64,000 nt of DNA, taken from a virus. Lineage: Duplodnaviria; Heunggongvirae; Uroviricota; Caudoviricetes. This document shows, piece by piece, positions 1 to 64,000 of this stretch (within the stretch, counting starts at the first letter, position 1; every line of letters begins with the position of its first letter). A model generated the notes under the pieces. That model saw only the letters and a list, made by a program, of their open reading frames with translations, did not search any database and was not told where the DNA came from. Location of the stretch: the IMG/VR virus record IMGVR_UViG_3300026737_000001. The stretch is one strand, 5' to 3'. The position numbers and the translations under genes were made by a program.

Positions 1-1188
1 TTTGAGCATACATTCAGGCAGATTACACTAAAAGACGGCATTGAATATACGGCATGGGTTCAGGCTATCTATGAAAATAAAGATAGTCAGTGGATAAGCG
101 TCAGCGGGTTTATAGCCAATGATGACGGCACAGCCACTATAACAACCAAAGACCAGCACGACGCTCTTTTAGATGAGACTGTTAATTACAGAACAAAAGG
201 GGCTCCAACTAATGAGCCAACACCGACCAATATAGTTGTTAATGAAAACAGTAACGGTTCTTTAGATATTAGAGTCGAGTGGGCACCATATAGTCAGGGT
301 GCAAGAAAAGCAGATATGCTTATTCTTTTCTGGAAAAAAGGTGATGCTTCAGGTCTTGGGGTACCAACAACAGAAGATAGTAATGTTAGTTTTAGTGTGA
401 ACGAAAGCAATAGCGCGTACTACTTATTAGAAGGACTTGCTCCTAATACATTTTATAGATTTGGTATAGCAGCAGCAAGAAGAACAGAGAACGGATTAGA
501 GATTGGCAATATAGTAAGTCCTGTAAGCTGGACAGACGTTGATGTTGGTGATGCAACCATCAATCACGACAATGTAAATGGTTCAGCTGGTGGAGGGACA
601 TTCCTTTTAGACGAAAACGGTATTAGGCATACAAGCGGTAGTTTTAGTATAGACCCCGACGGAAACGCCCATTTTGAAGGCGAGATAGTAATTGGAGGTA
701 CAGCAACTTCAACCAATGACTTAGAAACACAATCAGGGGCACAAAGCAAAGCTGATTCTGCTGAAGAAAACGCTAAATCTTATTCAGAAAATGCTGTTGG
801 TGCTGTTGAAAATTGGACTTCTGATACAACAAATTACACAACTATTTCTGGTGGAGTAGTAAGGACAGGGCAGATTCAGTCAGAAAATTATGAACCACAA
901 ACAAAAGGAGCTCAGGTTGACCTAGATAGCGGCATTATAGATTTTGGTGGAAGATTATACTACGAACCAAACCTAGGATTACTTGTAAACGGAACCATTT
1001 ATGCAGAAGATGGATACATATCTGATGGTGTTACAGTAGGAGCAGAAGGCAAGTCGATACTCAAAACGATAAACGAATCAGTGAAAGAAAAGGTAAATGT
1101 AAAACCCGAAGGTGGTAAGTTGTGGCATTTTGACAAGCACTTCACATCCACCCAGGGAGAAATGATAACAATAATAAAACCAGTTTAA
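1..1188 (+). CDS. tail-fibre-like structural protein (5' partial; reading frame open from base 1)
   Basis: Frame 1 is open from nt 1 and contains the listed ORF 316..1188. The N-terminal segment 'FEHTFRQITLKDGIEYTAWVQ...ANDDGTATITT' is paralogous to the N-terminus of ORF 7951..9837. Gly/Thr/Ser-rich fibre-like composition. Confidence 0.55.
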   Translation, partial: FEHTFRQITLKDGIEYTAWVQAIYENKDSQWISVSGFIANDDGTATITTKDQHDALLDETVNYRTKGAPTNEPTPTNIVVNENSNGSLDIRVEWAPYSQGARKADMLILFWKKGDASGLGVPTTEDSNVSFSVNESNSAYYLLEGLAPNTFYRFGIAAARRTENGLEIGNIVSPVSWTDVDVGDATINHDNVNGSAGGGTFLLDENGIRHTSGSFSIDPDGNAHFEGEIVIGGTATSTNDLETQSGAQSKADSAEENAKSYSENAVGAVENWTSDTTNYTTISGGVVRTGQIQSENYEPQTKGAQVDLDSGIIDFGGRLYYEPNLGLLVNGTIYAEDGYISDGVTVGAEGKSILKTINESVKEKVNVKPEGGKLWHFDKHFTSTQGEMITIIKPV

Positions 1189-1191
1189 GGA

Positions 1192-1599
1192 GTGAGGATA
1201 ATGGCATTACATTTTTATCATGATGCAGCAGGTACTCAAGAAATAACAGAAGCAGATGTAGACCATGAAAGACTTGCTGATGTTGTAGGCAGTACTATTA
1301 TATCAGAAACACAAATTTATATAGGTTCAGATGACCCTAATTTAACATACGAAAATATAGTTGTCAGCACAGTAAATGATTTTGACCATACATCAAACGC
1401 AGGAGAGATTGACATAGAATATGCTTTAGACAGTAATGGAAGTCCAGGTACATACAATCAGGTTTTAAGTGTTCCAAATAATGATTTTGACCCACCTGTA
1501 CCTATCTGGAGAAAGATGACAGCACCAAACATAACAACCGCCTTTACAATAAGTAATATAGAACATCACATAGAAAATTATGACGAATATGTTAAGTAA
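1192..1599 (+). CDS. hypothetical structural protein
   Basis: ORF with RBS GGAGTGAGG immediately upstream and tight spacing to the fibre gene. Confidence 0.45.
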   Translation: MRIMALHFYHDAAGTQEITEADVDHERLADVVGSTIISETQIYIGSDDPNLTYENIVVSTVNDFDHTSNAGEIDIEYALDSNGSPGTYNQVLSVPNNDFDPPVPIWRKMTAPNITTAFTISNIEHHIENYDEYVK

Positions 1600-1648
1600 T
1601 TAGTTTAGTAATATTTATAATACTTAACAATAGAAAGGAGTTTTTAGC

Positions 1649-4600
1649 TTGTCATTAGACTACAGTATTGAGAGTAGAGATTGGGGTAATACAGATGTAA
1701 ATGTTAATGTAACTGACCCTGATGGGTTTAATGGGGTTAGGCATGATAACAAATATACTGCCCTTAATTTTGATGGTGTTGATGATTATGTAGAAATGTC
1801 TACAATAAGACCACAAACAGGAGCATTAACTATCAGTGCTTGGGTTAAGTTAAAATCATATTCAACTAATGGTGTTAGTTTTATAGGTGGTGAAGGAAAT
1901 ACTAGCAGTCTTGGATATTGGCTTGGTATCAGGAGCAGTGGAGAACCAACATTCGCATTAGAATCCCAACTCAATGCTAGTTCGAAAATTTCATTAAATG
2001 AACCAGTTTACATAACTGGTGTATGGGATGGCTTAGAGCAAAGAATTTATATAAATGGAGTTTTGAGCAACTCTATTTCAACCACAATAAGTGTAATTGA
2101 TTATACTGATATTGCACCATTTAGGTTGGCTAAAATTACATCACTTAATACTAACAGGCTTTGGTCCGGAAAAATAGGAAGATTTGAATTATGGGGCAAT
2201 GCATTAACCGAAACAGAAATAAATAAATATATGAGAAAAGCTCCATTTGGTACCGAGTCAGGCTTAATATCTTTTTGGGATATAAATAATAATAGCGGAA
2301 CAACAGTTTTTGACATGGCAGGAACAAATGACGGTACAATTTATGGAGCTACCTGGACAGATACTAATTTTTTGGAAGGTCAATTTAATAATGCAAAAGT
2401 TATTGATAATAATTTAGAACTAATAAGATTTAATAATTATGCTAGCTATAATATAGATAAAGATATTGTTGATTTATATAGTGGAACCAGATACCCTCCT
2501 GCTACTGATAACTATACATACAGAGATGATGGTAGAATATATTCTTCATTATATGTTCCAAGAGGTACTGAAAATATTATAGCAACAAAAGCAACTACAG
2601 CCTTGTGGGGGGCTGGAGGTTTTGAAGGTGGAGACTGTGAAGTTATAACTGACACAAGTTGTCCTGTTGGTGATGGAAAAGTTATTAAATTAGATGCAAC
2701 CACAAATACTAGCTTTGAAGATTTAGGCTCTGTTACATTTACAGATACAGAACTTAATACTGGAGATATATATACTCTATCTTGGTGGTTTAAGGGCAAT
2801 TCCCAACCGGCTTATGCTGATAGAATATACTACACTGATGGCACTTGGTCAAGGGCTACAAAAACGTGGAAATCTCAACCATCTCCTGACCCTAATAATT
2901 GGCAGTATTATGAAGTAGAGATGTTAATACAAGATAATGGAGGGAAGACATATTCTTCTTGGAAAGTACCAAGATTTTTTTATGGTTCTACTGATGATAC
3001 AAGCATTGGATATTTTTCACCATTCCAACTTGAAAAAAAGTCTTATGCAACAGACTTTATTAATGGCACTAGAACAGGTGCTGGATTATCTTATACTCCA
3101 TCATCTTTTGGAGTTGATTTTAATAGTAAAAATTGGACAGTAATGGCCTGGGTTAAATATGGAGAGACAATTACGGCTGGTACACGTTCAACAGCCTTTG
3201 AGCTTGGAAGTTACTATATAGCAGGAGAAACTGATATAGGTGTAGGCACTAGGACATCTACCAACAGACTTAATCTTTATGGTTATGAAAATAAAGCAGG
3301 GCAATTTGGAGGAGGTATTAACTTAACCCCATCAGAGGCTAAGGACTGGATATTAGTTGCTTTAACCTGCAATAGCTCTAAATTAACACTTCATACAGTG
3401 TCAAATGAAAGCGGCTATCAGAGTGTGACTGATGATGCAAATTGGGATACCTCTGCAAACCCTATTAGGGATAATTTATTTGTTGGCAGGTATGGGTGGA
3501 ACAATGGAGAAATTAATGGAAATATAGAGGATTTAGTTGTTGTTCCATATGAAATAACAGGCTCACAAATAGAAAAGATTGGTCTCCAGGCAGAAAATGC
3601 TGCTGGAATCTCAAGTGGCTCCTATATCTCAAAACAAATTGATTTGTCCAACATGAACAGTGTTTCAAATAGCAATATTTCATGGGGGTATGGTTTTAAT
3701 AATTCGTATTATATTGTTGGGACAGGGATGGAAGATAACAACTCAGCCCACAGCATATTAATTAATGGAGCAGAAAAATCACTAGATTCAAGAGGTTTAA
3801 ATTTAGTTAGGTTAGACAGTAACGGGGACTACATAGAAAGTAAGAGTTATGACACACATGGAAGTTCTGCAGAAAGTGATGCTTGTGCTACATATATAAA
3901 TGGGTTGCCAAATACTGATTATTTAATAGTTGCATCTCAAGACCAGGCTGCTGGGGCGGCTTCAGGAGCAAGTTCTGGTAATTTGACTCAATCCTGTATT
4001 GATGCTATAGCAAATAGACTTTCTAGCACATCTATATCTACTTTGGAATATAGAAGTAATTGGTTAATTTTCTCAAAAATAGATGGAGAAAAAATTGTTG
4101 AAAAGTATAGAAGTAGACAAACAGGGAATGTTAAGTGGGCTCATGACATAAGCGTGGAAACAAGTGCAGATAATCAAGCAACTTGGCAAAGTGTTAGTAA
4201 CGGAGGGCAAATTCAAAGTTCTATGAATTCAGCAGACTCCCTTTATATAAAGGCAACATTAAAAACTGAAGATGGAACAGTAAGTACTTTTTTAGATAGT
4301 CTGACAGTAGAGATAGAAACCCCGATTCAATATAAGTGGGATTCAAATACAACAACCCCCTCCTTGTGGGATGAAATAACAGCAAATCCTGTAACACAAT
4401 CTTCCGACGGAATCTGGTATTTGCATACAAAATATTTTGAAAATAATGAACCAGTTACTGAGTATAAAGGTACTTTCAATATTGACAAAACTCCGCCAGT
4501 ATCTCCAAATGTAACATTAGTAAATAATACCAGCCATTCACTTTCTCTAAGCTGGACGGCTGAAGACAGCCTGAGCGGCCTTGATTATGTCCGACTTTAT

Positions 4601-7600
4601 GTTCAAAAATCTGATTCAGGAAATGCTCATGTTGCCGATATAGATATTGATGGCAATGGAACAACTGAATACAGTCTTCCTATTGGAACTCAAACATCAT
4701 ATACGGTTGATGGGCTTGAAGAATATCAACATTACAGATATTATATTAGAGTTTATGATAAGGCTGGGAATATAGCAAATGATGGTTACCACCTAATGAT
4801 AACTGATGACATTACAGAACCTGTAGTAGGCTATAATTTAAATAGCAGAGACTGGCTAAACACAAATGTAGATGAGGTAATTAATGTTGATGACCAGGCG
4901 GGTTCTGGTGTAGCAGAGGCATGGTATAAGTGGACTAACTCAGCTGTTCAACCTACTGATGGATGGATTGTAATGGGAACAACTACTAATTTCAATACCT
5001 CTCAATCACAAGAAGGTGAATGGTATTTACACATCAAAGCAACTGATAATTATTCAAATACAGCCTATGACTACTCAGGACCGTACAAGATAGATAAAAC
5101 AGCACCAGTAATCAACTCAACCAATATAACGCTCGATTCACCAACAAATGTCTATGATACCTATACAGCAACAATAGAATGGGATGTAGAGGATGCTTAT
5201 AGTGGTGTTAATAAGACAGAGTTAGGATTTTATAAGGGGTCAAACGGCTTGGAGTTTGATGGTGTTAATGATTATGTGGATTGCGGAAATAGTACAGAAC
5301 TAGATATTACAGAGAGTATAACATTAGAGTGCTGGGTTAAAGGGAACCATCTTGGAAGTTGGGATAGGATTCTTGCCAAAGGATATGACAACTCATGGTT
5401 TTTGGGTACTTTTGATACTAATGGTACAGCAAGATTCAGGTTAGACTCTAACTCAAGCATGATAGCACAATTAGAAAGCAACACTATAATTCAAGATGGC
5501 AAATGGCATCACATTTCCGGAACTTATGATGGTGCTCAATTAAAGCTTTATATTGATGGAATTCTAGAAAATCAAACATCTGGTACTGGGCTTATAAATA
5601 TTGTTACATCTAATTTATATATTGGAGATGTAGACTTTACTTCCAGTTTTGCATATTCTGGTGTGGTAAAAGATGCAAGAATCTGGAACACAGCCAGAAC
5701 AGCCGACCAGATTAAAGATAATATGTACACCAAACTAACAGGCAACGAAACTGGCCTCGTCGCTTACTACCCAATGGACGAAGACACAGGAACCACCCTG
5801 ATAGACAAAGCAGGTTCTAATAACGGCACAATAAATGGTGCTACCTGGGATGAAGGTGGATGGTACTACGATGAAAACACCTTGCCTGATGGTATAACAA
5901 CTAATGTTGACATGGATAATATAACAGGTGGTGGTGTAAAGAGTGCTACTTTTAATAATATACCAAGAGAAGTAGAGATAGGTGCAGAGTTTAATGTAAT
6001 AGATAATGCTACTAATAATATTAAAAAAAGAAGTGATAATAATTGTTTAAGTTTTGATGGTGTTGATGATTATGTGAAAATAAATAATGTAGGATTTAAC
6101 TCAGAACAAATAACTATTGAGTTCTGGGCTAAAATAAACACATCTTCAGGTAAGAATTATGCTTTTGATACAGGGGACGAAAGAGACCCATTGATGAAGT
6201 GGGATGATGGTGACACTTCTGTAATAATTTGGGGGCTTGGTTCTACAGGATATACCAATTATTCCCAGGGTTATAAAATAGGTGAGTTTGCTCATTATGC
6301 TTTAACTTATGACAATTCTACTGAGAGATTATATATAAATGGAGATGAAGTTGATAGCAAAACAGGTTCAGAAATTGTAAATTTTGATGATTTATGGATA
6401 GGTAATTATAATAATTTAGGTTATTCAATTGATGGGCTTATTTACGATTTTCAAATCTGGAACAAAGCACTAACCCAAACAGAAATACAAAACTACATGC
6501 ACAACAAGCCTGACCCTAACGACCCTAACTTAGTTGCATACTACCCCTTCTCAGAAGGGAGTGGAAATACTCTCTATGATGTAACACCTAATAGTAATCA
6601 TGGAACTATTAATGGGGCTACATGGGAGAAAGAATATGATTATGCGCTTAGTTTTGATGGTAATGAGTATATTACTATACCAGATGTAGCTGAAGAAATA
6701 CATGGTGGAACAGAAGCTACTATTGAATTTTGGTGTAGAGCAGATGAATTATATTCAACCGGAAGTGGAATAGTTCAACTTTCTGGATTTGAAAGTACTA
6801 ATGGCAACTTATATCCTTATAATTCTTTTACTAAAGTGTACTTAGATGTTTTTAGAACTGACAGAATTGGCCCAATTTACACTAATTCTCCAGTAAATGA
6901 GCTTCATCATTTTGCAATAACAACAACTCCTGGAACTGACGGCTGGAGGTTTTATCAAAACGGAGAGCTGATTCATTCTGCTACTGGACCGGGTAGCGTA
7001 TCTGCTAATTATAATGATTTTACTCTTGGGTTTAATTCAGGAAACAGATATCTGCACGGAATAATGAATGATGTTAGAATCTGGAACACAGCCAGAACCC
7101 AAACCGAAATCCAGGAAAATATGCATAAAGAATTAACAGGTGACGAGTCTGGATTGGTTGCCTACTACAAGATGAACGAGTTTTCAGGCAACACTTTAAT
7201 CGACCACGCAGGTGATAATGACGGCCGGATAGAGGGAGCACACTGGGTTGATAAAGAAGGAAATGAGATTTATACACCAAGAATCATAAATGTTAGAACA
7301 GTAACAACTAATTCTGACTATGAAATGGGAATAAACTCAGATTATAAATCTCAAACAGAATACGAAACTGGTATCAACAAAGATTACCAGTCGCCAAGTT
7401 CTCAAATAATAGATGTTTTATCAAAGTCATACGATTCTCCTACACTCTACGAAATAGGTAAAAGAACAAATTATAAATCACAAACATTATATGAAGCAGG
7501 CATAAACAAAACAGAAGGTCCGGCACCTTCACTACAGGATATCTTGGTATTGTATGACGAACCTATCTTAGTAAGCGGTAAATTCTCGCAAGGCATAAGG

Positions 7601-7951
7601 CTAGGTCTATCAGACTTAGAAATTGATATCAGCGATTTTACTGAATGGACAATGCATGTATTTAGAAGAGGTATAGACGATAGTGAGTTTAGAACAATAT
7701 TCATCAACTCAAATGGAGAAGTTTATGTTGATAACGAAATAAACAATGAGTATGATGTTAGCTGGTTTGAGAGCACAAATGAAAAAATAACTATTAAAAG
7801 TGGGGCCATTGATATAGATGAGCTTTTAGTTTTTCCACAGATAATAGACCAAAAACAGATTGGCAGAATGGGTGGGTCACCGTTTTATGACCCTAACAGA
7901 AGTGTAAAAATTGATATGCCGGATTCAGTCGATATGGAGGTAATGCAATAA
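1649..7951 (+). CDS. giant (2100 aa) tail-fibre/adhesin protein with four LamG/ConA-like lectin repeats and FN3-like modules
   Basis: TTG start preceded by RBS AAAGGAG. Four repeats carry the 'L(N/E/S)FDGV(D/N)DYV' signature at aa ~43, ~1204, ~1468 and ~1667. The downstream motifs 'LVAYYP(M/F)' and 'NG(T/A)INGATW' are typical of LamG_3 domains. An FN3-like segment reads 'PPVSPNVTLVNNTSHSLSLSWTAEDSLSGLDYVRLYV'. Confidence 0.7.
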   Translation: MSLDYSIESRDWGNTDVNVNVTDPDGFNGVRHDNKYTALNFDGVDDYVEMSTIRPQTGALTISAWVKLKSYSTNGVSFIGGEGNTSSLGYWLGIRSSGEPTFALESQLNASSKISLNEPVYITGVWDGLEQRIYINGVLSNSISTTISVIDYTDIAPFRLAKITSLNTNRLWSGKIGRFELWGNALTETEINKYMRKAPFGTESGLISFWDINNNSGTTVFDMAGTNDGTIYGATWTDTNFLEGQFNNAKVIDNNLELIRFNNYASYNIDKDIVDLYSGTRYPPATDNYTYRDDGRIYSSLYVPRGTENIIATKATTALWGAGGFEGGDCEVITDTSCPVGDGKVIKLDATTNTSFEDLGSVTFTDTELNTGDIYTLSWWFKGNSQPAYADRIYYTDGTWSRATKTWKSQPSPDPNNWQYYEVEMLIQDNGGKTYSSWKVPRFFYGSTDDTSIGYFSPFQLEKKSYATDFINGTRTGAGLSYTPSSFGVDFNSKNWTVMAWVKYGETITAGTRSTAFELGSYYIAGETDIGVGTRTSTNRLNLYGYENKAGQFGGGINLTPSEAKDWILVALTCNSSKLTLHTVSNESGYQSVTDDANWDTSANPIRDNLFVGRYGWNNGEINGNIEDLVVVPYEITGSQIEKIGLQAENAAGISSGSYISKQIDLSNMNSVSNSNISWGYGFNNSYYIVGTGMEDNNSAHSILINGAEKSLDSRGLNLVRLDSNGDYIESKSYDTHGSSAESDACATYINGLPNTDYLIVASQDQAAGAASGASSGNLTQSCIDAIANRLSSTSISTLEYRSNWLIFSKIDGEKIVEKYRSRQTGNVKWAHDISVETSADNQATWQSVSNGGQIQSSMNSADSLYIKATLKTEDGTVSTFLDSLTVEIETPIQYKWDSNTTTPSLWDEITANPVTQSSDGIWYLHTKYFENNEPVTEYKGTFNIDKTPPVSPNVTLVNNTSHSLSLSWTAEDSLSGLDYVRLYVQKSDSGNAHVADIDIDGNGTTEYSLPIGTQTSYTVDGLEEYQHYRYYIRVYDKAGNIANDGYHLMITDDITEPVVGYNLNSRDWLNTNVDEVINVDDQAGSGVAEAWYKWTNSAVQPTDGWIVMGTTTNFNTSQSQEGEWYLHIKATDNYSNTAYDYSGPYKIDKTAPVINSTNITLDSPTNVYDTYTATIEWDVEDAYSGVNKTELGFYKGSNGLEFDGVNDYVDCGNSTELDITESITLECWVKGNHLGSWDRILAKGYDNSWFLGTFDTNGTARFRLDSNSSMIAQLESNTIIQDGKWHHISGTYDGAQLKLYIDGILENQTSGTGLINIVTSNLYIGDVDFTSSFAYSGVVKDARIWNTARTADQIKDNMYTKLTGNETGLVAYYPMDEDTGTTLIDKAGSNNGTINGATWDEGGWYYDENTLPDGITTNVDMDNITGGGVKSATFNNIPREVEIGAEFNVIDNATNNIKKRSDNNCLSFDGVDDYVKINNVGFNSEQITIEFWAKINTSSGKNYAFDTGDERDPLMKWDDGDTSVIIWGLGSTGYTNYSQGYKIGEFAHYALTYDNSTERLYINGDEVDSKTGSEIVNFDDLWIGNYNNLGYSIDGLIYDFQIWNKALTQTEIQNYMHNKPDPNDPNLVAYYPFSEGSGNTLYDVTPNSNHGTINGATWEKEYDYALSFDGNEYITIPDVAEEIHGGTEATIEFWCRADELYSTGSGIVQLSGFESTNGNLYPYNSFTKVYLDVFRTDRIGPIYTNSPVNELHHFAITTTPGTDGWRFYQNGELIHSATGPGSVSANYNDFTLGFNSGNRYLHGIMNDVRIWNTARTQTEIQENMHKELTGDESGLVAYYKMNEFSGNTLIDHAGDNDGRIEGAHWVDKEGNEIYTPRIINVRTVTTNSDYEMGINSDYKSQTEYETGINKDYQSPSSQIIDVLSKSYDSPTLYEIGKRTNYKSQTLYEAGINKTEGPAPSLQDILVLYDEPILVSGKFSQGIRLGLSDLEIDISDFTEWTMHVFRRGIDDSEFRTIFINSNGEVYVDNEINNEYDVSWFESTNEKITIKSGAIDIDELLVFPQIIDQKQIGRMGGSPFYDPNRSVKIDMPDSVDMEVMQ
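7310..7515 (+). repeat. degenerate short tandem peptide repeats (~'NxDYKSQTEYE(T/A)GINK') near the C-terminus of the giant protein
   Basis: Translated repeats 'INSDYKSQTEYETGINKDYQS...TNYKSQTLYEAGINKTEG' are visible by eye. Confidence 0.4.
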
Positions 7952-9837
7952 TGGCGAAGATACTTAAAGATATATATGTGTCTTGGACCTGGGAAGGAGA
8001 CGAAATGTTACTTGAGGGGTTTAATGTAGCAATAGCCCCCCAAGGCTCTGACCCTAACACAGAGGCAATAATTATACAAAAAACAAGTTCAGAAAAAACA
8101 GATATATTAAATAGAGGTACAACTCAGTACGAGCATATTTTTAGAAATATAACATTAAATAAAGACACAAACTACATAGCATGGGTTCAGTCTCTAACTG
8201 ATGGCTTTGATTCAGAATGGCTGTCAGCAACAGGTATCAACGTTTCTGATGATGGCAAAGCTACAATAGCTACTACTGATGCTGATGGCAACCCAATAAC
8301 TTCTTCTGGTGGAGATGTTACTATAGATTCAGCAGGTATAACTGTAGTAAATGGAGCTTTTAAACTAGTAAACTCTTCAGGCTCAATCACAATAGATAAC
8401 ACTGGTATAACAGCAAATGACGGCTCTAAAGACACATTCAAAATAGATAGTAATGGCAACGCATCATTTAGCGGTTCAGTAAATGTAGGCTCAAATATTG
8501 CCGGTATTGATACAAGCGCCGAAGACTTAGAAACAGTAAGTGGTTCTACATTAAAATCTTCAGGTTCTTGGCTACGGAATGGCTTTGAAGATGGAGAGTT
8601 TGATATGTGGTCTTCTGGAGTAGTTAGGGAAACAGATAGTTTTTCTGGGAATTATTCAGGGCTTTTTACTTCATCAAATACTTCTCCAGCTTCAAGTGGC
8701 TCCATTGGTGAACCTTCAATGACTATACCCGAAGAAATAGCACTAAGTTTGGCAGGTAAGAGAGTAAGAATTTCAGTTTTTGCTAAATGGCCAGAAGTAA
8801 ATGAGTCAAGCGAATTTGCTGTATCTTATTCAACAAATGACACTGGAAATAGTGGATGGCATCACTTTAATCAAGATATAGATTGGAAAAGATTTTCATT
8901 TTACTACACTGTTCCAGAGCCAGTTGCTGGAGGGGTTGATTATATTGGTATATGGGGTGACACATCTGGTTTGGGTGGTGGCGTTTTAATAGATAATGTC
9001 GTAATAGAAACTATGCCTGGTTCAGAAAATAATAGCATAATCATCGATGATGCTGGAATAAAAACTTTAGGTACAGATGGAGACTATTCAATATTAACAG
9101 ATGACTCTCTTATTTTTTATCAGAACGGGGTTTCAACACCTCATTACTATTCTAAAAGAGTTGCTTATGGAGTAGCCCAAGATGGTGACTATATTAATCT
9201 AGGGTGGAAAAATGAACCAAAAGTTTCTACTGCTATAAGGCAGTTAAGAAGTTACTCAGCTGGTTACCCCTCAAGAAATCAAACATATGAGTCTTATGCA
9301 TCCGGAATTGATGCTGACGGGTTTTATGTTTACGGTCGTTCAACAATTAAAGGTACTTCTGGCTCTACAGCAATTGGTGCCAAGATTTCGGCACAGGGTT
9401 CAGCTTATTCATATATGGGGTCATATTCATCAACAAACGATTCTGCTGCCTATAATACAACTACTGGCATAGTGGCAGGGGGCACTAGTTACTTAAAGAT
9501 TCAGTTTTATGTTAATAGCTCGTCTTCTCAACATTCAAGTCTAGCACCTAGGGGTGTTAGGATATATTACAAAATAGAGGGTGCTGGAAGCTGGACTCAT
9601 TATAAAAATTACCAAAATATTGGTGTCGGAAGATATTACTGCGAAATACCAGGATTAGCTGCTAATAGATATCAGGTAAGAATGTATGTATACGCAAATG
9701 CTTATGCTAATACAAATGAATTGGACACAAAAACTTCACAAATAACTGCAACACTCGAGAGTGTTTATTATACAGCTAACGAAACCACAATAGATTATGG
9801 AGATGTAATGTGGATTGCAGTTGAAGGAGGAGCTTAA
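7951..9837 (+). CDS. tail-fibre-like protein (paralogous N-terminal module to the ORF at 1..1188)
   Basis: The ATG overlaps the previous stop (TAATG). The N-terminus 'YEHIFRNITLNKDTNYIAWVQS...DDGKATIATT' matches the window-start ORF. Ser/Gly-rich. Confidence 0.6.
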   Translation: MAKILKDIYVSWTWEGDEMLLEGFNVAIAPQGSDPNTEAIIIQKTSSEKTDILNRGTTQYEHIFRNITLNKDTNYIAWVQSLTDGFDSEWLSATGINVSDDGKATIATTDADGNPITSSGGDVTIDSAGITVVNGAFKLVNSSGSITIDNTGITANDGSKDTFKIDSNGNASFSGSVNVGSNIAGIDTSAEDLETVSGSTLKSSGSWLRNGFEDGEFDMWSSGVVRETDSFSGNYSGLFTSSNTSPASSGSIGEPSMTIPEEIALSLAGKRVRISVFAKWPEVNESSEFAVSYSTNDTGNSGWHHFNQDIDWKRFSFYYTVPEPVAGGVDYIGIWGDTSGLGGGVLIDNVVIETMPGSENNSIIIDDAGIKTLGTDGDYSILTDDSLIFYQNGVSTPHYYSKRVAYGVAQDGDYINLGWKNEPKVSTAIRQLRSYSAGYPSRNQTYESYASGIDADGFYVYGRSTIKGTSGSTAIGAKISAQGSAYSYMGSYSSTNDSAAYNTTTGIVAGGTSYLKIQFYVNSSSSQHSSLAPRGVRIYYKIEGAGSWTHYKNYQNIGVGRYYCEIPGLAANRYQVRMYVYANAYANTNELDTKTSQITATLESVYYTANETTIDYGDVMWIAVEGGA

Positions 9838-10347
9838 ATGCCTAGCAGATTATTATTTGATAAAAGAAACAAAGAAATATTAAGGTGTCAGCCTGAACCC
9901 TTCGGTAGCGCAGGTCTTCCGAGTTTTGAAGCATTATGCAATTCTGCAAGGGTACCGCTTGATGAAATCCAATACATGAATACTATAGTTATAAACGAAG
10001 ATATACTTACAAGAGAGGCTAAATCAAATTTTTACTTAAGTGAAAATGATAATGGCAGTATTGTTCTGATAGAGAAGCCAGAAGCACTTATAGTTTTAGA
10101 AAATGAAATTATTAATATATCTGCCGATAATACAGCAACAATAAGAGTTTATTTAGACAATCTAAACTCTTATATAGATTATAGTTATGTAACACTTAAT
10201 ATTAACGGAGTTGAATTTAATGTAAAGATAGATATTAATACATATGAAGGCTTAAAGTATATAAAAATTGAAGAGGCAGGAGAGTATATAATATCAGGTA
10301 GTGATGACAGATTTAATATTAATGAAGTTATGATAAGTGCAGTTTAA
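9838..10347 (+). CDS. hypothetical structural/assembly protein
   Basis: ATG immediately after the preceding stop, so translationally coupled. Confidence 0.4.
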   Translation: MPSRLLFDKRNKEILRCQPEPFGSAGLPSFEALCNSARVPLDEIQYMNTIVINEDILTREAKSNFYLSENDNGSIVLIEKPEALIVLENEIINISADNTATIRVYLDNLNSYIDYSYVTLNINGVEFNVKIDINTYEGLKYIKIEEAGEYIISGSDDRFNINEVMISAV

Positions 10348-10371
10348 AACAAGAAATGGAGGTGTTGTTTT

Positions 10372-11238
10372 TTGCTAAAAAAAGGCATTGTTAGGCCAAT
10401 TGCATATGACGAAATAAGCCATAAGTTTTTACTAAAAAATATAAAAAACCATACACATACTGATTATATGAAGCAAAAAAATATGAGAAAATACTCAACA
10501 GAAGATTTGTATTTTATGTATAATTCATACATTAATTATAATTTAAGGAATTTACTTAATTTGAGCGTATTTGAATTTTCTTGGGAACATCCAAGCAAAA
10601 TAAAAAATAGAGATTTTGATATAGAAGAAAACTGGGTTATACAAGATAATACAGATATGTATTTGAGACAAACAAAAGAAAATAAAGTAAATTTAGGATT
10701 AGATATCTTAGAGAACGGAACTTACTGGCCAATAGTTGTTGAAGTAATAGATGGAGATTTATATGTATACGAGGGTAACCATAGAGCTTTTGCTATAAAA
10801 AAGATGGTAGAAACTGGCGATTGGCCAGAAGATAAAAAGGTGCTTTGTATGAGGGTTAATGGCGACTACCAAAGAATCAAAGCTAGAAAAAAAGTAATAG
10901 AATTAGAGAGACCAGTAAAACAGTTAGCTCCGTTTGTGACAATTTACGGAGATGAAAATAATAAAAAAGAGGATAGAGATTTTATAGAAAAGAACTTATT
11001 TAAATCTGATAATATTGAATTTCATAGTGATAAAAAAATACTATTAAAAAAAGAAGTTTATGACTATAGCAGCTTACTTTTTTTAACTCAAGCATTGCCT
11101 CACTGGATGAGAGATATTATATGGTTAAATCAAAATGATACAGGCACTCCAATAAAGTCAAGCAGAGTTGTTAATGATGAGAGTTTATGGAATAGATTTG
11201 TTGGAGGAGAAATTTTTAATGAAAATATAGATAATTAG
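10372..11238 (+). CDS. ParB/Srx-fold (ParB-like nuclease/NTPase domain) protein, paralog 1
   Basis: TTG start with RBS GGAGGTG at 10358. The motif 'NGTYWPIVVEVIDGDLYVYEGNHRAFAIKK' resembles the ParB N-domain GxxR/'DGHHR'-type motif. Paralogous to the next ORF, sharing 'YMYNSYINYNL', 'LGLDILENGTYWP', 'WPEDKK(V/M)LC' and 'HW(M/L)RDI(I/F)WL'. Confidence 0.5.
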   Translation: MLKKGIVRPIAYDEISHKFLLKNIKNHTHTDYMKQKNMRKYSTEDLYFMYNSYINYNLRNLLNLSVFEFSWEHPSKIKNRDFDIEENWVIQDNTDMYLRQTKENKVNLGLDILENGTYWPIVVEVIDGDLYVYEGNHRAFAIKKMVETGDWPEDKKVLCMRVNGDYQRIKARKKVIELERPVKQLAPFVTIYGDENNKKEDRDFIEKNLFKSDNIEFHSDKKILLKKEVYDYSSLLFLTQALPHWMRDIIWLNQNDTGTPIKSSRVVNDESLWNRFVGGEIFNENIDN

Positions 11239-11243
11239 CAAGG

Positions 11244-12119
11244 GTGGGACTATTGAACAGATATAATATAGATAGACTAAAGCTTGATTATGATGAAAGA
11301 AATGATAGGCATGTTCTGCCTGCACTTTACAGGCATTTACACACGGCGTATTTAAACCAGGAAAACTCATGTATATTTGATAAAGAATATATAAAATATA
11401 TGTACAATACATATATTAATTATAATTTGAAAAATATTTTAGAAGCTGAGCTTTTTAGGTTTTTATGGATTCACCCTAAATTTATTTATATAACAGAAAA
11501 GAAAAAGAAAGAAGAGCAGTGGGCAATGAGAAATCAAGCAAATCAATTTAAAGATGCTTACCTTGTAGAATCCAGGAACAATAAGGAAAAGTTAGGCTTG
11601 GACGTGTTAAAAAACGGTACTTACTGGCCACTAGTTATATCAGCCAGAAGGTATCAAAGATTGTTTTATGTCTATGAAGGTAGCCACCGAATGTTATCAA
11701 TAAGAAGCCTTTATAAAAATAATTTATGGCCAGAAGATAAAAAGATGTTATGTTTAAATATAATAACTAGAGATTTTTATGAATTAAAATATGGCAAGGA
11801 ATTTATAGAATTAAAAAAACCAATAGAACAAGTATTACCTTTTTCTGTAGTTTATGGAGACGAATATAATACACCAGACGGAAAAGAATTTGTTAAAGAT
11901 AAATGTTTTAAGAGAGATGGAGCTTCATTTTTTGACCCAAAGAAAGAACTAATTAAAATGAAAATATATAATTATAGCGACCTTTTGTATGCAAATCAAA
12001 GTATGTCACACTGGTTGAGAGATATATTTTGGCTTTATAAAGAAAATAATGAAGACATTATAAAACCAAGCAAAATAATAAATAGTGAAGATAAATGGAA
12101 TAAATTCATAGGGGGTTAA
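11244..12119 (+). CDS. ParB/Srx-fold protein, paralog 2
   Basis: GTG start (alternative TTG at 11253). 'YWPLVISARRYQRLFYVYEGSHRMLSIR' is the same motif family as paralog 1. Stop 1 nt before the next gene. Confidence 0.5.
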   Translation: MGLLNRYNIDRLKLDYDERNDRHVLPALYRHLHTAYLNQENSCIFDKEYIKYMYNTYINYNLKNILEAELFRFLWIHPKFIYITEKKKKEEQWAMRNQANQFKDAYLVESRNNKEKLGLDVLKNGTYWPLVISARRYQRLFYVYEGSHRMLSIRSLYKNNLWPEDKKMLCLNIITRDFYELKYGKEFIELKKPIEQVLPFSVVYGDEYNTPDGKEFVKDKCFKRDGASFFDPKKELIKMKIYNYSDLLYANQSMSHWLRDIFWLYKENNEDIIKPSKIINSEDKWNKFIGG

Positions 12120-12120
12120 A

Positions 12121-13026
12121 ATGCTTTCTCATATAAAAAGAATAGAGATAGAGATTAATGGGTATTGTAATAGAGAATGTCATTGGTGTCCAAACAAGGA
12201 TATTCAAAGAGATAAGAATCTTCCTATGCCGGAGGATACTTTTTTAAAATTAATCCAAGACCTTAAAAAAAATAATTTTAATAAAAATAAAAATAAAATA
12301 TTCAACAAGATTTCATTTAATAGATTTTCTGAGCCAATGGCAGATATTAAATTACTTAAAAAAAGGTCTAACCAATTAAAAAATATCCTTGATAACGTAT
12401 ATTTATACGTAAATACTAATGGCGACTTTTTAAACAAAAAGAATATTAGCAATCTTAATTTAGATAGAATAAATGTTATGGACTATGATTGCAGAGGTAC
12501 AGCATATGGTTTTGAGCTAATAAACAATCTAGGCCTAAAAGTTAGAAGATTTGACACTGAAAATAAATATATATCAGCTATAGATGATAACTCTTTTGAG
12601 TTAAGGTATTTTTATAATTGGCCTCTGAATAACAATATAGAAAATATAGCTGAACTTTTAGATATTGAAAACAAAATAAAAATTAAAGACCCTCATAATC
12701 ATGAGTACAAAAATATAGAGTGGCACAGCAACAGGAAAAGCAGACAAAGAAATAAAAAGTGCATAGAAATTTTTAATTATATTTCTATTGACTATAATGG
12801 TAACGTTATGCCTTGTTGCCATATGAGAAGTGATGCTAAAAAGCATGAGGATTTCATACTCGGAAATATAAACGAAAAAAGTATATCAAATATATATTAC
12901 TCAAAAAAATCTAAAAAATTTAGAAACATAATGCTTGGGAAAATTGATGATTACCCCAAAATATGCAAGAGATGTCATAAATATAGGGACAATGAAGAAA
13001 TTAAAAATATTAAGGAATGCTGGTGA
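12121..13026 (+). CDS. radical SAM enzyme with SPASM/twitch-like C-terminal Cys motif, paralog 1
   Basis: N-terminal CxxxCxxC 'GYCNRECHWCPNK' at aa 15-23, 'NTNGDF' core strand, and C-terminal 'YNGNVMPCCHMRSDAKKHEDFILGN...KICKRCHKY'. Confidence 0.65.
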   Translation: MLSHIKRIEIEINGYCNRECHWCPNKDIQRDKNLPMPEDTFLKLIQDLKKNNFNKNKNKIFNKISFNRFSEPMADIKLLKKRSNQLKNILDNVYLYVNTNGDFLNKKNISNLNLDRINVMDYDCRGTAYGFELINNLGLKVRRFDTENKYISAIDDNSFELRYFYNWPLNNNIENIAELLDIENKIKIKDPHNHEYKNIEWHSNRKSRQRNKKCIEIFNYISIDYNGNVMPCCHMRSDAKKHEDFILGNINEKSISNIYYSKKSKKFRNIMLGKIDDYPKICKRCHKYRDNEEIKNIKECW

Positions 13027-13030
13027 TATA

Positions 13031-13861
13031 ATGTTTTCTCATATTTCAGGTGTAGAAATAGCTTTCCACAGCCAGTGCAATAGAAAATGCGAGTGGTGCC
13101 CAAATAAATATATAGATAGAACTTTTTATAAAGAGTTTGATGAAGATATTTTTCTAAAATTATTAAGTGATTTAAAGGAAAACGGCTTCGGAGAAAAAGA
13201 CTCTTCTACAATATCTATTTCAAGATTTCATGAAGCATTTATTAATCCTGAGCTTGCAAGAAAAAGGTCAAAGCAAATAAAAAAAATACTTCCAGATGTT
13301 CATCTACTTATCAAATCTAATGGTGATTTTATAACAAAAGAAAACATAAAAGATATACCATTTGATAGGTTAAACATAATGGACTATGACGGTGTTGGAA
13401 GTGCAAGCTGTTTAATAAAAATAAATGATATAGGTTTTAATTTTGATTTTATAAGAGCTAAAAACTCATATATCCGCGCAAGGGATGAAAACTCAAGAAT
13501 TATTATATATAAATCTAACTGGAAGAGAAATGTAGAACTGGAGGATAGAGCTGGTTTATTAGACCCAAACTCAATAAATGATATGGAATGGATAAAGAAA
13601 GACAAAAAAAGAAATAGATTTTGTGGAGAGCCATTTAATACAATTATTGTTGATTATGATGGAAGTGTAATGCCTTGCTGCCACATGAGGCATGATGCAA
13701 AAAAGCATCAAGAATTTATATTAGGAAATCTTCATGAAAAAAGCATAGTTGAGATATATAAATCAGAAAAAGCTAAAAAAATAATGAAAAAATTCGAGAA
13801 AATAAAAACTATGCCAGGAGTTTGCACTTATTGCCATAAGCCTGAAGGGGGTAACAAATAA
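13031..13861 (+). CDS. radical SAM enzyme, paralog 2 (start moved from the listed 12935 to the conserved 'MFSHI')
   Basis: 'FHSQCNRKCEWCPNK', 'KSNGDF', 'YDGSVMPCCHMRHDAKKHQEFILGN...GVCTYCHKP'. The N-terminus aligns with paralogs 1 and 3 at ATG 13031. Confidence 0.6.
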   Translation: MFSHISGVEIAFHSQCNRKCEWCPNKYIDRTFYKEFDEDIFLKLLSDLKENGFGEKDSSTISISRFHEAFINPELARKRSKQIKKILPDVHLLIKSNGDFITKENIKDIPFDRLNIMDYDGVGSASCLIKINDIGFNFDFIRAKNSYIRARDENSRIIIYKSNWKRNVELEDRAGLLDPNSINDMEWIKKDKKRNRFCGEPFNTIIVDYDGSVMPCCHMRHDAKKHQEFILGNLHEKSIVEIYKSEKAKKIMKKFEKIKTMPGVCTYCHKPEGGNK

Positions 13862-13862
13862 A

Positions 13863-14735
13863 GTGTTTTCAAAAATAAAAAATCTAGAATTAGAATTTCA
13901 CAGCCAGTGCAACAGAAAATGCGAGTGGTGCCCAAACAAAGATATAGACAGGACCTTCTACAAAGAGCTTGATGAAGATGTTTTTTTGAAGTTGTTAAAT
14001 GATTTAAAAAGAAACAAATTTAACTTATATAGAAATGCAACTGTTTATATTGCAAGATATCATGAGCCTCTCATAAATATAAAGCTTTTAAATAAAAGAA
14101 TAAAGCAAATAAAAAATTTTTTCCCTTATATAAATATAGTTGTAAAAACTAACGGAGATTTTGTTGAAAAACTTGACTTAAAAGATTTTTATGCTACAAG
14201 GTTAAACATTATGGATTATGATTGCCTTGGTGCAGAAAAGGTGAAGAAAAAAATATCTGAGGCTGGTTTTAAAAATATTAAATACAACAAAAAAAATAAG
14301 CAAATATTGTCAAAATCAAAATATGGAACTACAGCTCTATACAGAGTAGATTGGCCAAAACATGCACTTTTAGAAAATAGAGGAGGGCTTTTAAGTCAAG
14401 AAGAAGTAATTCATAATAGAACAAAATTAAAATGGAGAAAAAACAGAGAAGAGAGAACGGAAATCTGTACAGAACCATTAGATTCGATATATATAGACTA
14501 CAATGGCTCTGTTATGCCTTGTGCACACACAAGAAGTGATGCAGATTCTCACAAAGAATTAATACTTGGAAACCTTTATAAAAGCGATATAGATGATATA
14601 TATAAATCTAGTAGAACTAAAAAAATACTGGCCAAATTCAGTAATAAAAACTCTATGCCTCAAGCATGTAATAACTGCCACAGAAACACAGATGGAAAAT
14701 CTCATGCATCTAGTGTTAATGGATTAGTTTTTTAG
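13863..14735 (+). CDS. radical SAM enzyme, paralog 3
   Basis: GTG start 1 nt after the previous stop. 'FHSQCNRKCEWCPNK', 'KTNGDF', 'YNGSVMPCAHTRSDADSHKELILGN...QACNNCHRN'. Confidence 0.6.
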   Translation: MFSKIKNLELEFHSQCNRKCEWCPNKDIDRTFYKELDEDVFLKLLNDLKRNKFNLYRNATVYIARYHEPLINIKLLNKRIKQIKNFFPYINIVVKTNGDFVEKLDLKDFYATRLNIMDYDCLGAEKVKKKISEAGFKNIKYNKKNKQILSKSKYGTTALYRVDWPKHALLENRGGLLSQEEVIHNRTKLKWRKNREERTEICTEPLDSIYIDYNGSVMPCAHTRSDADSHKELILGNLYKSDIDDIYKSSRTKKILAKFSNKNSMPQACNNCHRNTDGKSHASSVNGLVF

Positions 14736-14746
14736 GAGGTGGTCAA

Positions 14747-14971
14747 ATGGCTAAATTTAACATAATGAACGAAAACGAAAACACTATTGTTATTTCAAAA
14801 GGTTACGAAAAATTAACAGATGAAAACGCTGAACTAGCAAGCGACCTAGACTACATTACAAAAGAAGAATTAATAGAGGCGGTTCATGTACTTGCAGCAG
14901 AAATAAGTAAGCTAAAAGGAGAACCATTCGATATTAAATTTACTTATGAGAATAAAAAAAATAAACTTTAA
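14747..14971 (+). CDS. small acidic hypothetical protein (74 aa) closing the cassette
   Basis: RBS GGAGGTGG 7 nt upstream. Acidic, helical, no Cys. Confidence 0.45.
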   Translation: MAKFNIMNENENTIVISKGYEKLTDENAELASDLDYITKEELIEAVHVLAAEISKLKGEPFDIKFTYENKKNKL

Positions 14972-15030
14972 GTTTTATGTTTAGTAATGTTTGATAAATA
15001 AAACTAAAAAAAGAAGGGAGGTGACTATAG

Positions 15031-15624
15031 ATGCCATATAAAGAAAACTTAATAATTGCAATTAGCGCAGGACATGGAGGAAAGGACGGAGGGGCTGTCG
15101 ACCCTAAAGACAAAAAGTATGATGATGATATTTATGAAGATGAAATCTACACAGAAGAAAGCGAAAAGAACTTAAAGGCAGCAAAGATGCTTAAGAGTTT
15201 ATTCGAACTAAAAACAGAGCACAAAGTAGTAATGATTAGGGATAAAGACGAATATGTAAAGCTTAGCGAAAGGTGCAATATAGCAAACAATGAAAAGGCA
15301 GATTTGTTTATTTCAATCCATGCTAATGCAGCAGCTGCAGAGAGTGCTGAAGGCTTTGAGACACTTCATTACCCTACCAGTATTGGTGGTAAAAAGCTTG
15401 CAGGCTTAATACAAGGAGAAGTAATAAGGGACCTTAATCCTCGTGATAGAGGCCTTAAAGAAAGAAAGAACTTATACGTATTAAAAAACACTCATATGCC
15501 AGCAGTCTTGATAGAGATGGGTTTTATTACAAATATAGAAGAAGAAAAGAAACTAAATAACGATGACTACTTAAAGCTAATGATGAATGATGTAGTTAAT
15601 GCAGTAAGAAGATACAACAGCTAA
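15031..15624 (+). CDS. N-acetylmuramoyl-L-alanine amidase (Amidase_3 family) endolysin
   Basis: RBS GAAGGGAGGTG. Motifs 'ISAGHGGKDGGA', 'FISIHANA' and 'ETLHY' are typical of CwlC-type amidase_3. Confidence 0.7.
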   Translation: MPYKENLIIAISAGHGGKDGGAVDPKDKKYDDDIYEDEIYTEESEKNLKAAKMLKSLFELKTEHKVVMIRDKDEYVKLSERCNIANNEKADLFISIHANAAAAESAEGFETLHYPTSIGGKKLAGLIQGEVIRDLNPRDRGLKERKNLYVLKNTHMPAVLIEMGFITNIEEEKKLNNDDYLKLMMNDVVNAVRRYNS

Positions 15625-15668
15625 AATTTTAATAGGGGGAGCATTTAAATAAAAAGGGTGACAAAAAG

Positions 15669-16292
15669 ATGAAAATAATAGCAGACGCAAAAACAAATCA
15701 TAATGGAAATATAGTATTCGCTAAAAAACTAATAGAGGAAGCCTTTATGGCAGGAGCAGATATTATATCCTTTGATGTTAAAGTTCCAGAGCTATCAATC
15801 ACTAGAGATGATTGGTTTAAACTGATTGATACTCCCTGGGGCCAGATGCTCAATATAGATTGCGAGAGAAGATTACAGCTTAGAAAAAAAGAATTGAAAG
15901 AAATAGATAAATATTCAAAAAAAGTTGGTATCAAATGGATGCCTAAAGTATACGACTCAAAAAGTTTAAATTGCATTTTACAGTTCGATATTCCATACAT
16001 AGAGCTATGTCAAGGTTTTAAATTTAAAAAGGAACTAATTAAAAAAGCAAAAGAAAGTAAAGTTCATATATTATTACCTTCATCTGAACTTAAATTCTCA
16101 GAAGGGTGTGAACTTTCCTTGTACTTTGGTGAAAGATATGCAGAAAAATACGGACTCACCTTTTTAGCTAAAAATAACACTGAGGGTTTCGGCATTATTA
16201 AAAGAGGCCTTACTCTAGATAAAAATATGTGGACTAAAGAAGATAACAACCTTAACAAAACAGAGTTTAAGAATTTTATTTTAAACTTGTAA
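15669..16292 (+). CDS. NeuB/sialic-acid-synthase-like N-terminal domain protein (short)
   Basis: 'KIIADAKTNHNGNIVFAKKLIEEAFMAGADIISFDVK' resembles the NeuB/PseI/SpsE N-terminal TIM-barrel signature 'IIAE.G.NHNG....AK.LI..A...GADA.KFQ'. Only about 60% of full NeuB length. Confidence 0.35.
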   Translation: MKIIADAKTNHNGNIVFAKKLIEEAFMAGADIISFDVKVPELSITRDDWFKLIDTPWGQMLNIDCERRLQLRKKELKEIDKYSKKVGIKWMPKVYDSKSLNCILQFDIPYIELCQGFKFKKELIKKAKESKVHILLPSSELKFSEGCELSLYFGERYAEKYGLTFLAKNNTEGFGIIKRGLTLDKNMWTKEDNNLNKTEFKNFILNL

Positions 16293-16308
16293 AAGGAGGC
16301 AAAGATAA

Positions 16309-17004
16309 GTGGAAAAAGTAATGACTAAGATTAATGACGGCTTAATAAAAAATGAAGACTACAGGTTCAAAAATAAAGATAAATTAAAAAATAAAATAAA
16401 AGAGCTCGGCTTTGAAATAGAAGAAGCTCTGCCTGACATAGTTAATACAGATAAAAAGGAAGTTTACTATACATTTAATGAGTATAAAGTTGCCGACACC
16501 GAAAAGTACTTAAAAGTGTTAGATGAGCTTAAGATTGGTGATGTTATCAACCAGGAGATTAATAATAAGCTCTTTGATATTACAAGCTTAAGTTTCTTAT
16601 CTTCGGTTTATTCAATTATATCTTACGATAAAAAAAGCGTAACCTTTTATTTATACAAAAAGGGCTTAAATAATGAACAACTCAACAAACTTAAAAGTAT
16701 GACTAATACTGATGATTTAGTTTTAAGCAGTTTTATTTTAGATAAAGCTTACCTTATAGGTGTTGATTACAATCTGGAAACAAACAAAATAGAAGATAAT
16801 TTAAGACTTTATTTTACAGTAAACAGGGTAAAGTACGAAGATGTCTCAGAGCCTTTAACTGATGAGGACTTAAAAGAATTCGAAACAATATTAGATGAAA
16901 AAATAAATGATATTAAAACTAATTTTGAAATAGAAAAAGAACTTGAAGCACTGGCAGTGGTTATAGAAAACGGAGCATTAAAACATTACAATTACTATTT
17001 TTAA
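16309..17004 (+). CDS. hypothetical protein
   Basis: ORF with RBS AAGGAGG upstream. Confidence 0.4.
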   Translation: MEKVMTKINDGLIKNEDYRFKNKDKLKNKIKELGFEIEEALPDIVNTDKKEVYYTFNEYKVADTEKYLKVLDELKIGDVINQEINNKLFDITSLSFLSSVYSIISYDKKSVTFYLYKKGLNNEQLNKLKSMTNTDDLVLSSFILDKAYLIGVDYNLETNKIEDNLRLYFTVNRVKYEDVSEPLTDEDLKEFETILDEKINDIKTNFEIEKELEALAVVIENGALKHYNYYF

Positions 17005-17018
17005 GGAGTGGAGAGGCT

Positions 17019-18128
17019 TTGGTAATCTTACAGGGGTTTTATTGGAACTGTCTTGAGAATTGGTGGGAGCATTTAGAGTATCTGGCTGAAGAGATAGCAA
17101 ACAAGGGCTTTGATACAGTCTGGCTTCCACCTGTTTCAAAGGGCATGAATGGTTCTAACTCAATGGGCTATGATATTAAAGAACATTACAACTTAGATTC
17201 TAGGTTTGGTACTAAAGAAACACTCAAAAAACTAATAAATAAACTACATAAAGAAGATGTTAATGTCATGGCTGATTTAGTATTAGGCCATATGCTTGGA
17301 GGAGAGCTTGAGTATAATCCTTATTTTGATAAAAAAACATATACAAAATTTGAAGATGAATTATTTAAAAAAAATTACAGACACTTCTGTCACGAATGTG
17401 GAAACTGTGACAGCCGCAACTCATTTGGAGAAACAATCTGTTATTCCTCTGATGATAAATATATGGCAGATGGTTTAATAAATTGGGCAAAATGGCTCAA
17501 AGATGAGATAGGTTTCGACAGTTTTCGACTAGATAACATAAAAGATATGCGATGGGATTTTACAAAAGTATTCACACAATATTTTAAGCTTGACACATTT
17601 ATGATGGGCGAATACTGGGAAGGTGCAGATTCAAAACTAAATGAGGTTCACTCTTATAATCCAGACTTAAATTTATTAAATTTTCCCTTATTTTACAAAT
17701 TAAGAGATATGTGTATGAATCCTGATTTTGATATCAGAAAACTTGAAGAAATAAACAAAAACAAAAGGGTTAATTTTCTTGCTAATCACGATATTGAAAG
17801 AAGAGAGAGAAGTTCAAATAAGGATGCAATCTCAGAGAAAAAAGAGCTTGCATATGCATATATATTCTTCCAGGACAATCCAGTTGTTGTTTTCTGGGAT
17901 GATTACTTTAGATATGAACTGAAAGACCAAATAGATACTCTTATCGGAGTTAAAAAGGAAACAGAAAAAGAGGGCCTTGAGATTATCAAATCAACATGTA
18001 ACATTTACCACGCTAAAAGAGGATGTTACGAACTAATAATCAACAACGGAGGCAACGCAGAAATGGTTCAAGGGTTTAAAATTGAGCCAAGGTCCTACAT
18101 TATCTTAAATGGGGGTGATAAGTTATAA
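17019..18128 (+). CDS. GH13 alpha-amylase-family catalytic-domain protein
   Basis: Regions I-IV are recognisable: 'VMADLVLGHM', 'GFDSFRLDNIKDM', 'MMGEYWEG', 'FLANHDIER'. N-terminal 'LQGFYWN'. Confidence 0.55.
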   Translation: MVILQGFYWNCLENWWEHLEYLAEEIANKGFDTVWLPPVSKGMNGSNSMGYDIKEHYNLDSRFGTKETLKKLINKLHKEDVNVMADLVLGHMLGGELEYNPYFDKKTYTKFEDELFKKNYRHFCHECGNCDSRNSFGETICYSSDDKYMADGLINWAKWLKDEIGFDSFRLDNIKDMRWDFTKVFTQYFKLDTFMMGEYWEGADSKLNEVHSYNPDLNLLNFPLFYKLRDMCMNPDFDIRKLEEINKNKRVNFLANHDIERRERSSNKDAISEKKELAYAYIFFQDNPVVVFWDDYFRYELKDQIDTLIGVKKETEKEGLEIIKSTCNIYHAKRGCYELIINNGGNAEMVQGFKIEPRSYIILNGGDKL

Positions 18129-18186
18129 TTCAAAAGGGGCTATCACAGGGGGGACATTAAATATGTCTAGGAGGTAACTTAAGAAG

Positions 18187-18567
18187 ATGGTAGAATTCAC
18201 AAAATTAATCTCAGTACTAGGAGACACACTATCAAACCCTTATCTCTACTTGATAGCTATGTTAGTTGGTGTAATCTATTCAATAGTCAAGGTCATGATT
18301 GAAAGAGAAAGAGAAAACTCAAAAGAAAAATCGGAGATGCTTGATAAAGTAATCTGTGATGCGGAAGAGACGAGAAAGCTCTTAACTCAGTCACAAAAAA
18401 ACCAGACTAAATTTGCACATACATTAGAAGTGCAGATGGGAGAACACCGCCACGCAATTAAGGAGATAGCAACAGCTGTAGCGGAAATGAGAAAGGATTT
18501 AAGCGAGGTAAAGGTCGACTTAAAGGGAGAGATTGAAAGTATAAAAAAGGATATTGAGAGACGGTAA
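18187..18567 (+). CDS. holin-like membrane protein (one TM plus coiled coil)
   Basis: N-terminal TM 'LYLIAMLVGVIYSIVKVMI' followed by a charged helical tail. RBS GGAGGTAA. Confidence 0.4.
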   Translation: MVEFTKLISVLGDTLSNPYLYLIAMLVGVIYSIVKVMIERERENSKEKSEMLDKVICDAEETRKLLTQSQKNQTKFAHTLEVQMGEHRHAIKEIATAVAEMRKDLSEVKVDLKGEIESIKKDIERR

Positions 18568-18612
18568 AGGCATAAAAAGGAGGTTAAAAAGGGGGTAAAA
18601 ATTTAAATAGGA

Positions 18613-18858
18613 GTGGTCTTAATGGAAGAAAAAAGAGAGTTTTTAGACAGGGACCAGGATGGAGTAGATGACAGAGTGGAGAGAATTATAGATTATATCT
18701 TAGCCTTGGTGCTTCTTTTGATTACTGTGCCGGCTTTTTTCCTCAAGATGATTGATTTTGAAGATGTAAAAATTGTCTTTTATCTTGTTGTAGGTCTTTC
18801 CGGCGGGATGACGATGCTTAAAGGTATTTTAAAGGAACTGCTTAAGAACTTTAAATAA
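18613..18858 (+). CDS. small two-TM membrane protein (holin/antiholin candidate)
   Basis: Two hydrophobic segments, 'ILALVLLLITVPAFF' and 'IVFYLVVGLSGGMTML'. Confidence 0.4.
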   Translation: MVLMEEKREFLDRDQDGVDDRVERIIDYILALVLLLITVPAFFLKMIDFEDVKIVFYLVVGLSGGMTMLKGILKELLKNFK

Positions 18859-18878
18859 AAAAAAGAAGGTGCGAATTT

Positions 18879-19319
18879 ATGTTTAATAAAATAAAGGAAG
18901 CTTTGGTTTATATTCTATCAGGGATAGGTGCTGCTTTAGCATTTGTTTTCTTCAGTAAAAGTAAAGATAAAGAAGAGATAGAAAGAAAAATCAAAAGCAA
19001 AAAAGAAAAGGAAAAGAGAATTAGAGAAGAGGTAAAAATCAGGCAGGAGCAGCTAAAAAAAGACGCTAAGAAATATGACAAAGAGTTTGAGGATTCGATG
19101 CAGAAGACCAAAGAGATGAAAGAGAAGAGAGACTTAATTCAAAAACAGATTGAACAACAGAAAGAAAAAAATAGGGAAAAAGAAAAGGAAATTGAAACCC
19201 TAAAAAAGGAGCTCGAGGACGATGAGAATGCACCCGGAGAATTTGGCGACTCTGATGGCGACGCTGCTTATAGTTATATTATTGATAGTATTAATGATGA
19301 TGGGAAGCCAGAAGGCTAA
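18879..19319 (+). CDS. membrane-anchored KE-rich coiled-coil protein
   Basis: N-terminal TM followed by a low-complexity Lys/Glu coiled coil. Confidence 0.4.
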   Translation: MFNKIKEALVYILSGIGAALAFVFFSKSKDKEEIERKIKSKKEKEKRIREEVKIRQEQLKKDAKKYDKEFEDSMQKTKEMKEKRDLIQKQIEQQKEKNREKEKEIETLKKELEDDENAPGEFGDSDGDAAYSYIIDSINDDGKPEG

Positions 19320-19806
19320 TGCTGAATCTGCAACAATAGTAGAACTAAGCAACACTATAAAAGCTCAAGAGGCAGAGATAGAAACTCTAAAAAAGATAAT
19401 AGAAAGTAAAAAATATGATTTAACAGAACAGGAAGCTATTGATGTTGCAAATAAGATTAAATCTCTTGAAAATGAAGTATCGAAACTAAAAAGCATTGTA
19501 GCCAAACAGGAATCTTTAATAAAAGGATTAAAAAAGGAGAATGAACTCCAAGATAAATACATATTATCCTTAGAAGATGAAAATGACATGCTTAAAGTTT
19601 CTATTAAAAACCAGAAAGAATCTTTTGACAGTGCAATAGCTAACGCCAATCAGGTGATAGGACTGCAGAAAGAGCAGCTAATGCTTAAAGACGATATAAT
19701 AAATGAACAGGAAAAGATGTATTCAATGAGCTTTATAGAAAAAATTGAGTACATAGCATTAGGTGTAGCCATTTATTCTACAGCTGATTTGTTAATAGAA
19801 AACTAA
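19222..19806 (+). CDS. membrane-anchored coiled-coil protein (start uncertain; overlaps the previous ORF)
   Basis: TM 'LLIVILLIVLMMM' followed by a long coiled coil. Terminator hairpin immediately downstream. Confidence 0.35.
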   Translation: MRMHPENLATLMATLLIVILLIVLMMMGSQKANAESATIVELSNTIKAQEAEIETLKKIIESKKYDLTEQEAIDVANKIKSLENEVSKLKSIVAKQESLIKGLKKENELQDKYILSLEDENDMLKVSIKNQKESFDSAIANANQVIGLQKEQLMLKDDIINEQEKMYSMSFIEKIEYIALGVAIYSTADLLIEN

Positions 19807-19817
19807 ATAGAAATGAC

Positions 19818-19852
19818 AAAAGCCGCCCTTAAAAGGACGGCTTCTTTTTTTA
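19818..19852. terminator. bidirectional rho-independent terminator between convergent gene blocks
   Basis: Hairpin 'AAAGCCGCCC-ttaaaa-GGACGGCTT' followed by a T-run on + and preceded by an A-run (T-run on -). Lies between the + gene ending at 19806 and the - gene ending at 19850. Confidence 0.6.
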
Positions 19853-20167
19853 TAGTAATGTTTTTATCTTTTTTAGAAATACCATAGCTGATTTATCCTG
19901 TTCTTCAACAATCTCTCCATTTTTAAACAATATAAGTTTCGGAAGTCCTTTTACGTTATACTCTTCAGCTAAAGCCTCAAAAGAGTCAACATCAACTGTG
20001 TAAATATCAAACTTATCAGCATACTGGGCCATTAACCTTCCTTTAAGTTGCTTACACTTTCCACACCATTTAGCGTAAAAATCAACCACAACATGTTTGT
20101 CCTGATTGATAAAGTCCTCGAATTCCTCTACAGTTGTAATCTCTATCATTAATTTAATTCCTCCCAT
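19850..20167 (-). CDS. thioredoxin with atypical CGKC active site
   Basis: 'VVDFYAKWCGKCKQL' is the Trx fold motif (WCGPC in canonical Trx). 105 aa. Confidence 0.7.
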   Translation of the reverse strand: MGGIKLMIEITTVEEFEDFINQDKHVVVDFYAKWCGKCKQLKGRLMAQYADKFDIYTVDVDSFEALAEEYNVKGLPKLILFKNGEIVEEQDKSAMVFLKKIKTLL

Positions 20168-20568
20168 TGTTTACTTTCACTATTAAAACTTTCTATTTTT
20201 AAATTACTATCACTCATCCAGGCATCAACTTCTTTTTCTAGTTTCTTTTTATAGTCATCAACACCCTTTAGAGCATAGCTTGTTTTAAGCTTATGCCATT
20301 TTTTAAATTCATCTGTCTTTACAAGTCTTTCAAGTGCAGCCTTTTTATTCTTAGCCTGAGTCCTGTGGTTTCTTGACTCGGCCACAGCCCCTGACTCTTT
20401 ATGTCTAATTCTGACACCAGTTTCTCGTGAGTTTTGGTTTTGTCCGCCCGGGCCACCAGAGCGAAAAGTCTCAATTTCTAAGTCGTTTTTAGTTACAGAA
20501 AATAGAAGCTCCTTACTCATTGTTGTCATCATCCTCTTTTTTATAGTTTCTGCATTTACCCTTCTCAT
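20149..20568 (-). CDS. ArfB/ICT1-like peptidyl-tRNA hydrolase (GGQ-domain ribosome rescue factor)
   Basis: 'FRSGGPGGQNQNSRETGVRIRHKESG' is the RF-1 domain GGQ motif. 139 aa with a basic C-terminal tail, like ArfB/YaeJ. Confidence 0.6.
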   Translation of the reverse strand: MRRVNAETIKKRMMTTMSKELLFSVTKNDLEIETFRSGGPGGQNQNSRETGVRIRHKESGAVAESRNHRTQAKNKKAALERLVKTDEFKKWHKLKTSYALKGVDDYKKKLEKEVDAWMSDSNLKIESFNSESKQWEELN

Positions 20569-20639
20569 CTAAAAAAACTTCATCTGTCCAGCATTCGCCT
20601 AAATCATGATATTCGCAATCAGATGCATCGCAATAAGCT

Positions 20640-20978
20640 CTAGGCATTATTATCACTCTTCAGGGCATAACCTAAAGCCTCATAAAAAGAGCAGCCACCA
20701 TTATAATACTTTGTTTCAAAGCTTATAGTTCCGTCATCGTTAAAATTAGATTCAAAGATATCATCATAATAAACATCTTCCATTTCAATCCGGTAGATAG
20801 TATCATCGATAACAGCAAACTTCTTGTAAGCAGCTTCCAAAAACTGTTCTTCTAAGCTGTCATAATAGCTTTTAACCTCTGTAATACCAGCTACATCTTT
20901 CATTTGTTCTTCAAGTGTCATACCTTCAGGCCTTGTCAAAGGCACTAACTGACCCTTAAAATGTACCATTTCACTCAT
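20640..20978 (-). CDS. hypothetical protein
   Basis: ORF in an operon-like array. Confidence 0.35.
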   Translation of the reverse strand: MSEMVHFKGQLVPLTRPEGMTLEEQMKDVAGITEVKSYYDSLEEQFLEAAYKKFAVIDDTIYRIEMEDVYYDDIFESNFNDDGTISFETKYYNGGCSFYEALGYALKSDNNA

Positions 20979-21232
20979 TAAAATCCCTCCATATCAAACT
21001 CTTTAACTTCACTTTGGTTATAATCTCTAACTTTAATTAGATTTTCAATTGGTATTTTAGTCCACTTCATACCGACTCTATCGAAAGGGTCCTCGGCAGG
21101 GACAACTACCTCAACTTCAGCCTTATCATTTTCTACTTTATTAACTTTAAACTCACAATTGTTATTGATTCCACGGCGTTCGAGCAGTCCTTTGTGATAG
21201 ACAATATCTCCTTTTTTAATCATCATCATCAA
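20978..21232 (-). CDS. hypothetical protein
   Basis: ORF with an overlapping stop/start. Confidence 0.35.
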   Translation of the reverse strand: MMMMIKKGDIVYHKGLLERRGINNNCEFKVNKVENDKAEVEVVVPAEDPFDRVGMKWTKIPIENLIKVRDYNQSEVKEFDMEGF

Positions 21233-21441
21233 CTCCCATTAATATCTACAGTATATACTCCATCATTAATGTATGCGTCTGAAATACATGTAAAAAGAAC
21301 TCTGTCATTCTTATCAGATACAAGCATTCCATCTGGTTCATACATTTTAAACATATCATCTTTTTTTAAGTCTTTGAAGTTAACCTCTTTAAAAACGCCA
21401 CCATCTTCAAGACGAAAAACTTTTCTATTTATGTTGCTCAT
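21229..21441 (-). CDS. hypothetical protein
   Basis: ORF with an overlapping stop/start. Confidence 0.3.
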   Translation of the reverse strand: MSNINRKVFRLEDGGVFKEVNFKDLKKDDMFKMYEPDGMLVSDKNDRVLFTCISDAYINDGVYTVDINGS

Positions 21442-21682
21442 CCTTAAATCGGTCCTCCTCAGTATATCCGTAATAAAACCACAAAACAGTCATTATAATA
21501 AATCTTAAATTATCTAAAAACCATGCAGTCCATGTATATGTATATTCAACATCTCTACCAAGCTCAAAAAGAGAGAGGAGAGCATATAAAACAACAGTTA
21601 TAAGATATGCATAAATAGTGATATTCCATAGCTCGCCCTTAAACACCTTTATCTTTTTAACTCTCAAATTAAAACACCTCAA
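21425..21682 (-). CDS. hypothetical membrane protein
   Basis: Two hydrophobic segments. Confidence 0.3.
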   Translation of the reverse strand: MRCFNLRVKKIKVFKGELWNITIYAYLITVVLYALLSLFELGRDVEYTYTWTAWFLDNLRFIIMTVLWFYYGYTEEDRFKDEQHK

Positions 21683-22290
21683 TCCTTAAATTTATCTCCA
21701 TATTTTTTCCTTAGTTTAGTTTTATAAAGCCAGTTATTTCTCATGTAGAAATCCTTACTTAATTTATAAAGCATCCTCCACTTTAATCTTTCAACAGTTT
21801 GTTCTTTTCTTTTTTTAGGTATCTTTATTTTTCTGGCCCTCTGGATAGTCTTATAACCCGACTTTATTCTATTACCTTTATAGTAGAACTTATCAAAATC
21901 AATCTCAATCAAACCGACAAAAGAAGGGACCTCATCCACAGGGATAACTCCTTTTGGTGCTATGAGATAATTATACTCACCGCCGATGCAGAAACCGTTT
22001 TGAAAGTCAGAATAAGAGGCCTTAGCCTCAACCGATTTAATCGTCACATCACCAGAGTAGGTTGCCTTAAACCCAAAAGCATCTGTAATACTTTTGTTAT
22101 GTATCTTATAACCAAGCTTTGTATCAAACTGCTTTTCTGCAAGACGAGAGAAGCAGTGGGGGATAGTAAATTCATCCGCCACAAAGTTGCAGAGCTGGTT
22201 ATGCTTTAAATAAAGCTTACCAATTTCTTTTAAAGTAAAATGTTCAAAGCTCTCATTTTTTGGAAATACAATATCTGACATAAAAAACAT
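21679..22290 (-). CDS. hypothetical protein
   Basis: 203-aa ORF, first gene after the AT-rich intergenic region. Confidence 0.4.
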   Translation of the reverse strand: MFFMSDIVFPKNESFEHFTLKEIGKLYLKHNQLCNFVADEFTIPHCFSRLAEKQFDTKLGYKIHNKSITDAFGFKATYSGDVTIKSVEAKASYSDFQNGFCIGGEYNYLIAPKGVIPVDEVPSFVGLIEIDFDKFYYKGNRIKSGYKTIQRARKIKIPKKRKEQTVERLKWRMLYKLSKDFYMRNNWLYKTKLRKKYGDKFKD

Positions 22291-22774
22291 TCCTTCTTAA
22301 ATTTATTTATTCTTATGAAATAAGTATGTTTAAGAATATAAAAACATATATTTTTATTATGTTTAATCATTATATGAACTTATGAATATAGAAACAAAGG
22401 AACTAACCCCTATAATTTTAAAAAAGTATTTAGTTATACCCACAATCCAAAAACTTTTGACGATATGAGGCCATATAATTTATGTTATTTTTTCCATTTT
22501 ATCCCAAAAACCTAGATATCTTGGGATATTGAGACAGAATTTAGAATTAAATAACTTGGATGTAAAATATTTTAATAGTAAAATAACCTCTCTTTTGGTA
22601 AAAATTTCGTAAAACAAGAATTTTACGAATATATTGCGAAACTTTTTTACTAAGCTTTTTTATAAAAACATCCAATAATATAATACTTTTAATATTTTAA
22701 ATATTGCATATAGTATCACAAGTGCTCCAATTGTAAATACTGTTCCTATTAAGAAATCCATTTTTAATTCTCCT

Positions 22775-23008
22775 TTATTGCAATTCTAATAAACATCCGT
22801 TATTTTTTATATAATCATATAATTTTTTCATAATAGAATCTCTTTGCATTCGGTATTTAAAAGTTTTAACGATATTTTTATCTGTTAATGTTATTTCTAA
22901 ATAATATGGCTCAACCATATTTTCTTTTTCATAAATTTCAATATTAATAATTGAGTTGACATTTATTATATTATAATCAAGTTTAATAAAGTTTGGCTCA
23001 AAATCCAT
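22775..23008 (-). CDS. hypothetical protein
   Basis: ORF. Confidence 0.3.
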   Translation of the reverse strand: MDFEPNFIKLDYNIINVNSIINIEIYEKENMVEPYYLEITLTDKNIVKTFKYRMQRDSIMKKLYDYIKNNGCLLELQ

Positions 23009-23023
23009 AATAATCCTCGCTTT

Positions 23024-23266
23024 CTATTTTGGAGACATCGACTTGACATAAATAAAGGCTAAAATAGTCAGCCAGCTTAAAAGGCACGACATAAAAATTG
23101 CAGAGTAAACATCATTTTTATCTTTTGCTGATGAAGCCTTTATAATATGTTCAAGTGCATCTTCCCAAATATGTTTGTTAACTAAATACTGTGACAGCCA
23201 CAAAAACATTGTGGCCATCACTCCTGCTAAATAAAACCAAAATAATCTCTCAAATAAAACAATCAT
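23024..23266 (-). CDS. hypothetical membrane protein
   Basis: Hydrophobic segments. Confidence 0.3.
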   Translation of the reverse strand: MIVLFERLFWFYLAGVMATMFLWLSQYLVNKHIWEDALEHIIKASSAKDKNDVYSAIFMSCLLSWLTILAFIYVKSMSPK

Positions 23267-23656
23267 TTATAGCACCTCTGTTAATTCCGCAAAATCTTCT
23301 GGCATTCTAAGATTAATTTTTTCAAAGTCTTCTTCCCTCATATAAAGAACAAGCGCATCATCAACATGCTTTAGTACATCATCAGCTGATAATCTATGAT
23401 TTTCTGCTACAAGTTTGTTGCCTAAATAAAAACCTTCCCATTCACCATTTTCAAGTCTTACAAAATGGTATTCATGACCATTTTCAAGTCTTGCAAAACG
23501 GTATTCATGCGGCTTAATCGACATTTTATTGGACTTTTCTATTTCCATCATTTCTATTTCCATCATTGCAGATAGCGTATCTTTATTTGTCCCGTACTGT
23601 TCTACCTGCTGTAAAATTTCATCTTTTAATTCTTCCCACATTTTTTCGTAATTCAT
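23267..23656 (-). CDS. hypothetical protein
   Basis: ORF with internal duplication 'ARLENGHEYHFVRLENGEWEG'. Confidence 0.35.
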   Translation of the reverse strand: MNYEKMWEELKDEILQQVEQYGTNKDTLSAMMEIEMMEIEKSNKMSIKPHEYRFARLENGHEYHFVRLENGEWEGFYLGNKLVAENHRLSADDVLKHVDDALVLYMREEDFEKINLRMPEDFAELTEVL

Positions 23657-23667
23657 TTATTTACCTC

Positions 23668-23865
23668 CTAAATTAGATTGTAATGATAAACAAAGCTTCT
23701 TCCTTCATTATATTTTCTTTTTTTATCCTCCATCTTATCAGCAACCCGTTTCATTCTTAAAGCTTTTTTGCGGTCCTTTACATCAAGAGCCCACTTTGCT
23801 AAAAGCATAGCTTCAAGCGATTGATACTTCTGATAACCAGGAGCGTTTTTCCAAAGGTGACTCAT
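23668..23865 (-). CDS. hypothetical basic protein
   Basis: ORF. Confidence 0.3.
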   Translation of the reverse strand: MSHLWKNAPGYQKYQSLEAMLLAKWALDVKDRKKALRMKRVADKMEDKKRKYNEGRSFVYHYNLI

Positions 23866-23875
23866 TTTACCCCCC

Positions 23876-24208
23876 CTAAAATATAAAGACTATTATTAAT
23901 GTAAATACATGGGCAAGCTGGTCTGCTATTAAGTAGCCAGAATAATGAGCCTCGCGCTGCAATGAAATTTTCGCCAGGTCGATAATAAAATGTGTAGCAA
24001 ATAAAAACATAAACTTCCAGAGTGTATAAATTCCAAGAATCTTTAACCCAAGCGACAAGAATAAAGCCCATGTCAGACAGTGTATGAATAAAATAAAAAT
24101 GTATTTAGCCTTGTATGTTCCGACAAAATCTCCCTGCCAGTGAAAGTCATACATTAAGTGCATCAGTATTAAAATCGCAAACTGCTCTATCAAGCTAAGC
24201 TCCATCAT
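23876..24208 (-). CDS. hypothetical polytopic membrane protein
   Basis: About three TM segments. Confidence 0.35.
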   Translation of the reverse strand: MMELSLIEQFAILILMHLMYDFHWQGDFVGTYKAKYIFILFIHCLTWALFLSLGLKILGIYTLWKFMFLFATHFIIDLAKISLQREAHYSGYLIADQLAHVFTLIIVFIF

Positions 24209-24211
24209 ATT

Positions 24212-24616
24212 TTAATCTCCAATCTTTATAAAATTAAGTACATTAAAAATATGTGCTAATTGTTTTTCGGTCCATTCAGGTGCTCCTGTTTCATATTCCC
24301 TAGCTAAACCTCTTTTTAGAAGAAAGTCGCTCAAGGTTCCACCTTCTGGTAGATAAATATCTGCAATATACCTGCCAAAACCACCCTTTTTATTTGTTTT
24401 AATTACTAATTCTCTATCTTTTAATAGGTGTTTTACAAACTCAGTAACAAGTATAGCTGCGTTTTTTTCTCTATTATTAGATGTTCTCATCTCTGGTGTA
24501 TCAACACCCTTGAGTCTGAGCCTTTCTTTTTTTAATGTAGAAAAGCCCAAATCAATTGTTGCATCAAAGGTATCACCATCTATAACCTCATCTATCACGG
24601 CATTGTATTTGTACAT
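24212..24616 (-). CDS. thermonuclease (SNase-like)
   Basis: 'VIDGDTFDATI...RLRLKGVDTPE' is the staphylococcal nuclease signature. Confidence 0.65.
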   Translation of the reverse strand: MYKYNAVIDEVIDGDTFDATIDLGFSTLKKERLRLKGVDTPEMRTSNNREKNAAILVTEFVKHLLKDRELVIKTNKKGGFGRYIADIYLPEGGTLSDFLLKRGLAREYETGAPEWTEKQLAHIFNVLNFIKIGD

Positions 24617-24973
24617 TTATGCCCCCTTAACCCAGTCATCTACATAAACAGCTTTATCATCAATATATTTATGAGCAAACACTTTTATTCCCTCGCCATC
24701 AAAATGGTTTTTAACCCATTCACAATTTTCATTAGCATAATCAATAGGTATATCATTTTCGTAGCAGAATTTTATAGCTTCCTCAAGCTCTTTACCGGTC
24801 CGACATGTCCAGAGAATGATTACAGTGCCATCTTCATCTTCTCTTCTCATCTCTTCTACAACATGCTCATTAATCTCTCCGATTTCAGGCCATTTATTTT
24901 GAACAATAGTTCCGTCAAAGTCGACAGCTATAATTCTAGGCATATCTCCATTTAAATCTTCTTTTTCTGTCAT
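24617..24973 (-). CDS. HAD-superfamily phosphatase-like protein
   Basis: 'IIAVDFDGTIV' HAD motif I. Confidence 0.4.
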   Translation of the reverse strand: MTEKEDLNGDMPRIIAVDFDGTIVQNKWPEIGEINEHVVEEMRREDEDGTVIILWTCRTGKELEEAIKFCYENDIPIDYANENCEWVKNHFDGEGIKVFAHKYIDDKAVYVDDWVKGA

Positions 24974-24977
24974 TTAA

Positions 24978-25709
24978 TCACCTTTCATTCTCTATAAATT
25001 TTATTAGTCTTTTTAAGTTTATAGGTTTTAATAATAAATTTTCTGCTGAAACACATTTGTGGAACTTAGATTTCTCTTCCTTAACACCATGTACATGTCC
25101 GTGAATGTTAATTATGTTGTGTGACTTAAAATAAAGCTCATCTTCTATACTCAATTCCATTGGTCTGTGAGTTAAAACGAAAGTGTAATCATTAACCATC
25201 AAGGTAAAACTGTCATATACTTCTTTAAACCCAAGCCTTTCAACGAGTTTTGTTCGTGATTGACCGTCGTGATTACCTCTAATGAGTATAATTTTGCCGT
25301 TTAAACGGTCCATAATCTCAAGCTGTCGTTTGGTGTTAGTAAGAAAGAAATCTCCTAGATGAAGCACTGTGTCATGTGGACAAACAGTATCATTCCACAT
25401 TTCAATCATGTATTCATCCATCTCTTCTGCTGTTAAAAAAGGTCTGTTCTCATATTCTATAATGTTATAATGGCCAAAATGGGTGTCAGCAATCAGATAT
25501 AGATTTTTAACACCCAAGATTGACTCAATTATCCTTTTTCCTCTTTCAATTTCTTCCATTGTTTTCTTTATGTTTGTTTTTCTTTTATTTATTTCTTCTG
25601 GTGTAGATTTATGATTTTCAGCTTCTTCTAAAAGTTCATAAAACCTATCAGCTGCTTTTTGCGACTTTATAACAATAGGCTCTGTAAATCTTTTTAAGTA
25701 ATCTTCCAT
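24978..25709 (-). CDS. calcineurin-like metallophosphoesterase
   Basis: 'IADTHFGH', 'LHLGDFF', 'IRGNHD', 'HGHVH' motifs. Confidence 0.65.
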   Translation of the reverse strand: MEDYLKRFTEPIVIKSQKAADRFYELLEEAENHKSTPEEINKRKTNIKKTMEEIERGKRIIESILGVKNLYLIADTHFGHYNIIEYENRPFLTAEEMDEYMIEMWNDTVCPHDTVLHLGDFFLTNTKRQLEIMDRLNGKIILIRGNHDGQSRTKLVERLGFKEVYDSFTLMVNDYTFVLTHRPMELSIEDELYFKSHNIINIHGHVHGVKEEKSKFHKCVSAENLLLKPINLKRLIKFIENER

Positions 25710-25994
25710 TTAAAATCTCGAGAGACCAATCTCGATTTCCTTTTCTAAATTTGTATGTTGACCTAGCCAGTTTTTATACTGAAACTTTTTAAGGTCCTTG
25801 TCATACTTTACTTTCATAAATCTCTTTGTTCTAGGTACAGAACTTCTATTATCAATTAAAGACATTGTTCCTTTATACTTATCCCATGTCCCATCTAAAA
25901 ACCCAACTTCAAGTTCTTCATTCTTTTCATCTAGAAGATTAAAAAATTCCTTCTTAATATCTTCGTGTTCTTTTAATTTCTGTGTAGCTGCCAT
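25710..25994 (-). CDS. hypothetical protein
   Basis: ORF. Confidence 0.3.
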   Translation of the reverse strand: MAATQKLKEHEDIKKEFFNLLDEKNEELEVGFLDGTWDKYKGTMSLIDNRSSVPRTKRFMKVKYDKDLKKFQYKNWLGQHTNLEKEIEIGLSRF

Positions 25995-26013
25995 TATTTT
26001 ATCCCCCTTGTTT

Positions 26014-26211
26014 TTACTCTTTATTTGAAACTTCCTTTACCATGTTTTCTATATCTAAAATAGTTTCGTGCTTTACTGTTTCGTAATCTTTTTCAGTTTT
26101 ATCATAGGCTCGTCCATCCCAATAAGTCTTTTCCAAAAGCAGATGGTATTTTATTTTATCTACTTTAGCTCTTGCTTCTTTCGAAAAGATTTTTTTAATC
26201 CATTTAATCAT
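26014..26211 (-). CDS. hypothetical protein
   Basis: ORF. Confidence 0.3.
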   Translation of the reverse strand: MIKWIKKIFSKEARAKVDKIKYHLLLEKTYWDGRAYDKTEKDYETVKHETILDIENMVKEVSNKE

Positions 26212-26230
26212 TTTTATATTCCTCCATTTT

Positions 26231-26479
26231 TTATATGCAAAGCATAATTACTATATATACAAGTGTTGAACCTGTTATAGTGTAAGCCATATCCGTCCAT
26301 TCAAAGCAACCTTTATCAAGCCACTTGTCCCAGACATATTCCTTTAATATACCAACTGTACTTCCTGTTACTAATCCAAAGAATGGGTTAATCAAACTTA
26401 AAATTAGTGTTATTAACCCTCCAGCAAAAAAGTGTTTGATATAATCAATTCTTGGTGGCTTTTCTTTTAAAAATTCCAT
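26231..26479 (-). CDS. hypothetical membrane protein
   Basis: Two TM segments. Confidence 0.3.
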   Translation of the reverse strand: MEFLKEKPPRIDYIKHFFAGGLITLILSLINPFFGLVTGSTVGILKEYVWDKWLDKGCFEWTDMAYTITGSTLVYIVIMLCI

Positions 26480-26820
26480 AAGTCTAACACCCCTTCAATT
26501 CCTTCAGAGCCAAGAGGAATTTTGTAAATTGCTACCTTTTCTTCAAGTCCTGCAATTACCCTAACTTTCATCCCAAATATAGAGCTTATTTTATCTGCGT
26601 TTTCTTTTAATTCAACAGGCATTGTTTCTTTAAATTCTTCAAAACCCTCTTTATTAAAAACAATTACATAATGATAAGACATTTCAGGCAGTGAATTTAT
26701 TGCCTCATACAAGTCATCAAGGCTTGTTTCGTCTGTATTTATTTCACATTCGACAGAATACCTATCCTTAGATATACTGTCATACCACTCAATCTGGTCT
26801 TTTGCTACCTGAGATGTCAT
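26467..26820 (-). CDS. hypothetical protein (start trimmed to 'MTSQ' because the listed N-terminus 26821-26862 lies inside the IS right end)
   Basis: The listed ORF begins within the IS subterminal hairpin. The internal ATG at 26820 is preceded by GAGGAG. Confidence 0.35.
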   Translation of the reverse strand: MTSQVAKDQIEWYDSISKDRYSVECEINTDETSLDDLYEAINSLPEMSYHYVIVFNKEGFEEFKETMPVELKENADKISSIFGMKVRVIAGLEEKVAIYKIPLGSEGIEGVLDLWNF

Positions 26821-26963
26821 GGTCTTGACGCTCCTCGGGGCAAGCCCACGAGGATTCCTCATTCATAGAGAATTGCCTACTTAAAGCATAGCAAAAGCTA
26901 GATTAATTAGGTCTTATGCTCTCTCCAAAGGCGTAAATTCGGGTAAGCCCTACCCTATATAGT

Positions 26964-28085
26964 CTATCTTATACCTAAATCTAATTTGCCTTGTTTTAAA
27001 AGATTTTTACTAGCGTTTATATCCCTGTCGTGATTTGCACCACACTCACAAGTCCAAGTGCGAACTGATAAATCTTTGACTTTAGGATTTTTAGTACCAC
27101 ATTCTGAACAGGTTTGACTACTAGCAAAAAACCTATCTGCTTTGTGTAATATGCAATTATACCACTTGCTTTTGTATTCCAGCATTGTAGTAAACATATT
27201 CCAGGCACAATCAGAAATATGTTTTGCAAGTTTAGAATTTTTAAGCATACCTTTTACATTTAAGTCCTCTATGACTAAAAGTTGGTTCTCCTTTGTTAGA
27301 CTAGTTGACAGTTTATGCAAAAAGTCTTTACGAATATTTTTGATTTTTTCATGAACTTTAGCAATTTTCTTTTTAAGTTTATACCAATTGTTACTACCTT
27401 CTTCTTTACGAGCTAACCTTCTTTGTAATTTAGCAAGTTTATCTTGATATTTAGAAAGGTGCCTAGGATTTGAAATATGTTCACCATTAGAAGTAGTTAA
27501 AAAGTCTTTAATTCCTAAATCTAATCCTAATTCACATTGATTATCTTTAACAATAGTTACTAAGACTTGTTTAACATTAATTGATATATAATATTTACCT
27601 GCTCTAGATTTAGAAACTGTAACATTATTAATTTTACCTTTAACCTCTTTAGATTTAGCAAACTTAATCCAAGATAGTTTTGGTAGTTTAATCTTATTTT
27701 CTTTAATTTCAATATTTGTTGTACCACTAGGTCTAATGAATTTTTGTGTTCTATATGATAGCCTAGCTTTTCTTTTAGATTTAAACTTAGGATAATTATA
27801 TTTACCACTAAAGAAATTCTTAAAAGCTCTATCCAGGTCTTTAAGACTTTGCTGTAAAGCTATACTATCTACTTCTTTAAGCCACTCATATTCTTTTTTT
27901 AATTGAGGCAGTTGTCTGGAATATTTAGTATATGATTGATAATTTTCTTCTTTAGTTTTTGCTAAAAATTCGTTGTAAATGAATCTAGAACAACCAATAG
28001 TTTTATCAATTAATTCTTGTTGTTCTTGATTAGGATAAATTCTAAACTTATATGCTTTGTTAATTGGCTTAAATTTTTTAATCAT
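26964..28085 (-). CDS. tnpB: TnpB (IS605 OrfB-family RNA-guided nuclease/transposase accessory protein)
   Basis: N-terminal HTH 'YKFRIYPNQEQQELIDKTIGCSRFIYN', RuvC-like core, and C-terminal zinc finger 'CSECGTKNPKVKDLSVRTWTCECGANHDRDINASKN'. Confidence 0.85.
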   Translation of the reverse strand: MIKKFKPINKAYKFRIYPNQEQQELIDKTIGCSRFIYNEFLAKTKEENYQSYTKYSRQLPQLKKEYEWLKEVDSIALQQSLKDLDRAFKNFFSGKYNYPKFKSKRKARLSYRTQKFIRPSGTTNIEIKENKIKLPKLSWIKFAKSKEVKGKINNVTVSKSRAGKYYISINVKQVLVTIVKDNQCELGLDLGIKDFLTTSNGEHISNPRHLSKYQDKLAKLQRRLARKEEGSNNWYKLKKKIAKVHEKIKNIRKDFLHKLSTSLTKENQLLVIEDLNVKGMLKNSKLAKHISDCAWNMFTTMLEYKSKWYNCILHKADRFFASSQTCSECGTKNPKVKDLSVRTWTCECGANHDRDINASKNLLKQGKLDLGIR

Positions 28086-28132
28086 TATGTTTGCCTCTTT
28101 TCTATGTTGTTAACTACATTATATCATTGTGT

Positions 28133-28160
28133 TGATATGTTGTCAACTATATGATATAAT
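28133..28160 (+). promoter_or_regulatory. sigma70-type promoter with extended -10 (TTGATA-16-TGaTATAAT) for the RHH gene
   Basis: Seen directly. Followed by RBS AGGAGG (28167-28172) and ATG 28181. Confidence 0.6.
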
Positions 28161-28180
28161 AATTTTAGGAGGTGTTCATT

Positions 28181-28333
28181 ATGTCAAGAAAAGCAGTCAA
28201 CACTACTTTAAATAAAGAATTATATAAGAAAATTAGAATATTAGCTCTAAAAAAAGGTTGCAATGCTAATGATTTAATGGAAGAAGGTATGAAGATGGTA
28301 CTTAATAAGTATGAGAACCAGGAAAAAGAATAA
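28181..28333 (+). CDS. ribbon-helix-helix (CopG/Arc-like) small DNA-binding protein, 50 aa, inside the IS
   Basis: Not in the ORF track (under 60 aa). 'MSRKAVNTTLNKELYKKIRILALKKGCNANDLMEEGMKMVLNKY' has the RHH beta-strand plus two helices pattern. Consensus promoter and RBS. Confidence 0.6.
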   Translation: MSRKAVNTTLNKELYKKIRILALKKGCNANDLMEEGMKMVLNKYENQEKE

Positions 28334-28474
28334 TTTTAAAGCAATATTTAATTACTTCAAAATTAGGCACTATTCATCCGTGAGGGCAAGCCCATCAGGT
28401 TTTCTAGTGCCTAACTTTTATAACTTCTGCCGGGAATTCAATATCATCTATAAACATTCTCATCTCTGTTGCTT

Positions 28475-30154
28475 TTACTTTTTTTCCTGTGAACTCATTA
28501 CTGATTGTATCCATCTCCTCGTAGAAGCATTTTTTACAAAATCAACAAATAAAGGGTGTGGCCTCAAAGGTCTTGACTTAAACTCCGGATGAAACTGCAC
28601 ACCAACAAACCATCTGTGTTCTTTAAGCTCCATTGTTTCAACAAGCTTTCCGTCCGGTGATAGACCTGAGAATACAACCCCGTTAGCTTCAAATAACTTT
28701 CTGTAATCATTGTTAAACTCAAAGCGGTGACGATGCCTTTCTTTTAATTCTAAATGGTCGATGTAGGCGCTGTGAACTCTTGACTTTAAAGGCTTTGCTG
28801 TAAAATCATAAGAGCCAAGCCTCATTGTTCCGCCCTTGTTAACAACCTCTCTCTGCTCATTCATGAGGGTTATTACAGGGTTTTTAGTTTCACTGTCAAA
28901 CTCTAAGCTGTTGGCATCTTCTAGTCCTAACTCATTTCTGGCAAATTCAATAGCTGCAACCTGCATGCCAAGACAAATACCAAAGTAAGGGACCTTATTT
29001 TCTCTTGCATATTTAGCCGCCTTTATCTTGCCTTCAATGCCTCTCTCACCAAATCCACCAGGGACTAATATTCCATCATATCCTTTTAATGTTATTCTAA
29101 CTGCTTCATCACAGCTTAAATCTTCAAGCTCTTGAGAGTCAATAAATGTAATATCAACATCGAGATGATTTTTAAGACCTGCATGTATTAAAGCCTCTTT
29201 GATGCTGAGATATGCATCTTCGAGCTGTGTATATTTTCCCACAACTGCTATATTTACCTTTTCTTTTTTTTCTTGTAAATTTACAAGCATATGCCCCCAG
29301 TCATCTATATCTTGAGGATAACTCTGAAATGATTTAAAACCAAGTTTCTCCATTACCTTTTTAGCCATATCCTGACCTTCATATTTGAGAGGTATTTCAT
29401 AAATGTGCTCTACATCAACTGACTCAAATATTAATTCCTTGTCTATATCTCCAAATAAAGAAATCTTATCCCTTATTTCTTCAGGCATTTTATCTTTAAT
29501 TCTGCCGACTACAGCATCAGGCTGAACGCCAAGACTTCTAAGCTCCTTTAAGCTCTGCTGGGTAGGTTTTGATTTGTACTCTCCTACTTTATGCATGTAA
29601 GGAATTAATGTGCAGTGAACATGGAATGTGTTATCAAAACCTAAATCATGTCTTAACTGCCTTACAGCCTCCACAAAAGGGAAGCTTTCAATATCTCCTA
29701 CAGTGCCCCCGAGTTCAATTAGTATCACATCAGTCTTATCGTCTTCCGGCATGGTCATCCTGCGCTTTATCTCATCAGTGATATGAGGTATTACCTGTAT
29801 TGTCTTACCTAAGTATTTGCCTTTTCTTTCGTTATCTAAAACTTCCTGATAGATTTGACCTGTTGAGACAGAATTAATTCCAGAAAGCTCTATATCAATA
29901 AACCTTTCATAGTGGCCAAGGTCTAAATCAGTTTCTGCTCCATCATTGGTAACAAAAACCTCTCCGTGTTCTATAGGGTTCATTGTCCCAGCATCAACAT
30001 TTATATAGGGGTCAAATTTCTGAACCTTAATATTTAACCCTCTAGCTTTAAGTAACATTCCAAGCGATGCAGAAGTTAACCCCTTTCCTAATCCAGAGAC
30101 AACCCCTCCTGTCACGAATATATATTTAGTTTTCTTACTCACACTCATCAACAC
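28475..30154 (-). CDS. pyrG: CTP synthase
   Basis: Full-length 559 aa. 'KYIFVTGGVVSGLGKG' at the N-terminus, glutaminase-domain 'GICLGMQ' and 'GGTMRLG'. Confidence 0.9.
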   Translation of the reverse strand: MLMSVSKKTKYIFVTGGVVSGLGKGLTSASLGMLLKARGLNIKVQKFDPYINVDAGTMNPIEHGEVFVTNDGAETDLDLGHYERFIDIELSGINSVSTGQIYQEVLDNERKGKYLGKTIQVIPHITDEIKRRMTMPEDDKTDVILIELGGTVGDIESFPFVEAVRQLRHDLGFDNTFHVHCTLIPYMHKVGEYKSKPTQQSLKELRSLGVQPDAVVGRIKDKMPEEIRDKISLFGDIDKELIFESVDVEHIYEIPLKYEGQDMAKKVMEKLGFKSFQSYPQDIDDWGHMLVNLQEKKEKVNIAVVGKYTQLEDAYLSIKEALIHAGLKNHLDVDITFIDSQELEDLSCDEAVRITLKGYDGILVPGGFGERGIEGKIKAAKYARENKVPYFGICLGMQVAAIEFARNELGLEDANSLEFDSETKNPVITLMNEQREVVNKGGTMRLGSYDFTAKPLKSRVHSAYIDHLELKERHRHRFEFNNDYRKLFEANGVVFSGLSPDGKLVETMELKEHRWFVGVQFHPEFKSRPLRPHPLFVDFVKNASTRRWIQSVMSSQEKK

Positions 30155-30848
30155 CGAGAGCCATCATATTATTATCGCAGATAGTCATATCAAGGTATTC
30201 CTGAATCTCCAGCAAATCCTCGTCTGTCATATCAGAAAGCTTGTCATACACCTTATCAATTGCTGTCTCTTCAACATAAGTGTGGCTTACAATTTCGATA
30301 TCTCCACCAACAAACGGTGTAAGGTCCATAGCCGCCAGAATAGACATTGTTATCTTTTCAGTAGGCTCAACTTCATCAAAACTATTTAAAGCGTACATAG
30401 CCCCCAAAGCTACCTCTCCACCGGAACCTATAGCGGTAAAGTCTTCACTTCCGATACCAACCTGAAAGTCATAGTCGATTCTATAGAGCTCATTTTTATA
30501 TGCTACTAAAAATAAACCGCCAAACTCTTTGTTGTCCTGGTCGACACCCATAATACCGTTTTTATCAAAAAGTCTCCTAACTTCATCGATAAATGTCGTG
30601 GCCATATAGCCGTGGTCTGTCTGAGAGTCTTTCTGTGCCGGAACATCTAACTTATACTGTAATACCTGTCCCATTCTATAAGAGCCCGCAAAACCTATTG
30701 TGAAATCACCTGAAGCAAATACCTTGCCGTCTTTCCTGTTTTCTTTTGTGTAATTTGTAGAGCCAACAGTGTCAGCGCCAATATATATTTTGTTTTCTTT
30801 TTCTGCTTTAAATCCAACTACACATGTCATTAAATAAACCACTTCCAA
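30135..30848 (-). CDS. HslV/proteasome-like Ntn-hydrolase peptidase
   Basis: 'TCVVGFKAE...IYIGADTVGS' and 'GSGGEVALGAMYAL' parallel HslV 'TTIVSVR...GDGQ' and 'GSGG'. 237 aa (longer than HslV). Overlaps pyrG by 20 nt. Confidence 0.5.
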   Translation of the reverse strand: MEVVYLMTCVVGFKAEKENKIYIGADTVGSTNYTKENRKDGKVFASGDFTIGFAGSYRMGQVLQYKLDVPAQKDSQTDHGYMATTFIDEVRRLFDKNGIMGVDQDNKEFGGLFLVAYKNELYRIDYDFQVGIGSEDFTAIGSGGEVALGAMYALNSFDEVEPTEKITMSILAAMDLTPFVGGDIEIVSHTYVEETAIDKVYDKLSDMTDEDLLEIQEYLDMTICDNNMMALGVDECE

Positions 30849-30968
30849 TCCTTTTTAAAATTAAATTTGCTTTTTTATTTTCTGTGATGTAAAATTAAAA
30901 AATTTACTGCCTATACTTTTGTTGTTTAAGTAAACCTATATAAGAAGGTGCCTTCTTTTATTGTATTA

Positions 30969-30997
30969 TTGACAATCAAAATCGTACGAGATACAAT
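30969..30997 (+). promoter_or_regulatory. sigma70-type promoter TTGACA-17-TACAAT
   Basis: Seen directly. Followed by RBS GAGGTGAGG and ATG 31017. Confidence 0.55.
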
Positions 30998-31016
30998 TAA
31001 TACAGAGGTGAGGTAT

Positions 31017-31244
31017 ATGTCAAAAAAGAAAAAAATAGAAAGAATAGAATTCAGTGGCACTATTGACCCCGACCTGTATTATGAAATTAAGATGCTTTCT
31101 TTAAGGCTTAGAAAGATTGGTATTAAGCGTAATATAAATGAATTAACCGAAGAAGGATACCGTTATATCCTTAAAAAATATTACTCAAAATACCAAAAAC
31201 TAGGCCAGTCACACTCTAAGTATGTCGAAGAAGATTTAGATTAA
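31017..31244 (+). CDS. small basic protein (start moved from the listed 30948, which would include the promoter)
   Basis: 'MSKKKKIERIEFSGTIDPDLYYEIKMLSLRLRK...' with a terminator immediately downstream. Confidence 0.45.
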   Translation: MSKKKKIERIEFSGTIDPDLYYEIKMLSLRLRKIGIKRNINELTEEGYRYILKKYYSKYQKLGQSHSKYVEEDLD

Positions 31245-31273
31245 GAGGCGGAATTACCCGCCTCTCTTTTTTT
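31245..31273 (+). terminator. rho-independent terminator
   Basis: GAGGCGG-aattac-CCGCCTC followed by TCTTTTTTT. Confidence 0.7.
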
Positions 31274-31438
31274 ACAATGAATTTTTCATCTCCCAAATAA
31301 GCCAAGCTACCAAGAATAAAAACCCCTCAAGTAATAACTTGCCCGACAAAGCAATGTCTGCCAGTAAAAATGATACTGCAATCAGGAAAAATCCAAATCC
31401 TCCAATCATTAGTCCTATAAAATCCTCATCAAACATCA

Positions 31439-32539
31439 TTATTCCATCGCTCCATTAATTTCATTTAAGATACCCATTATACCAGGCATTGAACCTATAC
31501 CACTTCCGTCTTCTGGAGTAACGATAATCTTCATCTTCTCATTGATACTTGTAACTGCTTTAGTCTGCAGGTCAAGCTTTCTATCAGCAAAATATACATC
31601 TGTATAAGCCTGCTGTTTTTCTAATTCTGCTTTCTTTTCCAGGATAGCTGCCTCATATTTATTTTTGGCTGCCATTTTAATAGCCTCTGCTTTTCTTTCA
31701 ATAGAATAAGCTTCTGCATCCGCTTTTCTTTCCTTCTCGTAAGCATCGGCATCAGCAGCTGCCTTCCTTTGAATAAGTTCCTGCTTTGACTCAGCTTCCT
31801 GTCTTGCAACCTCTTTAGCGTTAACCTCCGCCTGTCTTTTAGCATCTAATTCAGCAAGTTCTACCTCATTAATAGCTGATGTTTTACGGTTAATCTCTGC
31901 CTGAATTTCCTGTGGAACTAAGATATTTCCGAATTCAAATCTGATTAGTTTGATACCATATTTATCAGAGAGTGTATCTCTTAAATTCTCAAAGATTTCT
32001 GTCTGCATATCGCTTACCTTAGCTTGAAAATTGTAGACTGAAGTTTTTCTGGTAACTTTTTTAACTTCACCTTTCATAACCCCGTAAAGTTCGTCATCCA
32101 CGATAGTCTCGAAGTCTTTTTTAACGCCCCAGTTTTTGATAATCTTAGCAACATTCTCAGGCTGTACTGACATATAGATATCAACTATTACATTTTTACC
32201 TTCAATTGTTCCTGCTTCAATAGAATCGTCCTGCTTTGAGCCTTCCTGCTCGTTTTTAGTCCAGTTCCTGCTGATGATAGTAGTAGGTGATATATACATT
32301 TCTTGAGTAAAAGGATTTAGCCAAACCAATCCATATCGTGGTTGATTGATTACTGAAGTACCTTCTAATACAGGCACACTATTTTCTCCCGGGTTATCAG
32401 GGTCAATAGTTCTATCATATATATAACCAACAAAACCTGGCTCTATATTATCAGTCACCATGAAGAAACCTACACCTGCTAAAACCACTAAAATACCAAA
32501 TACTATAAGTCCTATAAAACCTTTTTGTTTATTATTCAT
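31439..32539 (-). CDS. SPFH/band-7 (prohibitin/HflC-like) membrane protein
   Basis: N-terminal TM, SPFH core, Ala/Glu/Lys-rich coiled-coil tail 'AEAIKMAAKNKYEAAILEKKAELEK'. Confidence 0.6.
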   Translation of the reverse strand: MNNKQKGFIGLIVFGILVVLAGVGFFMVTDNIEPGFVGYIYDRTIDPDNPGENSVPVLEGTSVINQPRYGLVWLNPFTQEMYISPTTIISRNWTKNEQEGSKQDDSIEAGTIEGKNVIVDIYMSVQPENVAKIIKNWGVKKDFETIVDDELYGVMKGEVKKVTRKTSVYNFQAKVSDMQTEIFENLRDTLSDKYGIKLIRFEFGNILVPQEIQAEINRKTSAINEVELAELDAKRQAEVNAKEVARQEAESKQELIQRKAAADADAYEKERKADAEAYSIERKAEAIKMAAKNKYEAAILEKKAELEKQQAYTDVYFADRKLDLQTKAVTSINEKMKIIVTPEDGSGIGSMPGIMGILNEINGAME

Positions 32540-32560
32540 TAAATAAATCCCCCTATTTTT

Positions 32561-32704
32561 TTATTCATCTTTATTTTCTTCATCTTCCCAGTTAAAATAC
32601 TTATTAATAGCACTTCCTATCTTCGGAAATATAGAAAAGATTGATACTCCTATAACCATAACTATTAATAAAACAAAAAATATAAACATAAAACCCCAAC
32701 CCAT
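32561..32704 (-). CDS. small single-TM membrane protein (47 aa) upstream of the SPFH gene
   Basis: Not in the ORF track. 'MGWGFMFIFFVLLIVMVIGVSIFSIFPKIGSAINKYFNWEDEENKDE'. Confidence 0.35.
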   Translation of the reverse strand: MGWGFMFIFFVLLIVMVIGVSIFSIFPKIGSAINKYFNWEDEENKDE

Positions 32705-32768
32705 AAAATCATCCTTTCACTTGATTGGTTTATTAAACTTCACTAAACCTCTAATCCTAAAAAAAGAA

Positions 32769-32942
32769 TTAACTGTTTACATAAAAATTCTTGCCTTTAA
32801 AACTTATACCCGGAGCCTTTTTAAATATTCTTTTTATGCTGCCTCTACATTCAGGACATTCTTCTAATGGCTCCTCACTTATCTTCTGCATTTTAGAAAA
32901 CTGGTAACCGCAATCTTCACACCTATAATTATATGTAGGCAA
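32769..32942 (-). CDS. FmdB-family zinc-ribbon protein (57 aa)
   Basis: Not in the ORF track. TTG start after GAGGAGG. '(M)PTYNYRCEDCGYQF...CPECRGS' gives CxxC...CxxC. Confidence 0.5.
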   Translation of the reverse strand: MPTYNYRCEDCGYQFSKMQKISEEPLEECPECRGSIKRIFKKAPGISFKGKNFYVNS

Positions 32943-32970
32943 TTCATCTACCTCCTCGTACCCAATAAGT

Positions 32971-33585
32971 TCAACTTCTTTTTTTGTAACTATCTTCTGA
33001 TATATGTTTTTTCATGTTTTCTGCCAACTCTTTGTTTACTTCTAATAAATCTACTATATATTGTTTCCTTTTGAAAGGAGCTGAGTTAAAAATAAATATC
33101 TGTTTTAAATTATAGTCTTTAATAAAATGTTCTCTTATTTTTGCTACCTTTTTATCAGAGACTTCCATATCCTCAAAAATTAAAGTATCGATTTTTTCTG
33201 TATAACCATGAACTCCTTCATATATATTTCTAATCGCAGAATCTGATGTTCCAGATAAAAAGAATATTTTTCTTCTTTCAATTTCATCATTTTTATTTAA
33301 AATCCAGTACTGAATTATTCTCCTATCCTTAGTAGTATAACTTATATGATTTTTAAGAGATGATATTTTTTTAATCGCTGATTTAAAACATTCATCTTTT
33401 TGCCTACTGTATTTAAAGTATCTTACAACAACTTCATCTCTTAAAGATAAATTATTTGCAAGCTCTGTTTTGCCTGTTATTCTTGCTCCTTTAACTTCTA
33501 TAACTGATGACTTATCATTAAAAACTTCAAAAACTTCCTCCTGCCATTCATATAATTTTATGGTAAATCCCCCTCTCTTTTTAAC
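32971..33585 (-). pseudogene. P-loop NTPase (nucleotide-kinase-like) reading frame lacking a canonical start; possibly frameshifted
   Basis: The frame is open from the TAG at 33586-33588 and contains Walker A 'GARITGKT', but has no ATG/GTG/TTG before Met-33168. The ATG at 33551 is in another frame and stops after 17 codons. RBS AAGAGAGGGGGA at 33568-33579. Confidence 0.35.
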
Positions 33586-33663
33586 CTATAATAAGTATAC
33601 CATACCCTTATCCATTTTTCAAGGTTTAGTATTATAAACTAAATTAAAATACAATTATTTGCA

Positions 33664-33906
33664 TCATAATCTTTCGTTTCTTATCGCAAAACCCTGAGCC
33701 ATACCCTGAGCAAACTCAGACTTATTCATGGTGGCCCAGGTGTATGCCCTCCTAAAACCTATAAAGGCAAGTTTATTTATAAGATAGTCCAAATCATTGA
33801 ATAAAGTATTAGCAAAATCCTCAAAGCCTAAATCTTTAACATAGATTTGTCTGGCCTGTATGAGCTCATTATAAATATCCTTGTCAACAGGAATCATTAA
33901 TCTCAC
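33664..33906 (-). CDS. hypothetical protein
   Basis: ORF. Confidence 0.3.
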   Translation of the reverse strand: MRLMIPVDKDIYNELIQARQIYVKDLGFEDFANTLFNDLDYLINKLAFIGFRRAYTWATMNKSEFAQGMAQGFAIRNERL

Positions 33907-34871
33907 TCCTTATATTTGTCGAAATCTATAAAGAAATCCTTCCATTTATAATTATCCTCTACTTTATTCTTCTCTGTTTTATTAGAATCTCCTGCAGCTG
34001 TTTTAAGATTGTCTTTTCTAAAAATCTTTTTGAGGTCATCTTTTTTATAAATACCTTTGTCCATCAGAATATCAAGTCTCCTGAAAAAGAATGTCTGGTT
34101 GTGGCCACCAATTGCACAATACTCTATCGTTTTAAGCAATAGCTCAAAATCGCCACCTTTATCAATAAACTCTGAGAGCTTTTGCTTTTGAAAATCGTTT
34201 GGTTTTTTGCCGAATGCTTTTTGGAAGTTATCCACAAGCAGTTCTGAATTTTTATCTCCCGGCTTTTTGTTATTATTATTAGAATTTGTAGTAGTCTCTG
34301 TAGTACTCTCTGGTAATGTTTCGTTTTTATTTATGTTTGAACCAAAATTATTCGTGTTTGAAACAAAATCATTTTCTTTGCATTCGTTTTTATTTTCTTT
34401 GGCGTTATCTCGGGGATAAGGAACCTTTTGAATTATTGAAGGATATTTATCTAAGTTATAACCAAGCTTAAGTAAGTCTTTTTGTATCTGTATAATATCT
34501 ACTCTGTACTGATATGTTCTATCCTGCTTGTACTTTGGATTTCTCCTTCTTTGTAGCCATTTTTTTTCTACTAACTTAGTCATTCTTTTTCTTATAGTAG
34601 GTTCAGTCATATCTACCATTAATTCTTCATTCATTTCTTCAGCACTTTTATATATCCACCCATTCTTAAACTGAACTTCTTCATCAGTTTTTATTCCTTC
34701 ATTTTCTAACCTTGAATATTCTTCACTTAACATTTTGTCATAATCATTAACTCTTTCTGACCAGTATATAAACTGATTTAAAACTAATGCTGCTAAGTAC
34801 TCTCCTGTAAGCTCAACTAGTTCTTCTTTTATAACAACCCTCTTTAGTGGTCGCTGTTTTTTATCACTCAT
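33903..34871 (-). CDS. DnaD-domain replication initiation/replisome organizer-like protein
   Basis: N-terminal wHTH-like 'LTGEYLAALVLNQFIYWSERV'. The C-terminal 'LSEFIDKGGDFELLLKTIEYCAIGGHNQTFFFRRLDILMDKGIYKKDDL' resembles the DnaD C-terminal domain. Confidence 0.45.
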   Translation of the reverse strand: MSDKKQRPLKRVVIKEELVELTGEYLAALVLNQFIYWSERVNDYDKMLSEEYSRLENEGIKTDEEVQFKNGWIYKSAEEMNEELMVDMTEPTIRKRMTKLVEKKWLQRRRNPKYKQDRTYQYRVDIIQIQKDLLKLGYNLDKYPSIIQKVPYPRDNAKENKNECKENDFVSNTNNFGSNINKNETLPESTTETTTNSNNNNKKPGDKNSELLVDNFQKAFGKKPNDFQKQKLSEFIDKGGDFELLLKTIEYCAIGGHNQTFFFRRLDILMDKGIYKKDDLKKIFRKDNLKTAAGDSNKTEKNKVEDNYKWKDFFIDFDKYKE

Positions 34872-34941
34872 ACAGCAACACCTTCTCCACCAATAATATT
34901 AGACACATTTTCAGCATTAATAGATTTTATAATTTCTTTCA

Positions 34942-35187
34942 TTATAAAACACCGCCACATAAAACATAATCCAATAATCTTTCGTATTGTTTTTCTGAAA
35001 TACTATGCTTTATTCTGATGTTAGTCTCTATGTACCCTTTTGGTTTTTGTTTTTCCTTATTCTTATAAATCTCCATTGCTTTTTTTAAACTTTCTCTTTT
35101 CTTTTTATTCATTTCGTCTACATCTCCTTTTGTTTTCGGAGCATAATAAAACCCACTGCTGCTAGAGTCTTGGCAAGTATCCAGCAA
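34942..35187 (-). CDS. hypothetical protein
   Basis: ORF. Confidence 0.3.
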   Translation of the reverse strand: MLDTCQDSSSSGFYYAPKTKGDVDEMNKKKRESLKKAMEIYKNKEKQKPKGYIETNIRIKHSISEKQYERLLDYVLCGGVL

Positions 35188-35224
35188 ACAGTGGGCGAGA
35201 ATAGGAAAAACTTTTAAATAACCC

Positions 35225-35254
35225 TTGACTAATATTATCTATATGTGTTATTAT
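35225..35254 (+). promoter_or_regulatory. orphan + strand promoter TTGACT-18-TGtTATTAT inside a - strand gene block
   Basis: Seen directly. No + strand CDS downstream before the terminator at 35326. Confidence 0.4.
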
Positions 35255-35260
35255 TAATCC

Positions 35261-35358
35261 AAGAATTAAACAATTAAATGGTTATTTTTGTTTTTTCTGT
35301 TTGTTTTAGTTTATTTTTGTTTGCTGGAGTGACTTGGTGGGTCGCTCCTATTTTTTTT
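35261..35358 (+). ncRNA. candidate ~100-nt small RNA (promoter to intrinsic terminator), U-rich
   Basis: Bounded by the promoter above and the hairpin GGAGTGAC-ttggtgg-GTCGCTCC plus T8 at 35326-35358. Confidence 0.3.
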
Positions 35359-35448
35359 GTTTTAATTTTAGTTTGATAAGTATCACTCTACATACTACAT
35401 ATTTTATAATTTAACTATAACACATTCAATATTAATGTGCAAATAATT

Positions 35449-35673
35449 TTACTTTTTATCTCTTATAGCTTCAGCGGCTGCAGACACAGCATCGTTGAAG
35501 TTTTTTATATATGTTCTTACTGTTTTTCCGCTCATATCAACCCTGTATTTTCTAGTCTTTTCATCTTCTGGAATTATAGAATATTCATTTATTATTGATA
35601 TGGTAGCAGCAATCATTGATTCATCATCATATACAGTCCAGTCTCCATTATCTTCTTTTAAAGTTTTAATCAT
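35449..35673 (-). CDS. hypothetical protein
   Basis: ORF. Confidence 0.3.
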   Translation of the reverse strand: MIKTLKEDNGDWTVYDDESMIAATISIINEYSIIPEDEKTRKYRVDMSGKTVRTYIKNFNDAVSAAAEAIRDKK

Positions 35674-35972
35674 TTTTTACCTCCTTTTCTCAAATCATAA
35701 AATAATATATACTCAGGATAACCAAGTAATTTAGATAGGCTTTCTTTATTTTCTTCATTGGGATTCCTGCCTTCAAAAACCCATGCCTGAACAGTTCTGG
35801 GACTAACATTTATTATTTTAGCTAAGTCAGAAATCTTCAAGTTAAGCGAAAACATAATTCCATATAATATTTTATTCTCTACATTCCACTCTCTCAACCT
35901 TCTAAAAGATTTTTTCTTTCCACCTTTTATTTTATTAGATATCTTTTTTCTTTCTTCTTCAAAAGAAGCCAA
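35670..35972 (-). CDS. XRE-like helix-turn-helix DNA-binding protein
   Basis: 'ISDLAKIINVSPRTVQAWVFEGRNPN' HTH. Confidence 0.5.
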   Translation of the reverse strand: MASFEEERKKISNKIKGGKKKSFRRLREWNVENKILYGIMFSLNLKISDLAKIINVSPRTVQAWVFEGRNPNEENKESLSKLLGYPEYILFYDLRKGGKK

Positions 35973-36002
35973 ATTAAATCCCTCCTTTTACATATTATAA
36001 CA

Positions 36003-36031
36003 TAAAAAAAGAGAAGGCGAAATGCCTTCTC
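36003..36031 (-). terminator. rho-independent terminator (- strand)
   Basis: GAGAAGGC-gaaat-GCCTTCTC with an A-run on + (T-run on -), immediately 3' of the bactofilin-like gene. Confidence 0.6.
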
Positions 36032-36035
36032 AACC

Positions 36036-36458
36036 TTATATAGTATTTACACTTCCATTTGCTGTAATATCACCATTAACATCTTCACAATTTACACTGC
36101 CTTTAGAGTATACACTTCCAAAAACGTCGTCACAGTTAATACTTCCGTGAGAACTTATATCTCCATCGACATTGTTGCAGTTTACAGCAAGGTCAGTAGT
36201 TAAATTGCCGTTTATATCTCCGTTTATTTTTAGACATTTTATATCATCATCAATATCGTCTACTTTGCTTCCATCAACACGAACCTCACCATTTGAAATG
36301 CTAATATTGTTACCTTCATACATTCTTCCATTTATAACAACTTTACTTTTTAAATTGTTATCGCCAACAGAGTTTATATCTCTGCCGGCGACTTTATTAT
36401 TATTTCCAGAAACTAAAGAAGAATTTTTCTTAAAAAAATTCAATAATTTTTTAAGCAT
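36036..36458 (-). CDS. bactofilin-like polymer-forming (beta-helical repeat) protein
   Basis: Repeats 'GSINCDDVFGSVYSKGSVNCEDVNGDITANGSV' match the DUF583/bactofilin 'G.V.GDV' periodicity. Confidence 0.5.
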   Translation of the reverse strand: MLKKLLNFFKKNSSLVSGNNNKVAGRDINSVGDNNLKSKVVINGRMYEGNNISISNGEVRVDGSKVDDIDDDIKCLKINGDINGNLTTDLAVNCNNVDGDISSHGSINCDDVFGSVYSKGSVNCEDVNGDITANGSVNTI

Positions 36459-36484
36459 TTTTACCTCCTTATAAACTATAATTA

Positions 36485-38092
36485 TTACTTAAAAGGATTT
36501 ATCTTTTCAACTATTATTTGCAGTGACTTTCTGCCTCTATACTCATTCCAGCCAACTGTATATGTTAGGTTAACTTTACCCTCTCTCAAGGTTCTTTCCA
36601 TATCAGCCTGCCTAAAAGCTATAGCTTCAACCCCACCAGCTTTAAATTTAACATGTTCATTTCCTGGAAGAACCCAAACTGAAGTTATATCAACATTTTT
36701 TGAGTAGAATACAGGCTTCCTATTTCCCTCTCCACATGGTTCTAAAATTTCAAGGTCGTACAGTAGCTCTTCTGAAATTTCACCTATGTCTACCTCTTTA
36801 TCATAGGTTACTGGCATTAACTCTACACTTTCAGCAAGCTCATTTAGTCTTAAGCTAAAATCATCAAATTTGTTCATTGATACATTTAGGCCAGCTGCCA
36901 TCGAGTGTCCACCTGCAGAATTTAAGAGTTCTTCTTCTAAGCAGACTTTTAAATTTTCGTAAAGATTAAACGGCTCTATGCTTCTGCCTGAACCCTTACC
37001 ACTCTTTCTATCAACAACTATTGATGGCTTCTCAAAAGAAGATGATATTCTTCCTGAAATAAGTCCAACTATGCCCTGTGGTATATTGCCATTACAAACT
37101 ATTACTTTATCACTATCATCGATATCATTTTTCATTTCATCCAATATCTTTTTAGTGATGTCTTTTCTTTGAACGTTTTTTCTATAAAGCTCATCAGCTA
37201 ATTCAGAACGTTGATATTCATTGTCAGTATATAAAATATCGTATGCTGGTCGAGCGGTTTTAAGTCTTCCAGTAGCGTTGATTAGTGGGCCTATCTTAAA
37301 GCCTATGTCAGTTGCTGAAAGTTTTGTTTCATCAACCTCGTTAACTTCAAGTATATTTTTTAGGCCGGAATTCATTATTCCCTTTCTCATACGCTTTAAG
37401 CCTTCTCTGACGATAATTCTGTTTTCATCAACTAAAGGTACAACATCAGCTACTGTAGCAACTGCTACGATGTCGATTACATCTAAGAATAAGTCATCTA
37501 GAAGATACTGAGAAAACTTCCAGGCTGCTCCAGCTCCACAAAGTTCAGTAAAGGGATAATCTCCCGAGTTTGCTTTTAAATCTATAAAAGGAGCATCAAC
37601 ACCATCATCACTTTCGTGGTGGTCGATAACAACTACTTCCATTCCCAAAGAGCGTGCATAATCTATTTCAGCCTGATTAGATATACCGCAATCTAAAGTA
37701 ATTATTAACTTAGCTCCTTGATGGTTCATTATATCTATTGACCTTTTTGATAAGCCATAACCATCTTTAAATCTATTAGCAAAAAAGACATCCACCTTAG
37801 CATTGTTTGACAGCTTTTTTAGTGCAGTTCTCAGTATATAAGCAGATGAAACTCCATCAGCATCATAATCTGAATAAATTGCAATCTTTGAAAAGAAGGC
37901 ATACTCTTTTACCTTGTCTGCAAATTCCTTAATATTTGGTATCTTTTCTGGTTCGTGCAGGTCTTTTAAAGAGCCGTTGAGAAAGAGGTCTAAATCTTTC
38001 TCATTATCAAGACCTCTATCCACCATGAGCTCTGCTACTATTTTATTTATATTTAGTTTTTCTTGTATATCTTCTACTTTTAGTTTTTTCAA
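36485..38092 (-). CDS. recJ: single-stranded-DNA-specific exonuclease RecJ (DHH family)
   Basis: DHH motifs 'YSDYDADGVSS', 'DCGISN', 'VIDHHESDD' and 'GGGHSMAAG'. Confidence 0.75.
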   Translation of the reverse strand: MKKLKVEDIQEKLNINKIVAELMVDRGLDNEKDLDLFLNGSLKDLHEPEKIPNIKEFADKVKEYAFFSKIAIYSDYDADGVSSAYILRTALKKLSNNAKVDVFFANRFKDGYGLSKRSIDIMNHQGAKLIITLDCGISNQAEIDYARSLGMEVVVIDHHESDDGVDAPFIDLKANSGDYPFTELCGAGAAWKFSQYLLDDLFLDVIDIVAVATVADVVPLVDENRIIVREGLKRMRKGIMNSGLKNILEVNEVDETKLSATDIGFKIGPLINATGRLKTARPAYDILYTDNEYQRSELADELYRKNVQRKDITKKILDEMKNDIDDSDKVIVCNGNIPQGIVGLISGRISSSFEKPSIVVDRKSGKGSGRSIEPFNLYENLKVCLEEELLNSAGGHSMAAGLNVSMNKFDDFSLRLNELAESVELMPVTYDKEVDIGEISEELLYDLEILEPCGEGNRKPVFYSKNVDITSVWVLPGNEHVKFKAGGVEAIAFRQADMERTLREGKVNLTYTVGWNEYRGRKSLQIIVEKINPFK

Positions 38093-38107
38093 TTTACCAC
38101 CCTCTTT

Positions 38108-39182
38108 CTAATTAGCTTTCTTAAAGAAATCTCCTTCAATCAATTTAACTTTATCAACCAGCATTGCATTACTTTTATCTTTTTTACCTTCAAGTTTTAA
38201 TTTAAAACCTTTTTGAAATAAGTCATGATTGGAGCGATATGTGTCCGGAAAAACTACAAGTTTAATCTTATTTTTATCTGTTTTAACTTTTGCAAAAGCC
38301 ATTAATTTATTTGACTTTCTGGTTTTAACCTCTTTAGATTCTGTAATTATGCCTTCCACCTCTAAGACCTCTCCGCTTTTAGCAAAATCCCATTCAGAAG
38401 GATAGGTTAAAGATAAACCGATTGTGTCCATTTCGAATTCAATAATTTCTTCTTTTGTGGGTTCTGGTTCGTCAAAAACTCCAGAACCTTCCTCATTTTT
38501 GAAGGCATCAAATAGTGACTGCCTCATCTGTCCAAACTCTTTAATAGTCTTGTAATCTACAAGTAATTGTTTTCTGTTTTTGCCGAATGAATCCATTGCC
38601 CCAGCTTTAATTAAAGATTCAAAAGCTGTCTTATTAACAACTCTTGTATCAACCTTCTGGTACATATCATCTAGGTCTTTAAACGGTCTTTGATTCATTA
38701 TTTCGGTGCTTGCTTTTTTACCTAAACCATCAATCGCATTTAAACCCAGTCTTATCTTCCCGTTAACAGCTGTAAAGCGCCCTTCTGACTCGTTAATGTC
38801 AGGAGGTAGTATATCTATCTTCTTTTTATAGCAGTCCGAGAAATAGTCCGTAATCGAGCTGTCAGAGCCACTCTTTGCTGCTTCAACACTCATGATAGCT
38901 GCATAGAACTCTGCCGGAAAATGGTATTTAAGGTAAGCAGTGGCATAAGATATTAATGCATAGCAAGCAGAATGTGATTTATTAAAGCCATAGCCGGCAA
39001 AATATTCGATTAATCTAAACATTTCATCAGCAAATTCTTCTGTGTGGCCATTTTCTTTAGCTCCTGCTTTAAACTTAACTTTCATTTTTTCTAATACTTT
39101 TATTTTCTTTTTTCCCATTCCACGCCTTAATATATCTGCCTCTCCCAGGCTGAAGTTAGCAATTATCTGTGCAGTTTTCATT
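38108..39182 (-). CDS. dnaE: DNA polymerase III alpha subunit DnaE, exon 3 (C-terminal part)
   Basis: '(V)MKTAQIIANFSLGEADILRRGMGKKK' corresponds to DnaE 'YQEQVMQIAQ...LGEADLLRRAMGKKK'. The codon is completed by splicing (see intron). Confidence 0.85.
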
Positions 39183-40758
39183 CAATTATGTTATCGCAAA
39201 AGCTTTTTATCTTCTGCTTCTATATCTGCTATCTTTACAAATATAGTTCGGCATACATTTTCACCTTATTTAAGGTGTCGAACACTCGTGGAGAGATTAT
39301 ATTTTACATATAAATGTAAGTTCACTCTCTATGCTCTACGGTATTAACAGATTTTTAGGTCTATTAATTACCTCGGTATTATCACATATAATATCCATTC
39401 TTTTTCTTTTTCTTGGTAGCCAAATATTAGCATCTTTGTACATGTATTTATATAGCTTTTTAGAAAATGATATACCACTTTGAAAGTAATATAGATTAGT
39501 ACTTTTATGGATTGTTTTATTGCTTTTTATTACCTTTTGTATAGATTTAAGCATTTTTTTATTTCCACAAAACCCACTTCTCTTACTTTTTTTGATGCAA
39601 GTTATGCCATCTCCATCAAAAAACCCTCTAATAAAGTGTCTATACATATTATCAGGTATTTGAAAGGGAAATGATTCTTTTCCCGTCTTATTAGGTATAA
39701 CACCATATTCAAATAATTTTTCAGTCATATGTCTTGATGTTAAGCTACATCTGCAACAGTAACCTTTTTTTGAATATCCAGAATTTTTACCAACATAAGG
39801 ATTAAGAGAACTTTCTAAGTGGCTTAAAAACCCATAAATAATCTCTTTGTCCTTTAAGGCTACACCTAATTTTATAGAATATTGACCATTATAGATAGAA
39901 GTGTTTCCATCAGCCATTAAAAAACCCAAAAAATAAGCTTTTTCTTCTTTGTTTATTTTATCAAAAAAATCTTCTTTTTTTATGCTATTCTCTAATCCTC
40001 TTTTTATATCAAAACCTTCTTTCTTTAACCATAATGAAATAGTGTTTCTATTAATACCTGTTTCAGTTGCTATTTCACATAAATATAATCCTGATTTATA
40101 AAGATTAACAACTCTTTTTTTATAAACATCTTTATATCCTATTTTATCCCCATGATTAAATTTTGAATTTTTTGTTAGTCCAGCATTTCTTAAATATTTA
40201 TACACTGTACCAACACTTATATTCAATAATTTTGATATTTCTTTTCCAAACTTACCTTCATTATAAAGGTCCATTATTTTTTTGATTTTATATTCACTTA
40301 TTTTTTCAGTTTTTTTAGATTTTTGTGGATTTTGTAAACTTATATCAGATTCATTAATCCATTTATAAATTGTACTTCTGCAAGGCATAATTTCCATTTT
40401 AGAAATATCAGTAACAGAAATGCCATCGCCATACATGTTTAATGCTTTTATTTTGCGTTGACTACTTTTCATCTTTATCACCTTCTACATATTGAAAGAG
40501 TATATACCTAACCATTTCAGAAAAATTAATTCCTTTTTTGTCAGCTATTTTTTGAATGTCTTCTTCCAGCTGTTCCGGTAAATAAATATTTCTTCTTTTC
40601 ATTTTTATCATCTCCAACGTGTGGTATTTGTATCACCTTGCATACATTATTATAACACACATTGAATCATTTTTCAAATTATGGATATTTAGATAGTGGC
40701 TTCACCGATTTTGCTCGATAATAATCTAGCTTATTTCTAAGCTGGACGGCAATTTCTT
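39183..40758 (-). other. group I-like intron in dnaE (intron 2), 1576 nt, carrying a LAGLIDADG HEG
   Basis: Exon 2 ends '...CAGGU' (U before the 5' splice site). The intron ends '...AATTG' (terminal G). Joining gives CAG GTA ATG = Q-V-M, restoring the conserved DnaE YQEQVM. A stop codon follows the exon 2 junction in frame. Confidence 0.7.
39336..40481 (-). CDS. LAGLIDADG homing endonuclease (double-motif) with N-terminal HTH modules, intron-encoded
   Basis: 'YFLGFLMADGNTS' and 'FIRGFFDGDGITC'. Confidence 0.8.
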   Translation of the reverse strand: MIKMKSSQRKIKALNMYGDGISVTDISKMEIMPCRSTIYKWINESDISLQNPQKSKKTEKISEYKIKKIMDLYNEGKFGKEISKLLNISVGTVYKYLRNAGLTKNSKFNHGDKIGYKDVYKKRVVNLYKSGLYLCEIATETGINRNTISLWLKKEGFDIKRGLENSIKKEDFFDKINKEEKAYFLGFLMADGNTSIYNGQYSIKLGVALKDKEIIYGFLSHLESSLNPYVGKNSGYSKKGYCCRCSLTSRHMTEKLFEYGVIPNKTGKESFPFQIPDNMYRHFIRGFFDGDGITCIKKSKRSGFCGNKKMLKSIQKVIKSNKTIHKSTNLYYFQSGISFSKKLYKYMYKDANIWLPRKRKRMDIICDNTEVINRPKNLLIP

Positions 40759-42710
40759 ACCTGTTCCTGGTATACTAGGTAACCGTATGTTTCCTCTAAT
40801 TCCTTTTTTAAACTTTCGTGTGGATATTCTACTTTTTCATTACCGTGCATTCTGTCGAAATATTTTTCCACAATACCAGCTTCAAGTGGTCCCGGGCGAC
40901 CGAGAGCAAGTATAGCAATTATATGCTCGAACTTTGTAGGTTTCATTTTCTTTAACAGCCTTTTAAATAGTTGTGATTCTACCTGAAAAACCCCGTTGGT
41001 ATCAGCCTTCTGATAGATGTTTTTATATACATCTTTATCATCAAGAGGTAAATCCCAAATGTTTTGTACTGTAGGCTTATACTCTAAGCTATCATAATCT
41101 TTTCTGTTCTTGATAAACTTAATAGCCTCACCTATGATAACAACAGTCTTTAACCCTAAGAAATCCATCTTGAGCAAACCTAAATCTTCGCTATCGTGCA
41201 TCTCTGTCTGAGTTACATATGTTATCTCACCAGTCTGGCTGTTTTTGGTTCGTGCTAAAGGTGTGTAATCATCAACAGGCTCTGGAGTAATAACAACTGC
41301 TGAGGCATGTGTACCTAACTGTCTAGGCTTACCTTCTAGCTTTTGAGCTATATCGAATAGTTTTGGATACTGTTCAGCATACATCTTAAGTTCTTTACTT
41401 TCTTCCAGTGCTTCCTTGATTGAAATACCTGGGGTATCGGGAAATGCCTTTGATATCTCTTTATTCATTAGATTGTAATCATATCCTAATACTCGGCCTA
41501 CATCTTTAACAGCTGATTTAGCACCTAGTGTACCAAAGTTACAGATACTTGCTACATTTTCTTCTCCGTATTTGTCGATTACATACTGGATAACTTTTCC
41601 TCTATTTCCAAAATCTATATCAATATCAGGCATAGCAGTTCTTTCAGGATTTAAGAATCTTTCAAACAGCAGTCCATACTTAACAGGGTCTAAGGCTGTG
41701 ATGCCTAAAAGATAGGATAGAAGTGAGCCTGCTGCAGACCCTCGACCAGGACCAACAATGATGTTATTATCTTTAGCCCACTGAACATAATCTTCAACAA
41801 TTAAAAAGTAGGCAGGATACCCCTTCATATTTATAACCTCAAGCTCTGTATCAAGCCGTCTGGCGTATTTATCCATATCAATGTCTTTTTCTACAGCCAA
41901 CTCAAAAAGCTTCTTAAAGGCCCTTTCTTCAAGGTATGACTCAAGTGTATAACCTTCAGGAACTTCGAACTTAGGAAGGAGTAAATTACCTAAATCAAGC
42001 TCGACTGTATCACATTTATCGGCAATTTTTACTGTATTCTCAACTGCACTATCTCTGGCATCTATAAAATCAGACTCTACACTTTTTGCAAAAAGCTGAC
42101 TTTTTATCTCATCTTCACCCTTAAAATAGTATGAATCTCCATGAAATCTAAATCTGTCATTATCTTCAACTTTTGCCCCTGTTTGAATACATAGCATAAC
42201 GTCATGAGCTTCTATACTGTCCTTTTCTAGATAGTGCATATCTGATGTAGCTACAAGCTCTATATCTAATTTTCTAGCTAAATTTGCAAGCTTTGAGTTC
42301 ATTACGTACTGCTCTGATACATCGTTGGCCATAATCTCTATATAGAAATCATCACCAAAAAGTTTTTTATATTTTAGAGCTATTTCTTCTGCTCTTTCAT
42401 TGTTGTTATTCTCTAAGGCTCTTGGTATCTCTCCTGCAAGGCAGGCAGAACTTACTATAAGTCCTTCAGAATGCTCTTTTAAAATTTCAAAATCTATTCT
42501 TGGTTTATAATAAAAACCTTCTGTATTTGACTTACTCACCATCTTAAAAATATTATCCAATCCTTTTTTATTTTTAGCAAGGATTATAAGGTGGTGTCTT
42601 TTACCTTCTTTATCATGCATGTCATTAGCTACATATACTTCAATTCCAAATATATGTTTAATTTCTTCTTCTTTGGCTGCTTTATAAAGCTCTACGAAAT
42701 TATGGATACT
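40759..42710 (-). CDS. dnaE: DNA polymerase III alpha subunit DnaE, exon 2 (PHP remainder plus polymerase core)
   Basis: 'GPGRGSAAGSLLSYLLGIT', 'FLGLKT', ends 'GYLVYQEQV'. Confidence 0.85.
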
Positions 42711-43840
42711 CAATTGTGTTATCCTACAAGTTTTTTACCATGTAGTTCTTGCAGTTCATTTCCTGCAAGTTCAGCATACCTTTTGCCCACCAGCATTACC
42801 TGTGAGGACAGGAGTCTCTTGGAAAAATTATATTCTTTAATACAAATTAAAGTTTCATTTTCTATGCGTTGCCCCTGACTAATATTTTAAAATTAGCCTT
42901 CGGTTCGGATTGGCTTCTCAGCTTTCCCGCTTAATACTCCTGTAATAATTCTAAACATTCCTGTTTAGAACGGCAAATTTATCATGTTTTCTCTTTAAAT
43001 ATATATTAGCATCTTTATATAGGTAGTCTTTAATTTTCAAAACAGCAAGCCTTCCTGACTTTCTTATTTTGTACATATCAGATTTATGAAATTTTGGTTT
43101 TTGCATAAATATATCATTTTTTTCAAACTCATCAGATATTTCATTTAGCATATCTTTATAGCCCATTATATAAAATTCACAATTTAAAGAGTTCTTGTGA
43201 TGGTTATCATTTCTTATTGAATATGATATACATCCATCACCGTCAAAGTAACCTCTTATAAAATGATTCATATATTCTTCTTTTATATTTGGTAATGAGT
43301 TTGTGTTTTTTACACCTAGTTTTATTAAGTCTTGATATATTTTTTTATTGGTAAAAGACAGAGTATATTGTCCAATATTACTATATCTATCCTTTCTTGG
43401 TTTAATGTAATATAATGGACCTGCATAACCAACTTCATTTTTTACATCTAAAAGAAGTTTTTTATCATCTTCTTTTAAACCAATAGAGGCCACATAACTT
43501 CTTCCTGAAATATATACGCTTCCATCTGAATAAAATAATCCTAATATATAGGCTTTCTCTTTAGAATTTATTTCAGAAAAATATTTTTGATTTATTTTAT
43601 ATTGTGGTTGACCTCCTGGATTTCTTGATTTTATATTATACTCTTTGAAAGTCGTTTGTATTTTTGAAGCACTTACATTAAAATATTTTCCTATATCTTT
43701 ATGACTTAAACCATCATTATAAAGATTTTTCATTTCATTAATTTGTTTTGTAGAAAAAATAATTTTTTTAGTAATTTTTATCACCCTCTTTAGCTTAAAG
43801 GTGCTAATATATTTATAATTATAACATGATATTAATGTTT
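42711..43840 (-). other. group I-like intron in dnaE (intron 1), 1130 nt, carrying a LAGLIDADG HEG
   Basis: Exon 1 ends '...GAC CAC GGU' and the intron ends '...CACAATTG'. Joining gives 'TDHG|SIHNFVELYKAAK', collinear without gaps with Firmicute DnaE 'TDHGNMFGAIEFYKAAK'. Confidence 0.65.
42951..43784 (-). CDS. LAGLIDADG homing endonuclease, intron-encoded (paralog of 39336..40481)
   Basis: 'YILGLFYSDGSVY' and 'FIRGYFDGDGCIS'. The N-terminal HTH resembles the other HEG. Confidence 0.8.
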   Translation of the reverse strand: MIKITKKIIFSTKQINEMKNLYNDGLSHKDIGKYFNVSASKIQTTFKEYNIKSRNPGGQPQYKINQKYFSEINSKEKAYILGLFYSDGSVYISGRSYVASIGLKEDDKKLLLDVKNEVGYAGPLYYIKPRKDRYSNIGQYTLSFTNKKIYQDLIKLGVKNTNSLPNIKEEYMNHFIRGYFDGDGCISYSIRNDNHHKNSLNCEFYIMGYKDMLNEISDEFEKNDIFMQKPKFHKSDMYKIRKSGRLAVLKIKDYLYKDANIYLKRKHDKFAVLNRNV

Positions 43841-43966
43841 ACCGTGGTCTGTTATAGCAACAGTTTTTTGACCCATATCTTTTGCTTTCTTCACAATATC
43901 CTTTGGTGAATCAAAGCCGTCCAAAAAAGAGTAGTAACTGTGGTTGTGTAAATTAACATAAGACAA
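43841..43966 (-). CDS. dnaE: DNA polymerase III alpha subunit DnaE, exon 1 (PHP N-terminus)
   Basis: Not in the ORF track. TTG start after AAGGAGG. '(M)SYVNLHNHSYYSFLDGFDSPKDIVKKAKDMGQKTVAITDHG' is the PHP-domain signature. Confidence 0.7.
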
Positions 43967-44131
43967 ATAACTTCCTCCTTTCGTTTCGTTAAGTTTATTA
44001 TATCATACTTCACTTGATTATTAAAGAAAAAGGCGCACCATTAAAGCAACGCCTTCTTTTATTATATAACTATACCTGCTAACAACCCAGCTATTAATAA
44101 AGCATTAAATAGTCTTAACATTATTCTTCAC

Positions 44132-44485
44132 CTACTTGTGCCAAGGCTTAAAGTCTTTAACTTTATTAATTAACTCTTTATTCCATTTACCCCCAAAATT
44201 AATTGCTCTATCATCAATTTGCACTATAGCTGGTACTTTATCTCTAACTACTTTATCTACTTCAATATCATATTTATCTAAATAATCTTCGATAGCTTCA
44301 ATTCCGCCTTCTTGGTGGCACCTGGAAGAATGGACAACTACTTCATAATCTTTCCTTAATTCCTGAATAGCTTCGTTTACACCTTCAACCGGAGAATCTG
44401 GTATATTAGTAACTCCTTGCCAACCAGACTTATAGCTGTGAATAACACCGTCAAAATCTAAAATAATTGTTTTCTTGCCTGACAT
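44132..44485 (-). CDS. HAD-superfamily phosphatase-like protein (paralog of 24617..24973)
   Basis: 'KKTIILDFDGVIH' motif I. Confidence 0.4.
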   Translation of the reverse strand: MSGKKTIILDFDGVIHSYKSGWQGVTNIPDSPVEGVNEAIQELRKDYEVVVHSSRCHQEGGIEAIEDYLDKYDIEVDKVVRDKVPAIVQIDDRAINFGGKWNKELINKVKDFKPWHK

Positions 44486-44800
44486 TTAATTTGCCTCCTC
44501 TACTTTCTCATAAGTTTTATGGAATATATCAGGTTTACAAGGATAAAATTCGCCGTTTACGCCTTTGATAATATAGTCTCCAACATTAGCCCTCATTACC
44601 CCTTCTAAAGTAGGTATGACAATTTCCCCTAATTTTTTGTTGCTGTAATCAATATAAGAATCCTTACAATCTTTCATAAAAGTTTCAGTAATTAAACTAT
44701 TAGCCCCATTCCATTCAACAGCCTCAATTACAACTGGTTTTTTACGATATTTTGCCATTTTATCCCCCTTAAAATTGCTTTGAAAGTGTAAAACTAACAT
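44486..44800 (-). CDS. hypothetical protein
   Basis: ORF. Confidence 0.3.
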   Translation of the reverse strand: MLVLHFQSNFKGDKMAKYRKKPVVIEAVEWNGANSLITETFMKDCKDSYIDYSNKKLGEIVIPTLEGVMRANVGDYIIKGVNGEFYPCKPDIFHKTYEKVEEAN

Positions 44801-44874
44801 TATTTGGAGTCTTACAATCCTGCTTTATCCTTAAATGGCCTAAAGGTAGTTTGCCTTCAACGCCATATACCTTT

Positions 44875-45513
44875 TTAACGCCCTCTACATAGCAATAGTG
44901 TAGCTTTTCCATAACTATAATAAGGAACTCCATCATCTATTAAATCATAATCGTCTCTTTCTGATATGATTGCCCATGCATCTTCGTTTTCTATATGGTA
45001 TCTAACACCAACCTTTTTAGCTTGTAGTTTACCTCTGGATATTTTATTAACTATCCCTTGGTTGGTTACTCCTATCAACATTGCAAGTTCATTTGCAGAT
45101 AAATCTCTGCCTCTGTATAATTTTATTCTTGTCTCTGCAAGCGTTATTAAAAATCCAATCCGGGAGTTTAAAAGACCCCTGTTGGTACCTTTCTGAACAA
45201 AGTATTTAGAAACAATATTTACCTGAGCATCCTCTTTTAATTCGTTTATTATTCCAGTTATTTCAGGAATATAATCATACTGTCCCTTTATAAAGTAAAA
45301 TAGTTTTTTTATTTCTTTAGCAAAAGGAAAAGGAAAATCAATTTTTTTATTCTCTATTGGACAGAAAAGTTCCACTGGTTCTTTGTTCACTTCTATGTCT
45401 TTTGCGTACTTAAGTTCAAGTTGGATTAATTCACGTAAATTGTTTTCTATATCAGATATAATTTTATTATAAAAACTTTTTCCTTTGAAATCTTTAATAC
45501 TGTATTCATTCAT
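44875..45513 (-). CDS. hypothetical protein with C-terminal HTH
   Basis: 'LAMLIGVTNQGIVNKISRGKLQA'. Confidence 0.35.
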   Translation of the reverse strand: MNEYSIKDFKGKSFYNKIISDIENNLRELIQLELKYAKDIEVNKEPVELFCPIENKKIDFPFPFAKEIKKLFYFIKGQYDYIPEITGIINELKEDAQVNIVSKYFVQKGTNRGLLNSRIGFLITLAETRIKLYRGRDLSANELAMLIGVTNQGIVNKISRGKLQAKKVGVRYHIENEDAWAIISERDDYDLIDDGVPYYSYGKATLLLCRGR

Positions 45514-45610
45514 TTTTTTAAACCCCCTTTTTATTTAGTTTTATTATCTAAACTAATCATAACAGCTGCAAATTACTTTGTCAACAACTTTTTTAGGAAT
45601 TACTCTTATT

Positions 45611-46150
45611 TTATATGTGAATTTTTTCTTTTAACATCACTTCTAATTCTCTTTTTGCAATTTCTTTTTCATCTTTTTGCAAATTGTTTTTTAAGCAAAA
45701 TTCAAAGTCTATATTTGAGTTTTTAATAAATAATGCTGATTTATAAATACACTTCCAATCTTTACCTCCTGTTATAACAACGTTCTTGTGGTAGTTTAAA
45801 AAACTGTTCTTTAAAACTAGATATATTTTATCAACTAGGTTCTCATTTGTTATTTTGTATATTTTTGAAACTTTAACCCCATTTGTATATAGTTTTACAA
45901 CTATATTTTTATGATTATTTTGCAAATATTTCAAAAATTGAACGAGGTCAGTTTGAAGCGTTGCCTCTCCGCCTCTTATGGTAATTTCCTCTAAATTTTT
46001 ATAATTTATATCTTCTTTATTAAAATTTTCTTTTTTTATTTTTGGAACTAGATGCAAATCCTTACAATCTGCACACCTTAAGTTACATCCCTGAACATAG
46101 ATTGTTAACTTCTTACCGTCCTCTGAATATTCCTTCTTATAAATATTCAT
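45611..46150 (-). CDS. small radical SAM activase-like protein (NrdG/QueE-like)
   Basis: 'DGKKLTIYVQGCNLRCADC' and 'IRGGEATLQ'. Confidence 0.45.
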   Translation of the reverse strand: MNIYKKEYSEDGKKLTIYVQGCNLRCADCKDLHLVPKIKKENFNKEDINYKNLEEITIRGGEATLQTDLVQFLKYLQNNHKNIVVKLYTNGVKVSKIYKITNENLVDKIYLVLKNSFLNYHKNVVITGGKDWKCIYKSALFIKNSNIDFEFCLKNNLQKDEKEIAKRELEVMLKEKIHI

Positions 46151-46199
46151 TCCAAACCTCCTAAAATAAAAACCCCCAAAATTAATTGAGGGTTTGAAT

Positions 46200-47387
46200 T
46201 TATTTTTTATATTTTTCTTTTATTAAAAATGAGACCTGTATCCCGATTCCTATTAATGCTGCAAGTCCTACACCGCTAAATTTATAAACTGTTATTCCAC
46301 TTAGTCCAAAAACTATCATCGTAGAAGCTATAAATGTATTCTTTGGACTTGTGAAATCGACTTTATTTGAAACAAAAGTTTTAAAGCCTAGAGTTGCTAT
46401 ATTACCAAAAAGAATAATCATAACTCCTCCAACAACAGCTGTTGGTATTGACTGCAGAAAAGCTGCTAATACACCTACAAAGCTAAATATAATTGCAAAT
46501 ATACCTGCATTTCTTGTAACTTTTGGGTCTCTTATCTTTAATAGACTAACTGCTGATGTTCCTTCTGAGTAAGTTGTATTTGGTACAGAGCCTACAAAAG
46601 AAAGCATTGTGCCTATTCCATCAATTAACATCGTCCTGTGCATCCCTGGTGACTTATAATACTTATTACCAGTTGCTTCACTTACTGCAAATACATCACC
46701 AAAATGCTCTATTGTTGGAGCTAAGGCAAATGGCAGTATGTAAATTGCTGCGCTTAAATTAAATCTTGGGAGTGTAAATTCAGGCATGCTTACTAGTGGT
46801 AGAGAAACAAATGTTACCTCTCCTAGAAGCAAAGCTGATATATATCCTGTTAAAATAGCTATCAAAACTGAATATAATCTTGTTACTCCTTCTGTAAACA
46901 TCATAAAATATCCTGCTGTAGATAATGTTATAATAGCTAAAAGCCAATTACCTGAAGCCATATCTATACCGGTATCTATCAGGGTCAACCCTATCAGCAT
47001 AATCATTGTTCCTGAGATTACTGGAGGGAAAAGTTTTTCTGAGATGAAGTCACTGCCTGTTTTTTTAATTACAAATGAAAATAAAACTTTCATAATTCCC
47101 GCAACACCTAATGCAAAGAAAACAGATGGCATATCCCATCTATCCTGTATATAAATTATTGGTGCTATATAGGCAAATGATGAGCCTAGAAAAATTATTG
47201 GTGCTCCATATTCACCTCTACCAAAATAATGCATGATAAGAGTCGATATACCTGCTGTAAATAAAACAATAGATGTTGAGATACCCGTCAAAAGTGGTAC
47301 CAAAATCGTAGCGCCAAAGCAGACTACAAGCATCTGTAAACCTAAAAGCCATGTGTTATTTCCAATATTGAAATTCTCTGATTTCAT
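46200..47387 (-). CDS. NCS2-family nucleobase (uracil/xanthine) permease
   Basis: N-terminus 'LQMLVVCFGATILVPLLTG...LFTAGISTLIMH...IFLGSSFAYIAPII' parallels UraA/PyrP. Twelve or more TM segments. Confidence 0.6.
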   Translation of the reverse strand: MKSENFNIGNNTWLLGLQMLVVCFGATILVPLLTGISTSIVLFTAGISTLIMHYFGRGEYGAPIIFLGSSFAYIAPIIYIQDRWDMPSVFFALGVAGIMKVLFSFVIKKTGSDFISEKLFPPVISGTMIMLIGLTLIDTGIDMASGNWLLAIITLSTAGYFMMFTEGVTRLYSVLIAILTGYISALLLGEVTFVSLPLVSMPEFTLPRFNLSAAIYILPFALAPTIEHFGDVFAVSEATGNKYYKSPGMHRTMLIDGIGTMLSFVGSVPNTTYSEGTSAVSLLKIRDPKVTRNAGIFAIIFSFVGVLAAFLQSIPTAVVGGVMIILFGNIATLGFKTFVSNKVDFTSPKNTFIASTMIVFGLSGITVYKFSGVGLAALIGIGIQVSFLIKEKYKK

Positions 47388-47408
47388 TAATATTGTGCCT
47401 CCTGTTTT

Positions 47409-47702
47409 TTATAACCAATTATATTTTTTTACGTAATAAAAATCTTCGCTTATACCACAATAAGGGCAAACCTTTACTTTCTTTTCTGGATGAGTTTTAA
47501 ATTTTCTATTTTTGCCACATATAGGACACCATGTATAAATTATTCTTCTGTCTGGTTTTTTGAAATCCTTGTGTTTGTAAAGTGTTACTTTTTTGTACTT
47601 CTTTTTTTGTTTTTTGTAATATTTTTCTGCCTCTTTTTTGCTTGTAAACTTTTCTTTTTCATATTTAAATTTTTTCTTAGCTGTAATTACAAACCACTTC
47701 AA
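47409..47702 (-). CDS. Lys-rich zinc-ribbon protein
   Basis: 'CPICGKN...CPYCG' CxxC...CxxC. Confidence 0.35.
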   Translation of the reverse strand: MKWFVITAKKKFKYEKEKFTSKKEAEKYYKKQKKKYKKVTLYKHKDFKKPDRRIIYTWCPICGKNRKFKTHPEKKVKVCPYCGISEDFYYVKKYNWL

Positions 47703-47875
47703 TTAATACCTCCCCCTTTAAGAGATATTTACAGTACTTTATCAAATGTTTTTCTGTCTTTCCACTCTTCTTTTTTTCCTTTATTCCAATGAGAGATAGG
47801 TGTTAAAAACCCAACAACTCTGGAATAAACTTCACATCTAGTTCTTTTGCTTTCCATAATTACCACCTCCTTTCT

Positions 47876-48592
47876 TTAATTTCTTATTCTTACATTATCA
47901 ATATACTCTTCAGCAATGCTTTTAAATTCCTTTAACTTTTTTTCACTAAAACCATTTTTGCCACAGAGTTCTTTATTATAAGTAGAATCACCTTTGAAAT
48001 TCTGGATAAAATACCAGTCAGAATTTATTATCTGAGAGGCGATTTCTCTAATGTCCTCACTTTCATGCATTCCTGGTACTACTGTGGTTCTGATTTCATA
48101 CTGAACATCATATTTTTCTTTGGCCTGATATATATTATATAAAGAGCGTTTAATCTTATCTAAATTAATCTTGCCTCCTAATGAGCCGTATCTCTCATAT
48201 GGCATTTTAAAATCCATTGCTATATAATCTATAAGACCAGAAGACGCAAGGTATAAAAGTTTTTTAGGATAGGAACCGTTAGTATCAATCTTAACTTTTA
48301 ATCCCATAGTTTTAACTTTTTCAAGGAATAATTTTAAATCATCAATATCCTGCATTAAGGGCTCTCCACCAGTAATAGTAACTCCATCTATCTTTCCTTT
48401 TCTTTCGTTTAGGAACATTAAAATTTCATCTTCGTTAATTAAATTTTCTTTGTCTTTTATATCTTCACTTATTAATGATGGGTTGTGGCAGTAAGGACAT
48501 CGTAAATTACAACCCTGAGTAAATAAGATTGTAGAAATATGTTCTGGATAATCCATCAAAGAAGTCTTTTGTATTCCTGCAAATTTAATCAT
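47876..48592 (-). CDS. nrdG: glycyl-radical enzyme activating protein (anaerobic RNR activase NrdG-like)
   Basis: 'ILFTQGCNLRCPYCHNP' and 'TITGGEPLMQ'. Confidence 0.55.
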   Translation of the reverse strand: MIKFAGIQKTSLMDYPEHISTILFTQGCNLRCPYCHNPSLISEDIKDKENLINEDEILMFLNERKGKIDGVTITGGEPLMQDIDDLKLFLEKVKTMGLKVKIDTNGSYPKKLLYLASSGLIDYIAMDFKMPYERYGSLGGKINLDKIKRSLYNIYQAKEKYDVQYEIRTTVVPGMHESEDIREIASQIINSDWYFIQNFKGDSTYNKELCGKNGFSEKKLKEFKSIAEEYIDNVRIRN

Positions 48593-49187
48593 TTAAACCC
48601 TCACCAAACCTTTTTACAAAAGCTTTTTCATCTGCTGGCATTTGCTCAAAGCCAATCTCCACTAATCCATGTAGCCTTATAATTTCATAAAAAATAGCAA
48701 TAGACTTTTTAAGCTCTCCATCATTATTTTTAATAGTGTAGTCCGCTATTTCTTTATTTTTTCTTTCACGAGTCTTAATCATGTGCCAAACTCTCTTGAA
48801 TGCAGCTTTAAACCCATCTCTTTTATAAAGTCTTTTTGCAAGCTGATAGAATGGTACATCAATGTAGATAACTCTAACCTCATCACCATACATGCCTTTC
48901 ATTTGTCTGACTCCGTTTCTGTCCATAATTACAAATACAGAATCGTTATCCTCTAACTTTCTTTCAACTTCTCTTGTTGAGAGGCAGTAATAGTTGCCGG
49001 CGTATTCTGTAAACTCAGCTTTATTCATTTTGTCTATGTCTTTTTTGGTAACAAAATAGTAAGTCTCTCCGTGAACTTCTCCTTTTCTCATATCTCTTGA
49101 GGTGTGGGATACAAGCTCAGGTAATCCTGAGCCTTTACCGATTGCAGTTTTACCAGAGCCTGAAGGTCCCATTAAGATATATATCAT
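48585..49187 (-). CDS. guanylate kinase-like nucleoside monophosphate kinase
   Basis: 'ILMGPSGSGKT...SHTSRDMRKGEVHGETYYFV...EYAGNYYCLS' is the Gmk signature. Confidence 0.7.
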   Translation of the reverse strand: MIYILMGPSGSGKTAIGKGSGLPELVSHTSRDMRKGEVHGETYYFVTKKDIDKMNKAEFTEYAGNYYCLSTREVERKLEDNDSVFVIMDRNGVRQMKGMYGDEVRVIYIDVPFYQLAKRLYKRDGFKAAFKRVWHMIKTRERKNKEIADYTIKNNDGELKKSIAIFYEIIRLHGLVEIGFEQMPADEKAFVKRFGEGLND

Positions 49188-49198
49188 ATTTAACCCCC

Positions 49199-49618
49199 TT
49201 AAATTTCTAATTCATTTTCTAAAATAGTTCTTGTCTTATCGGTTAATTTAATTTTTTCTTTATTATTTAAGTAATACTCTTTGGCTGTGTCACCAAATTT
49301 CAAACTCATAGCCTCCCAGTCAACTACCATTTGTTGAATATATTTTAGTGGTATCTCCATAGGTTTTCCCTGTGGGCCTATCCAGTGATTCCAATGGTGA
49401 GGATTATTATAATAGTGGTGTCTCCATGCCATCTCAAATCGGTGCTTGTATTTTTCTTTATCTTTATAAAAATATCCTGCATAAGCCCAAAATTCGCTAC
49501 CAGTTAATTTAGATAAATCATGGGTAAAAGCATGAACGAACATACCCTTACCCATTGCAATTTTAAAAACATTCCATTTGTGTTCTAAAACATAAAGTAA
49601 ATATTTTAAAATATACAT
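49199..49618 (-). CDS. hypothetical protein
   Basis: ORF. Confidence 0.3.
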   Translation of the reverse strand: MYILKYLLYVLEHKWNVFKIAMGKGMFVHAFTHDLSKLTGSEFWAYAGYFYKDKEKYKHRFEMAWRHHYYNNPHHWNHWIGPQGKPMEIPLKYIQQMVVDWEAMSLKFGDTAKEYYLNNKEKIKLTDKTRTILENELEI

Positions 49619-49621
49619 TTA

Positions 49622-52600
49622 CTAACCCTCATATCCGTTTTCAGCATCACACTTAGGACAGAATTCGTGTTCTCCTGGCAGATACCCATGTATTGGACAA
49701 ATACTAAAAGTAGGAGTAATAGAGTAATAAGGAAGTTCATAATTTTCAGCAACTCTTTTAACAAACTTTTTGGTAGCCTCTATTCCAGGCATTCTCTCTC
49801 CTAGAAATAAATGTAAAACTGTTCCTCCTGTATAATTTTTCTGAAGTTCATCCTGCCAATCTAAAGCTTCAAAAGGGTCGTCTGTAGCCCCTACAGGTAG
49901 CTGAGTTGAATTAGTGTAATACGGGTCAGCATCTTCTGTATAAACCCTTTTATCATTAGCAAAAACAGCTTCTTCTTTCCCAAACTTATCAAGGTCTGAT
50001 TTGGCCAATCTATAGCTTGTTCCTTCAGCTGGAGTAGCTTCAAGGTTAAAAAGGTCACTTGTTTCTTCCTGGTACTCCACCATTCTTTCTTTCATTTTGT
50101 ACATAACCCATTTAGTAAATTTAATAGCTTCATGTTCTGTCATATCTTTTCCTAAGAAATTCATAACAGATTCATTCATTCCATTTAATCCGATTGTATT
50201 AAAGTGATTTTTCCAGTACTCTCCAAAACGTTCCTTAATACTTCTTAGATAAAACTTAGAATAAGGGTAAAGACCTGCATCTGTTAACTCTTCTAAAATT
50301 CTTCTTTTAATTTCTAAACTTTCTTTTGCAATATCCATTAATTCATAGACTCTCTCTAAATAATCATCAGTATTTTCTGCTAAAAGTCCAATTCTGGGCA
50401 TATTAAGTGTTACTACACCGATAGAGCCTGTCATAGGCGATGAGCCGAATAAACCTCCTCCTCGCTTTCTTAATTGCCGATTATCAAGGCGCAGCCTGCA
50501 GTTATGAGTCAAGATTCCAGTTGTGCCAACCGTAAACATTGGTTCTCCATCTTTGACTTCAAAACAATAAGCCGTTTGTTTTTCTTTTAGTTTTTCAACT
50601 TTATCTATTTTCATCCACAGTTTTGAGTCTTTTTTAAACCAAACGTCGCCATAACTATTTCTATTTAATTTGTAAAATAAAACAGCATAATTTGGATTAT
50701 CTCCTAGTCTTCCATCACTTTTTTTTCTGTCATCAGTATAAACATTGGTTGTTGTTCCCAGAGTAGCAGCTAACATATTTAAGCTTTCTACCATTTTTTC
50801 TGATGATGTATAAATTCTATTTTTGTTTCCTCCATCAGTTTCATAATAGCCATCAAATAATCCTGTTCTAAAGTGTTTGCTCATTTCAAAAACATTTGCT
50901 TTGAAGTATTTATTTAATGCATTATCCCCATCAACAAAACTTTCAATCATTGATTTTACTGCTGGATTATATGTTGAAAGTTTAACTACATTATTTTTTT
51001 CTTCTTTTTCGGTAAATTTAGCCCCAAAAAGTTTAGTCAGTATTTCTTTTAAATTTTCAAGCACTGTTAGCTTGGTATTATTATTTAAAGAAAAAACAGT
51101 TCCTGTATTTTTATCACAGCTTCCGTCTCCTGCAAAAGCTCCTATTAAATAGCCAAGGTCATAAGTTCCTCCTTCGCCTTTAAAACTTGTTAAGCTATAA
51201 GGTAGATAATAACCTTCTTTTAAGTCTTTTCCTGACATTTCTTCAATATCTTTATTTTTATTTTTGATAACAAAATTTAAATGTTCTTCAGTCATCTTTA
51301 TCTCATGCCCGTTAACCAATCTTACATTTATCATATTTTGATTTTCAAACTTATTGAATCGACCTTCTATAAATTTACCATCAGAATAGACTAATATATC
51401 ATCATTATCTTTAGTGTCATAATATGTGTGGTTAATTTGGGAGTATCTTACATTGTCATCACCTGTTTTAACTAATACCTTTTCTTTTCCGTCAAGTGGA
51501 CACATTGAGCGAGCGTCTTCAGCTTTCATATCGGAATTGACGAAGTTCGCAAAATATGGAATTCCGTACTTGGCTGTCATTTCCCAAACAGGATTTAATA
51601 TTTCGTTATCCCAATCAAAATCTGGAGTAATGTTATAAGTAGGAATAGGGAAAGAAAATACTCTTCCTTTTGAATCTCCCGCCAGCATAACCTCAGCAAA
51701 AGCCTTGTTAATCATGTCCATTTCCTTCTGGAAATTTTTAAGCGGCATGTCATAAAGCATTTCGCCACCAATAATAGCTGGGTCCTCTGCCATATTTGAT
51801 GGACAAACTAAATCCATAGTTAAATTTGTAAAAGGACTTTGAAATCCAACCCGTGTCGGTACATTTAAATTAAAAATAAATTCCTGCATAGCCTGATAAA
51901 CTTCATCATAATCAAGTCCATCATAAGATACAAACGGTGCAAGATAAGTATCGAAACTTGAAAAAGCTTGAGCTCCAGAACTCTCTCCCTGTAAAGTATA
52001 TAAAAAATTAACCATTTGTCCTAAAGCAGTTCTGAAGTGTTTTGGTGGTGCCGACTCTATCTTGGTTGACACTCCTGAAAAACCTTCCAATAATAAATCC
52101 TGAAGGTCCCATCCACAACAGTAATTACTTAAATTAGCAAGGTCGTGAATGTGCAAATCTCCACTTACATGCTTTTCTTTAATGTGTTTAGGGTAAATTT
52201 CATTTAACCAATAATGGCCTGTCACCTCGCTTGCTATATGATTATTTAAACCCTGAAGACTATAACCCATATTGGAGTTCTCATTAACTTTCCAATTGCT
52301 TAAATCAAGGTAATTATTAACTGTATCATTTATTCCATTGTATAGTTTTTGAGCATCTCTATACTTTTCATGCTGCTTTCTATATAATATATAGTTTTTT
52401 GCTATTTCATAATGTCTGTTTTCCATTAATTCATACTCAACAATATCCTGTAAAGTCTCAACATTAACAGAGTTTAATCCAGAACTAATCATTCCACTTA
52501 TATTATCTTCTATTTCTTCAACAATATTATTTGCAACAAAATTCCAAAAATCTTCACCTTTTTTTTCTGCTGTTGCCTTCGCTGCTTTATAAACTGCATC

Positions 52601-52663
52601 TTTAATTTTTTTATTTTTATATTCTACTTTTCTTCCGTCTCTTTTAATTACATAAAACGACAT
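49622..52663 (-). CDS. nrdD: anaerobic ribonucleoside-triphosphate reductase NrdD (class III), intein-containing
   Basis: N-terminal ATP-cone, C-terminal zinc ribbon and glycyl region '...CPIHGYL...CPKCD'. 1013 aa, of which 334 aa are intein. Confidence 0.8.
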   Translation of the reverse strand: MSFYVIKRDGRKVEYKNKKIKDAVYKAAKATAEKKGEDFWNFVANNIVEEIEDNISGMISSGLNSVNVETLQDIVEYELMENRHYEIAKNYILYRKQHEKYRDAQKLYNGINDTVNNYLDLSNWKVNENSNMGYSLQGLNNHIASEVTGHYWLNEIYPKHIKEKHVSGDLHIHDLANLSNYCCGWDLQDLLLEGFSGVSTKIESAPPKHFRTALGQMVNFLYTLQGESSGAQAFSSFDTYLAPFVSYDGLDYDEVYQAMQEFIFNLNVPTRVGFQSPFTNLTMDLVCPSNMAEDPAIIGGEMLYDMPLKNFQKEMDMINKAFAEVMLAGDSKGRVFSFPIPTYNITPDFDWDNEILNPVWEMTAKYGIPYFANFVNSDMKAEDARSMCPLDGKEKVLVKTGDDNVRYSQINHTYYDTKDNDDILVYSDGKFIEGRFNKFENQNMINVRLVNGHEIKMTEEHLNFVIKNKNKDIEEMSGKDLKEGYYLPYSLTSFKGEGGTYDLGYLIGAFAGDGSCDKNTGTVFSLNNNTKLTVLENLKEILTKLFGAKFTEKEEKNNVVKLSTYNPAVKSMIESFVDGDNALNKYFKANVFEMSKHFRTGLFDGYYETDGGNKNRIYTSSEKMVESLNMLAATLGTTTNVYTDDRKKSDGRLGDNPNYAVLFYKLNRNSYGDVWFKKDSKLWMKIDKVEKLKEKQTAYCFEVKDGEPMFTVGTTGILTHNCRLRLDNRQLRKRGGGLFGSSPMTGSIGVVTLNMPRIGLLAENTDDYLERVYELMDIAKESLEIKRRILEELTDAGLYPYSKFYLRSIKERFGEYWKNHFNTIGLNGMNESVMNFLGKDMTEHEAIKFTKWVMYKMKERMVEYQEETSDLFNLEATPAEGTSYRLAKSDLDKFGKEEAVFANDKRVYTEDADPYYTNSTQLPVGATDDPFEALDWQDELQKNYTGGTVLHLFLGERMPGIEATKKFVKRVAENYELPYYSITPTFSICPIHGYLPGEHEFCPKCDAENGYEG
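50501..51502 (-). mobile_element. intein with LAGLIDADG homing-endonuclease domain inside NrdD (aa 388-721)
   Basis: Starts with Cys in 'ARSM|CPLDGKEKVLV' and ends 'GILTHN|C'. LAGLIDADG motifs 'YLIGAFAGDGS' and 'FRTGLFDGYYETDGG'. Extein junction 'ARSM-CRLRLD'. Confidence 0.7.
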
Positions 52664-52675
52664 TTTACTCCCCCT

Positions 52676-53050
52676 TTAAATTATTAACCGTTTATTTTTT
52701 ACTTTCTGTTTTTTATTTATTACTATTTTTTTATCTTTAAGGTCTTCGTTTAAGTTTACATTATAAAATCTTTTATAAAGCTTTGAGGCCTCATCATTTA
52801 GGCAATCTTTTACATTTTGGCCACATGTTTTATGATTATAAAGGCAGTCTGAACAAAAAACACTTATAGATTCTTCTTCACTTCTCTCGTTTTTATAATC
52901 ATCACTAATATTTAAATTATTGATTTTACACTTTATAGCATTTTCAGTCCTGTTTATAACTTTAGACAATTCTTTAGCTGAAAGCCTTGGATATTGCAGA
53001 AGATAAAACATTTCTGTAGCTGTCCATCTCTTAGAAGCCATACATATCAT
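52676..53050 (-). CDS. hypothetical Cys-containing protein
   Basis: ORF. Confidence 0.3.
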   Translation of the reverse strand: MICMASKRWTATEMFYLLQYPRLSAKELSKVINRTENAIKCKINNLNISDDYKNERSEEESISVFCSDCLYNHKTCGQNVKDCLNDEASKLYKRFYNVNLNEDLKDKKIVINKKQKVKNKRLII

Positions 53051-53053
53051 CCC

Positions 53054-53890
53054 TTATTTTATATTTTTTAATCTTCTATAGATTGTCATCGGAGTTTTAT
53101 CCAGCATATCTCCTATTTCTTCAACAGTTTTGTTATTAACTAAGTACTCATTAGCTATTATTTTATTCTCTATGTTCTTATCTTTTATTTTTTCAAGTTT
53201 ATTTCTGATAGTATTAATCCTTCTTGAAATTGATGATTTAGATTTTCCTAATCTCTCACCTATTTCGTCTAAGATTAAATGGTCTTCAAATCTTAGTTTT
53301 AAAATTAACCTTTCTTCAATTGTTAAATCAGAAAATCTATTGTTGCATGTATTTCCATTAACCCAATCTCTATCAATACTTGTTTTTGAAACTTCATCTT
53401 TTTCTGTGACTAAAAATGGATTTTGCATAGGCCACTTTTCTATATTATCTGATAAAGGTTCTGTCTTTACATTGTCTACTGTATTGTTTTTTAGTATATA
53501 AGGAAAATAAATTGACAAGAAATAATCAAATGGACTTTCAACTTCTTTTCTTTCATCATATTCTGATATATCAAAAACATCTAAAGAAATTAAAAAAGAT
53601 AATTTTACATCCTGATAGACATCTTCAAAATCATATGCTGAATATATTGCGTTAATAACACTTACAACATTGGTTAATTCTTCTACTGAAGAGCTGCCTC
53701 CTGGCTGAAGAAGTCTAAGAAAGTTTTTAACTGAAGTGTTGCTTTTATAAGAGCCGTGATAAATAAGCGAAACAAAGTTTTTTATGAATGCATCATACAT
53801 GTCTAAAAGTTTTTGTCCTGACTCTTTATTTCCTTTTTTGTATTCTTCTATTAGCTTTAGTTTTTCACTCATCATAATTTCCCTCTTCAA
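53054..53890 (-). CDS. phage-encoded RNA polymerase sigma factor (sigma-70 family, region 4 duplicated)
   Basis: 'LILKLRFEDHLILDEIGERLGKSKSSISRRINTIRNKL' and 'EIGDMLDKTPMTIYRRLKNI' HTHs. Confidence 0.5.
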   Translation of the reverse strand: MKREIMMSEKLKLIEEYKKGNKESGQKLLDMYDAFIKNFVSLIYHGSYKSNTSVKNFLRLLQPGGSSSVEELTNVVSVINAIYSAYDFEDVYQDVKLSFLISLDVFDISEYDERKEVESPFDYFLSIYFPYILKNNTVDNVKTEPLSDNIEKWPMQNPFLVTEKDEVSKTSIDRDWVNGNTCNNRFSDLTIEERLILKLRFEDHLILDEIGERLGKSKSSISRRINTIRNKLEKIKDKNIENKIIANEYLVNNKTVEEIGDMLDKTPMTIYRRLKNIK

Positions 53891-54158
53891 AATCTTCTAT
53901 TAACTTCCTCAAAGTATCTTCTATATTTCCATTGTAATCTCCAGAAAACCCATCATCCAAACCTTTATCAACTAACAAGTTTGTTTCCGCACTATCAAAA
54001 GGATTAAAAAATAAAAATTCAATCTCAGTCCCTAAAGTTTGACTTTCTTTGTCTACCTGTCCTAACATGCATAAAAAATCTTTAATATCCTGTGGGTGTT
54101 CAGAAAAAATTTCATCAAAGCTCATTTCTACATCGAAATTATCAAAATTAAATTTCAT
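53865..54158 (-). CDS. acidic hypothetical protein
   Basis: ORF. Confidence 0.3.
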   Translation of the reverse strand: MKFNFDNFDVEMSFDEIFSEHPQDIKDFLCMLGQVDKESQTLGTEIEFLFFNPFDSAETNLLVDKGLDDGFSGDYNGNIEDTLRKLIEDFEEGNYDE

Positions 54159-54173
54159 TTATTATCACGCCTT

Positions 54174-54737
54174 CTATATTTTTTGCCCCTTTTTCTTATT
54201 GAAAAGAAAAGAAAGTGCGATTCCTATAGCATCTGCTTTATCATTTTCTTTCTTAAAATTTAACCCTAAATCAAAGTATTCATTTATTGCTTCTGTCATC
54301 TCTTCCTTTGAAGCTCTTCCATTTCCTGAAGCTATTTTTTTTACACTTGTAGGATAATATAAGTACATATCTTTTTGATACATCTCTGCTAAAAACATGC
54401 AAACCCCTCTTACATGACTTAATCTTTTTAAAGTTTTAGGGTTAAGAGAGCTGTATTGGTCTTCAATACTTATTATTTCAGGCTTATAAAATTTAATAAT
54501 TTTTTCTAGCTGTTCATATATTTGATAAAATCTTTTTCTATCTGTCTTATCCGAATCTGTTTCTATATTGTCATAATCTAAAAGCTCTGGTTTGTAGTTA
54601 CCTTTAAACAAACTTTCTTCTTTTTCAGGTGTTATTATATTTACAAGTTCGTCTTCCTCATATTCCAAAACTGCCCAGCCGGTGCTGGTGATGCTCGGGT
54701 CAATCCCTAGTATCCTCTTTTTCATCTTCTGTATCAT
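54174..54737 (-). CDS. ruvC: RuvC-like Holliday junction resolvase
   Basis: 'ILGIDPSITSTGWAVL' (RuvC 'ILGIDPG...TG'), conserved acidic residues. Confidence 0.6.
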   Translation of the reverse strand: MIQKMKKRILGIDPSITSTGWAVLEYEEDELVNIITPEKEESLFKGNYKPELLDYDNIETDSDKTDRKRFYQIYEQLEKIIKFYKPEIISIEDQYSSLNPKTLKRLSHVRGVCMFLAEMYQKDMYLYYPTSVKKIASGNGRASKEEMTEAINEYFDLGLNFKKENDKADAIGIALSFLFNKKKGQKI

Positions 54738-54860
54738 CTACTTCCTCTTTGTTTTTTTCTTCGTCTGATTCAGATTCTGATAAATTACCTGACCATTCAT
54801 CGCCAATCTTTAAGCCTTTTTCTTGGTCTTCAATTATATTGATTTTTTTTGACATTAAAA

Positions 54861-55604
54861 TCACCTCCCGCGCCAGTTATAGCAAATATCACTGTATGCA
54901 CATGCTTTACATAAATAGTTTATATTCTGCCAGTAGAGCTCCTGGTCTATAATCTCTGCAATATTATCTAAAGTAGCAACCATTTTTTTAAACTGCCAGT
55001 TGCTTCTATATATCTCTAAAAATCTACCTTTTCTTACGCTGTTGTAAATAAATTTATCTTCTTTTTGTTTAAATATATTTCTAAATCCATAACTCATAAG
55101 AGAAAATTTAAGGTCGTTATTTTTTCTAAAAGTATCAGGATTATGAGAAGCATTACTAAAATACATTATGTGAGTTTTTTTATTTACCATTTTTACAAGC
55201 TGTAAATTGCAATTTGTAATTTTGTGATTTTCTAGTTCTACATCAAACTTTTCATTCACAGCTATTGGAATCCCTGGATTATCTCTGTGTTTAATGTAAA
55301 ACTTTTTTATAAATTCTCCTGGGTATTGCTGTGTATATCTCTTTTTTTGCTGACTTGTTTTGAATTTTAAAAACTCTTCCTTTTCAGCAAATTGAGTTCC
55401 ATAAAAATTTTTTAATTCAGTTTCTGAAGGTATTCTTTCTTCTTCAAGTATTGTGTTATAAAAAAAGTAAATAGTATTTGTTAATATGTCGTCTATTACT
55501 TTTCTGCCCATGTAGCTTTCAACCTTGTCTTTTCTTTGATGCTTGAAAAGATATAAGGCAGGACATGCTAAAAAATCTAATAGTGCTTGATATTCTATTT
55601 CCAA
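54861..55604 (-). CDS. hypothetical protein with Cas4/RecB-like Cys pattern (C...CxxCx5C)
   Basis: Cys14 plus C-terminal 'CKACAYSDIC'. Confidence 0.3.
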   Translation of the reverse strand: MEIEYQALLDFLACPALYLFKHQRKDKVESYMGRKVIDDILTNTIYFFYNTILEEERIPSETELKNFYGTQFAEKEEFLKFKTSQQKKRYTQQYPGEFIKKFYIKHRDNPGIPIAVNEKFDVELENHKITNCNLQLVKMVNKKTHIMYFSNASHNPDTFRKNNDLKFSLMSYGFRNIFKQKEDKFIYNSVRKGRFLEIYRSNWQFKKMVATLDNIAEIIDQELYWQNINYLCKACAYSDICYNWRGR

Positions 55605-55655
55605 TTAATTCACCTCATATTATGTTGATTTGTTTATTTTACTTCACTAAACTAA

Positions 55656-56321
55656 TTATAACACAAATCCGTCCACTTTTAAAGTTTTTATCTCTTTTAA
55701 TATTTTATCGGTTGATTCTTCTATTGAATGAAGGCTTGAGTTAATTATTACTTTGGTGTAATCAAGCATTTTTAAATTATGATTTTTAGTTAGAGTTATA
55801 AACTTTCTATTTAATCCGTCCCAATCATAATTGTATTTTTCCATAAAGGTATCTGCTTCATTACTGATAAATGGTTCGTTAGCTATCATTATAACGCCCA
55901 TATCCGGAGTTGGAAATCCTAACATCTCTTCTATCTTAAATAAATCTTTGTAGTCTAAAACTCCCTTTTCCATGCACTGATAGACAGCTGTTGAAAGGTC
56001 GTATCTATCACTTAATATTATAGTGTTGTCATCATTTCCTTTTTCTATTAATGTTTTTGTATGTTCAGCCCTATCAGCCAGGAATATTAATGTTTCAGTT
56101 AAAGGAGATATTTTTTCATTTTTATCAAACAAAATCTTTCTTAACTTTAAACCGAACTCTGAACCTCCAGGTTCTTTAGTTGTCAATACTCTCTTATTAA
56201 AGGAAGGAGAAGCCTTCAAGGCCTCTCCCACGCTTTCTAAGAGGGTTGATTTTCCGACCCAATCGGGCCCTTCAAATACGATAAACAAACTAATCATCCT
56301 CTCTCTTTTCTGCTTCTTCAA
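55656..56321 (-). CDS. tmk: thymidylate kinase
   Basis: 'IVFEGPDWVGKSTL' and the 'DRY' motif 'LSDRYDLS'. Confidence 0.65.
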   Translation of the reverse strand: MKKQKRERMISLFIVFEGPDWVGKSTLLESVGEALKASPSFNKRVLTTKEPGGSEFGLKLRKILFDKNEKISPLTETLIFLADRAEHTKTLIEKGNDDNTIILSDRYDLSTAVYQCMEKGVLDYKDLFKIEEMLGFPTPDMGVIMIANEPFISNEADTFMEKYNYDWDGLNRKFITLTKNHNLKMLDYTKVIINSSLHSIEESTDKILKEIKTLKVDGFVL

Positions 56322-56553
56322 TTACTTTACTCATTATTTTGCCAAAATCATCTCCGTCTTCTAAATCCTCTTTGTCAAAATGCATTACAAAGTCGGGTTC
56401 TCCAGCGAATGTATACCTGTATACTTCAAAGACTATAAAACCTGAAAGCAGTGTTAAAGCTGAGTATATTAATGAGTAATTAACAAAAACGACCATTGAT
56501 AATATTCCGAAGATTAAACCTAAGACATAGCTTATTGTTGAAACATGCGACAT
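56290..56553 (-). CDS. small membrane protein
   Basis: Two TM segments. Confidence 0.3.
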   Translation of the reverse strand: MSHVSTISYVLGLIFGILSMVVFVNYSLIYSALTLLSGFIVFEVYRYTFAGEPDFVMHFDKEDLEDGDDFGKIMSKVIEEAEKREDD

Positions 56554-56594
56554 TAAAAAAATCTCTACATTGTCTAAAAATACTAGAAATTTAT

Positions 56595-57257
56595 TTATTT
56601 TACCACCTCCTGGTCATTTGCCAAAAAATCGGCAATATGTACTATCTTAAGAAAATCATTCTCTTTTCTATACCTTAAAGATTGAATTAAGCACTTACCC
56701 CCTGTGTGGCCTTCAATCCCCTTCATTATCAAGTCAAAAGCATCTTTATCTTCTTCGTTTGCTATCAAGTATTCATAGTCTAAAAATTTAATTCTTGGCT
56801 GAATCAAATGCAAGTGAAAAATTTCATCTTTATCAGCAGTAGAAAATGAATCTAAAAAACAATCATGTAAAAGTGTTGCTGCAAGTACAATATCACGCTT
56901 GTAATCGCTAATATCCCAAGCTTTAATTAGCTTTTTAGCTATTTTAAATGCCTTTTTAGAGTGGAGCACAGCTCCTCCGACACCTTCTTCATCTTCAGGA
57001 GTTTTGCCGTACTCTGATTTATTAGGCCTAAACCAAAATTCATTTGGTAAACTTTCTAAAATTTTAATAACTATAACTTTTACATTATAATTTTTGATAT
57101 CATTTATTTCACTGCCAAATACTATATTTTTTTCTTCATCTGTTAAGTTTGTTATTCCATAGATGTTTGTCATATTCTTAAGGTCAGCTTCTTCTCCTAC
57201 TAAGTTTCCTTCAGCATCAACTAGTTTATCATTTACTAAGAATTTAAGGTAATTCAT
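56595..57257 (-). CDS. HD-domain phosphohydrolase-like protein
   Basis: 'VLHSKKAF...AATLLHDCF' H...HD. Confidence 0.4.
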   Translation of the reverse strand: MNYLKFLVNDKLVDAEGNLVGEEADLKNMTNIYGITNLTDEEKNIVFGSEINDIKNYNVKVIVIKILESLPNEFWFRPNKSEYGKTPEDEEGVGGAVLHSKKAFKIAKKLIKAWDISDYKRDIVLAATLLHDCFLDSFSTADKDEIFHLHLIQPRIKFLDYEYLIANEEDKDAFDLIMKGIEGHTGGKCLIQSLRYRKENDFLKIVHIADFLANDQEVVK

Positions 57258-57278
57258 CTCTATCTTCCCCCAATAATT

Positions 57279-57596
57279 TTATATTTTATGTCTTCTTCTT
57301 ACTTCTTTTGGCCAGCACTTATGACAAACAGAAGCTTCCCACTCTTTTTTTCTGTTCTGATTTACATTACCATTGTGGTCTGTCTTTACAAAAATAAGCT
57401 GTTTACCGCAGAACTTGCAGTATTTTGTGTGTCCACCATAATCTTTATCAACTCTGTCTTTTTTGTTAATTTCTTGGTTTGCTTTATCACTATTTTGTAT
57501 CATCTTTTTCCCTCTCAATCTTGAACTCAGTCTCACAACTAGGACACTGGAGCTTTTCGTAATCTTCATCTCCGAGTTTATTTGAGAAAAAATCAC
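57279..57596 (-). CDS. zinc-finger protein
   Basis: 'CKFCGKQ...CHKC'. Confidence 0.35.
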   Translation of the reverse strand: MIFSQINSEMKITKSSSVLVVRLSSRLRGKKMIQNSDKANQEINKKDRVDKDYGGHTKYCKFCGKQLIFVKTDHNGNVNQNRKKEWEASVCHKCWPKEVRRRHKI

Positions 57597-57744
57597 CGCA
57601 TTCAGGACATTTATACAAATCTAGTTTCTCCTCTTCACACTCATCTGCTGTAGCGTAGACCTTAAGGTCTATATCGCTCTGTTTGAATGTGTTGTTTATA
57701 AAACTCAACTTCTCCTCTACTTCTTTTTTTAAGTCCTCTCTCAT
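57490..57744 (-). CDS. zinc-ribbon protein
   Basis: 'CPECGDFF...CPSCE'. Confidence 0.35.
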   Translation of the reverse strand: MREDLKKEVEEKLSFINNTFKQSDIDLKVYATADECEEEKLDLYKCPECGDFFSNKLGDEDYEKLQCPSCETEFKIEREKDDTK

Positions 57745-57977
57745 TACTCCTCCACCTTTCTAATAAGCAAATTCTTTTCTTTGGTTGAGTGAGAACAGGT
57801 AAGGACTTTGCATCTTCTACACCATTCATACTTACTATTCTTATTTTCACATCTATAATCAATAGGACAAGGGGCGTACTGAGAGCACTCAATGCCTTCA
57901 TAGTAGCCATCCTTATACCTAATTACTCTTTCTCCGAACGGACCTTCAAATTCTTCATGTTTTTCTGCTACACCCAT
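57744..57977 (-). CDS. Cys-rich small protein
   Basis: Seven Cys in 77 aa. Confidence 0.3.
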   Translation of the reverse strand: MGVAEKHEEFEGPFGERVIRYKDGYYEGIECSQYAPCPIDYRCENKNSKYEWCRRCKVLTCSHSTKEKNLLIRKVEE

Positions 57978-58097
57978 CGGGTAAGCACCTCCTTAATATT
58001 AACACATAAACATATGTTTTGCAAGGGTCATAATCACAATTTCATCAAATTTTAAATAGCAATTTATTACATAATTCGACAACAAAGTGAATAAGCT

Positions 58098-59228
58098 TTA
58101 ATTTTGATAAATCAAATTGTTGTAATACTCAACTTCTCCTTCTGTTGCCTCGACAAATAATGCATATTCAGGAACGAACTTATAATAAAGCCTTCCTTTA
58201 TATGAACTTTGTTTATTTTTGTCGAAATGAACTTCAACTATAGGATTTTTACCTGGCCTATCCTGACTTCTGTAAAACACGGCTGCGTTCTGCTGCTCTA
58301 GTCCAACCTCATTGTAAAGCATAAGGCATGCTGTTGCTCGGTAAACAATCTTTCCAGCTTCTTTGATATCCTCTTTTACTGGCCTAACATTTGTATGGCC
58401 AGATGAGCCCTTTCGTAGTTCAGCTGTACACCAGATTGGAATATTAAATTTTTCAGAAAGATTTCTTAACCTATCAGCTATATCGCTGTATTTTTCTTTT
58501 TCGCTGTAGTATGTCTTATCTTCTGATGTAAGGTCGTGAAAATTATCAATTTGTACAAAAAGTTTTCTGTCAGAACCTATCTCCTCTAAATAATTTAAAT
58601 GCTTTTCCACTTCCTTTTCAACAAGCTCAATCGATTTACCTTTGTCCTGGTCGATGATTTTAAATCTATCTAAAGAAGAATACAAATCTCTAATCCCATC
58701 TTTCCTTTTCTCAAGTATCGTTGGGTAGTCTAAATATCTTTCAGGAAGTCTAATTGCGTTAATAGGTATATTCTTTTCAGATGCAACAATTCTTGGCAGT
58801 AAATCCTTACTGCCGTCATCAAAAGAAAAATACAAACTATAAACATCACCAGCAATAGATGATTGGTTAGCTACATATAACAAAAAACTTGATTTACCAA
58901 CATTGGACTGAGCTCCGACAAATACTAAACCTGACTGAATACCCATAAATTTATCATCTAAAAGTTTAAACCCTGTAGAGAAACCTTCGCCTCTTTCCCA
59001 GGCTACCTTGTCGGAATTTAAAATTGTATAGTACATTTCTTTTTCTATGTCATTTAACTCATCTGGTTTGATATTTGAATTGACTAATAAATCTTCTATA
59101 GGAATATCTTCTTTTTCTATCTCCTTTTCTGGAGTATCTTCTTCTATATCTATTTCTTCTTCTAACCATTTTTGAAAATCATACTCCTCTTCACTTTCTA
59201 AAAAGTTTTCTATTGCAGTTGTGCTCAT
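58098..59228 (-). CDS. DnaB-like replicative helicase (RecA-fold C-terminal domain)
   Basis: Walker A 'GLVFVGAQSNVGKSSFLLYVA', Walker B 'LFVQIDNFHDL'. Confidence 0.55.
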   Translation of the reverse strand: MSTTAIENFLESEEEYDFQKWLEEEIDIEEDTPEKEIEKEDIPIEDLLVNSNIKPDELNDIEKEMYYTILNSDKVAWERGEGFSTGFKLLDDKFMGIQSGLVFVGAQSNVGKSSFLLYVANQSSIAGDVYSLYFSFDDGSKDLLPRIVASEKNIPINAIRLPERYLDYPTILEKRKDGIRDLYSSLDRFKIIDQDKGKSIELVEKEVEKHLNYLEEIGSDRKLFVQIDNFHDLTSEDKTYYSEKEKYSDIADRLRNLSEKFNIPIWCTAELRKGSSGHTNVRPVKEDIKEAGKIVYRATACLMLYNEVGLEQQNAAVFYRSQDRPGKNPIVEVHFDKNKQSSYKGRLYYKFVPEYALFVEATEGEVEYYNNLIYQN

Positions 59229-59908
59229 TTATTTACACCCCTCTTCTTTAGGTAAGCTTTATAGAAGGGGTGTACTTTTCCAGAGCTTGAATTTTTGACA
59301 TTTTCCATTCTTTTTTTACCTTCTTTTGTATAGTATATTATCGACTCAGCAACTTTTGTATCCCAGTTCTCTACACTTCCAAGCCTTTTTATTTCGTCTA
59401 TTGTAAATAATAATAAATCTAAATCATAAGATTTTAAGTATCCATTTATTCTTTTTTTATTTCTATCATAAAGAGTCTCATCTTTATCTTTAATATCAAG
59501 TCTTTCGTAAAAATGCTGTACCAAATCCTCTGCTGTAAAAGACTCAACAAGCTCCAAATAAAAAGGTTCTTTTTTCTCGATTATTTTTCCTTCAATTGAA
59601 ATATCAAGAGAGGCAGGCTCCGAAATTTTATGAAGCCTGCTGTTGTAATAAAACTTATCCTCAAGAAGGTTATTTGGCTTTTTTAGAGGAGGGGTGCTAT
59701 TAAGGTATGGAACATCGTTTAAACTCTGCACTCCCTCTATGCTGTTGATATCGCAAGATACAATCCTGTTTGTGATGTTGGCTATAGTCCAGCCCTGACT
59801 GAGTAAGTTTTTTGACTGTTCATATATCTGTTTAACATATTTTTTTGAAGGTACAGTCTTTGGGTGCAAAACCAGAAAAAAGCACCTTACTATATCATCT
59901 ATTTTCAC
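59225..59908 (-). CDS. hypothetical replication-associated protein
   Basis: ORF overlapping the helicase start. Confidence 0.3.
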   Translation of the reverse strand: MKIDDIVRCFFLVLHPKTVPSKKYVKQIYEQSKNLLSQGWTIANITNRIVSCDINSIEGVQSLNDVPYLNSTPPLKKPNNLLEDKFYYNSRLHKISEPASLDISIEGKIIEKKEPFYLELVESFTAEDLVQHFYERLDIKDKDETLYDRNKKRINGYLKSYDLDLLLFTIDEIKRLGSVENWDTKVAESIIYYTKEGKKRMENVKNSSSGKVHPFYKAYLKKRGVNK

Positions 59909-60489
59909 ACAGCCTTACCTCCTGCCTCCAAATCTATTTTTCCCTGCAGAAAATCGTTAAAATCCTCTATATTCTTTGGTAGAATATCTCCTACACTTTT
60001 TGAATTATCATCAAAAAATTCATGCACATAAGGCATTAACTCGCTGTTAGTCTTAAGTCTTAGTTTAGATTTTAACTCCTGAAGTTTTGTTACATCTGCT
60101 GCATAAAAGATACTACTTTTGGTTGTCCATTTATTCATATCCTCATCAGTCAGTTCCGATTTTAAAATCTTTTCATTTTCATTTTGCGGTTCTTTCCTTT
60201 TAGTCTCTATATTAGCAACTTTACTTTTATCTTTTTTAAGGCTAAAGCCTATATCAAAACTATCAACAAGCTCAACCACAAGCTCAGAGATTTTGTTTTC
60301 TATCTCTGTTTTTTTTAAAAGTTTGTCTGATAAAAAACCAATAGCTGTGTTAGTGCCAATATCATCAAGGGTAAGTGATACTTTAATTCTTGCCCCCAAC
60401 TCTTTTGGCCCTTTTACATCTAAATCTAAATCAATCTTAGGCTTGAAACCTTTACTCCTAAGTTTTGCAAAGTGTTTTAAATAATTCAT
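59905..60489 (-). CDS. hypothetical protein
   Basis: ORF. Confidence 0.3.
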   Translation of the reverse strand: MNYLKHFAKLRSKGFKPKIDLDLDVKGPKELGARIKVSLTLDDIGTNTAIGFLSDKLLKKTEIENKISELVVELVDSFDIGFSLKKDKSKVANIETKRKEPQNENEKILKSELTDEDMNKWTTKSSIFYAADVTKLQELKSKLRLKTNSELMPYVHEFFDDNSKSVGDILPKNIEDFNDFLQGKIDLEAGGKAV

Positions 60490-60502
60490 TTAATACCTCC
60501 TT

Positions 60503-60802
60503 TTACTCTATTGTTGCTATAATGTCTCTTTCATTTATCAACCATAAATCTTCTCCGTCAACTTCAATTTTATGACCTGCATACTGCTTATAAAGTATTT
60601 CGTCACCTTTATTAACACTTGTTTCAATTAGTTTATTTGAATTAGGAGTTTTTCTACCTGGTCCAGCCTCAATTACCTCTCCTTTTAAAACTTCATATTT
60701 TTCAGTTTGCTTTTCAGGAATAATAAGTCCCGATTTTGTTTTTGTCTTACCTTCTTTTTCTTCTCTTTTAACTAAAATAAAGTCATGCATTGGTTTAATC
60801 AT
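60503..60802 (-). CDS. groES: co-chaperonin GroES (Cpn10)
   Basis: 'IKPMHDFILVKREEKE...GLIIPE...GEVIEAGPG...GDEILY'. Confidence 0.7.
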   Translation of the reverse strand: MIKPMHDFILVKREEKEGKTKTKSGLIIPEKQTEKYEVLKGEVIEAGPGRKTPNSNKLIETSVNKGDEILYKQYAGHKIEVDGEDLWLINERDIIATIE

Positions 60803-60946
60803 TTATTTTCAGCCCTCTCTATAATTTCTTTTTTCATTAATTCTATTTCTTCTTCTCTTTCTAATGTGTAATTAGATGTTTGAAATACAATATTTCTTTC
60901 AAGCTCTTTAACTAGGTCATGAGTTGGGATTATCTTAATCATTTTC

Positions 60947-61498
60947 TTATCCATTTTTTACAAACTCTCTATCACGGAAACTCATACTTCCTGTTGCTCC
61001 GTTTTGACCATTGTATTTCCCGTTGTATAAATTGTCAGGTACATTTTTAGTTTCTGCAAATACAAGCTGACAAATTCTTGTTCCCGGAGTTAATTCTATT
61101 GGGATTTCATTGGAATTATATAACTCTAATGTAATTTGACCCCAAAAGCCGTTATCGACCCACCCTGCATTCTCAATAAAAAGACCAAGCCTGCCAATTG
61201 AACTCCTGCCTTCAACAAAGGCTGCTATTTTACCGTCAAGTCTTACGCTTTCTTTTGTTGTAGCCAAAACAAATTGATGAGGTTTTAGGACAAACTTCTC
61301 ATCTTTTTCTAAAATTAATTCTTCGTATTCTGTTTTTTGATTAAATTTTATAATTTCATTTTCTTTTTTAATCAAAGAAAAACTATTTCCAAGCCTTAAG
61401 TCTACGGAAGCGGGTTCAATCTGCTCTTTTTTTAGAGGTCTTATATCTATAAAGCCAGCCTCCATGTTTCGTTTAATATCTTTATCCGACAAAATCAT
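60947..61498 (-). CDS. dcd: dCTP deaminase
   Basis: 'MILSDKDIK...GFIDIRPL' N-terminus and 'VDNGFWGQITLE'. Confidence 0.7.
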   Translation of the reverse strand: MILSDKDIKRNMEAGFIDIRPLKKEQIEPASVDLRLGNSFSLIKKENEIIKFNQKTEYEELILEKDEKFVLKPHQFVLATTKESVRLDGKIAAFVEGRSSIGRLGLFIENAGWVDNGFWGQITLELYNSNEIPIELTPGTRICQLVFAETKNVPDNLYNGKYNGQNGATGSMSFRDREFVKNG

Positions 61499-61853
61499 CT
61501 ATTCTAACTTCCTCTCTCAATTTAATTTTATTGTACAAATCTTTATTTTTAAATATATTACCTACAATTTCATAATTTTCATTTTGGTAAAATGGACTGA
61601 TTACTTTATTATCCTTGTAATAGCATTCAAGGTACCAGCCATTTAAAGTCTTTCCATTATAACTAAACTTTCCTCTTTTTAAAATTGATATATACTTTTT
61701 GTATTTCAAAATATCATTTTCATATATTAAATTATTATTAATATCTGAACAACCGGGAGAGCCCATTGAGCCTTCGCTCTCCCAACTGTAAATTAAATGG
61801 TTCATTTCGCTTCCGTCCCAGGTTCTTATAGGCTCAAAAAACATCAAAAACAT
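61482..61853 (-). CDS. hypothetical protein
   Basis: ORF. Confidence 0.3.
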   Translation of the reverse strand: MFLMFFEPIRTWDGSEMNHLIYSWESEGSMGSPGCSDINNNLIYENDILKYKKYISILKRGKFSYNGKTLNGWYLECYYKDNKVISPFYQNENYEIVGNIFKNKDLYNKIKLREEVRIDDFVG

Positions 61854-61859
61854 CCTCTC

Positions 61860-62600
61860 TTAAAGATTCATTATATTTCTATTTACAATATATTCAGGCA
61901 TTAAGGGTAAAATATTTTCTGTAATAACCTGTAATCTTCTCACATCATTACTGCAATGAATTATTTGCGTTTCTTGAAACTCATCAAAACCAATCTCACC
62001 TTTTTTGTACTGGTTGACAAGTTCTCCAACATCTATATATGGATATTCTTCTTCCTTTTTAGGGTCAAAGAAGTTAATATAAACATCCTGTAGAGAATTT
62101 GATTCTGATGTAGTTACTGAATCTCTTCCACACCAGTCACATCCTTCTGCTTCCTCAAGTTCCATTAATCTTTTATATGTGTCTTTAGTTGTTGTGTACT
62201 TAATAGAATTGGCAAAAGCAAGCTCCATTAGGTCATCTTTTCTAAGTGATGACTTTGAAGGCAATTTAACTTCGTAAGTTTTAGTATCAAGGTGTCCTTG
62301 AACAATTGGCATCATATCTAAATGTCTTCTGCTTTTAAAAGGCCATTTTAAATTATTTTTTAAAGCCTGTGTTCTTAAAAATGGCAGGTCAAATCCTCCA
62401 CGATAAGTCTGTGTATTATAACCTACAAGTATTGCTCCTGATAAAGTTTGGCAATAGCTTAGGAAAGTTTCAAGACTTCTAAAATCTAAAACTTTATTTT
62501 CTTTTCTTATTATTGCACAAACAAAATCATCTTCTAGACCTGACAATCCTGTTGTTTCAATATCAAAATAGTGCGGTATTAAACCTTCTATTTTATACAT
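61860..62600 (-). CDS. DEDD-family 3'-5' exonuclease (DnaQ/RNase T-like)
   Basis: Exo I motif 'YFDIETTGL'. Confidence 0.5.
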   Translation of the reverse strand: MYKIEGLIPHYFDIETTGLSGLEDDFVCAIIRKENKVLDFRSLETFLSYCQTLSGAILVGYNTQTYRGGFDLPFLRTQALKNNLKWPFKSRRHLDMMPIVQGHLDTKTYEVKLPSKSSLRKDDLMELAFANSIKYTTTKDTYKRLMELEEAEGCDWCGRDSVTTSESNSLQDVYINFFDPKKEEEYPYIDVGELVNQYKKGEIGFDEFQETQIIHCSNDVRRLQVITENILPLMPEYIVNRNIMNL

Positions 62601-62645
62601 TTAATCTCCTCCTTTTATAAGGAAGGTACAAGACCCTCCTTATCT

Positions 62646-63419
62646 TTAATCTTCGATTTTTTCTTCTTTTATTTTTTCTTTTACTTTTTCTATAATTTCT
62701 AATAACTTTTCTTCATCTTTAATCTCAGAAACAAGGGCTATATCCCTTTCTTTTCCCATTTTTTCGAGTTCATCAAAAACAATATCCTGTGTTATTGATT
62801 GGTTCTTTTTCCATAGCTGTCTAATTTCTTCTATATTATTATCTTTATGCTCGCTTTTTTTCTGAACTGGAATATCTTTTTTTGTTTTTTTCTTTTTAGG
62901 CTTGGGAGCCTCCTGTTTAATCTTAGGAGAATCCATTTCAGGGTCATCACCAGTGCTCAACATGAAATTGTTGATAAGAAAGTATTTAATAGCACCCGTA
63001 TAAGCTTTATAGATGTGCTTGTCGCCTTCGTCTAAAGCATAGCCTGAATATAAAAGCTTGACTTTTGCCCCAGTATCACCACATCGTAAGGTAAAGTACA
63101 TGCCTAATTCAATTTCTGTTGAGTTACCTCTTTGAGTTTGGACCTGCTTTTTGCTGTATCCCTTTACTTCACTTGAAATCCATAAATTTTCTTCAGCACA
63201 TAATGGCCTTAGCGCTTCTTTAATATCTTCAGCTGTTGCATATTCATAATCATCATATTTGTTGTAACCACTCTTTTTTATTTTACCTACTTTACCCATA
63301 ATTTTTGCTACTTTAGAATAAAGTGTTGCTAAATCTTTCTTGCTTCCGACCTCATCTATTTCCTCAACCTTTTCTTTTGCTTCGGTATTTATATCATAAA
63401 CAGTAGCTCTATTTTCCAT
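62646..63419 (-). CDS. ERF-family single-strand annealing protein (putative)
   Basis: 'KSGYNKYDDYEYATAEDIKEALRPLCAEENL' resembles the ERF core. Acidic Lys/Glu tail. Confidence 0.4.
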   Translation of the reverse strand: MENRATVYDINTEAKEKVEEIDEVGSKKDLATLYSKVAKIMGKVGKIKKSGYNKYDDYEYATAEDIKEALRPLCAEENLWISSEVKGYSKKQVQTQRGNSTEIELGMYFTLRCGDTGAKVKLLYSGYALDEGDKHIYKAYTGAIKYFLINNFMLSTGDDPEMDSPKIKQEAPKPKKKKTKKDIPVQKKSEHKDNNIEEIRQLWKKNQSITQDIVFDELEKMGKERDIALVSEIKDEEKLLEIIEKVKEKIKEEKIED

Positions 63420-63483
63420 TTTGAAGCCTCCTTTTTTATTCTTAAGTTAAGTATATCAAACAAAACTAAATTATTCAAGTTCT

Positions 63484-63879
63484 TTAGTTTTCATTATCAA
63501 TTTTTTTAAAATATTTTTTCATTTTTTCATCAAGCTCTTCTTTGCATTTTTCTGAACAAACGGGAACTTTTCCATAAAGAGTTTTGACAAACATACTCCA
63601 TTGATGTATTGGTGTTGCAATATAATAATCACAGTTTGAACATTTACCAACTGGTTTTGGTTCATAATGTTCGCAATTTTTTGCCAACTCACTTTCGTCC
63701 CAATCATGTGACTCCATAAATTTAATAGTGACATGTGCATTAGAACATTCATTTAGCTCAGGTATTATCTGAAAATCTTCAGTTACAATACTTTCTATAT
63801 TTCTAGAATGTTTACAATTTTTACAATGTTTTTTAGGCATTTTACACCTCCTTTTTATATTTTTTGGATTTTTTTGCAT
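63484..63879 (-). CDS. Cys-rich zinc-binding protein
   Basis: 'CKNCKHS', 'CSNCDY' and 'CSEKC' pairs. Confidence 0.35.
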   Translation of the reverse strand: MQKNPKNIKRRCKMPKKHCKNCKHSRNIESIVTEDFQIIPELNECSNAHVTIKFMESHDWDESELAKNCEHYEPKPVGKCSNCDYYIATPIHQWSMFVKTLYGKVPVCSEKCKEELDEKMKKYFKKIDNEN

Positions 63880-63902
63880 TTCTTTTTTCTTAATGTTATA
63901 AT
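63875..63902 (+). promoter_or_regulatory. sigma70-type promoter TTGCAT-16-TATAAT in the divergent region
   Basis: Seen directly. RBS GGAGG at 63921 and ATG 63937 follow. Confidence 0.5.
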
Positions 63903-63936
63903 ATCAATACTAGCAAAATTGGAGGATTGATATATT

Positions 63937-64000
63937 ATGAGCGATGAATTTGATAAAAATAAACTTTATTGGTTCAACCCTCAAAAAGAAAATAGCAAGT
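63937..64000 (+). CDS. hypothetical protein (3' partial; runs off the window)
   Basis: GGAGG-9nt-ATG. 'MSDEFDKNKLYWFNPQKENSK'. Confidence 0.4.
   Translation, partial: MSDEFDKNKLYWFNPQKENSK

What the first reader, a model, noticed from the sequence alone, without database searches (positions are those of the whole stretch)
1..9837. Modular, paralogous receptor-binding proteins including a 2100-aa LamG-repeat adhesin
The partial ORF at the window start and ORF 7951..9837 share a conserved N-terminal anchor module ('(F/Y)EH(T/I)FR.ITL...AWVQ...DDG.ATI.TT') but diverge distally. This is the pattern expected for swappable host-range determinants. The 2100-aa protein between them carries four LamG/ConA-like repeats with 'FDGV(D/N)DYV...LVAYYP...NGTINGATW', an FN3-like module, and C-terminal degenerate tandem repeats around 7310-7515.
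Basis: seen in the sequence. Interest (0 to 1): 0.5.

Follow-up and report, generated by a model that had tools for sequence, protein, structure and literature searches.

The report
Modular tail-fibre locus of large phage
The first 10 kb of the window is the host-recognition (tail-fibre) gene cluster of a large uncultured phage: several fibre proteins share one undescribed ~100-residue N-terminal domain, while their outer, lectin-like parts are exchanged between near-identical relatives, which is a new example of a well-known design rather than a new principle.

Summary
Gene A (1-1188, cut by the window edge; 444 aa in full) and gene D (7951-9837) share an N-terminal module. It is 41% identical over 110 aligned columns in BLASTP (E 8e-24) and 44% in the MAFFT alignment. 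The 2100-aa protein C (1649-7951) has five Laminin_G_3 domains, not four, plus ILEI, FN3 and Ig-like domains and a degenerate repeat at 7318-7510.

The N-terminal module is an FN3-like beta-sandwich with no Pfam or PHROG family. It was not found in 50,697 deposited phage genomes. In 1.84 billion representative proteins it matches 122 clusters, almost always at residue 1, in proteins of about 100-2600 aa. Their distal parts include tail-fibre domains (Peptidase_S74, T4 gp36, Gp58, CBM, LamG).

Relatives about 97% identical in DNA keep A, B, the C terminus of C and the first 204 aa of D. They carry different C middles (three alleles) and different D distal parts (four alleles). A relative encodes four module-bearing paralogs directly after a lambda-J-like tail-tip gene.

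This is a new member of a known kind. The untested oddity: each module-bearing gene except A follows a gene ending in a conserved C-terminal LamG-like module.

The parts
1..1188 (+). Gene A, cut at its 5' end (395 of 444 aa). It is a conserved fibre protein made of the N-terminal FN3-like module, a DUF7359/FN3 domain and a beta-rich stem. It ends in the conserved peptide KPEGGKLWHFDKHFTSTQGE.
   Evidence: Translation. Full gene in L001 1904-3238. 98.4% aa identity to the relative's copy.
1..153 (+). 3' half of A's N-terminal module (FEHTFRQITL...DDGTATITTKD).
   Evidence: 49% identity to D 60-110, E 7e-13. Anchor HMM hit.
205..513 (+). DUF7359 / FN3 domain of A. D has no counterpart at this position.
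   Evidence: Pfam PF24058 E 2.8e-8 and PF00041 E 2.3e-6.
595..912 (+). Second block shared by A and D: a beta-rich 'IDxxGNAxFxG...DLETxSG' stem/linker.
   Evidence: BLASTP A199-304 against D144-251, E 4e-7.
1201..1599 (+). Gene B (132 aa from ATG 1201, preceded by AAGGAG). It has no known family and lies before the first C-like gene in the other lineages examined (directly so in L006 and L010/L011; one further ORF intervenes in L018).
   Evidence: Sequence and RBS. 99% identity in the relative. 47% identity to an ORF in L018 that follows an A-type end. No Pfam, PHROG or NCBIfam hit.
1649..7951 (+). Gene C (2100 aa; TTG start with AAAGGAG RBS). It is a giant multi-lectin fibre protein without the N-terminal module.
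1649..1699 (+). First 17 codons of C (MSLDYSIESRDWGNTDV), conserved in all three C alleles.
   Evidence: The near-identical DNA (97-98%) to L003 and L008 ends at 1673 and 1705.
1772..2224 (+). Laminin_G_3 domain 1 (aa 42-192).
   Evidence: Pfam E 4.5e-20.
3113..3571 (+). Laminin_G_3 domain 2, divergent (aa 489-641).
   Evidence: Pfam E 3.8e-6; 27.5 bits against a 27.6 cut-off.
3791..4072 (+). ILEI (FAM3/PANDER-like) domain (aa 715-808).
   Evidence: Pfam PF15711 E 4e-13.
4499..4771 (+). FN3 domain (aa 951-1041), flanked by Ig-like 'WYLHxK...IDKTPP' repeats at aa 895-950 and 1093-1153.
   Evidence: Pfam fn3 E 1.9e-8. Self-BLAST 895-950 / 1093-1153.
5258..5716 (+). Laminin_G_3 domain 3 (aa 1204-1356). 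The surrounding wC aa 1196-1401 are absent from the 1271-aa allele.
   Evidence: Pfam E 5.9e-28. Allele comparison.
6056..6490 (+). Laminin_G_3 domain 4 (aa 1470-1614). wC aa 1457-1867, which hold domains 4 and 5, are absent from the 1271-aa allele.
   Evidence: Pfam E 1.6e-25..
6656..7114 (+). Laminin_G_3 domain 5 (aa 1670-1822). wC aa 1457-1867, which hold domains 4 and 5, are absent from the 1271-aa allele.
   Evidence: Pfam E 3.8e-20..
7318..7510 (+). Degenerate repeat: two 64-nt copies, 75% identical and 129 nt apart, giving four 14-aa 'YExGINxxYKSQT' units.
   Evidence: TRF negative.
7559..7948 (+). C-terminal LamG-like 'tail module' of C (last ~130 aa: ...IDIDELLVFP...PFYDP...PDSVDMEVMQ).
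   Evidence: Tail-module HMM: 170 bits, ending at the last residue. The same module ends the J-like tip protein, the 743-, 878- and 532-aa paralogs and the C-like proteins of other lineages.
7316..8559 (+). Constant island inside the variable region: the last 212 aa of C plus the first 203 aa of D, 97% identical to relative L003.
   Evidence: blastn. In L008 the same left border applies, and identity then continues to 15795.
7951..9837 (+). Gene D (628 aa), a module-bearing fibre protein with an exchangeable distal part.
7951..8280 (+). N-terminal FN3-like module of D (aa 1-110).
   Evidence: Profile search. AlphaFold2 pLDDT 81-91 for residues 1-95. Top PDB matches are FN3 domains.
8578..9006 (+). 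Mobile beta-sandwich (CBM-like) domain of D (aa ~210-352).
   Evidence: 47-48% identity to a domain inside the 'host specificity protein J' of roseophages DSS3_PM1 and DSS3_VP1. 56-57% identity to unrelated fibre proteins P0013-15. Replaced in P0003-6.
9031..9360 (+). Family-conserved middle domain of D-type proteins (IDxxGIK...PHxYSKRVAYG...GFYVYG).
   Evidence: Alignment A1. 71% nt identity to L003.
9361..9834 (+). Variable C-terminal jelly-roll of D, ending in the conserved VMWIAVEGGA.
   Evidence: Alignment A1. AlphaFold2 pLDDT 77-89 for ~500-620. 14 of the 130 proteins collected in the two protein searches (12 of them among the 122 profile hits) share this C-terminus.
9838..10347 (+). Gene E (169 aa). 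It always follows D-type genes and diverges along with D's distal part. It is a candidate fibre chaperone or accessory protein (inferred).
   Evidence: 41% identity to the relative's copy, compared with 98% for the D N-terminus. Also present after D-like genes in L010 and L018. No family hit.

Best explanation
Window 1-10347 is the distal end of the tail-fibre (host-recognition) gene cluster of a >=188-kb, low-GC, uncultured tailed phage, probably of an anaerobic Bacillota host.

A and D belong to a set of at least 4-5 fibre paralogs. Each starts with the same ~100-residue FN3-like beta-sandwich followed by a 'DDGxATIxT' strand. The most likely role of this module is to plug each fibre into a common type of docking site on the tail tip or fibre apparatus. 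It also provides a stretch of conserved DNA at which recombination can exchange everything distal to it.

The distal parts are arrays of lectin-like beta-sandwich domains: LamG, ILEI, CBM-like and jelly-rolls. They most likely bind host surface glycans.

C is a 2100-aa multi-lectin fibre segment without the module. It is held by conserved ends (its first 17 aa and last 233 aa), while whole LamG domains are present or absent between alleles.

Shown: the domain content, the paralogy, the strictly N-terminal position of the module, the allelic replacement in near-identical relatives, and the position next to a lambda-J-like tip gene and before the endolysin.

Inferred: attachment to the virion, trimeric fibre structure, glycan binding and any effect on host range.
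For: Paralogy of the module:
- A against D: E 8e-24.
- In the relative L006 the gene order is J-like protein (Phage_Tail_Tip, LamG_3) -> 743 aa -> 878 aa -> ... -> A -> B -> C' -> D'. The 743-aa, 878-aa, A and D' proteins all start with the module.
- L015 has four module-bearing ORFs in 10.7 kb.

N-terminal position and diversity:
- 122 clusters in 1.84e9 representatives match, 86 of them at E <= 1e-10. Nearly all have the match at residues 1-~100 of proteins up to 2605 aa long.
- 47 of these proteins were scanned against Pfam. No Pfam model matched more than 5 of them, and none appears to cover the module itself. The distal parts hit Peptidase_S74 (5), Gp58 (3), Phage_T4_gp36 (2), CBM_4_9 (2), LamG_3 (2), ILEI (2), fn3 and DUF7359.

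Fold: pLDDT is 81-91 for residues 1-95, and the best PDB matches are canonical FN3 domains with target-normalised TM 0.55-0.60.

Swapping:
- The first 204 aa of D are 98% identical to D' and the rest is 0-43% identical.
- Four D distal alleles sit on a 97-98% identical N-terminus.
- Three C alleles exist, with LamG-containing segments present or absent.
- DNA identity falls from 97% to no BLAST match at 1673/1705, 7316 and 8559.
- D's central domain recurs at 47-57% identity in unrelated J-like fibre proteins, including those of roseophages.

Context: an Amidase_3 endolysin lies 5 kb downstream, and phage replication genes fill the rest of the window.
Against: - No experiment or structure shows that the module contacts the virion.
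- FN3/Ig-like domains on phages are often accessory rather than anchoring.
- Neither fold search returned a known phage anchor domain.
- The full-length D model is poor, with pLDDT 57, so the CBM-like assignment of its distal domains rests on weak Foldseek hits and on homology to J-like proteins.
- C, the largest candidate adhesin, lacks the module, so the module cannot be the only attachment device.
- The host is unknown. The only hint is one contig binned in a Halanaerobiales MAG.
Confidence: 0.7

Rival explanations
1. Head-to-tail joints. The FN3-like module does not dock on a common baseplate site. Instead it docks on the ~130-aa LamG-like 'tail module' at the C-terminus of the protein encoded just upstream. 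The cluster would then build one segmented or branched fibre whose gene order mirrors its assembly order: J-like tip -> 743 -> 878 -> (A-B-C) -> D.
For: - The tail module always lies at the extreme C-terminus.
- It ends the J-like tip protein itself, the 743-, 878/951- and 532-aa paralogs, all C alleles, and the C-like proteins of L005, L010, L012, L013, L014 and L018.
- At 11 distinct gene junctions in about 7 lineages, a module-bearing gene starts 0-21 nt after a tail-module gene. In L018 a free-standing 133-aa tail-module ORF sits immediately before the D-like gene.
- The only 97% island within the variable region is exactly the C tail plus the D N-terminus.
- Tail modules are conserved where receptor-binding tips would be expected to vary: 89-91% identity among C alleles.
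Against: - Tandem duplication of genes with an [N-module ... tail-module] layout produces the same adjacency without any interaction.
- A is an exception: it follows a 96-aa HAD-like ORF.
- Some tail-module genes are not followed by a module-bearing gene (878 aa in L006, 414 aa in L010).
- Only about 5 of the 114 proteins collected here that carry the module at their N-terminus also carry the tail module, so the pairing cannot be universal within single proteins.
Confidence: 0.2
2. The shared N-terminal domain is not an attachment device. It would be a generic accessory FN3/Ig-like domain (weak glycan binding, or a tag recognised by an assembly chaperone), kept similar among paralogs by gene conversion.
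For: - The fold is a plain FN3-like sandwich.
- FN3/Ig-like domains are common accessory decorations of phage structural proteins (established knowledge).
- A carries a further FN3/DUF7359 domain.
Against: - The domain is found almost exclusively at residue 1 of the protein in about 110 clusters, which is not expected for a shuffled accessory domain.
- Invariant positions (W12, G23-F24-N25, P35, V79-Q80, D87-S88, W90, D100-D101-G102) are kept at 25-60% overall identity.
- Paralogs within one genome are only 37-45% identical, so there has been no recent gene conversion.
Confidence: 0.08
3. A-D are not tail fibres. They would be other surface structures, such as capsid or neck fibres, or secreted adhesins encoded by the phage.
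For: - The virion location has not been shown.
- The LamG-repeat hits of C are mostly to bacterial surface proteins.
- The one PHROG hit that carries a functional label is a 'virion structural protein' filed under 'head and packaging'.
Against: - In the relative, the paralog array starts directly after a Phage_Tail_Tip (lambda J-like) gene.
- Family members carry Peptidase_S74, T4 gp36 and Gp58 tail-fibre domains.
- D's central domain is shared with 'host specificity protein J'.
- The cluster lies between tail genes and the endolysin, which is the usual place for fibres.
Confidence: 0.04

Closest known systems
Modular and branched receptor-binding-protein systems: Klebsiella podophages KP32/K11/KP34, Ackermannviridae, and E. 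coli tailspike phages (PMC13352976, PMC10408124)
   Same: - A conserved N-terminal structural part with exchangeable distal receptor-binding parts.
- Several RBPs per virion.
- Horizontal exchange of distal domains across phage lineages, with breakpoints at conserved sequence.
- An anchorless second RBP with a short conserved N-terminal peptide. Here, C keeps its first 17 aa across alleles.
   Different: - The N-terminal domain is an unrelated, undescribed FN3-like family with no Pfam or PHROG model, and it was not found in deposited phage genomes.
- The phage is a >=188-kb genome with a lambda-J-like tip, not a podophage.
- There are 4-5 paralogs carrying the same domain.
- No T4-gp10-like branching domain was detected in A.
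- A recurrent C-terminal LamG-like module has no described counterpart in those systems.
T4 long tail fibre gene set gp34-gp35-gp36-gp37-gp38 (established knowledge)
   Same: Contiguous genes might encode successive segments of one fibre plus a small trailing accessory or chaperone gene. The order A-B-C-D-E (conserved proximal protein, small protein, large segment, variable distal RBP, small co-varying protein) resembles 34-35-36-37-38.
   Different: - There is no sequence similarity in the window's own proteins.
- The segment joints are hypothetical here.
- The distal parts are lectin-domain arrays rather than an elongated fibrous shaft (T4 structure from memory, not checked here).
Lambda gpJ / 'host specificity protein J' central tail fibres
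   Same: - The relative's cluster begins with a 1486-aa Phage_Tail_Tip protein.
- D's central domain is 47-48% identical to a domain inside the 2575-aa J protein of roseophage DSS3_PM1.
- FN3 domains are used in both.
   Different: A, C and D are separate genes downstream of J, not part of it. The N-terminal module is not found in J proteins.
Bacterial tandem LamG_3 ('LamG-like jellyroll', DUF2341-type) surface proteins
   Same: C's LamG repeats carry the 'LVAYYPxDExSG...GTxxGATW ... LSFDGxDDYV' signature that I recall (from memory, not tested here) as typical of such proteins. They hit bacterial LamG proteins at 24-34% identity.
   Different: C sits in a phage fibre cluster. It combines LamG with ILEI, FN3 and Ig-like domains and the fibre-specific terminal module. 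The exact protein is known only from this phage, as one cluster of 4 sequences.

Membership tests
Pfam Laminin_G_3 (PF13385) | HMM score above the gathering cut-off (27.6 bits). | tested here: met
   The whole protein scores 303 bits with 5 stretches. Single domains score 72.8, 98.4, 90.5 and 73.0 bits. The fifth scores 27.5 bits, just under the cut-off.
Pfam fn3 (PF00041) | HMM score above 25 bits. | tested here: met
   C aa 951-1041 scores 29.6-34.8 bits. A aa 74-162 scores 28.2 bits.
Pfam ILEI (PF15711) | HMM score above 27 bits. | tested here: met
   C aa 715-808 scores 46-50 bits. The domain is also present in 2 of 47 module-bearing proteins elsewhere.
Pfam fn3, applied to the shared N-terminal module | Sequence match to the fn3 HMM. 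| tested here: not met
   D has no Pfam hit at E <= 0.01. Only the predicted fold resembles FN3: target-normalised TM 0.55-0.60, Foldseek E >= 6e-3.
Modular phage RBPs (conserved N-terminal anchor plus exchangeable distal domain) | The N-terminal part is conserved among paralogs and orthologs while the distal part differs. | tested here: met
Modular phage RBPs (conserved N-terminal anchor plus exchangeable distal domain) | Distal parts are exchanged between otherwise near-identical genomes. | tested here: met
   Flanks are 96-98% identical, with sharp drops at 1673/1705, 7316 and 8559. Four D alleles and three C alleles were found.
Modular phage RBPs (conserved N-terminal anchor plus exchangeable distal domain) | Encoded in the tail module next to tip or baseplate genes. 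| tested here: met
   In relative L006 a Phage_Tail_Tip protein directly precedes the paralog array. An endolysin lies downstream. The window itself starts too late to show the tip gene.
Modular phage RBPs (conserved N-terminal anchor plus exchangeable distal domain) | The N-terminal domain physically attaches the protein to the virion, and the distal domain binds the host receptor. | not testable with these tools
   This needs virion proteomics, cryo-EM and adsorption assays.
Branched RBP system of KP32 type (PMC13352976) | The primary RBP carries a branching domain, and the secondary RBP carries a short conserved docking peptide at its N-terminus. | tested here: inconclusive
   C alleles share only their first 17-30 aa at the N-terminus, which would fit a docking peptide. 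A shows only DUF7359/fn3 and no recognisable branching domain. No interaction test was possible.
Diversity-generating retroelement target (considered because of the repeats and the hypervariability) | A template/variable repeat pair that differs at adenines, with a nearby reverse transcriptase. | tested here: not met
   The 7318-7381 / 7447-7510 pair differs by substitutions of all base types (T>C, G>A, A>T, T>A, C>A). Both copies are conserved at 97% in L003. No RT was found among the ORFs scanned, though not every ORF of the window was scanned.

The most novel reading that the evidence does not exclude
The cluster may encode a self-assembling chain or tree of fibre segments joined by a two-part connector. 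The undescribed FN3-like N-terminal module of each protein would dock on the conserved C-terminal LamG-like 'tail module' of the protein encoded immediately upstream, beginning with the J-like tail-tip protein. A second joint type would use the conserved A-type C-terminal peptide (LWHFDxHxTSTxG), the small protein B and the conserved first 17 aa of C. Gene order would then equal assembly order. Recombination would exchange whole segments between connectors, and connector pairs such as 7316-8559 would be inherited together.
Probability: 0.2. Interest if true: 0.6.

Novelty: new member of a known kind. Interest (0 to 1): 0.4.

Why it matters
The locus defines a previously unnamed N-terminal domain family. 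It matched 122 clusters at 50% identity and is so far seen only in metagenomes. The domain marks tail-fibre genes in a clade of large uncultured phages and shows where their exchangeable host-recognition parts begin.

This has three practical uses:
- Annotating fibre genes that currently have no Pfam or PHROG label.
- Choosing fusion points for fibre engineering.
- Reading host-range variation in metagenomic populations.

The three C alleles also give a clean natural example of lectin (LamG) domains being present or absent within one fibre scaffold.

If the tail-module/N-module pairing proved to be a physical connector, it would be a new, portable joint for building multi-segment fibres. As it stands, the biology follows the established principle of modular phage receptor-binding proteins.

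Tried and rejected
- Near-identity search in deposited phages: megablast of 1-10000 against 50,697 phage records found nothing.
- tblastn of A (window part, and the first 232 aa of the full protein): no match.
- tblastn of D: only its central domain matched.
- PHROGs: no family for A, B, D or E.
- PDB sequence search: nothing useful for C or D.
- Full-length D AlphaFold2 model: pLDDT 57. Its Foldseek hits (CBM22, SGBP-B, lambda gpJ; TM <= 0.27) are only suggestive.
- Foldseek of the N-terminal module against BFVD viral models: nothing below E 0.06.
- TRF on 7000-8000: no tandem array.
- DGR idea: rejected, because the repeat mismatches are not adenine-specific.
- A-B read-through idea (A and B are in the same frame, separated by one TAA): rejected, because B has its own AAGGAG RBS and ATG at 1201 and the window has no tRNA.
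- C start: TTG 1649 has a proper RBS, so C is not a 5'-truncated call.
- The search for homologous proteins with C's last 233 aa: returned nothing, not even C itself. This looks like a limit of the word index, and the search was wasted.
- The same tool with full-length C: mostly generic LamG proteins, and it missed the relative's 1271-aa allele.
- IMG/VR: held only one related locus.
- Alignment A5: too diverse for the locus scan.
- Sample accessions: found in no paper.
- Literature search for LamG in phage fibres: nothing useful.

Full report
**What is there.**

On the + strand, the first 10.3 kb of the window holds five tightly packed genes:
- A: 1-1188, cut by the window edge.
- B: ATG 1201-1599, 132 aa.
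- C: TTG 1649-7951, 2100 aa.
- D: 7951-9837, 628 aa; its ATG overlaps C's stop codon.
- E: 9838-10347, 169 aa.

B and C are preceded by AAGGAG-type ribosome-binding sites.

The rest of the window is clearly phage DNA:
- An Amidase_3 endolysin at 15031-15624.
- A DnaE interrupted by an HTH/LAGLIDADG ORF.
- An NrdD carrying an intein.
- RecJ, DnaB, CTP synthase, a xanthine/uracil permease and TnpB.

An ENA contig of 188 kb (L001) is 100% identical to window 1-19837. The cluster holding D is recorded on a contig of up to 212,659 bp. The genome is therefore at least 188 kb. GC content is about 32%.

The closest deposited phage by DnaE is Moorella phage MTATph1, at only 50% aa identity. No deposited phage matches the region at the DNA level.

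**Checking the observation.**

The N-terminal similarity is real:
- BLASTP of the window part of A against D gives 49% identity over 51 aa (E 7e-13), plus a second block at E 4e-7.
- The full A protein (444 aa, from L001) aligns with D from the first methionine: 41% identity over 110 aligned columns, E 8e-24, and 44% in a multiple alignment with one 10-aa gap.

C matches Laminin_G_3 at E 4e-91. Scanning C in pieces gives this map:
- Laminin_G_3 at aa 42-192, 489-641 (borderline), 1204-1356, 1470-1614 and 1670-1822.
- ILEI at aa 715-808.
- fn3 at aa 951-1041.

Self-BLAST adds the four clear LamG copies and an Ig-like repeat at 895-950 / 1093-1153.

TRF does not detect the 'tandem repeats'. They do exist as a 64-nt direct repeat, 7318-7381 / 7447-7510, 75% identical. 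It encodes four 14-aa 'YExGINxxYKSQT' units.

**The shared N-terminal module.**

D has no Pfam match at E <= 0.01, and A matches only DUF7359/fn3 downstream of the module. Neither protein has a PHROG match at E <= 0.001.

A profile of the module was searched against 1.84 billion representative proteins:
- 122 clusters matched, 86 of them at E <= 1e-10.
- In nearly all, the match covers residues 1 to ~100 of the protein.
- The proteins range from about 100 to 2605 aa.

Pfam scans of 47 of these proteins gave no model for the module itself. Their distal regions hit classical fibre or spike domains: Peptidase_S74 (5), Gp58 (3), Phage_T4_gp36 (2), CBM_4_9 (2), LamG_3 (2), ILEI (2), fn3 and DUF7359 (5 each), and coiled coils.

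An AlphaFold2 model built on 70 homologues is confident for residues 1-95 (pLDDT 81-91). It is a six- to seven-strand beta-sandwich. Its best PDB matches are canonical FN3 domains, with target-normalised TM 0.55-0.60 and weak E-values. No viral model matches below E 0.06.

The module is rare in the collections searched:
- No match in 50,697 deposited phage genomes.
- One locus in IMG/VR.
- Nine loci in JGI metagenome contigs.
- One contig among the GTDB species representatives, binned in a Halanaerobiales MAG with GC 33.5%. This is only a weak host hint.

A ~97%-identical relative (L003/L006, a 147-kb contig) shows what lies upstream of the window. Its gene order is:
- a 1486-aa protein with Phage_Tail_Tip, LamG_3 and CarboxypepD_reg domains (lambda-J-like);
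- a 743-aa protein;
- an 878-aa protein;
- an island of SPASM, cytidylyltransferase, TnpB and HAD-like genes;
- then A, B, a 94-aa ORF, C' and D'.

The 743- and 878-aa proteins begin with the same module. Another relative (L015) has four module-bearing ORFs in 10.7 kb. Paralogs within one genome are 37-45% identical in the module.

**Module exchange.**

Against L003, the window's DNA identity runs as follows:

| Window coordinates | Identity to L003 |
|---|---|
| 1-1673 | 97% |
| 1674-7315 | only patches (77-81%) |
| 7316-8559 | 97% |
| 8560-14788 | absent or 64-75% |
| from 14789 | 96% |

At the protein level:
- A is 98% identical and B is 99% identical.
- D is 98% identical for residues 1-204. 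It then has no match for residues 205-360 and 43% identity for 361-628.
- The protein database holds four D alleles (628, 607, 635 and 685 aa) on a 97-98% identical N-terminal third.

D's central domain (aa ~210-352) recurs elsewhere:
- at 56-57% identity in unrelated fibre proteins (P0013-15);
- at 47-48% identity inside the 2575-aa 'host specificity protein J' of roseophage DSS3_PM1.

The domain has therefore moved between very different phage lineages.

C has three alleles:
- 2100 aa in the window.
- 2236 aa in L008, which otherwise keeps the window's D and downstream genes at 98%.
- 1271 aa in L003.

All three share the first 17 aa, an FN3/Ig-like backbone (44-65% identity) and the last 233 aa (89-91% identity). 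Relative to the 1271-aa allele, the window's LamG 3 (aa 1196-1401) and LamG 4-5 (aa 1457-1867) are clean domain-sized insertions or deletions.

**A recurrent C-terminal module and conserved gene order.**

The last ~130 aa of C (...IDELLVFP...PFYDP...PDSVDMEVMQ) form a LamG-like module. The same module also ends:
- the J-like tip protein;
- the 743-, 878/951- and 532-aa paralogs;
- the C-like proteins of six other loci.

It is always found at the extreme C-terminus.

At 11 distinct junctions in about seven lineages, a gene starting with the N-terminal module begins 0-21 nt after a gene ending in this tail module. In L018 a free-standing 133-aa tail-module ORF occupies that position. A is the only exception.

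A-type proteins instead end in a conserved peptide (KPEGGKLWHFDKHFTSTQGE). The same ending is seen in L010, L018, P0027 and P0038.

The order A-end, B, C-like, D-like, E-like is kept in the Halanaerobiales-binned contig at only ~35-55% aa identity.

**Interpretation.**

The best-supported reading (about 0.7) has three parts:
- This is a multi-fibre host-recognition cluster.
- An FN3-like N-terminal module serves as the constant, virion-proximal part of several paralogous fibres.
- Lectin-like distal domains are exchanged by recombination.

The principle is well established for other phages: anchor, branching-domain and conserved-peptide systems in Klebsiella podophages (PMC13352976), and tailspike mosaicism with recombination motifs (PMC10408124).

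The new elements here are the domain family itself and its use in 4-5 paralogs of a large uncultured phage.

The tail-module/N-module adjacency, together with the jointly conserved island at 7316-8559, suggests a head-to-tail connector and a segmented fibre analogous to T4 gp34-38 (about 0.2). Tandem duplication of [N-module...tail-module] genes explains the same adjacency, and I could not test the interaction.

Two other rivals are less likely, given the strict N-terminal position, the fibre domains in family members and the J-like neighbour:
- the module is a mere accessory FN3 domain;
- the proteins are not tail components.

A DGR mechanism is excluded for the repeats.

**Verdict.**

- Novelty is 'new member of a known kind', meaning an undescribed anchor-type domain family.
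- Interest is moderate (0.4).

Noticed in passing
window 10372-14735 (+): Five tandem ~290-aa paralogs follow genes D and E. Two have no known family (10372-11238 and 11244-12119; 40% identical to each other). Three are radical SAM/SPASM proteins (12121-13026, 12935-13861, 13863-14735), with weak NCBIfam hits to peptide-maturase-type rSAM families. The block is as diverged between relatives (64-75% nt identity or no match) as the fibre distal parts, and its GC is lower (0.28) than that of the fibre genes (0.35-0.38). Related loci carry rSAM, methyltransferase, glycosyltransferase and cytidylyltransferase genes in or next to the fibre cluster (L014, L006). These may be fibre- or glycan-modifying enzymes.
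   Followed up: partly
window 8578-9006 (D aa ~210-352); L017 (MN602267.1): A beta-sandwich domain of D is 47-48% identical to a domain inside the 2575-aa 'host specificity protein J' of roseophage DSS3_PM1 (Naomviridae). It is 56-57% identical to unrelated metagenomic fibre proteins. This points to domain transfer between very distant phage lineages.
   Followed up: partly
L003 5882-6166 = L006 11911-12195; L018 5865-6263: Small ORFs (94 and 133 aa) consist only of the C-terminal tail module. They are 44% and 35% identical to the end of C. They could be a remnant of a replaced allele or a functional stand-alone piece. In L018 the ORF sits immediately before the D-like gene.
   Followed up: partly
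window 1090-1188 (end of A); L010 148-654; L018 1-690: A-type fibre proteins end in a strongly conserved peptide, KP(E/D)..(K/Y)LWHFD.H.TST.G. In paralogs, the same motif forms the first strand of the terminal LamG-like module. The reason these proteins stop right after this strand is unexplained; a trans-complementing strand is one possibility.
   Followed up: no
L001 119-1273 (-), about 630 bp upstream of A's start codon (about 780 bp before the window's first base); window 26964-28085 (-): TnpB / Cas12f-like (OrfB_IS605 + TNB) genes. One is inserted in the fibre cluster between the 878-aa paralog and A, together with SPASM, cytidylyltransferase and HAD-like genes. Another lies in the replication region.
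   Followed up: no
window 38108-42713 (-): The DNA polymerase III alpha gene is split into two ORFs (40737-42713: PHP + NTPase + finger; 38108-39181: finger end + HHH + OB). An intervening 381-aa ORF (39336-40481) has multiple HTH motifs and a weak LAGLIDADG match, so it looks like a homing-endonuclease insertion.
   Followed up: no
window 49622-52663 (-): The anaerobic ribonucleotide reductase NrdD (1013 aa) carries an intein with a LAGLIDADG domain (Intein_splicing at aa 436-720).
   Followed up: no
window 28475-30154 (-), 46200-47387 (-), 15669-16292 (+), 17019-18128 (+): Host-like metabolic genes: CTP synthase, a xanthine/uracil permease, a truncated NeuB-like protein (207 aa) and an alpha-amylase-family protein beside the endolysin.
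   Followed up: no
window ~20000: GC skew changes sign at about 20 kb (positive for 1-20 kb, negative for 20-64 kb), coinciding with the switch from + strand to - strand genes.
   Followed up: no
L003 20391-20810 (-); L004 11647-12018 (-) (relatives; the ~96%-identical stretch corresponds to about window 20.2-20.6 kb): A small RF-1-domain protein (123-139 aa, PF00472) is encoded just past the fibre and lysis region in the relatives. No sign of stop-codon recoding was seen in the fibre genes, and no tRNA is present in the window.
   Followed up: no

What the first reader, a model, noticed from the sequence alone, without database searches (positions are those of the whole stretch)
20149..20568. 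Phage-encoded ArfB/ICT1-like GGQ peptidyl-tRNA hydrolase
A 139-aa protein with the 'GGPGGQNQNSRETGVRIRHKESG' release-factor GGQ domain and a basic C-terminal tail, which is the ArfB architecture. A ribosome-rescue factor in a phage suggests a counter-measure to host defenses or toxins that cleave mRNA or tRNA and stall ribosomes, for example anticodon nucleases or RelE-type toxins.
Basis: partly seen in the sequence, partly recalled or inferred. Interest (0 to 1): 0.6.

Follow-up and report, generated by a model that had tools for sequence, protein, structure and literature searches.

The report
Phage stand-alone GGQ release-factor-like protein
A large phage carries a small protein that is essentially the catalytic "GGQ" piece of a bacterial release factor plus a phage-specific tail; it belongs to a widespread, already annotated but untested phage family that probably frees stalled ribosomes, and it is not built like ArfB.

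Summary
The ORF at 20149-20568 (minus strand) is real. It contains an intact GGQ release-factor domain (Pfam RF-1, E=1.6e-18, above the cut-off). The likely start is M17 at nt 20520, which gives 123 aa.

The "ArfB architecture" is not there:
- The C-terminal 56 aa have net charge 0, against +13 for the E. coli ArfB tail.
- The ArfB tail motif is absent.
- The NCBIfam ArfB score is 37, against a cut-off of 100.
- AlphaFold predicts a folded helix-helix-hairpin module. It has no detectable homology to RF1, RF2, PrfH or ArfB beyond residue about 67.

The protein is a full-length member of a phage family, PHROG 3122 "RF-1 domain peptide chain release factor". That family appears in 241 GenBank phage records, at least 202 IMG/VR contigs and 123 clusters at 50% identity. 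It was nearly absent from the bacterial species genomes scanned.

Relatives often sit in or beside phage tRNA arrays, with tmRNA, PTH2-type hydrolase or RtcB. This window has none of these; its neighbour is a thioredoxin.

Best reading: a codon-independent, ribosome-dependent peptidyl-tRNA hydrolase that maintains translation during infection, with a recognition mode unlike ArfB's. This is a new member of a known but uncharacterised family, of moderate interest.

The parts
20149..20520 (-). Most likely CDS of the stand-alone GGQ protein (123 aa, start M17). The maximal ORF extends to 20568 (139 aa).
   Evidence: ORF list. Homologues start at this Met (A1). SD-like AAGAGGA 11 nt upstream, and overlap with the upstream stop codon. 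Full-length PHROG 3122 hit, E=7e-25.
20320..20502 (-). GGQ (bacterial release-factor peptidyl-hydrolase) domain, residues 7-67 of the 123-aa form. The GGQ codons are at 20440-20448.
20152..20319 (-). Family-specific C-terminal module, residues 68-123. Predicted helix 70-84, helix 90-101 and beta-hairpin 110-121. Conserved F72, W75, N106 and E110. Net charge 0.
   Evidence: AlphaFold2 model, pLDDT 89.5. Conservation table. No homology to RF1, RF2, PrfH or ArfB beyond residue about 67-69. Charge analysis.
20513..20656 (-). Upstream 47-aa Cys-rich ORF whose stop overlaps the M17 start of the GGQ gene (probable translational coupling). Function unknown.
   Evidence: No Pfam or PHROG hit. Weakly conserved only in the closest relatives, L009 and L010.
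19850..20149 (-). Thioredoxin gene directly downstream. Its ATG overlaps the GGQ gene's TAA (TAATG), and a GGAGG site lies inside the GGQ gene's end.
   Evidence: Pfam Thioredoxin E=1e-23. Sequence. The same arrangement occurs only in the closest relative, L010.
19818..19845 (-). Terminator-like hairpin (12 bp, 6 GC, then a T run) that ends the minus-strand transcription unit just after thioredoxin.

Best explanation
The gene encodes a member of a phage-specific family of stand-alone GGQ proteins (PHROG 3122, annotated as 'RF-1 domain peptide chain release factor').

Proposed mechanism:
1. The N-terminal 67 residues are a release-factor domain-3-type GGQ domain. It would enter the empty A site of the large ribosomal subunit and hydrolyse the peptidyl-tRNA ester bond without reading a codon.
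2. The roughly 50-residue family-specific C-terminal module (two helices and a hairpin, invariant Trp75) would provide ribosome binding and substrate selection. It would replace RF domains 2/4 or ArfB's basic tail.
3. The purpose is to release and recycle ribosomes that stall during infection. Stalls could come from cleaved or depleted tRNAs, cleaved or degraded mRNAs, or read-through. This keeps translation capacity available for the phage.

Shown: domain identity, intact catalytic motif, fold, family membership, restriction to phages, and the association of relatives with tRNA, tmRNA, PTH2 and RtcB genes. Inferred: hydrolase activity, codon independence, the role of the C-terminal module, and the kind of stall that is rescued.
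For: - The GGQ domain scores above the Pfam cut-off, and GGQ is invariant in 54 homologues.
- The AF2 model has pLDDT 89.5. Its best structural matches are RF1, RF2 and mtRF1 domain 3 and PrfH on ribosomes.
- At 123 aa, with only about 6 residues before the domain, no codon-reading domain is possible.
- The family is large and phage-borne: 241 GenBank phage records, 202 IMG/VR contigs, and 123 clusters at 50% identity with E<=1e-30, all short among the 150 listed.
- Only 1-2 full-length relatives appeared among the hits kept from 185,579 bacterial species genomes.
- Of 74 non-redundant loci, 27 have tRNAs within 10 kb and 16 within 1 kb. Random placement predicts 10.1 within 1 kb, P about 0.009.
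- tmRNA is present in L006, L040, L074 and L088. A PTH2-type hydrolase is present in about 7 loci and RtcB in 3.
- In Mycobacterium phage prophiT49-2 the gene lies inside the tRNA array, next to tmRNA, RtcB and a peptidyl-tRNA hydrolase.
- The literature already proposes phage tRNAs and PTH2 as answers to ribosome jamming by anticodon nucleases (PMC7824862, PMC9503650, PMC10264068).
Against: - No biochemical data exist for any member; none was found in 7 literature searches.
- In this window there is no tRNA, tmRNA, RtcB or Pth. The immediate neighbours are thioredoxin and small unknown ORFs.
- 47 of 74 loci show no tRNA within 10 kb, so the association is partial.
- No conserved protein partner was found.
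- How a neutral, folded C-terminal module would tell stalled ribosomes from elongating ones is unknown. An unregulated codon-independent release factor could be harmful.
Confidence: 0.55

Rival explanations
1. True ArfB-type rescue. The C-terminal region threads into the empty mRNA channel of the 30S subunit, so the protein acts specifically on non-stop ribosomes stalled at the 3' ends of cleaved mRNAs.
For: It is a stand-alone GGQ domain of ArfB-like size (123 aa against 140 aa). There is a weak ArfB model hit. Helix 70-84 carries conserved K73, K77 and K79.
Against: - The tail has net charge 0, against +13 for ArfB.
- The ArfB tail residues needed for activity (PMC3950681) are absent in 54 of 54 members. 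They are present in the classical ArfBs recovered here, e.g. L147.
- The ArfB equivalog score is 37, against a cut-off of 100.
- The C-terminus is predicted to be folded.
- No homology to ArfB tails was detected.
Confidence: 0.1
2. mtRF-R (C12orf65)-like action. The protein hydrolyses peptidyl-tRNA trapped on split 50S subunits, as an RQC-type end step, possibly with a host or phage partner.
Against: The long alignment to C12orf65 runs through a charged helical region and may not reflect homology. No S4/MTRES1-like partner gene is conserved next to the family. The C12orf65 extension is positively charged, whereas this one is neutral.
Confidence: 0.12
3. A termination or recoding accessory. The protein modulates termination or deals with read-through in phages that use suppressor tRNAs or reassigned stop codons.
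For: The closest long-contig relatives carry an amber-suppressor tRNA(CUA) 1-2 kb downstream (L002, L011, L012; also L076). L033 carries tRNA(UUA).
Against: The protein has no codon-recognition domain. The window shows no recoding: coding density is 0.905 with the standard code, the gain is negligible if TAG is read as sense, and a 2100-aa ORF is intact. No suppressor tRNA is present in the window. Most family loci lack suppressor tRNAs.
Confidence: 0.06
4. A non-catalytic role. The protein acts as an A-site blocker that shuts off host translation, or as a decoy for a host factor such as the PrmC methyltransferase or a defence sensor. Alternatively it is a decaying fragment of a captured release-factor gene.
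For: Phages commonly encode small ribosome-binding proteins (PMC10914614). BFVD contains phage GGQ mini-proteins as short as 64-83 aa.
Against: Strict invariance of GGQ and of the surrounding PTC-contacting residues across a diverse family points to selection for catalysis. The conserved full-length architecture in hundreds of phages argues against a decaying fragment.
Confidence: 0.07

Closest known systems
Phage 'RF-1 domain peptide chain release factor' family (PHROG 3122), e.g. Mycobacterium phage Bxz1 gp200, prophiT49-2 gp135, Tunturiibacter phage Tunturi_4 gp53
   Same: Same length class and the same GGQ domain. The same C-terminal module is conserved within the metagenomic subfamily (F72/W75 and the NLKIE motif). 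The PHROG profile matches across the full length (E=7e-25). Identity to these phage proteins is 40-48% over 80-98% of the length.
   Different: This member comes from a low-GC phage, probably of Clostridia, with no close DNA relative in GenBank. It lies next to thioredoxin rather than in a tRNA array or next to a DNA polymerase.
ArfB (YaeJ) / ICT1
   Same: Stand-alone GGQ domain of similar size, with no codon-recognition domain. Presumably codon-independent.
   Different: No alpha-i insertion. No basic tail and no R118/L119/K122/K129/R132-type motif. Scores below the ArfB model cut-off. ArfB is the weakest of the GGQ-family matches in PDB sequence and fold searches.
Class I release factors RF1/RF2 (domain 3)
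   Different: Lacks domains 1, 2 and 4, so it has no PxT/SPF codon reader. Homology stops at residue about 67.
PrfH (works with RtcB2 on ribotoxin-damaged ribosomes)
   Different: No PrfH N-terminal (domain 2/4-like) part. TIGR03072 scores 50.8 against a cut-off of 166.65. No RtcB in this window.
mtRF-R (C12orf65)
   Same: GGQ domain without the alpha-i insertion, followed by a helical C-terminal extension. Profile match E=1.2e-9 over nearly the full length.
   Different: The extension here is neutral and ends in a beta-hairpin. No MTRES1-like partner was found. The host setting is bacterial/phage, not mitochondrial.

Membership tests
Bacterial release-factor GGQ domain (Pfam RF-1, PF00472) | Profile score above the curated gathering threshold | tested here: met
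   67.2 bits against a cut-off of 35, E=1.6e-18.
Bacterial release-factor GGQ domain (Pfam RF-1, PF00472) | Intact catalytic GGQ motif and the surrounding conserved residues | tested here: met
   GGPGGQNQN at residues 22-30. G26 and Q27 are invariant, G25 is in 98%, and R37, H40, S43, G44, R50 and N58 are invariant in 54 homologues.
Bacterial release-factor GGQ domain (Pfam RF-1, PF00472) | Domain-3 fold | tested here: met
Phage RF-1-domain family (PHROG 3122) | Full-length profile match and shared C-terminal module | tested here: met
   E=7.3e-25, protein 14-126 against profile 16-120 of 136. The conserved F72/W75 and NLKIE motif is shared with homologues.
Phage RF-1-domain family (PHROG 3122) | Carried by phage genomes | tested here: met
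   The window is phage. Relatives occur in 241 GenBank phage records and 202 IMG/VR contigs. They are nearly absent from the bacterial species genomes scanned.
ArfB / YaeJ / ICT1 | Score above the NCBIfam ArfB equivalog cut-off (NF006718) | tested here: not met
   37.1 bits against 100, and only aa 23-57 of the 139-aa form match.
ArfB / YaeJ / ICT1 | Basic C-terminal tail with the conserved residues required for activity (E. coli R118, L119, K122, K129, R132; PMC3950681) | tested here: not met
   Tail net charge 0 against +13. The motif is absent in 54 of 54 family members, and present in E. coli ArfB and in the classical ArfBs L110-L147.
ArfB / YaeJ / ICT1 | Peptidyl-tRNA hydrolysis on non-stop ribosomes with an empty mRNA channel | not testable with these tools
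   Needs an in vitro release assay or ssrA/arfA complementation.
PrfH | N-terminal domain 2/4-like part that recognises the damaged decoding centre; TIGR03072 cut-off | tested here: not met
   Only about 6 residues precede the GGQ domain. 50.8 bits against 166.65.
PrfH | Operon partner RtcB ligase | tested here: not met
   No RtcB was found among the window ORFs scanned (the BLAST found RtcB only in L006, L029 and L070).
Class I release factors RF1/RF2 | Codon-recognition domains 2/4 (PxT or SPF) and domain 1; equivalog cut-offs | tested here: not met
   The protein is 123 aa. prfB scores 64 against 370, and prfA scores 58 against 400. Homology is limited to domain 3.
mtRF-R (C12orf65) | GGQ domain without alpha-i, a positively charged C-terminal helical extension, and an S4-like partner (MTRES1) | tested here: inconclusive
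   The alpha-i-less GGQ domain is met. The profile alignment spans the full length at E=1.2e-9. However, the extension is neutral, and no conserved partner was found in 74 neighbourhoods.

The most novel reading that the evidence does not exclude
The family's conserved, neutral, folded C-terminal module (invariant Trp75, NLKIE hairpin) is a previously undescribed way of recognising stalled ribosomes. It would let phages release ribosomes jammed by host anticodon nucleases or mRNA-cleaving defences, including ribosomes that still hold mRNA in the A site, which ArfB handles poorly. The protein would then act as a counter-defence factor alongside phage tRNA arrays, tmRNA, PTH2 and RtcB.
Probability: 0.3. 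Interest if true: 0.7.

Novelty: new member of a known kind. Interest (0 to 1): 0.35.

Why it matters
Phage answers to translation-targeting defences (anticodon nucleases, Cas13, PARIS, retrons, toxin RNases) are an active topic. Phage tRNAs, RNA ligases and PTH2 have been discussed, but the stand-alone GGQ family has only been annotated, not studied. It is common in large phages, nearly absent from the cellular genomes scanned, and has a C-terminal module unlike any characterised rescue factor. If it is a rescue factor, it would add a fourth architecture for GGQ-based rescue, after ArfB/ICT1, PrfH and mtRF-R, and a new phage counter-defence component. For this window on its own the finding is an ordinary new member of that family.

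Tried and rejected
1. ArfB architecture: rejected on charge, motif, model score and predicted fold.
2. My own idea that the C-terminal 'NLKIE' strand is a remnant of the RF1/RF2 strand after helix alpha-7 (RIRTYNF): hhalign finds no homology beyond residue about 67-69 to RF1, RF2, PrfH or classical ArfB. Dropped.
3. Stop-codon recoding in this phage: coding density is 0.905 with the standard code, and reassigning TAG, TGA or TAA gives no meaningful gain. Rejected for the window.
4. A conserved protein partner: clustering ORFs within 6 kb in 74 loci gave no general partner. The most frequent family was a metallophosphoesterase in 13 loci, at variable distance and size, probably replication-module background.
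5. A functional link to thioredoxin: the pairing exists only in the closest relatives. Probably lineage-specific.
6. PTH2, RtcB, tRNA or tmRNA in the window: none.
7. Affiliation of the GGQ domain with one cellular class: it is about equally distant (46-51% identity) from RF1, RF2, PrfH and alpha-i-less ArfB domains. Those comparison sequences were selected by a pattern resembling the family, so identities are biased upward.
8. The afdb50 fold library was unavailable.
9. PHROG and Pfam scans of the other genes in the operon gave nothing informative.
10. Literature searches found no functional study of the phage family.

Full report
**Observation**

The minus strand of the window carries an ORF at 20149-20568 (139 aa). 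Its translation contains GGPGGQNQNSRETGVRIRHKESG. The GGQ codons are at 20440-20448.

Domain searches gave these results:
- Pfam RF-1 (PF00472) matches at E=1.6e-18, 67.2 bits against a gathering cut-off of 35.
- PHROGs gives a full-length hit to phrog_3122, 'RF-1 domain peptide chain release factor', at E=7.3e-25.
- NCBIfam models for RF2, RF1 and PrfH hit the same about 60 residues at 51-64 bits. The ArfB equivalog reaches only 37 bits against a cut-off of 100, over aa 23-57.

The real start is most likely M17, the ATG at 20520. Homologues begin there, AAGAGGA lies 11 nt upstream, and this ATG overlaps the stop of a 47-aa Cys-rich ORF. The protein is then 123 aa.

**Setting**

The window is part of a large low-GC (about 32%) phage.
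- The plus strand up to about 19.8 kb carries structural genes.
- The minus strand from 19.85 kb carries a replication and nucleotide-metabolism block. It includes a Pol III alpha-like polymerase interrupted by LAGLIDADG ORFs, RecJ, CTP synthase, NrdD/NrdG, guanylate and thymidylate kinases, dCTP deaminase, a sigma factor, RuvC and a DnaB-like helicase.
- The nearest cultured relative by polymerase is Moorella phage MTATph1, at 50% aa identity. There is no near DNA match in GenBank phages.

The GGQ gene is the second-to-last gene of the minus-strand unit. A thioredoxin gene (PF00085, 1e-23) follows with a TAATG overlap, and then a strong terminator-like hairpin at 19818-19845. The 64 kb contain no tRNA, tmRNA, Rfam family, RtcB or Pth.

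**Anatomy**

An alignment of 54 homologues (A1) shows an invariant GGQ core: F19 G22 G23 G26 Q27 Q29 N30 R37 H40 S43 G44 R50 N58 A62. It also shows a conserved C-terminal part with F72, invariant W75, and N106 and E110 in an 'NLKIE' motif. Everything after about residue 112 is variable.

AlphaFold2 on this alignment gives a confident model (pLDDT 89.5). It has three strands and a helix for the GGQ domain, then helices 70-84 and 90-101, then a hairpin at 110-121.

Structural and sequence comparisons with solved structures agree:
- Sequence and profile searches of PDB chains give the same order: RF1 8e-16, PrfH 2e-12, C12orf65 1e-9, ArfB 1.5e-4 over profile positions 14-40 only.

I then used real RF1, RF2, PrfH and alpha-i-less ('classical') ArfB sequences recovered from bacterial genomes. 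hhalign shows that homology to all four classes ends at residue about 67-69. The GGQ domain is about equally distant from all of them, at 46-51% identity. That comparison set was selected by a family-like pattern, so it is biased upward.

**Why it is not ArfB**

- E. coli ArfB (sequence read from NC_000913.3) has a 48-residue tail with 17 K/R and 4 D/E, net +13.
- The 56 residues after the GGQ helix here have 12 K/R and 12 D/E, net 0. The last 30 residues are -5. The family median is 0.
- The tail residues shown to be required for YaeJ activity are R118, L119, K122, K129 and R132 (PMC3950681). They form the pattern R-L-x2-K-x6-K-x2-R.
- That pattern is found in E. coli ArfB and can be read in the classical ArfB tails printed, but in none of the 54 family members.
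- The alpha-i insertion of class 1 ArfB/ICT1 is absent.

**The family**

- tblastn finds relatives in 241 GenBank phage records. Most are Mycobacterium phages annotated 'RF-1 peptide chain release factor', for example Bxz1 gp200.
- A pattern scan of IMG/VR gives 202 viral contigs.
- A full HMM search of 1.84 billion representatives gives 123 clusters at 50% identity with E<=1e-30. The 150 best are all 82-216 aa.
- A scan of one genome per bacterial species returned essentially only host RF1, RF2, PrfH and ArfB genes matching the GGQ domain. One clear full-length relative appeared, in Peptococcaceae bacterium CEB3, and one possible one.
- BFVD shows further phage GGQ mini-proteins of 64-194 aa.

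Burroughs and Aravind's survey of release-factor evolution does not mention phages (PMC6514570). Morgado and Vicente noted an RF-1-domain gene, Pth and tmRNA in mycobacterial and phage tRNA arrays (PMC5966550). I found no functional study.

**Context of relatives**

I dereplicated the loci at 90% identity, giving 74 loci including the window.
- 27 have at least one tRNA within the fetched flanks, 16 have one within 1 kb, and 12 within 300 bp.
- Random placement inside the tRNA-bearing loci predicts 10.1 within 1 kb and 6.9 within 300 bp, P about 0.009 and 0.013.
- Several genes sit inside arrays of 11-34 tRNAs: L025, L040, L054, L061, L063, L074, L075, L082 and L088.
- tmRNA genes occur in L006, L040, L074 and L088.
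- In prophiT49-2 the order is tmRNA, tRNA array, RF-1 gene, tRNA, RtcB-like ligase, peptidyl-tRNA hydrolase.
- PTH2-type hydrolases lie within 10 kb in about 7 loci and RtcB in 3.
- The closest long-contig relatives (L011 at 66%, L012 at 60%, L002) have a PTH2-like gene directly followed by an amber-suppressor tRNA(CUA), 0.6-1.8 kb downstream.
- No protein partner is general. 47 of 74 loci, and this window, show no tRNA nearby.

**Interpretation**

The invariant catalytic motif, the release-factor domain-3 fold and the absence of any codon reader make a ribosome-dependent, codon-independent peptidyl-tRNA hydrolase the most likely activity.

Three observations support a role in keeping ribosomes available during infection. 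The family is restricted to phages. It recurs next to tRNA arrays, tmRNA, PTH2 and RtcB. And there is an existing argument that phages counter ribosome 'jamming' by anticodon nucleases with tRNAs, ligases and PTH2 (PMC7824862, PMC9503650, PMC10264068).

Which stalls are rescued, and how the neutral folded C-terminal module selects them, is inferred and open. Rivals are:
- ArfB-type sensing of non-stop ribosomes, which is poorly supported;
- mtRF-R-like action on split 50S subunits;
- a role tied to suppressor tRNAs, although there is no recoding in this window;
- a non-catalytic blocker or decoy, which is unlikely given GGQ invariance.

**Verdict**

This is a new member of a known, annotated but experimentally uncharacterised phage family. 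Interest is moderate (0.35). The family as a whole deserves biochemical study because its ribosome-recognition module is unlike ArfB, PrfH or mtRF-R.

Noticed in passing
L002 7662-8135; L011 8586-9059; L012 10152-10627; L076 16983-17359: A 100-129-aa PTH2-like peptidyl-tRNA hydrolase gene is immediately followed (within about 10 nt) by an amber-suppressor tRNA (anticodon CUA) in four related phage contigs. These also carry the GGQ gene 0.6-7.7 kb away. This looks like a conserved PTH2-suppressor tRNA pair. L033 has an ochre tRNA(UUA).
   Followed up: partly
window 38108-43784 (minus strand): The Pol III alpha-like DNA polymerase appears split. The N-terminal part is at 40737-42713 and the C-terminal part (finger, HHH_6, OB) at 38108-39181. 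LAGLIDADG/HTH ORFs sit at 39336-40481 and 42951-43784, suggesting homing-endonuclease, intron or intein interruption.
   Followed up: no
window 26964-28085 (minus strand): A 373-aa transposase (phrog_506, E=5e-132) lies inside the phage replication and nucleotide-metabolism block. It is a mobile element resident in a phage genome.
   Followed up: no
window 46200-47387 (minus strand): A xanthine/uracil permease family transporter (PF00860, E=1e-65) is encoded by the phage. It sits among NrdD, NrdG-like radical SAM, guanylate kinase and, further along, CTP synthase (28475-30154). This is an unusually complete nucleotide-supply set, including a membrane importer.
   Followed up: no
L032 10001-10348: The GGQ-family gene in this IMG/VR contig matches over residues 1-112 by tblastn, but the open ORF covers only 10181-10348. 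The cause could be an in-frame stop, a frameshift or a recoded codon.
   Followed up: no
window 44132-44485 (minus strand): A 117-aa protein gives a weak hit to HAD_SAK_2, the HAD domain of 'Swiss Army Knife' RNA-repair proteins (E=2e-5, 25.4 bits, just below the cut-off of 27.5). It is the only hint of an RNA-repair-type gene in the window.
   Followed up: no
L110, L120, L136, L147 (bacterial MAG contigs): These contigs carry 115-127-aa stand-alone GGQ proteins from Thermoleophilia, Gemmatimonadota and Longimicrobiales. They lack the alpha-i insertion and have strongly basic tails carrying the ArfB R-L-x2-K-x6-K-x2-R motif. They are examples of the 'classical ArfB' type and were useful as a contrast to the phage family.
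   Followed up: partly
window 24978-25709 and 13 of 74 related loci: A calcineurin-like metallophosphoesterase lies within 0-4.4 kb of the GGQ gene in 13 non-redundant loci, including the window. Sizes range from 168 to 790 aa. This could be replication-module background or an RNA-end-healing enzyme.
   Followed up: partly

What the first reader, a model, noticed from the sequence alone, without database searches (positions are those of the whole stretch)
26822..28440. IS1341-type TnpB element with conserved subterminal hairpins, probable omega-RNA region and a strongly expressed RHH passenger gene
tnpB (373 aa, HTH plus RuvC plus zinc finger) is flanked by two hairpins sharing the core TGGGCTTGCCC: RE at 26832-26852 and LE at 28375-28396 (- strand reading). 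The ~140 nt between the tnpB stop and RE is GC-richer and structured, as expected for the omega/re-RNA scaffold. The adjacent sequence beyond RE would be the guide. Between LE and tnpB, divergently, sits a 50-aa ribbon-helix-helix gene with a near-consensus extended -10 promoter (TTGATA-16-TGaTATAAT) and AGGAGG RBS. An RHH regulator inside a TnpB element is atypical and may control tnpB or omega-RNA expression. The insertion also supplies the first 14 codons of the listed neighbouring ORF (26821-26862).
Basis: partly seen in the sequence, partly recalled or inferred. Interest (0 to 1): 0.6.

Follow-up and report, generated by a model that had tools for sequence, protein, structure and literature searches.

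The report
Arc-regulated TnpB insertion sequence in phage
A 1.6-kb IS200/IS605-family mobile element, carrying an RNA-guided nuclease (TnpB), its guide RNA and a small repressor (Arc), sits inside a phage gene; it is a clean, well-delimited example of a kind of element already described.

Summary
Window 26825-28419 (top strand = minus strand) is a complete, non-autonomous IS200/IS605-family element of 1,595 bp.

- **Ends:** they are exact. The two flanks, joined, align without a gap to an empty site in a 96%-identical phage contig. Eight or more independent bacterial copies lose similarity at the same bases.
- **Insertion site:** the element lies 3' of TTAT with no duplication, inside a ~150-aa phage ORF.
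- **TnpB:** it has an intact RuvC triad.
- **omega-RNA:** the 130 nt between the tnpB stop and the right end form a structure with strong covariation.
- **RHH gene:** the 50-aa gene belongs to the element, not to the phage. It is absent from the empty site and present in chromosomal copies in Halanaerobiales.

This RHH matches the 'Arc' accessory protein of IS605-family elements, first noted in 2023. A September 2026 preprint showed that Arc represses the bidirectional tnpB/arc promoter. Here two near-consensus face-to-face promoters carry two 16-bp near-palindromes that co-vary with Arc in a distant relative.

Verdict: new member of a known kind, modest interest.

The parts
26825..28419 (-). 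Whole element, 1,595 bp: LE - arc (antisense) - tnpB - omega-RNA - RE. It is non-autonomous (no tnpA), i.e. IS1341-type by definition.
   Evidence: The joined flanks align colinearly, without a gap, to the empty sites L155 (96%) and L154 (76%). Similarity to the independent copy L067 spans the element end to end, starting 2 nt inside the LE and running to the last RE base, and it ends at the RE in the other copies. The LE start itself rests on the junction comparison and the empty sites.
28420..28423 (-). Target site and predicted TAM, TTAT (a G at 28424 is also present in all cases). It lies immediately 5' of the LE and is not part of the element.
   Evidence: Five independent LE junctions and two empty sites all read G-TTAT|. 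The role as TAM is inferred from IS200/IS605 and TnpB biology.
28363..28414 (-). LE two-tier hairpin. The outer stem is TTAGGCACTA/TAGTGCCTAA. The inner imperfect palindrome is CC-TGA-T-GGGC-TT-GCCC-TCA-C-GG (28378-28399). AAAA lies 5' of the foot of the inner hairpin.
   Evidence: In the consensus fold of 5 copies, 8 of 16 pairs show compensatory change, 7 of them in the 8-pair outer stem. TTAT lies 20 nt 5' of the foot, against 19 nt in IS608 (PMC3201880).
28181..28333 (+). arc: 50-aa ribbon-helix-helix protein, divergent from tnpB, with an AGGAGG RBS.
   Evidence: - Pfam RHH_3 and Antitox_RHH hits fall just below gathering score.
- A 94%-identical homolog passes RHH_3.
- The AF2 model has pLDDT 84 and an extended-helix-helix layout.
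- The top 20 Foldseek PDB hits are RHH proteins such as CopA, Arc, CopG and PutA.
- The gene is present in chromosomal copies of the element.
- A 44%-identical partner lies next to the 52%-identical TnpB in Geobacillus virus E3.
28104..28160 (.). Bidirectional control region.
- P_tnpB (- strand): -35 at 28146-28141, -10 at 28123-28118.
- P_arc (+ strand): -35 at 28132-28137, -10 at 28155-28160.
- Two 16-bp near-palindromes, ATGTTGTTAACTACAT (28104-28119) and ATGTTGTCAACTATAT (28137-28152), lie 33 bp apart and are the predicted Arc operators.
   Evidence: The promoter scan gives 12/12 and 11/12 matches, both with TG. The motif occurs only here in the window, against 0.38 expected. Both sites change in parallel in E3. 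A related motif lies upstream of the C. botulinum homolog. Binding itself is inferred.
26964..28085 (-). tnpB: 373-aa RNA-guided endonuclease.
   Evidence: Three Pfam domains hit. It aligns over residues 9-372 of 373 to ISDra2 TnpB 8H1J/8EXA, E about 1e-87, with the RuvC D (GLDLG), E (VIEDL) and D (HDRD) conserved. Relatives at 85-92% identity occur in Halanaerobiales.
26825..26963 (-). omega-RNA scaffold, non-coding part. The 5' end is undetermined and probably lies within the 3' end of tnpB. It ends with the RE hairpin CCTCG-T-GGGC-TT-GCCC-CGAGG (26833-26853) and the cleavage tetranucleotide TCAA (26825-26828).
   Evidence: In 7 independent copies there are 38 pairs, 96% of cells paired, and 16 pairs with compensatory change. 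None of 500 shuffles reach this, and slid controls give at most 4. Seven copies (six independent sequences) diverge immediately after TCAA. There is no Rfam match.
26809..26824 (-). Predicted 16-nt guide, GACCATGACATCTCAG, encoded by phage DNA just outside the RE. It spans the ATG at 26820.
   Evidence: Position is relative to the RE end. Guide length and use are inferred from ISDra2 TnpB (PMC8612924).
28420..28514 (-). 5' fragment (about 32 codons) of the interrupted phage ORF. In the window it is listed as a 36-aa ORF, 28404-28514, which runs into the LE.
   Evidence: The uninterrupted homologs P0145 (150 aa) and P0146 (147 aa) read ...PAEV|MTLTSQ... across the junction.
26467..26824 (-). 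3' fragment of the interrupted phage ORF. A possible restart lies at ATG 26820. That ATG is Leu (CTG or CTT) in the empty alleles, and it sits 10 nt after the GAGGAG of the 3' arm of the RE hairpin.
   Evidence: Restart is an inference.

Best explanation
This is a non-autonomous IS200/IS605-family insertion sequence, tnpB-only (IS1341-type), of a lineage resident in Halanaerobiales. It transposed as single-stranded DNA, using a Y1 TnpA supplied in trans, into a phage genome. It landed 3' of TTAT inside a small phage gene.

The element carries three functional modules:
1. **Transposition ends.** The LE and RE subterminal hairpins and the cleavage sites (TTAT| and TCAA|) are what TnpA uses.
2. 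**TnpB and its omega-RNA.** The omega-RNA is transcribed from P_tnpB through tnpB and the RE into the flanking 16 nt or so. If the element is excised, the complex would cut the restored TTAT+GACCATGACATCTCAG site and force re-copying by recombination.
3. **Arc.** This 50-aa RHH repressor is transcribed divergently. It most likely binds the two 16-bp near-palindromes that overlap the interleaved P_tnpB and P_arc promoters. That would shut down tnpB and omega-RNA transcription and its own transcription, in a negative autoregulatory loop.

- **Shown here:** the boundaries, the target site, the absence of tnpA, the intact catalytic motifs, the conserved RNA structure, the RHH fold, and the linkage of arc to the element.
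- **Inferred:** nuclease activity, TAM identity, Arc binding and repression, and mobilisation in trans.
For: **Boundaries and target**
- An empty site was found in related phage contigs.
- Five LE junctions are all preceded by G-TTAT. Seven RE junctions (six independent sequences) diverge right after TCAA.

**Family features**
- Hairpins lie in the same orientation at both ends and carry compensatory changes.
- The geometry is close to IS608: TTAT lies 20 nt 5' of the LE hairpin foot and TCAA ends 8 nt 3' of the RE hairpin foot, against 19 and 10 nt in IS608. AAAA 5' of the LE foot parallels the IS608 pairing of AAAG with TTAC (PMC3201880).

**TnpA in trans**
- There is no Y1 gene in the window.
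- An 89%-identical tnpB with the same ends in Halanaerobacter jeridensis carries RHH plus a Y1_Tnp TnpA (E = 6e-42).

**TnpB and omega-RNA**
- TnpB aligns over residues 9-372 of 373 to ISDra2 TnpB with an intact D/E/D triad.
- omega-RNA covariation is strong.

**Arc**
- The RHH fold is supported.
- The gene lies inside the element in independent chromosomal copies.
- A diverged TnpB in Geobacillus virus E3 has a homologous divergent partner.
- Other relatives carry divergent RHH genes.
- The promoters are consensus and interleaved.
- The paired palindromes are unique in the window and co-vary with Arc in E3.

**Published experiments**
- IS605-family Arc binds the bidirectional promoter and represses P_tnpB, including in arc+tnpB-only elements (bioRxiv 10.64898/2026.09.24.754181).
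Against: - No experiment bears on this particular element.
- Of the three DNA-contact residues reported for P. xylanilyticum Arc (N5, N7, T9), only N7 and T9 are kept here; position 5 is Ala.
- The preprint reports that some Arc homologs showed no sequence-specific binding.
- Membership in the preprint's Arc clade could not be checked, because its supplementary tables are not held.
- The single-sequence fold of the omega-RNA region is not better than shuffles (z = -1.3).
- No Rfam family matches.
- The zinc finger's second motif is CxC rather than CxxC, with unknown effect.
- No source of TnpA is visible in the phage.
Confidence: 0.85

Rival explanations
1. Arc and TnpB form a toxin-antitoxin-like pair. 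The RHH protein would bind TnpB, or its RNA complex, and block its nuclease activity, as proposed for the archaeal RHH/MazE-TnpB systems. It would not act mainly as a transcriptional repressor.
For: The best Pfam and fold matches of the RHH include antitoxin families such as Antitox_RHH, CopA(SO) and VapB. PNAS 2023 (PMC10691335) proposes this model for an archaeal clade. The Arc preprint notes that an interaction with TnpB-omega-RNA has been proposed.
Against: - The genes here are divergent, not in an operon.
- TnpB has a canonical rather than a rearranged catalytic site.
- The element is mobile with intact ends, whereas the archaeal clade is described as immobile.
- Near-identical tnpB copies exist with a DUF6471 gene in place of the RHH gene, and a more distant relative carries an XRE-type HTH gene there. 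That fits an exchangeable promoter-regulator cassette better than a specific protein-protein inhibitor.
- The 50-aa protein has no C-terminal toxin-binding extension.
- Operator-like palindromes overlap both promoters.
Confidence: 0.07
2. The element is a decaying relic in the phage. It would be immobile and transcriptionally irrelevant, and the RHH and TnpB ORFs would be intact only because the insertion is recent.
For: There is no tnpA in cis or anywhere in the 64-kb window. Related copies do decay: L073 has lost its LE, and L078/L079 have TnpB truncated at about 302-308 aa.
Against: - Both ORFs are full length and both ends are complete.
- Both promoters are at or near consensus.
- Amino-acid identity (91% for TnpB, 90-94% for Arc) is at least as high as nucleotide identity (about 90%) between copies at eight or more different sites. 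This fits purifying selection and recent mobility.
Confidence: 0.06
3. The RHH is a phage regulatory gene that merely lies next to an IS. It would control phage genes rather than the element.
For: Small RHH regulators are common in phages, and the gene has a strong promoter.
Against: - The empty site in related phages lacks the gene.
- It lies between the LE and tnpB, inside the element boundaries.
- 90-94%-identical copies sit in the same position in bacterial chromosomal copies.
- The operator-like motif occurs nowhere else in the window.
Confidence: 0.02

Closest known systems
Arc-containing IS605-family elements (Zedaveinyte et al. 2023/2024, 'Arc-like ORF'; Moon, Zedaveinyte, Wiegand and Sternberg, bioRxiv 10.64898/2026.09.24.754181, Sept 2026)
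   Same: - A small RHH gene lies inside the IS boundaries.
- It is divergent from tnpB across a bidirectional promoter region.
- Oppositely oriented repeats overlap the -35 and -10 elements.
- The arc+tnpB-only architecture is explicitly among those tested.
- The protein is in the micro-protein size class (50 aa).
- N7 and T9 of the beta-strand are conserved.
   Different: - The host element lies in a phage genome from a metagenome, and its lineage is Halanaerobiales.
- Position 5 is Ala, not Asn.
- No binding or repression data exist for this homolog.
- Placement in the paper's Arc clade could not be verified.
ISDra2 TnpB / omega-RNA (Karvelis et al. 2021, PMC8612924; structures 8H1J, 8EXA)
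   Same: The TnpB proteins are homologous over residues 9-372 of 373 (E about 1e-87), with the same RuvC triad. The omega-RNA is encoded at the 3' end of tnpB and across the RE, with the guide taken from the flank. The TAM equals the transposon's target site.
   Different: - The target/TAM is TTAT here, against TTGAT in ISDra2.
- The protein is shorter (373 aa against 408 aa).
- The second zinc-finger motif is CxC.
- There is no tnpA in cis.
- An Arc regulator is present.
IS608 (Helicobacter pylori), the mechanistic model of IS200/IS605 ends (PMC3201880)
   Same: - Both have subterminal imperfect palindromes with an unpaired T.
- Cleavage is 3' of a tetranucleotide that lies 19-20 nt 5' of the LE hairpin.
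- The right-end cleavage site is TCAA in both, a few nucleotides 3' of the RE hairpin.
- A 4-nt guide lies 5' of the hairpin foot: AAAG with TTAC in IS608, AAAA with TTAT here.
   Different: Here there is no tnpA, the LE has an extra covarying outer stem, and the target is TTAT rather than TTAC.
TnpB + GP145 locus of Geobacillus virus E3 (KP144388, GP144/GP145)
   Same: This is also a phage-borne element with the same architecture. TnpB is 373 aa (52% identical) and the divergent RHH is 54 aa (44% identical). It has two operator-like repeats in the intergenic region and hairpins at both ends.
   Different: It lies at an unrelated insertion site, in a different host lineage, with different hairpin and operator sequences. 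GP145 is annotated only as a hypothetical protein.

Membership tests
IS200/IS605 family insertion sequence | Insertion 3' of a specific tetra- or pentanucleotide, with no target-site duplication and no terminal inverted repeats | tested here: met
   The empty-site alignment has no gap or duplication. TTAT precedes the LE in 5 of 5 independent copies.
IS200/IS605 family insertion sequence | Subterminal imperfect palindromes at LE and RE in the same orientation on the top strand | tested here: met
   Shown by direct repeat D7. Compensatory changes occur in both hairpins across copies.
IS200/IS605 family insertion sequence | Y1 (HUH) TnpA transposase | tested here: not met
   It is absent from the element and from the window. 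This defines the non-autonomous, tnpB-only (IS1341-type) subgroup and does not exclude the element from the family. An 89%-identical relative with the same ends encodes a Y1_Tnp protein, E = 6e-42.
TnpB / OMEGA RNA-guided nuclease | RuvC-like domain with a D-E-D triad, a zinc finger and an N-terminal HTH/WED region | tested here: met
   Three Pfam domains hit. The alignment to 8H1J/8EXA shows the three catalytic positions conserved. The second zinc-finger motif is CxC.
TnpB / OMEGA RNA-guided nuclease | Conserved structured omega-RNA overlapping the 3' end of tnpB and the RE, ending at the transposon boundary | tested here: met
   38 pairs, 96% of cells paired, 16 pairs with compensatory change, 0 of 500 shuffles reaching this. 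Conservation stops at TCAA|. No curated Rfam model matches.
TnpB / OMEGA RNA-guided nuclease | TAM-dependent, guide-dependent DNA cleavage | not testable with these tools
   This needs a plasmid-interference or in vitro cleavage assay.
IS605-family Arc repressor (Moon et al. 2026) | Stand-alone ribbon-helix-helix fold | tested here: met
   The AF2 model has pLDDT 84. The top 20 Foldseek hits are RHH proteins, including P22 Arc. A 94%-identical homolog passes the Pfam RHH_3 gathering score. The window protein itself scores 20.4 against a cut-off of 21.6.
IS605-family Arc repressor (Moon et al. 2026) | Encoded within the transposon boundaries, next to tnpB and/or tnpA, across a promoter-bearing intergenic region | tested here: met
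IS605-family Arc repressor (Moon et al. 2026) | Sequence-specific binding to motifs overlapping the transposon promoter, and repression of P_tnpB | not testable with these tools
   Only indirect support exists. Two 16-bp near-palindromes overlap the -35 and the -10/+1 region of P_tnpB and the spacer of P_arc. They are unique in the window and co-vary with Arc in E3.
IS605-family Arc repressor (Moon et al. 2026) | Beta-strand DNA-contact residues N5, N7 and T9 | tested here: inconclusive
   N7 and T9 are invariant in the 22-member family. Position 5 is A, S, N or T, and the C. botulinum homolog has N5.
IStron (group I intron fused to IS605/IS607) | Group I intron at the 5' side of the element | tested here: not met
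   There is no Rfam hit, including Intron_gpI, at E <= 1 in 26000-29000. Only about 85 nt lie between the arc stop and the LE end, which leaves no room.
RHH/MazE-TnpB putative toxin-antitoxin (Altae-Tran et al. 2023, PMC10691335) | RHH gene upstream in the same operon, rearranged RuvC-III (D to H), immobile, archaeal | tested here: not met
   Here the orientation is divergent, the HDRD motif is canonical, and the element is mobile with bacterial and phage hosts.

The most novel reading that the evidence does not exclude
In a phage, the TnpB-omega-RNA module may do more than retain the element after excision. It could act as an RNA-guided homing drive during co-infection, cutting IS-free alleles (TTAT+guide) of related phages and converting them, much like the phage's homing endonucleases and intein.

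The only close empty allele found differs from the guide at TAM-proximal positions 4, 5 and 10. That could be target-site escape. Arc would then time or limit this activity during infection.

Separately, near-identical tnpB and end sequences are found with three different regulator arrangements: a divergent Arc, a divergent DUF6471 protein, and a co-directional RHH plus TnpA. This suggests that DUF6471 is a second, undescribed family of IS605 regulators.
Probability: 0.2. Interest if true: 0.6.

Novelty: new member of a known kind. Interest (0 to 1): 0.3.

Why it matters
The locus is an unusually clean natural example of an Arc-regulated, TnpB-only IS605-family element. Every part is delimited to the base: target/TAM, both ends, omega-RNA scaffold, guide, two promoters and a pair of candidate operators. 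A matching empty site and a cognate autonomous relative are also available. That makes it a ready test case for the recently proposed Arc repression model, and for asking what a TnpB element does inside a virus. It does not reveal a new kind of system.

Tried and rejected
- **Rfam scan** of 26000-29000 at E <= 1: no omega-RNA, group I intron or other family. The IStron idea was dropped.
- **Megablast of 16 kb of the window against GenBank phages:** no match. The phage has no close sequenced relative there.
- **Viral-contig scan with TnpB:** relatives reach only 52% identity at most, which is useless for defining the ends. The protein database and the genome scan gave the 85-92% copies instead.
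- **Narrow HMM of the Arc family against small ORFs upstream of 152 tnpB loci:** it recovered only the close family. More distant divergent RHH partners were recognised by inspection and Pfam. No prevalence figure is claimed.
- **PDB sequence search with the RHH protein:** only spurious designed-repeat hits. A fold search was needed.
- **C. botulinum homolog P0140 (76% identical):** I expected it to lie in an IS or IStron. Instead it precedes a 486-aa ORF of unknown function, so it cannot be equated with the C. botulinum Arc tested in the preprint.
- **Supplementary tables of the Arc preprint:** not held.
- **Single-sequence RNA fold of the scaffold:** not significant (z = -1.3). The structure claim rests on covariation only.
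- **Long-range pairing** between tnpB codons (alignment columns 72-77) and GCGTCA at the RE, predicted by RNAalifold: it has no covariation and was left out.
Full report
**1. What is in the sequence**

On the minus strand, ORF 26964-28085 encodes a 373-aa protein. It hits Pfam HTH_OrfB_IS605, OrfB_IS605 and Cas12f1-like_TNB, all well above their cut-offs. It aligns over residues 9-372 of 373 to the solved ISDra2 TnpB (8H1J, 8BF8/8EXA; E about 1e-87). The three RuvC catalytic positions are conserved: GLDLG, VIEDL and HDRD.

Divergently, on the plus strand, ORF 28181-28333 encodes 50 aa behind an AGGAGG RBS. The RE hairpin is CCTCG-T-GGGC-TT-GCCC-CGAGG at 26833-26853. The inner LE hairpin lies at 28378-28399. 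They form a 22-nt direct repeat (D7), and the GGGCTTGCCC core occurs exactly nowhere else in the 64 kb. GC is 0.46 in 26820-26959, against 0.22-0.37 across the tnpB coding region.

**2. Exact boundaries and target site**

TnpB relatives at 85-92% identity occur in Halanaerobiales: Halanaerobium, Halanaerobacter, Orenia and Natroniella, plus MAGs. I compared independent insertions.
- Similarity to the window stops exactly after ...GTCAA at 26825 in seven copies, representing six independent sequences.
- It begins right after G-TTAT (28424-28420) in all five copies that retain an LE.

The decisive test was an empty site. Homologs of the downstream phage ORF led to two related phage contigs that lack the element. 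The window flanks 28540..28420 and 26824..26700, joined, align to them colinearly with no gap or duplication. Identity is 96% for L155 and 76% for L154.

The element is therefore 26825-28419, 1,595 bp. It is inserted 3' of TTAT without a target duplication, which is the signature of IS200/IS605 transposition. The geometry is close to the IS608 paradigm (PMC3201880):
- TTAT lies 20 nt 5' of the LE hairpin foot, against 19 nt in IS608.
- AAAA lies 5' of that foot. IS608 has AAAG there, pairing with TTAC.
- The right cleavage site is TCAA in both, ending 8 nt after the RE hairpin here.

**3. The element interrupts a phage gene**

The uninterrupted homologs are 147-150 aa and read ...PAEV|MTLTSQ... 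across the junction. In the window, the first 32 codons or so lie at 28514-28420. They appear as a 36-aa ORF that runs into the LE. The rest lies at 26824-26467.

The '131-aa ORF' that starts inside the RE (ATG 26862) is therefore a by-product of the insertion. Two codons after the junction the window has ATG (26820), where both empty alleles have Leu (CTG or CTT). This ATG lies 10 nt after the GAGGAG of the 3' arm of the RE hairpin. A translational restart of the C-terminal fragment is possible but untested.

The window is clearly phage. It encodes a 2,100-aa virion protein, DNA polymerase, RecJ, a DnaB-like helicase and NrdD.

**4. omega-RNA**

I aligned seven independent copies from 150 nt or so inside tnpB to 20 nt beyond the RE. 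RNAalifold predicted a multi-helix structure between the tnpB stop and the RE end.

I counted only the 38 pairs downstream of the stop codon:
- 96% of cells pair.
- 16 pairs carry compensatory changes.
- None of 500 shuffles reach any of the five measures.
- Sliding the partners gives at most 4 such pairs.

The last helix is the RE hairpin, so its covariation may also reflect recognition by TnpA as DNA. The single-sequence fold is not distinctive (z = -1.3), and Rfam has no matching family.

The predicted guide is the 16 nt beyond 26825, GACCATGACATCTCAG. The close empty allele reads GACTCTGACCTCTCAG, with mismatches at guide positions 4, 5 and 10.

**5. The RHH gene belongs to the element and is the known 'Arc'**

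- It is absent from the empty site.
- It is present at 90-94% identity, in the same place, in chromosomal copies of the element.
- Geobacillus virus E3 carries, at an unrelated locus, a 52%-identical TnpB with a divergent 54-aa partner that is 44% identical to this RHH.
- Other relatives at 45-52% TnpB identity also have divergent small RHH ORFs, one of which passes Pfam RHH_5.

The fold is RHH. The AF2 model has pLDDT 84 with an extended N-terminus and two helices. The top 20 Foldseek PDB hits are RHH proteins, including CopA(SO), P22 Arc, CopG and PutA. A 94%-identical homolog passes the RHH_3 gathering score.

The literature already describes this association. An 'Arc-like ORF' associated with TnpB was reported in 2023 (bioRxiv 10.1101/2023.11.20.567912). 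A preprint of 28 September 2026 (10.64898/2026.09.24.754181) shows by ChIP-seq and reporter assays that IS605-family Arc binds the bidirectional promoter between arc(/tnpA) and tnpB. It also shows that Arc represses P_tnpB, and it covers arc+tnpB-only elements.

**6. Control region**

- P_tnpB is TTGACA-17-TATAAT, 12/12 matches with TG, at 28146-28118 on the minus strand.
- P_arc is TTGATA-17-TATAAT, 11/12 matches with TG, at 28132-28160 on the plus strand.
- Each -35 element lies in the other promoter's spacer.

Two 16-bp near-palindromes lie 33 bp apart: ATGTTGTTAACTACAT (28104-28119) and ATGTTGTCAACTATAT (28137-28152). The first covers the -10/+1 region of P_tnpB. The second covers the P_tnpB -35 and the P_arc spacer. 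The motif occurs nowhere else in the window, against 0.38 expected.

In E3 both sites have changed in parallel, to ATGTCTCTAACGACAT and ATGTCGTCAACGACAT. A related TTGTTAACTAT motif precedes the 76%-identical C. botulinum homolog. I infer that these are the Arc operators and that Arc represses both promoters. No binding data exist for this protein.

Of the contact residues reported for P. xylanilyticum Arc (N5, N7, T9), N7 and T9 are invariant in this family. Position 5 is Ala here.

**7. Mobility**

No Y1 transposase is encoded in the window. An 89%-identical tnpB with the same LE and RE in Halanaerobacter jeridensis is preceded, co-directionally, by a 53-aa ORF that looks RHH-like but has only a weak, sub-threshold Pfam RHH_1 hit (E = 0.013). 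That ORF overlaps a 136-aa Y1_Tnp TnpA (E = 6e-42). A cognate transposase therefore exists in the presumed host clade, and mobilisation in trans is the likely route into the phage.

Copies at eight or more different sites at about 90% identity argue for recent activity. Some copies are decaying: L073 lacks the LE, and the Natroniella TnpB is truncated.

**8. Rivals**

- **Toxin-antitoxin-like inhibition of TnpB,** as proposed for archaeal RHH/MazE-TnpB (PMC10691335). This is disfavoured by the divergent orientation, the canonical active site, the mobility of the element and the exchangeability of the regulator.
- **A relic.** This is disfavoured by the intact ORFs, ends and consensus promoters.
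- **A phage-owned regulator.** This is contradicted by the empty site.
- **An IStron.** This is excluded, because there is no group I intron and no room for one.

**9. Verdict**

- the true ends are 26825 and 28419;
- the neighbouring ORF is a split phage gene;
- the RHH is the described Arc regulator, neither atypical nor a passenger.

This is a new member of a known kind. Its value is as a fully delimited natural example, with a matching empty site, a cognate autonomous relative and candidate operators.

The more speculative points are RNA-guided homing between co-infecting phages and a DUF6471 protein as an alternative IS605 regulator. Both are recorded but not established.

Noticed in passing
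L072 2170-2373 (Orenia marismortui), L078 2170-2382 (Natroniella acetigena), L076 1922-2483 (Halanaerobacter jeridensis): Copies with tnpB (80-87% nt identity), LE and RE closely similar to the window's come with three different regulator modules. The window type has a divergent Arc. The Orenia and Natroniella copies have a divergent 67-70-aa DUF6471 protein (PF20075, 32 bits) with an unrelated intergenic promoter region. The Halanaerobacter copy has a co-directional RHH-like ORF plus TnpA. The Arc preprint does not mention DUF6471 as an IS605 regulator.
   Followed up: partly
window 38108-42713: The phage DNA polymerase is split into two ORFs: 40737-42713 (phrog_405 positions 83-722) and 38108-39181 (positions 723-1077). 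Between them lies a 381-aa ORF (39336-40481) with several HTH domains and a weak LAGLIDADG hit. This is probably a homing-endonuclease or intron-type insertion.
   Followed up: partly
window 49622-52663 and 42951-43784: The anaerobic ribonucleotide reductase NrdD (1,013 aa) contains an intein with a LAGLIDADG domain (Pfam Intein_splicing, residues 437-721). A free-standing LAGLIDADG endonuclease ORF lies at 42951-43784. The phage is rich in selfish elements.
   Followed up: partly
L155 652-672 versus window 26824-26809: The 96%-identical empty allele differs from the predicted guide at TAM-proximal positions 4, 5 and 10. One of these changes gives the window an ATG (26820) where the empty alleles have Leu. 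It could be drift, escape from TnpB cutting, or selection for a restart codon.
   Followed up: no
L156 3001-4627 (Clostridium botulinum): The closest Arc homolog outside the Halanaerobiales element family (59 aa, 76% identical, annotated as CopG/RHH_3) is not next to tnpB. It overlaps the start of a 486-aa ORF with no Pfam hit, and a similar TTGTTAACTAT motif lies in its promoter. It is found on 24 or more contigs.
   Followed up: partly
window 28363-28414: The LE carries an outer 8-10-bp stem around the TnpA-type hairpin. This stem covaries in three sequence versions, and it is followed by TTTT on both strands. It might act as a bidirectional terminator that insulates the element and ends the arc transcript. 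The terminator scan did not call it.
   Followed up: partly
L073 2100-2260; L078 and L079 tnpB: Some chromosomal copies are decaying. L073/L075 has lost the LE; a terminator hairpin from the upstream gene abuts the arc stop. The Natroniella copies have TnpB truncated at about 302-308 aa.
   Followed up: no
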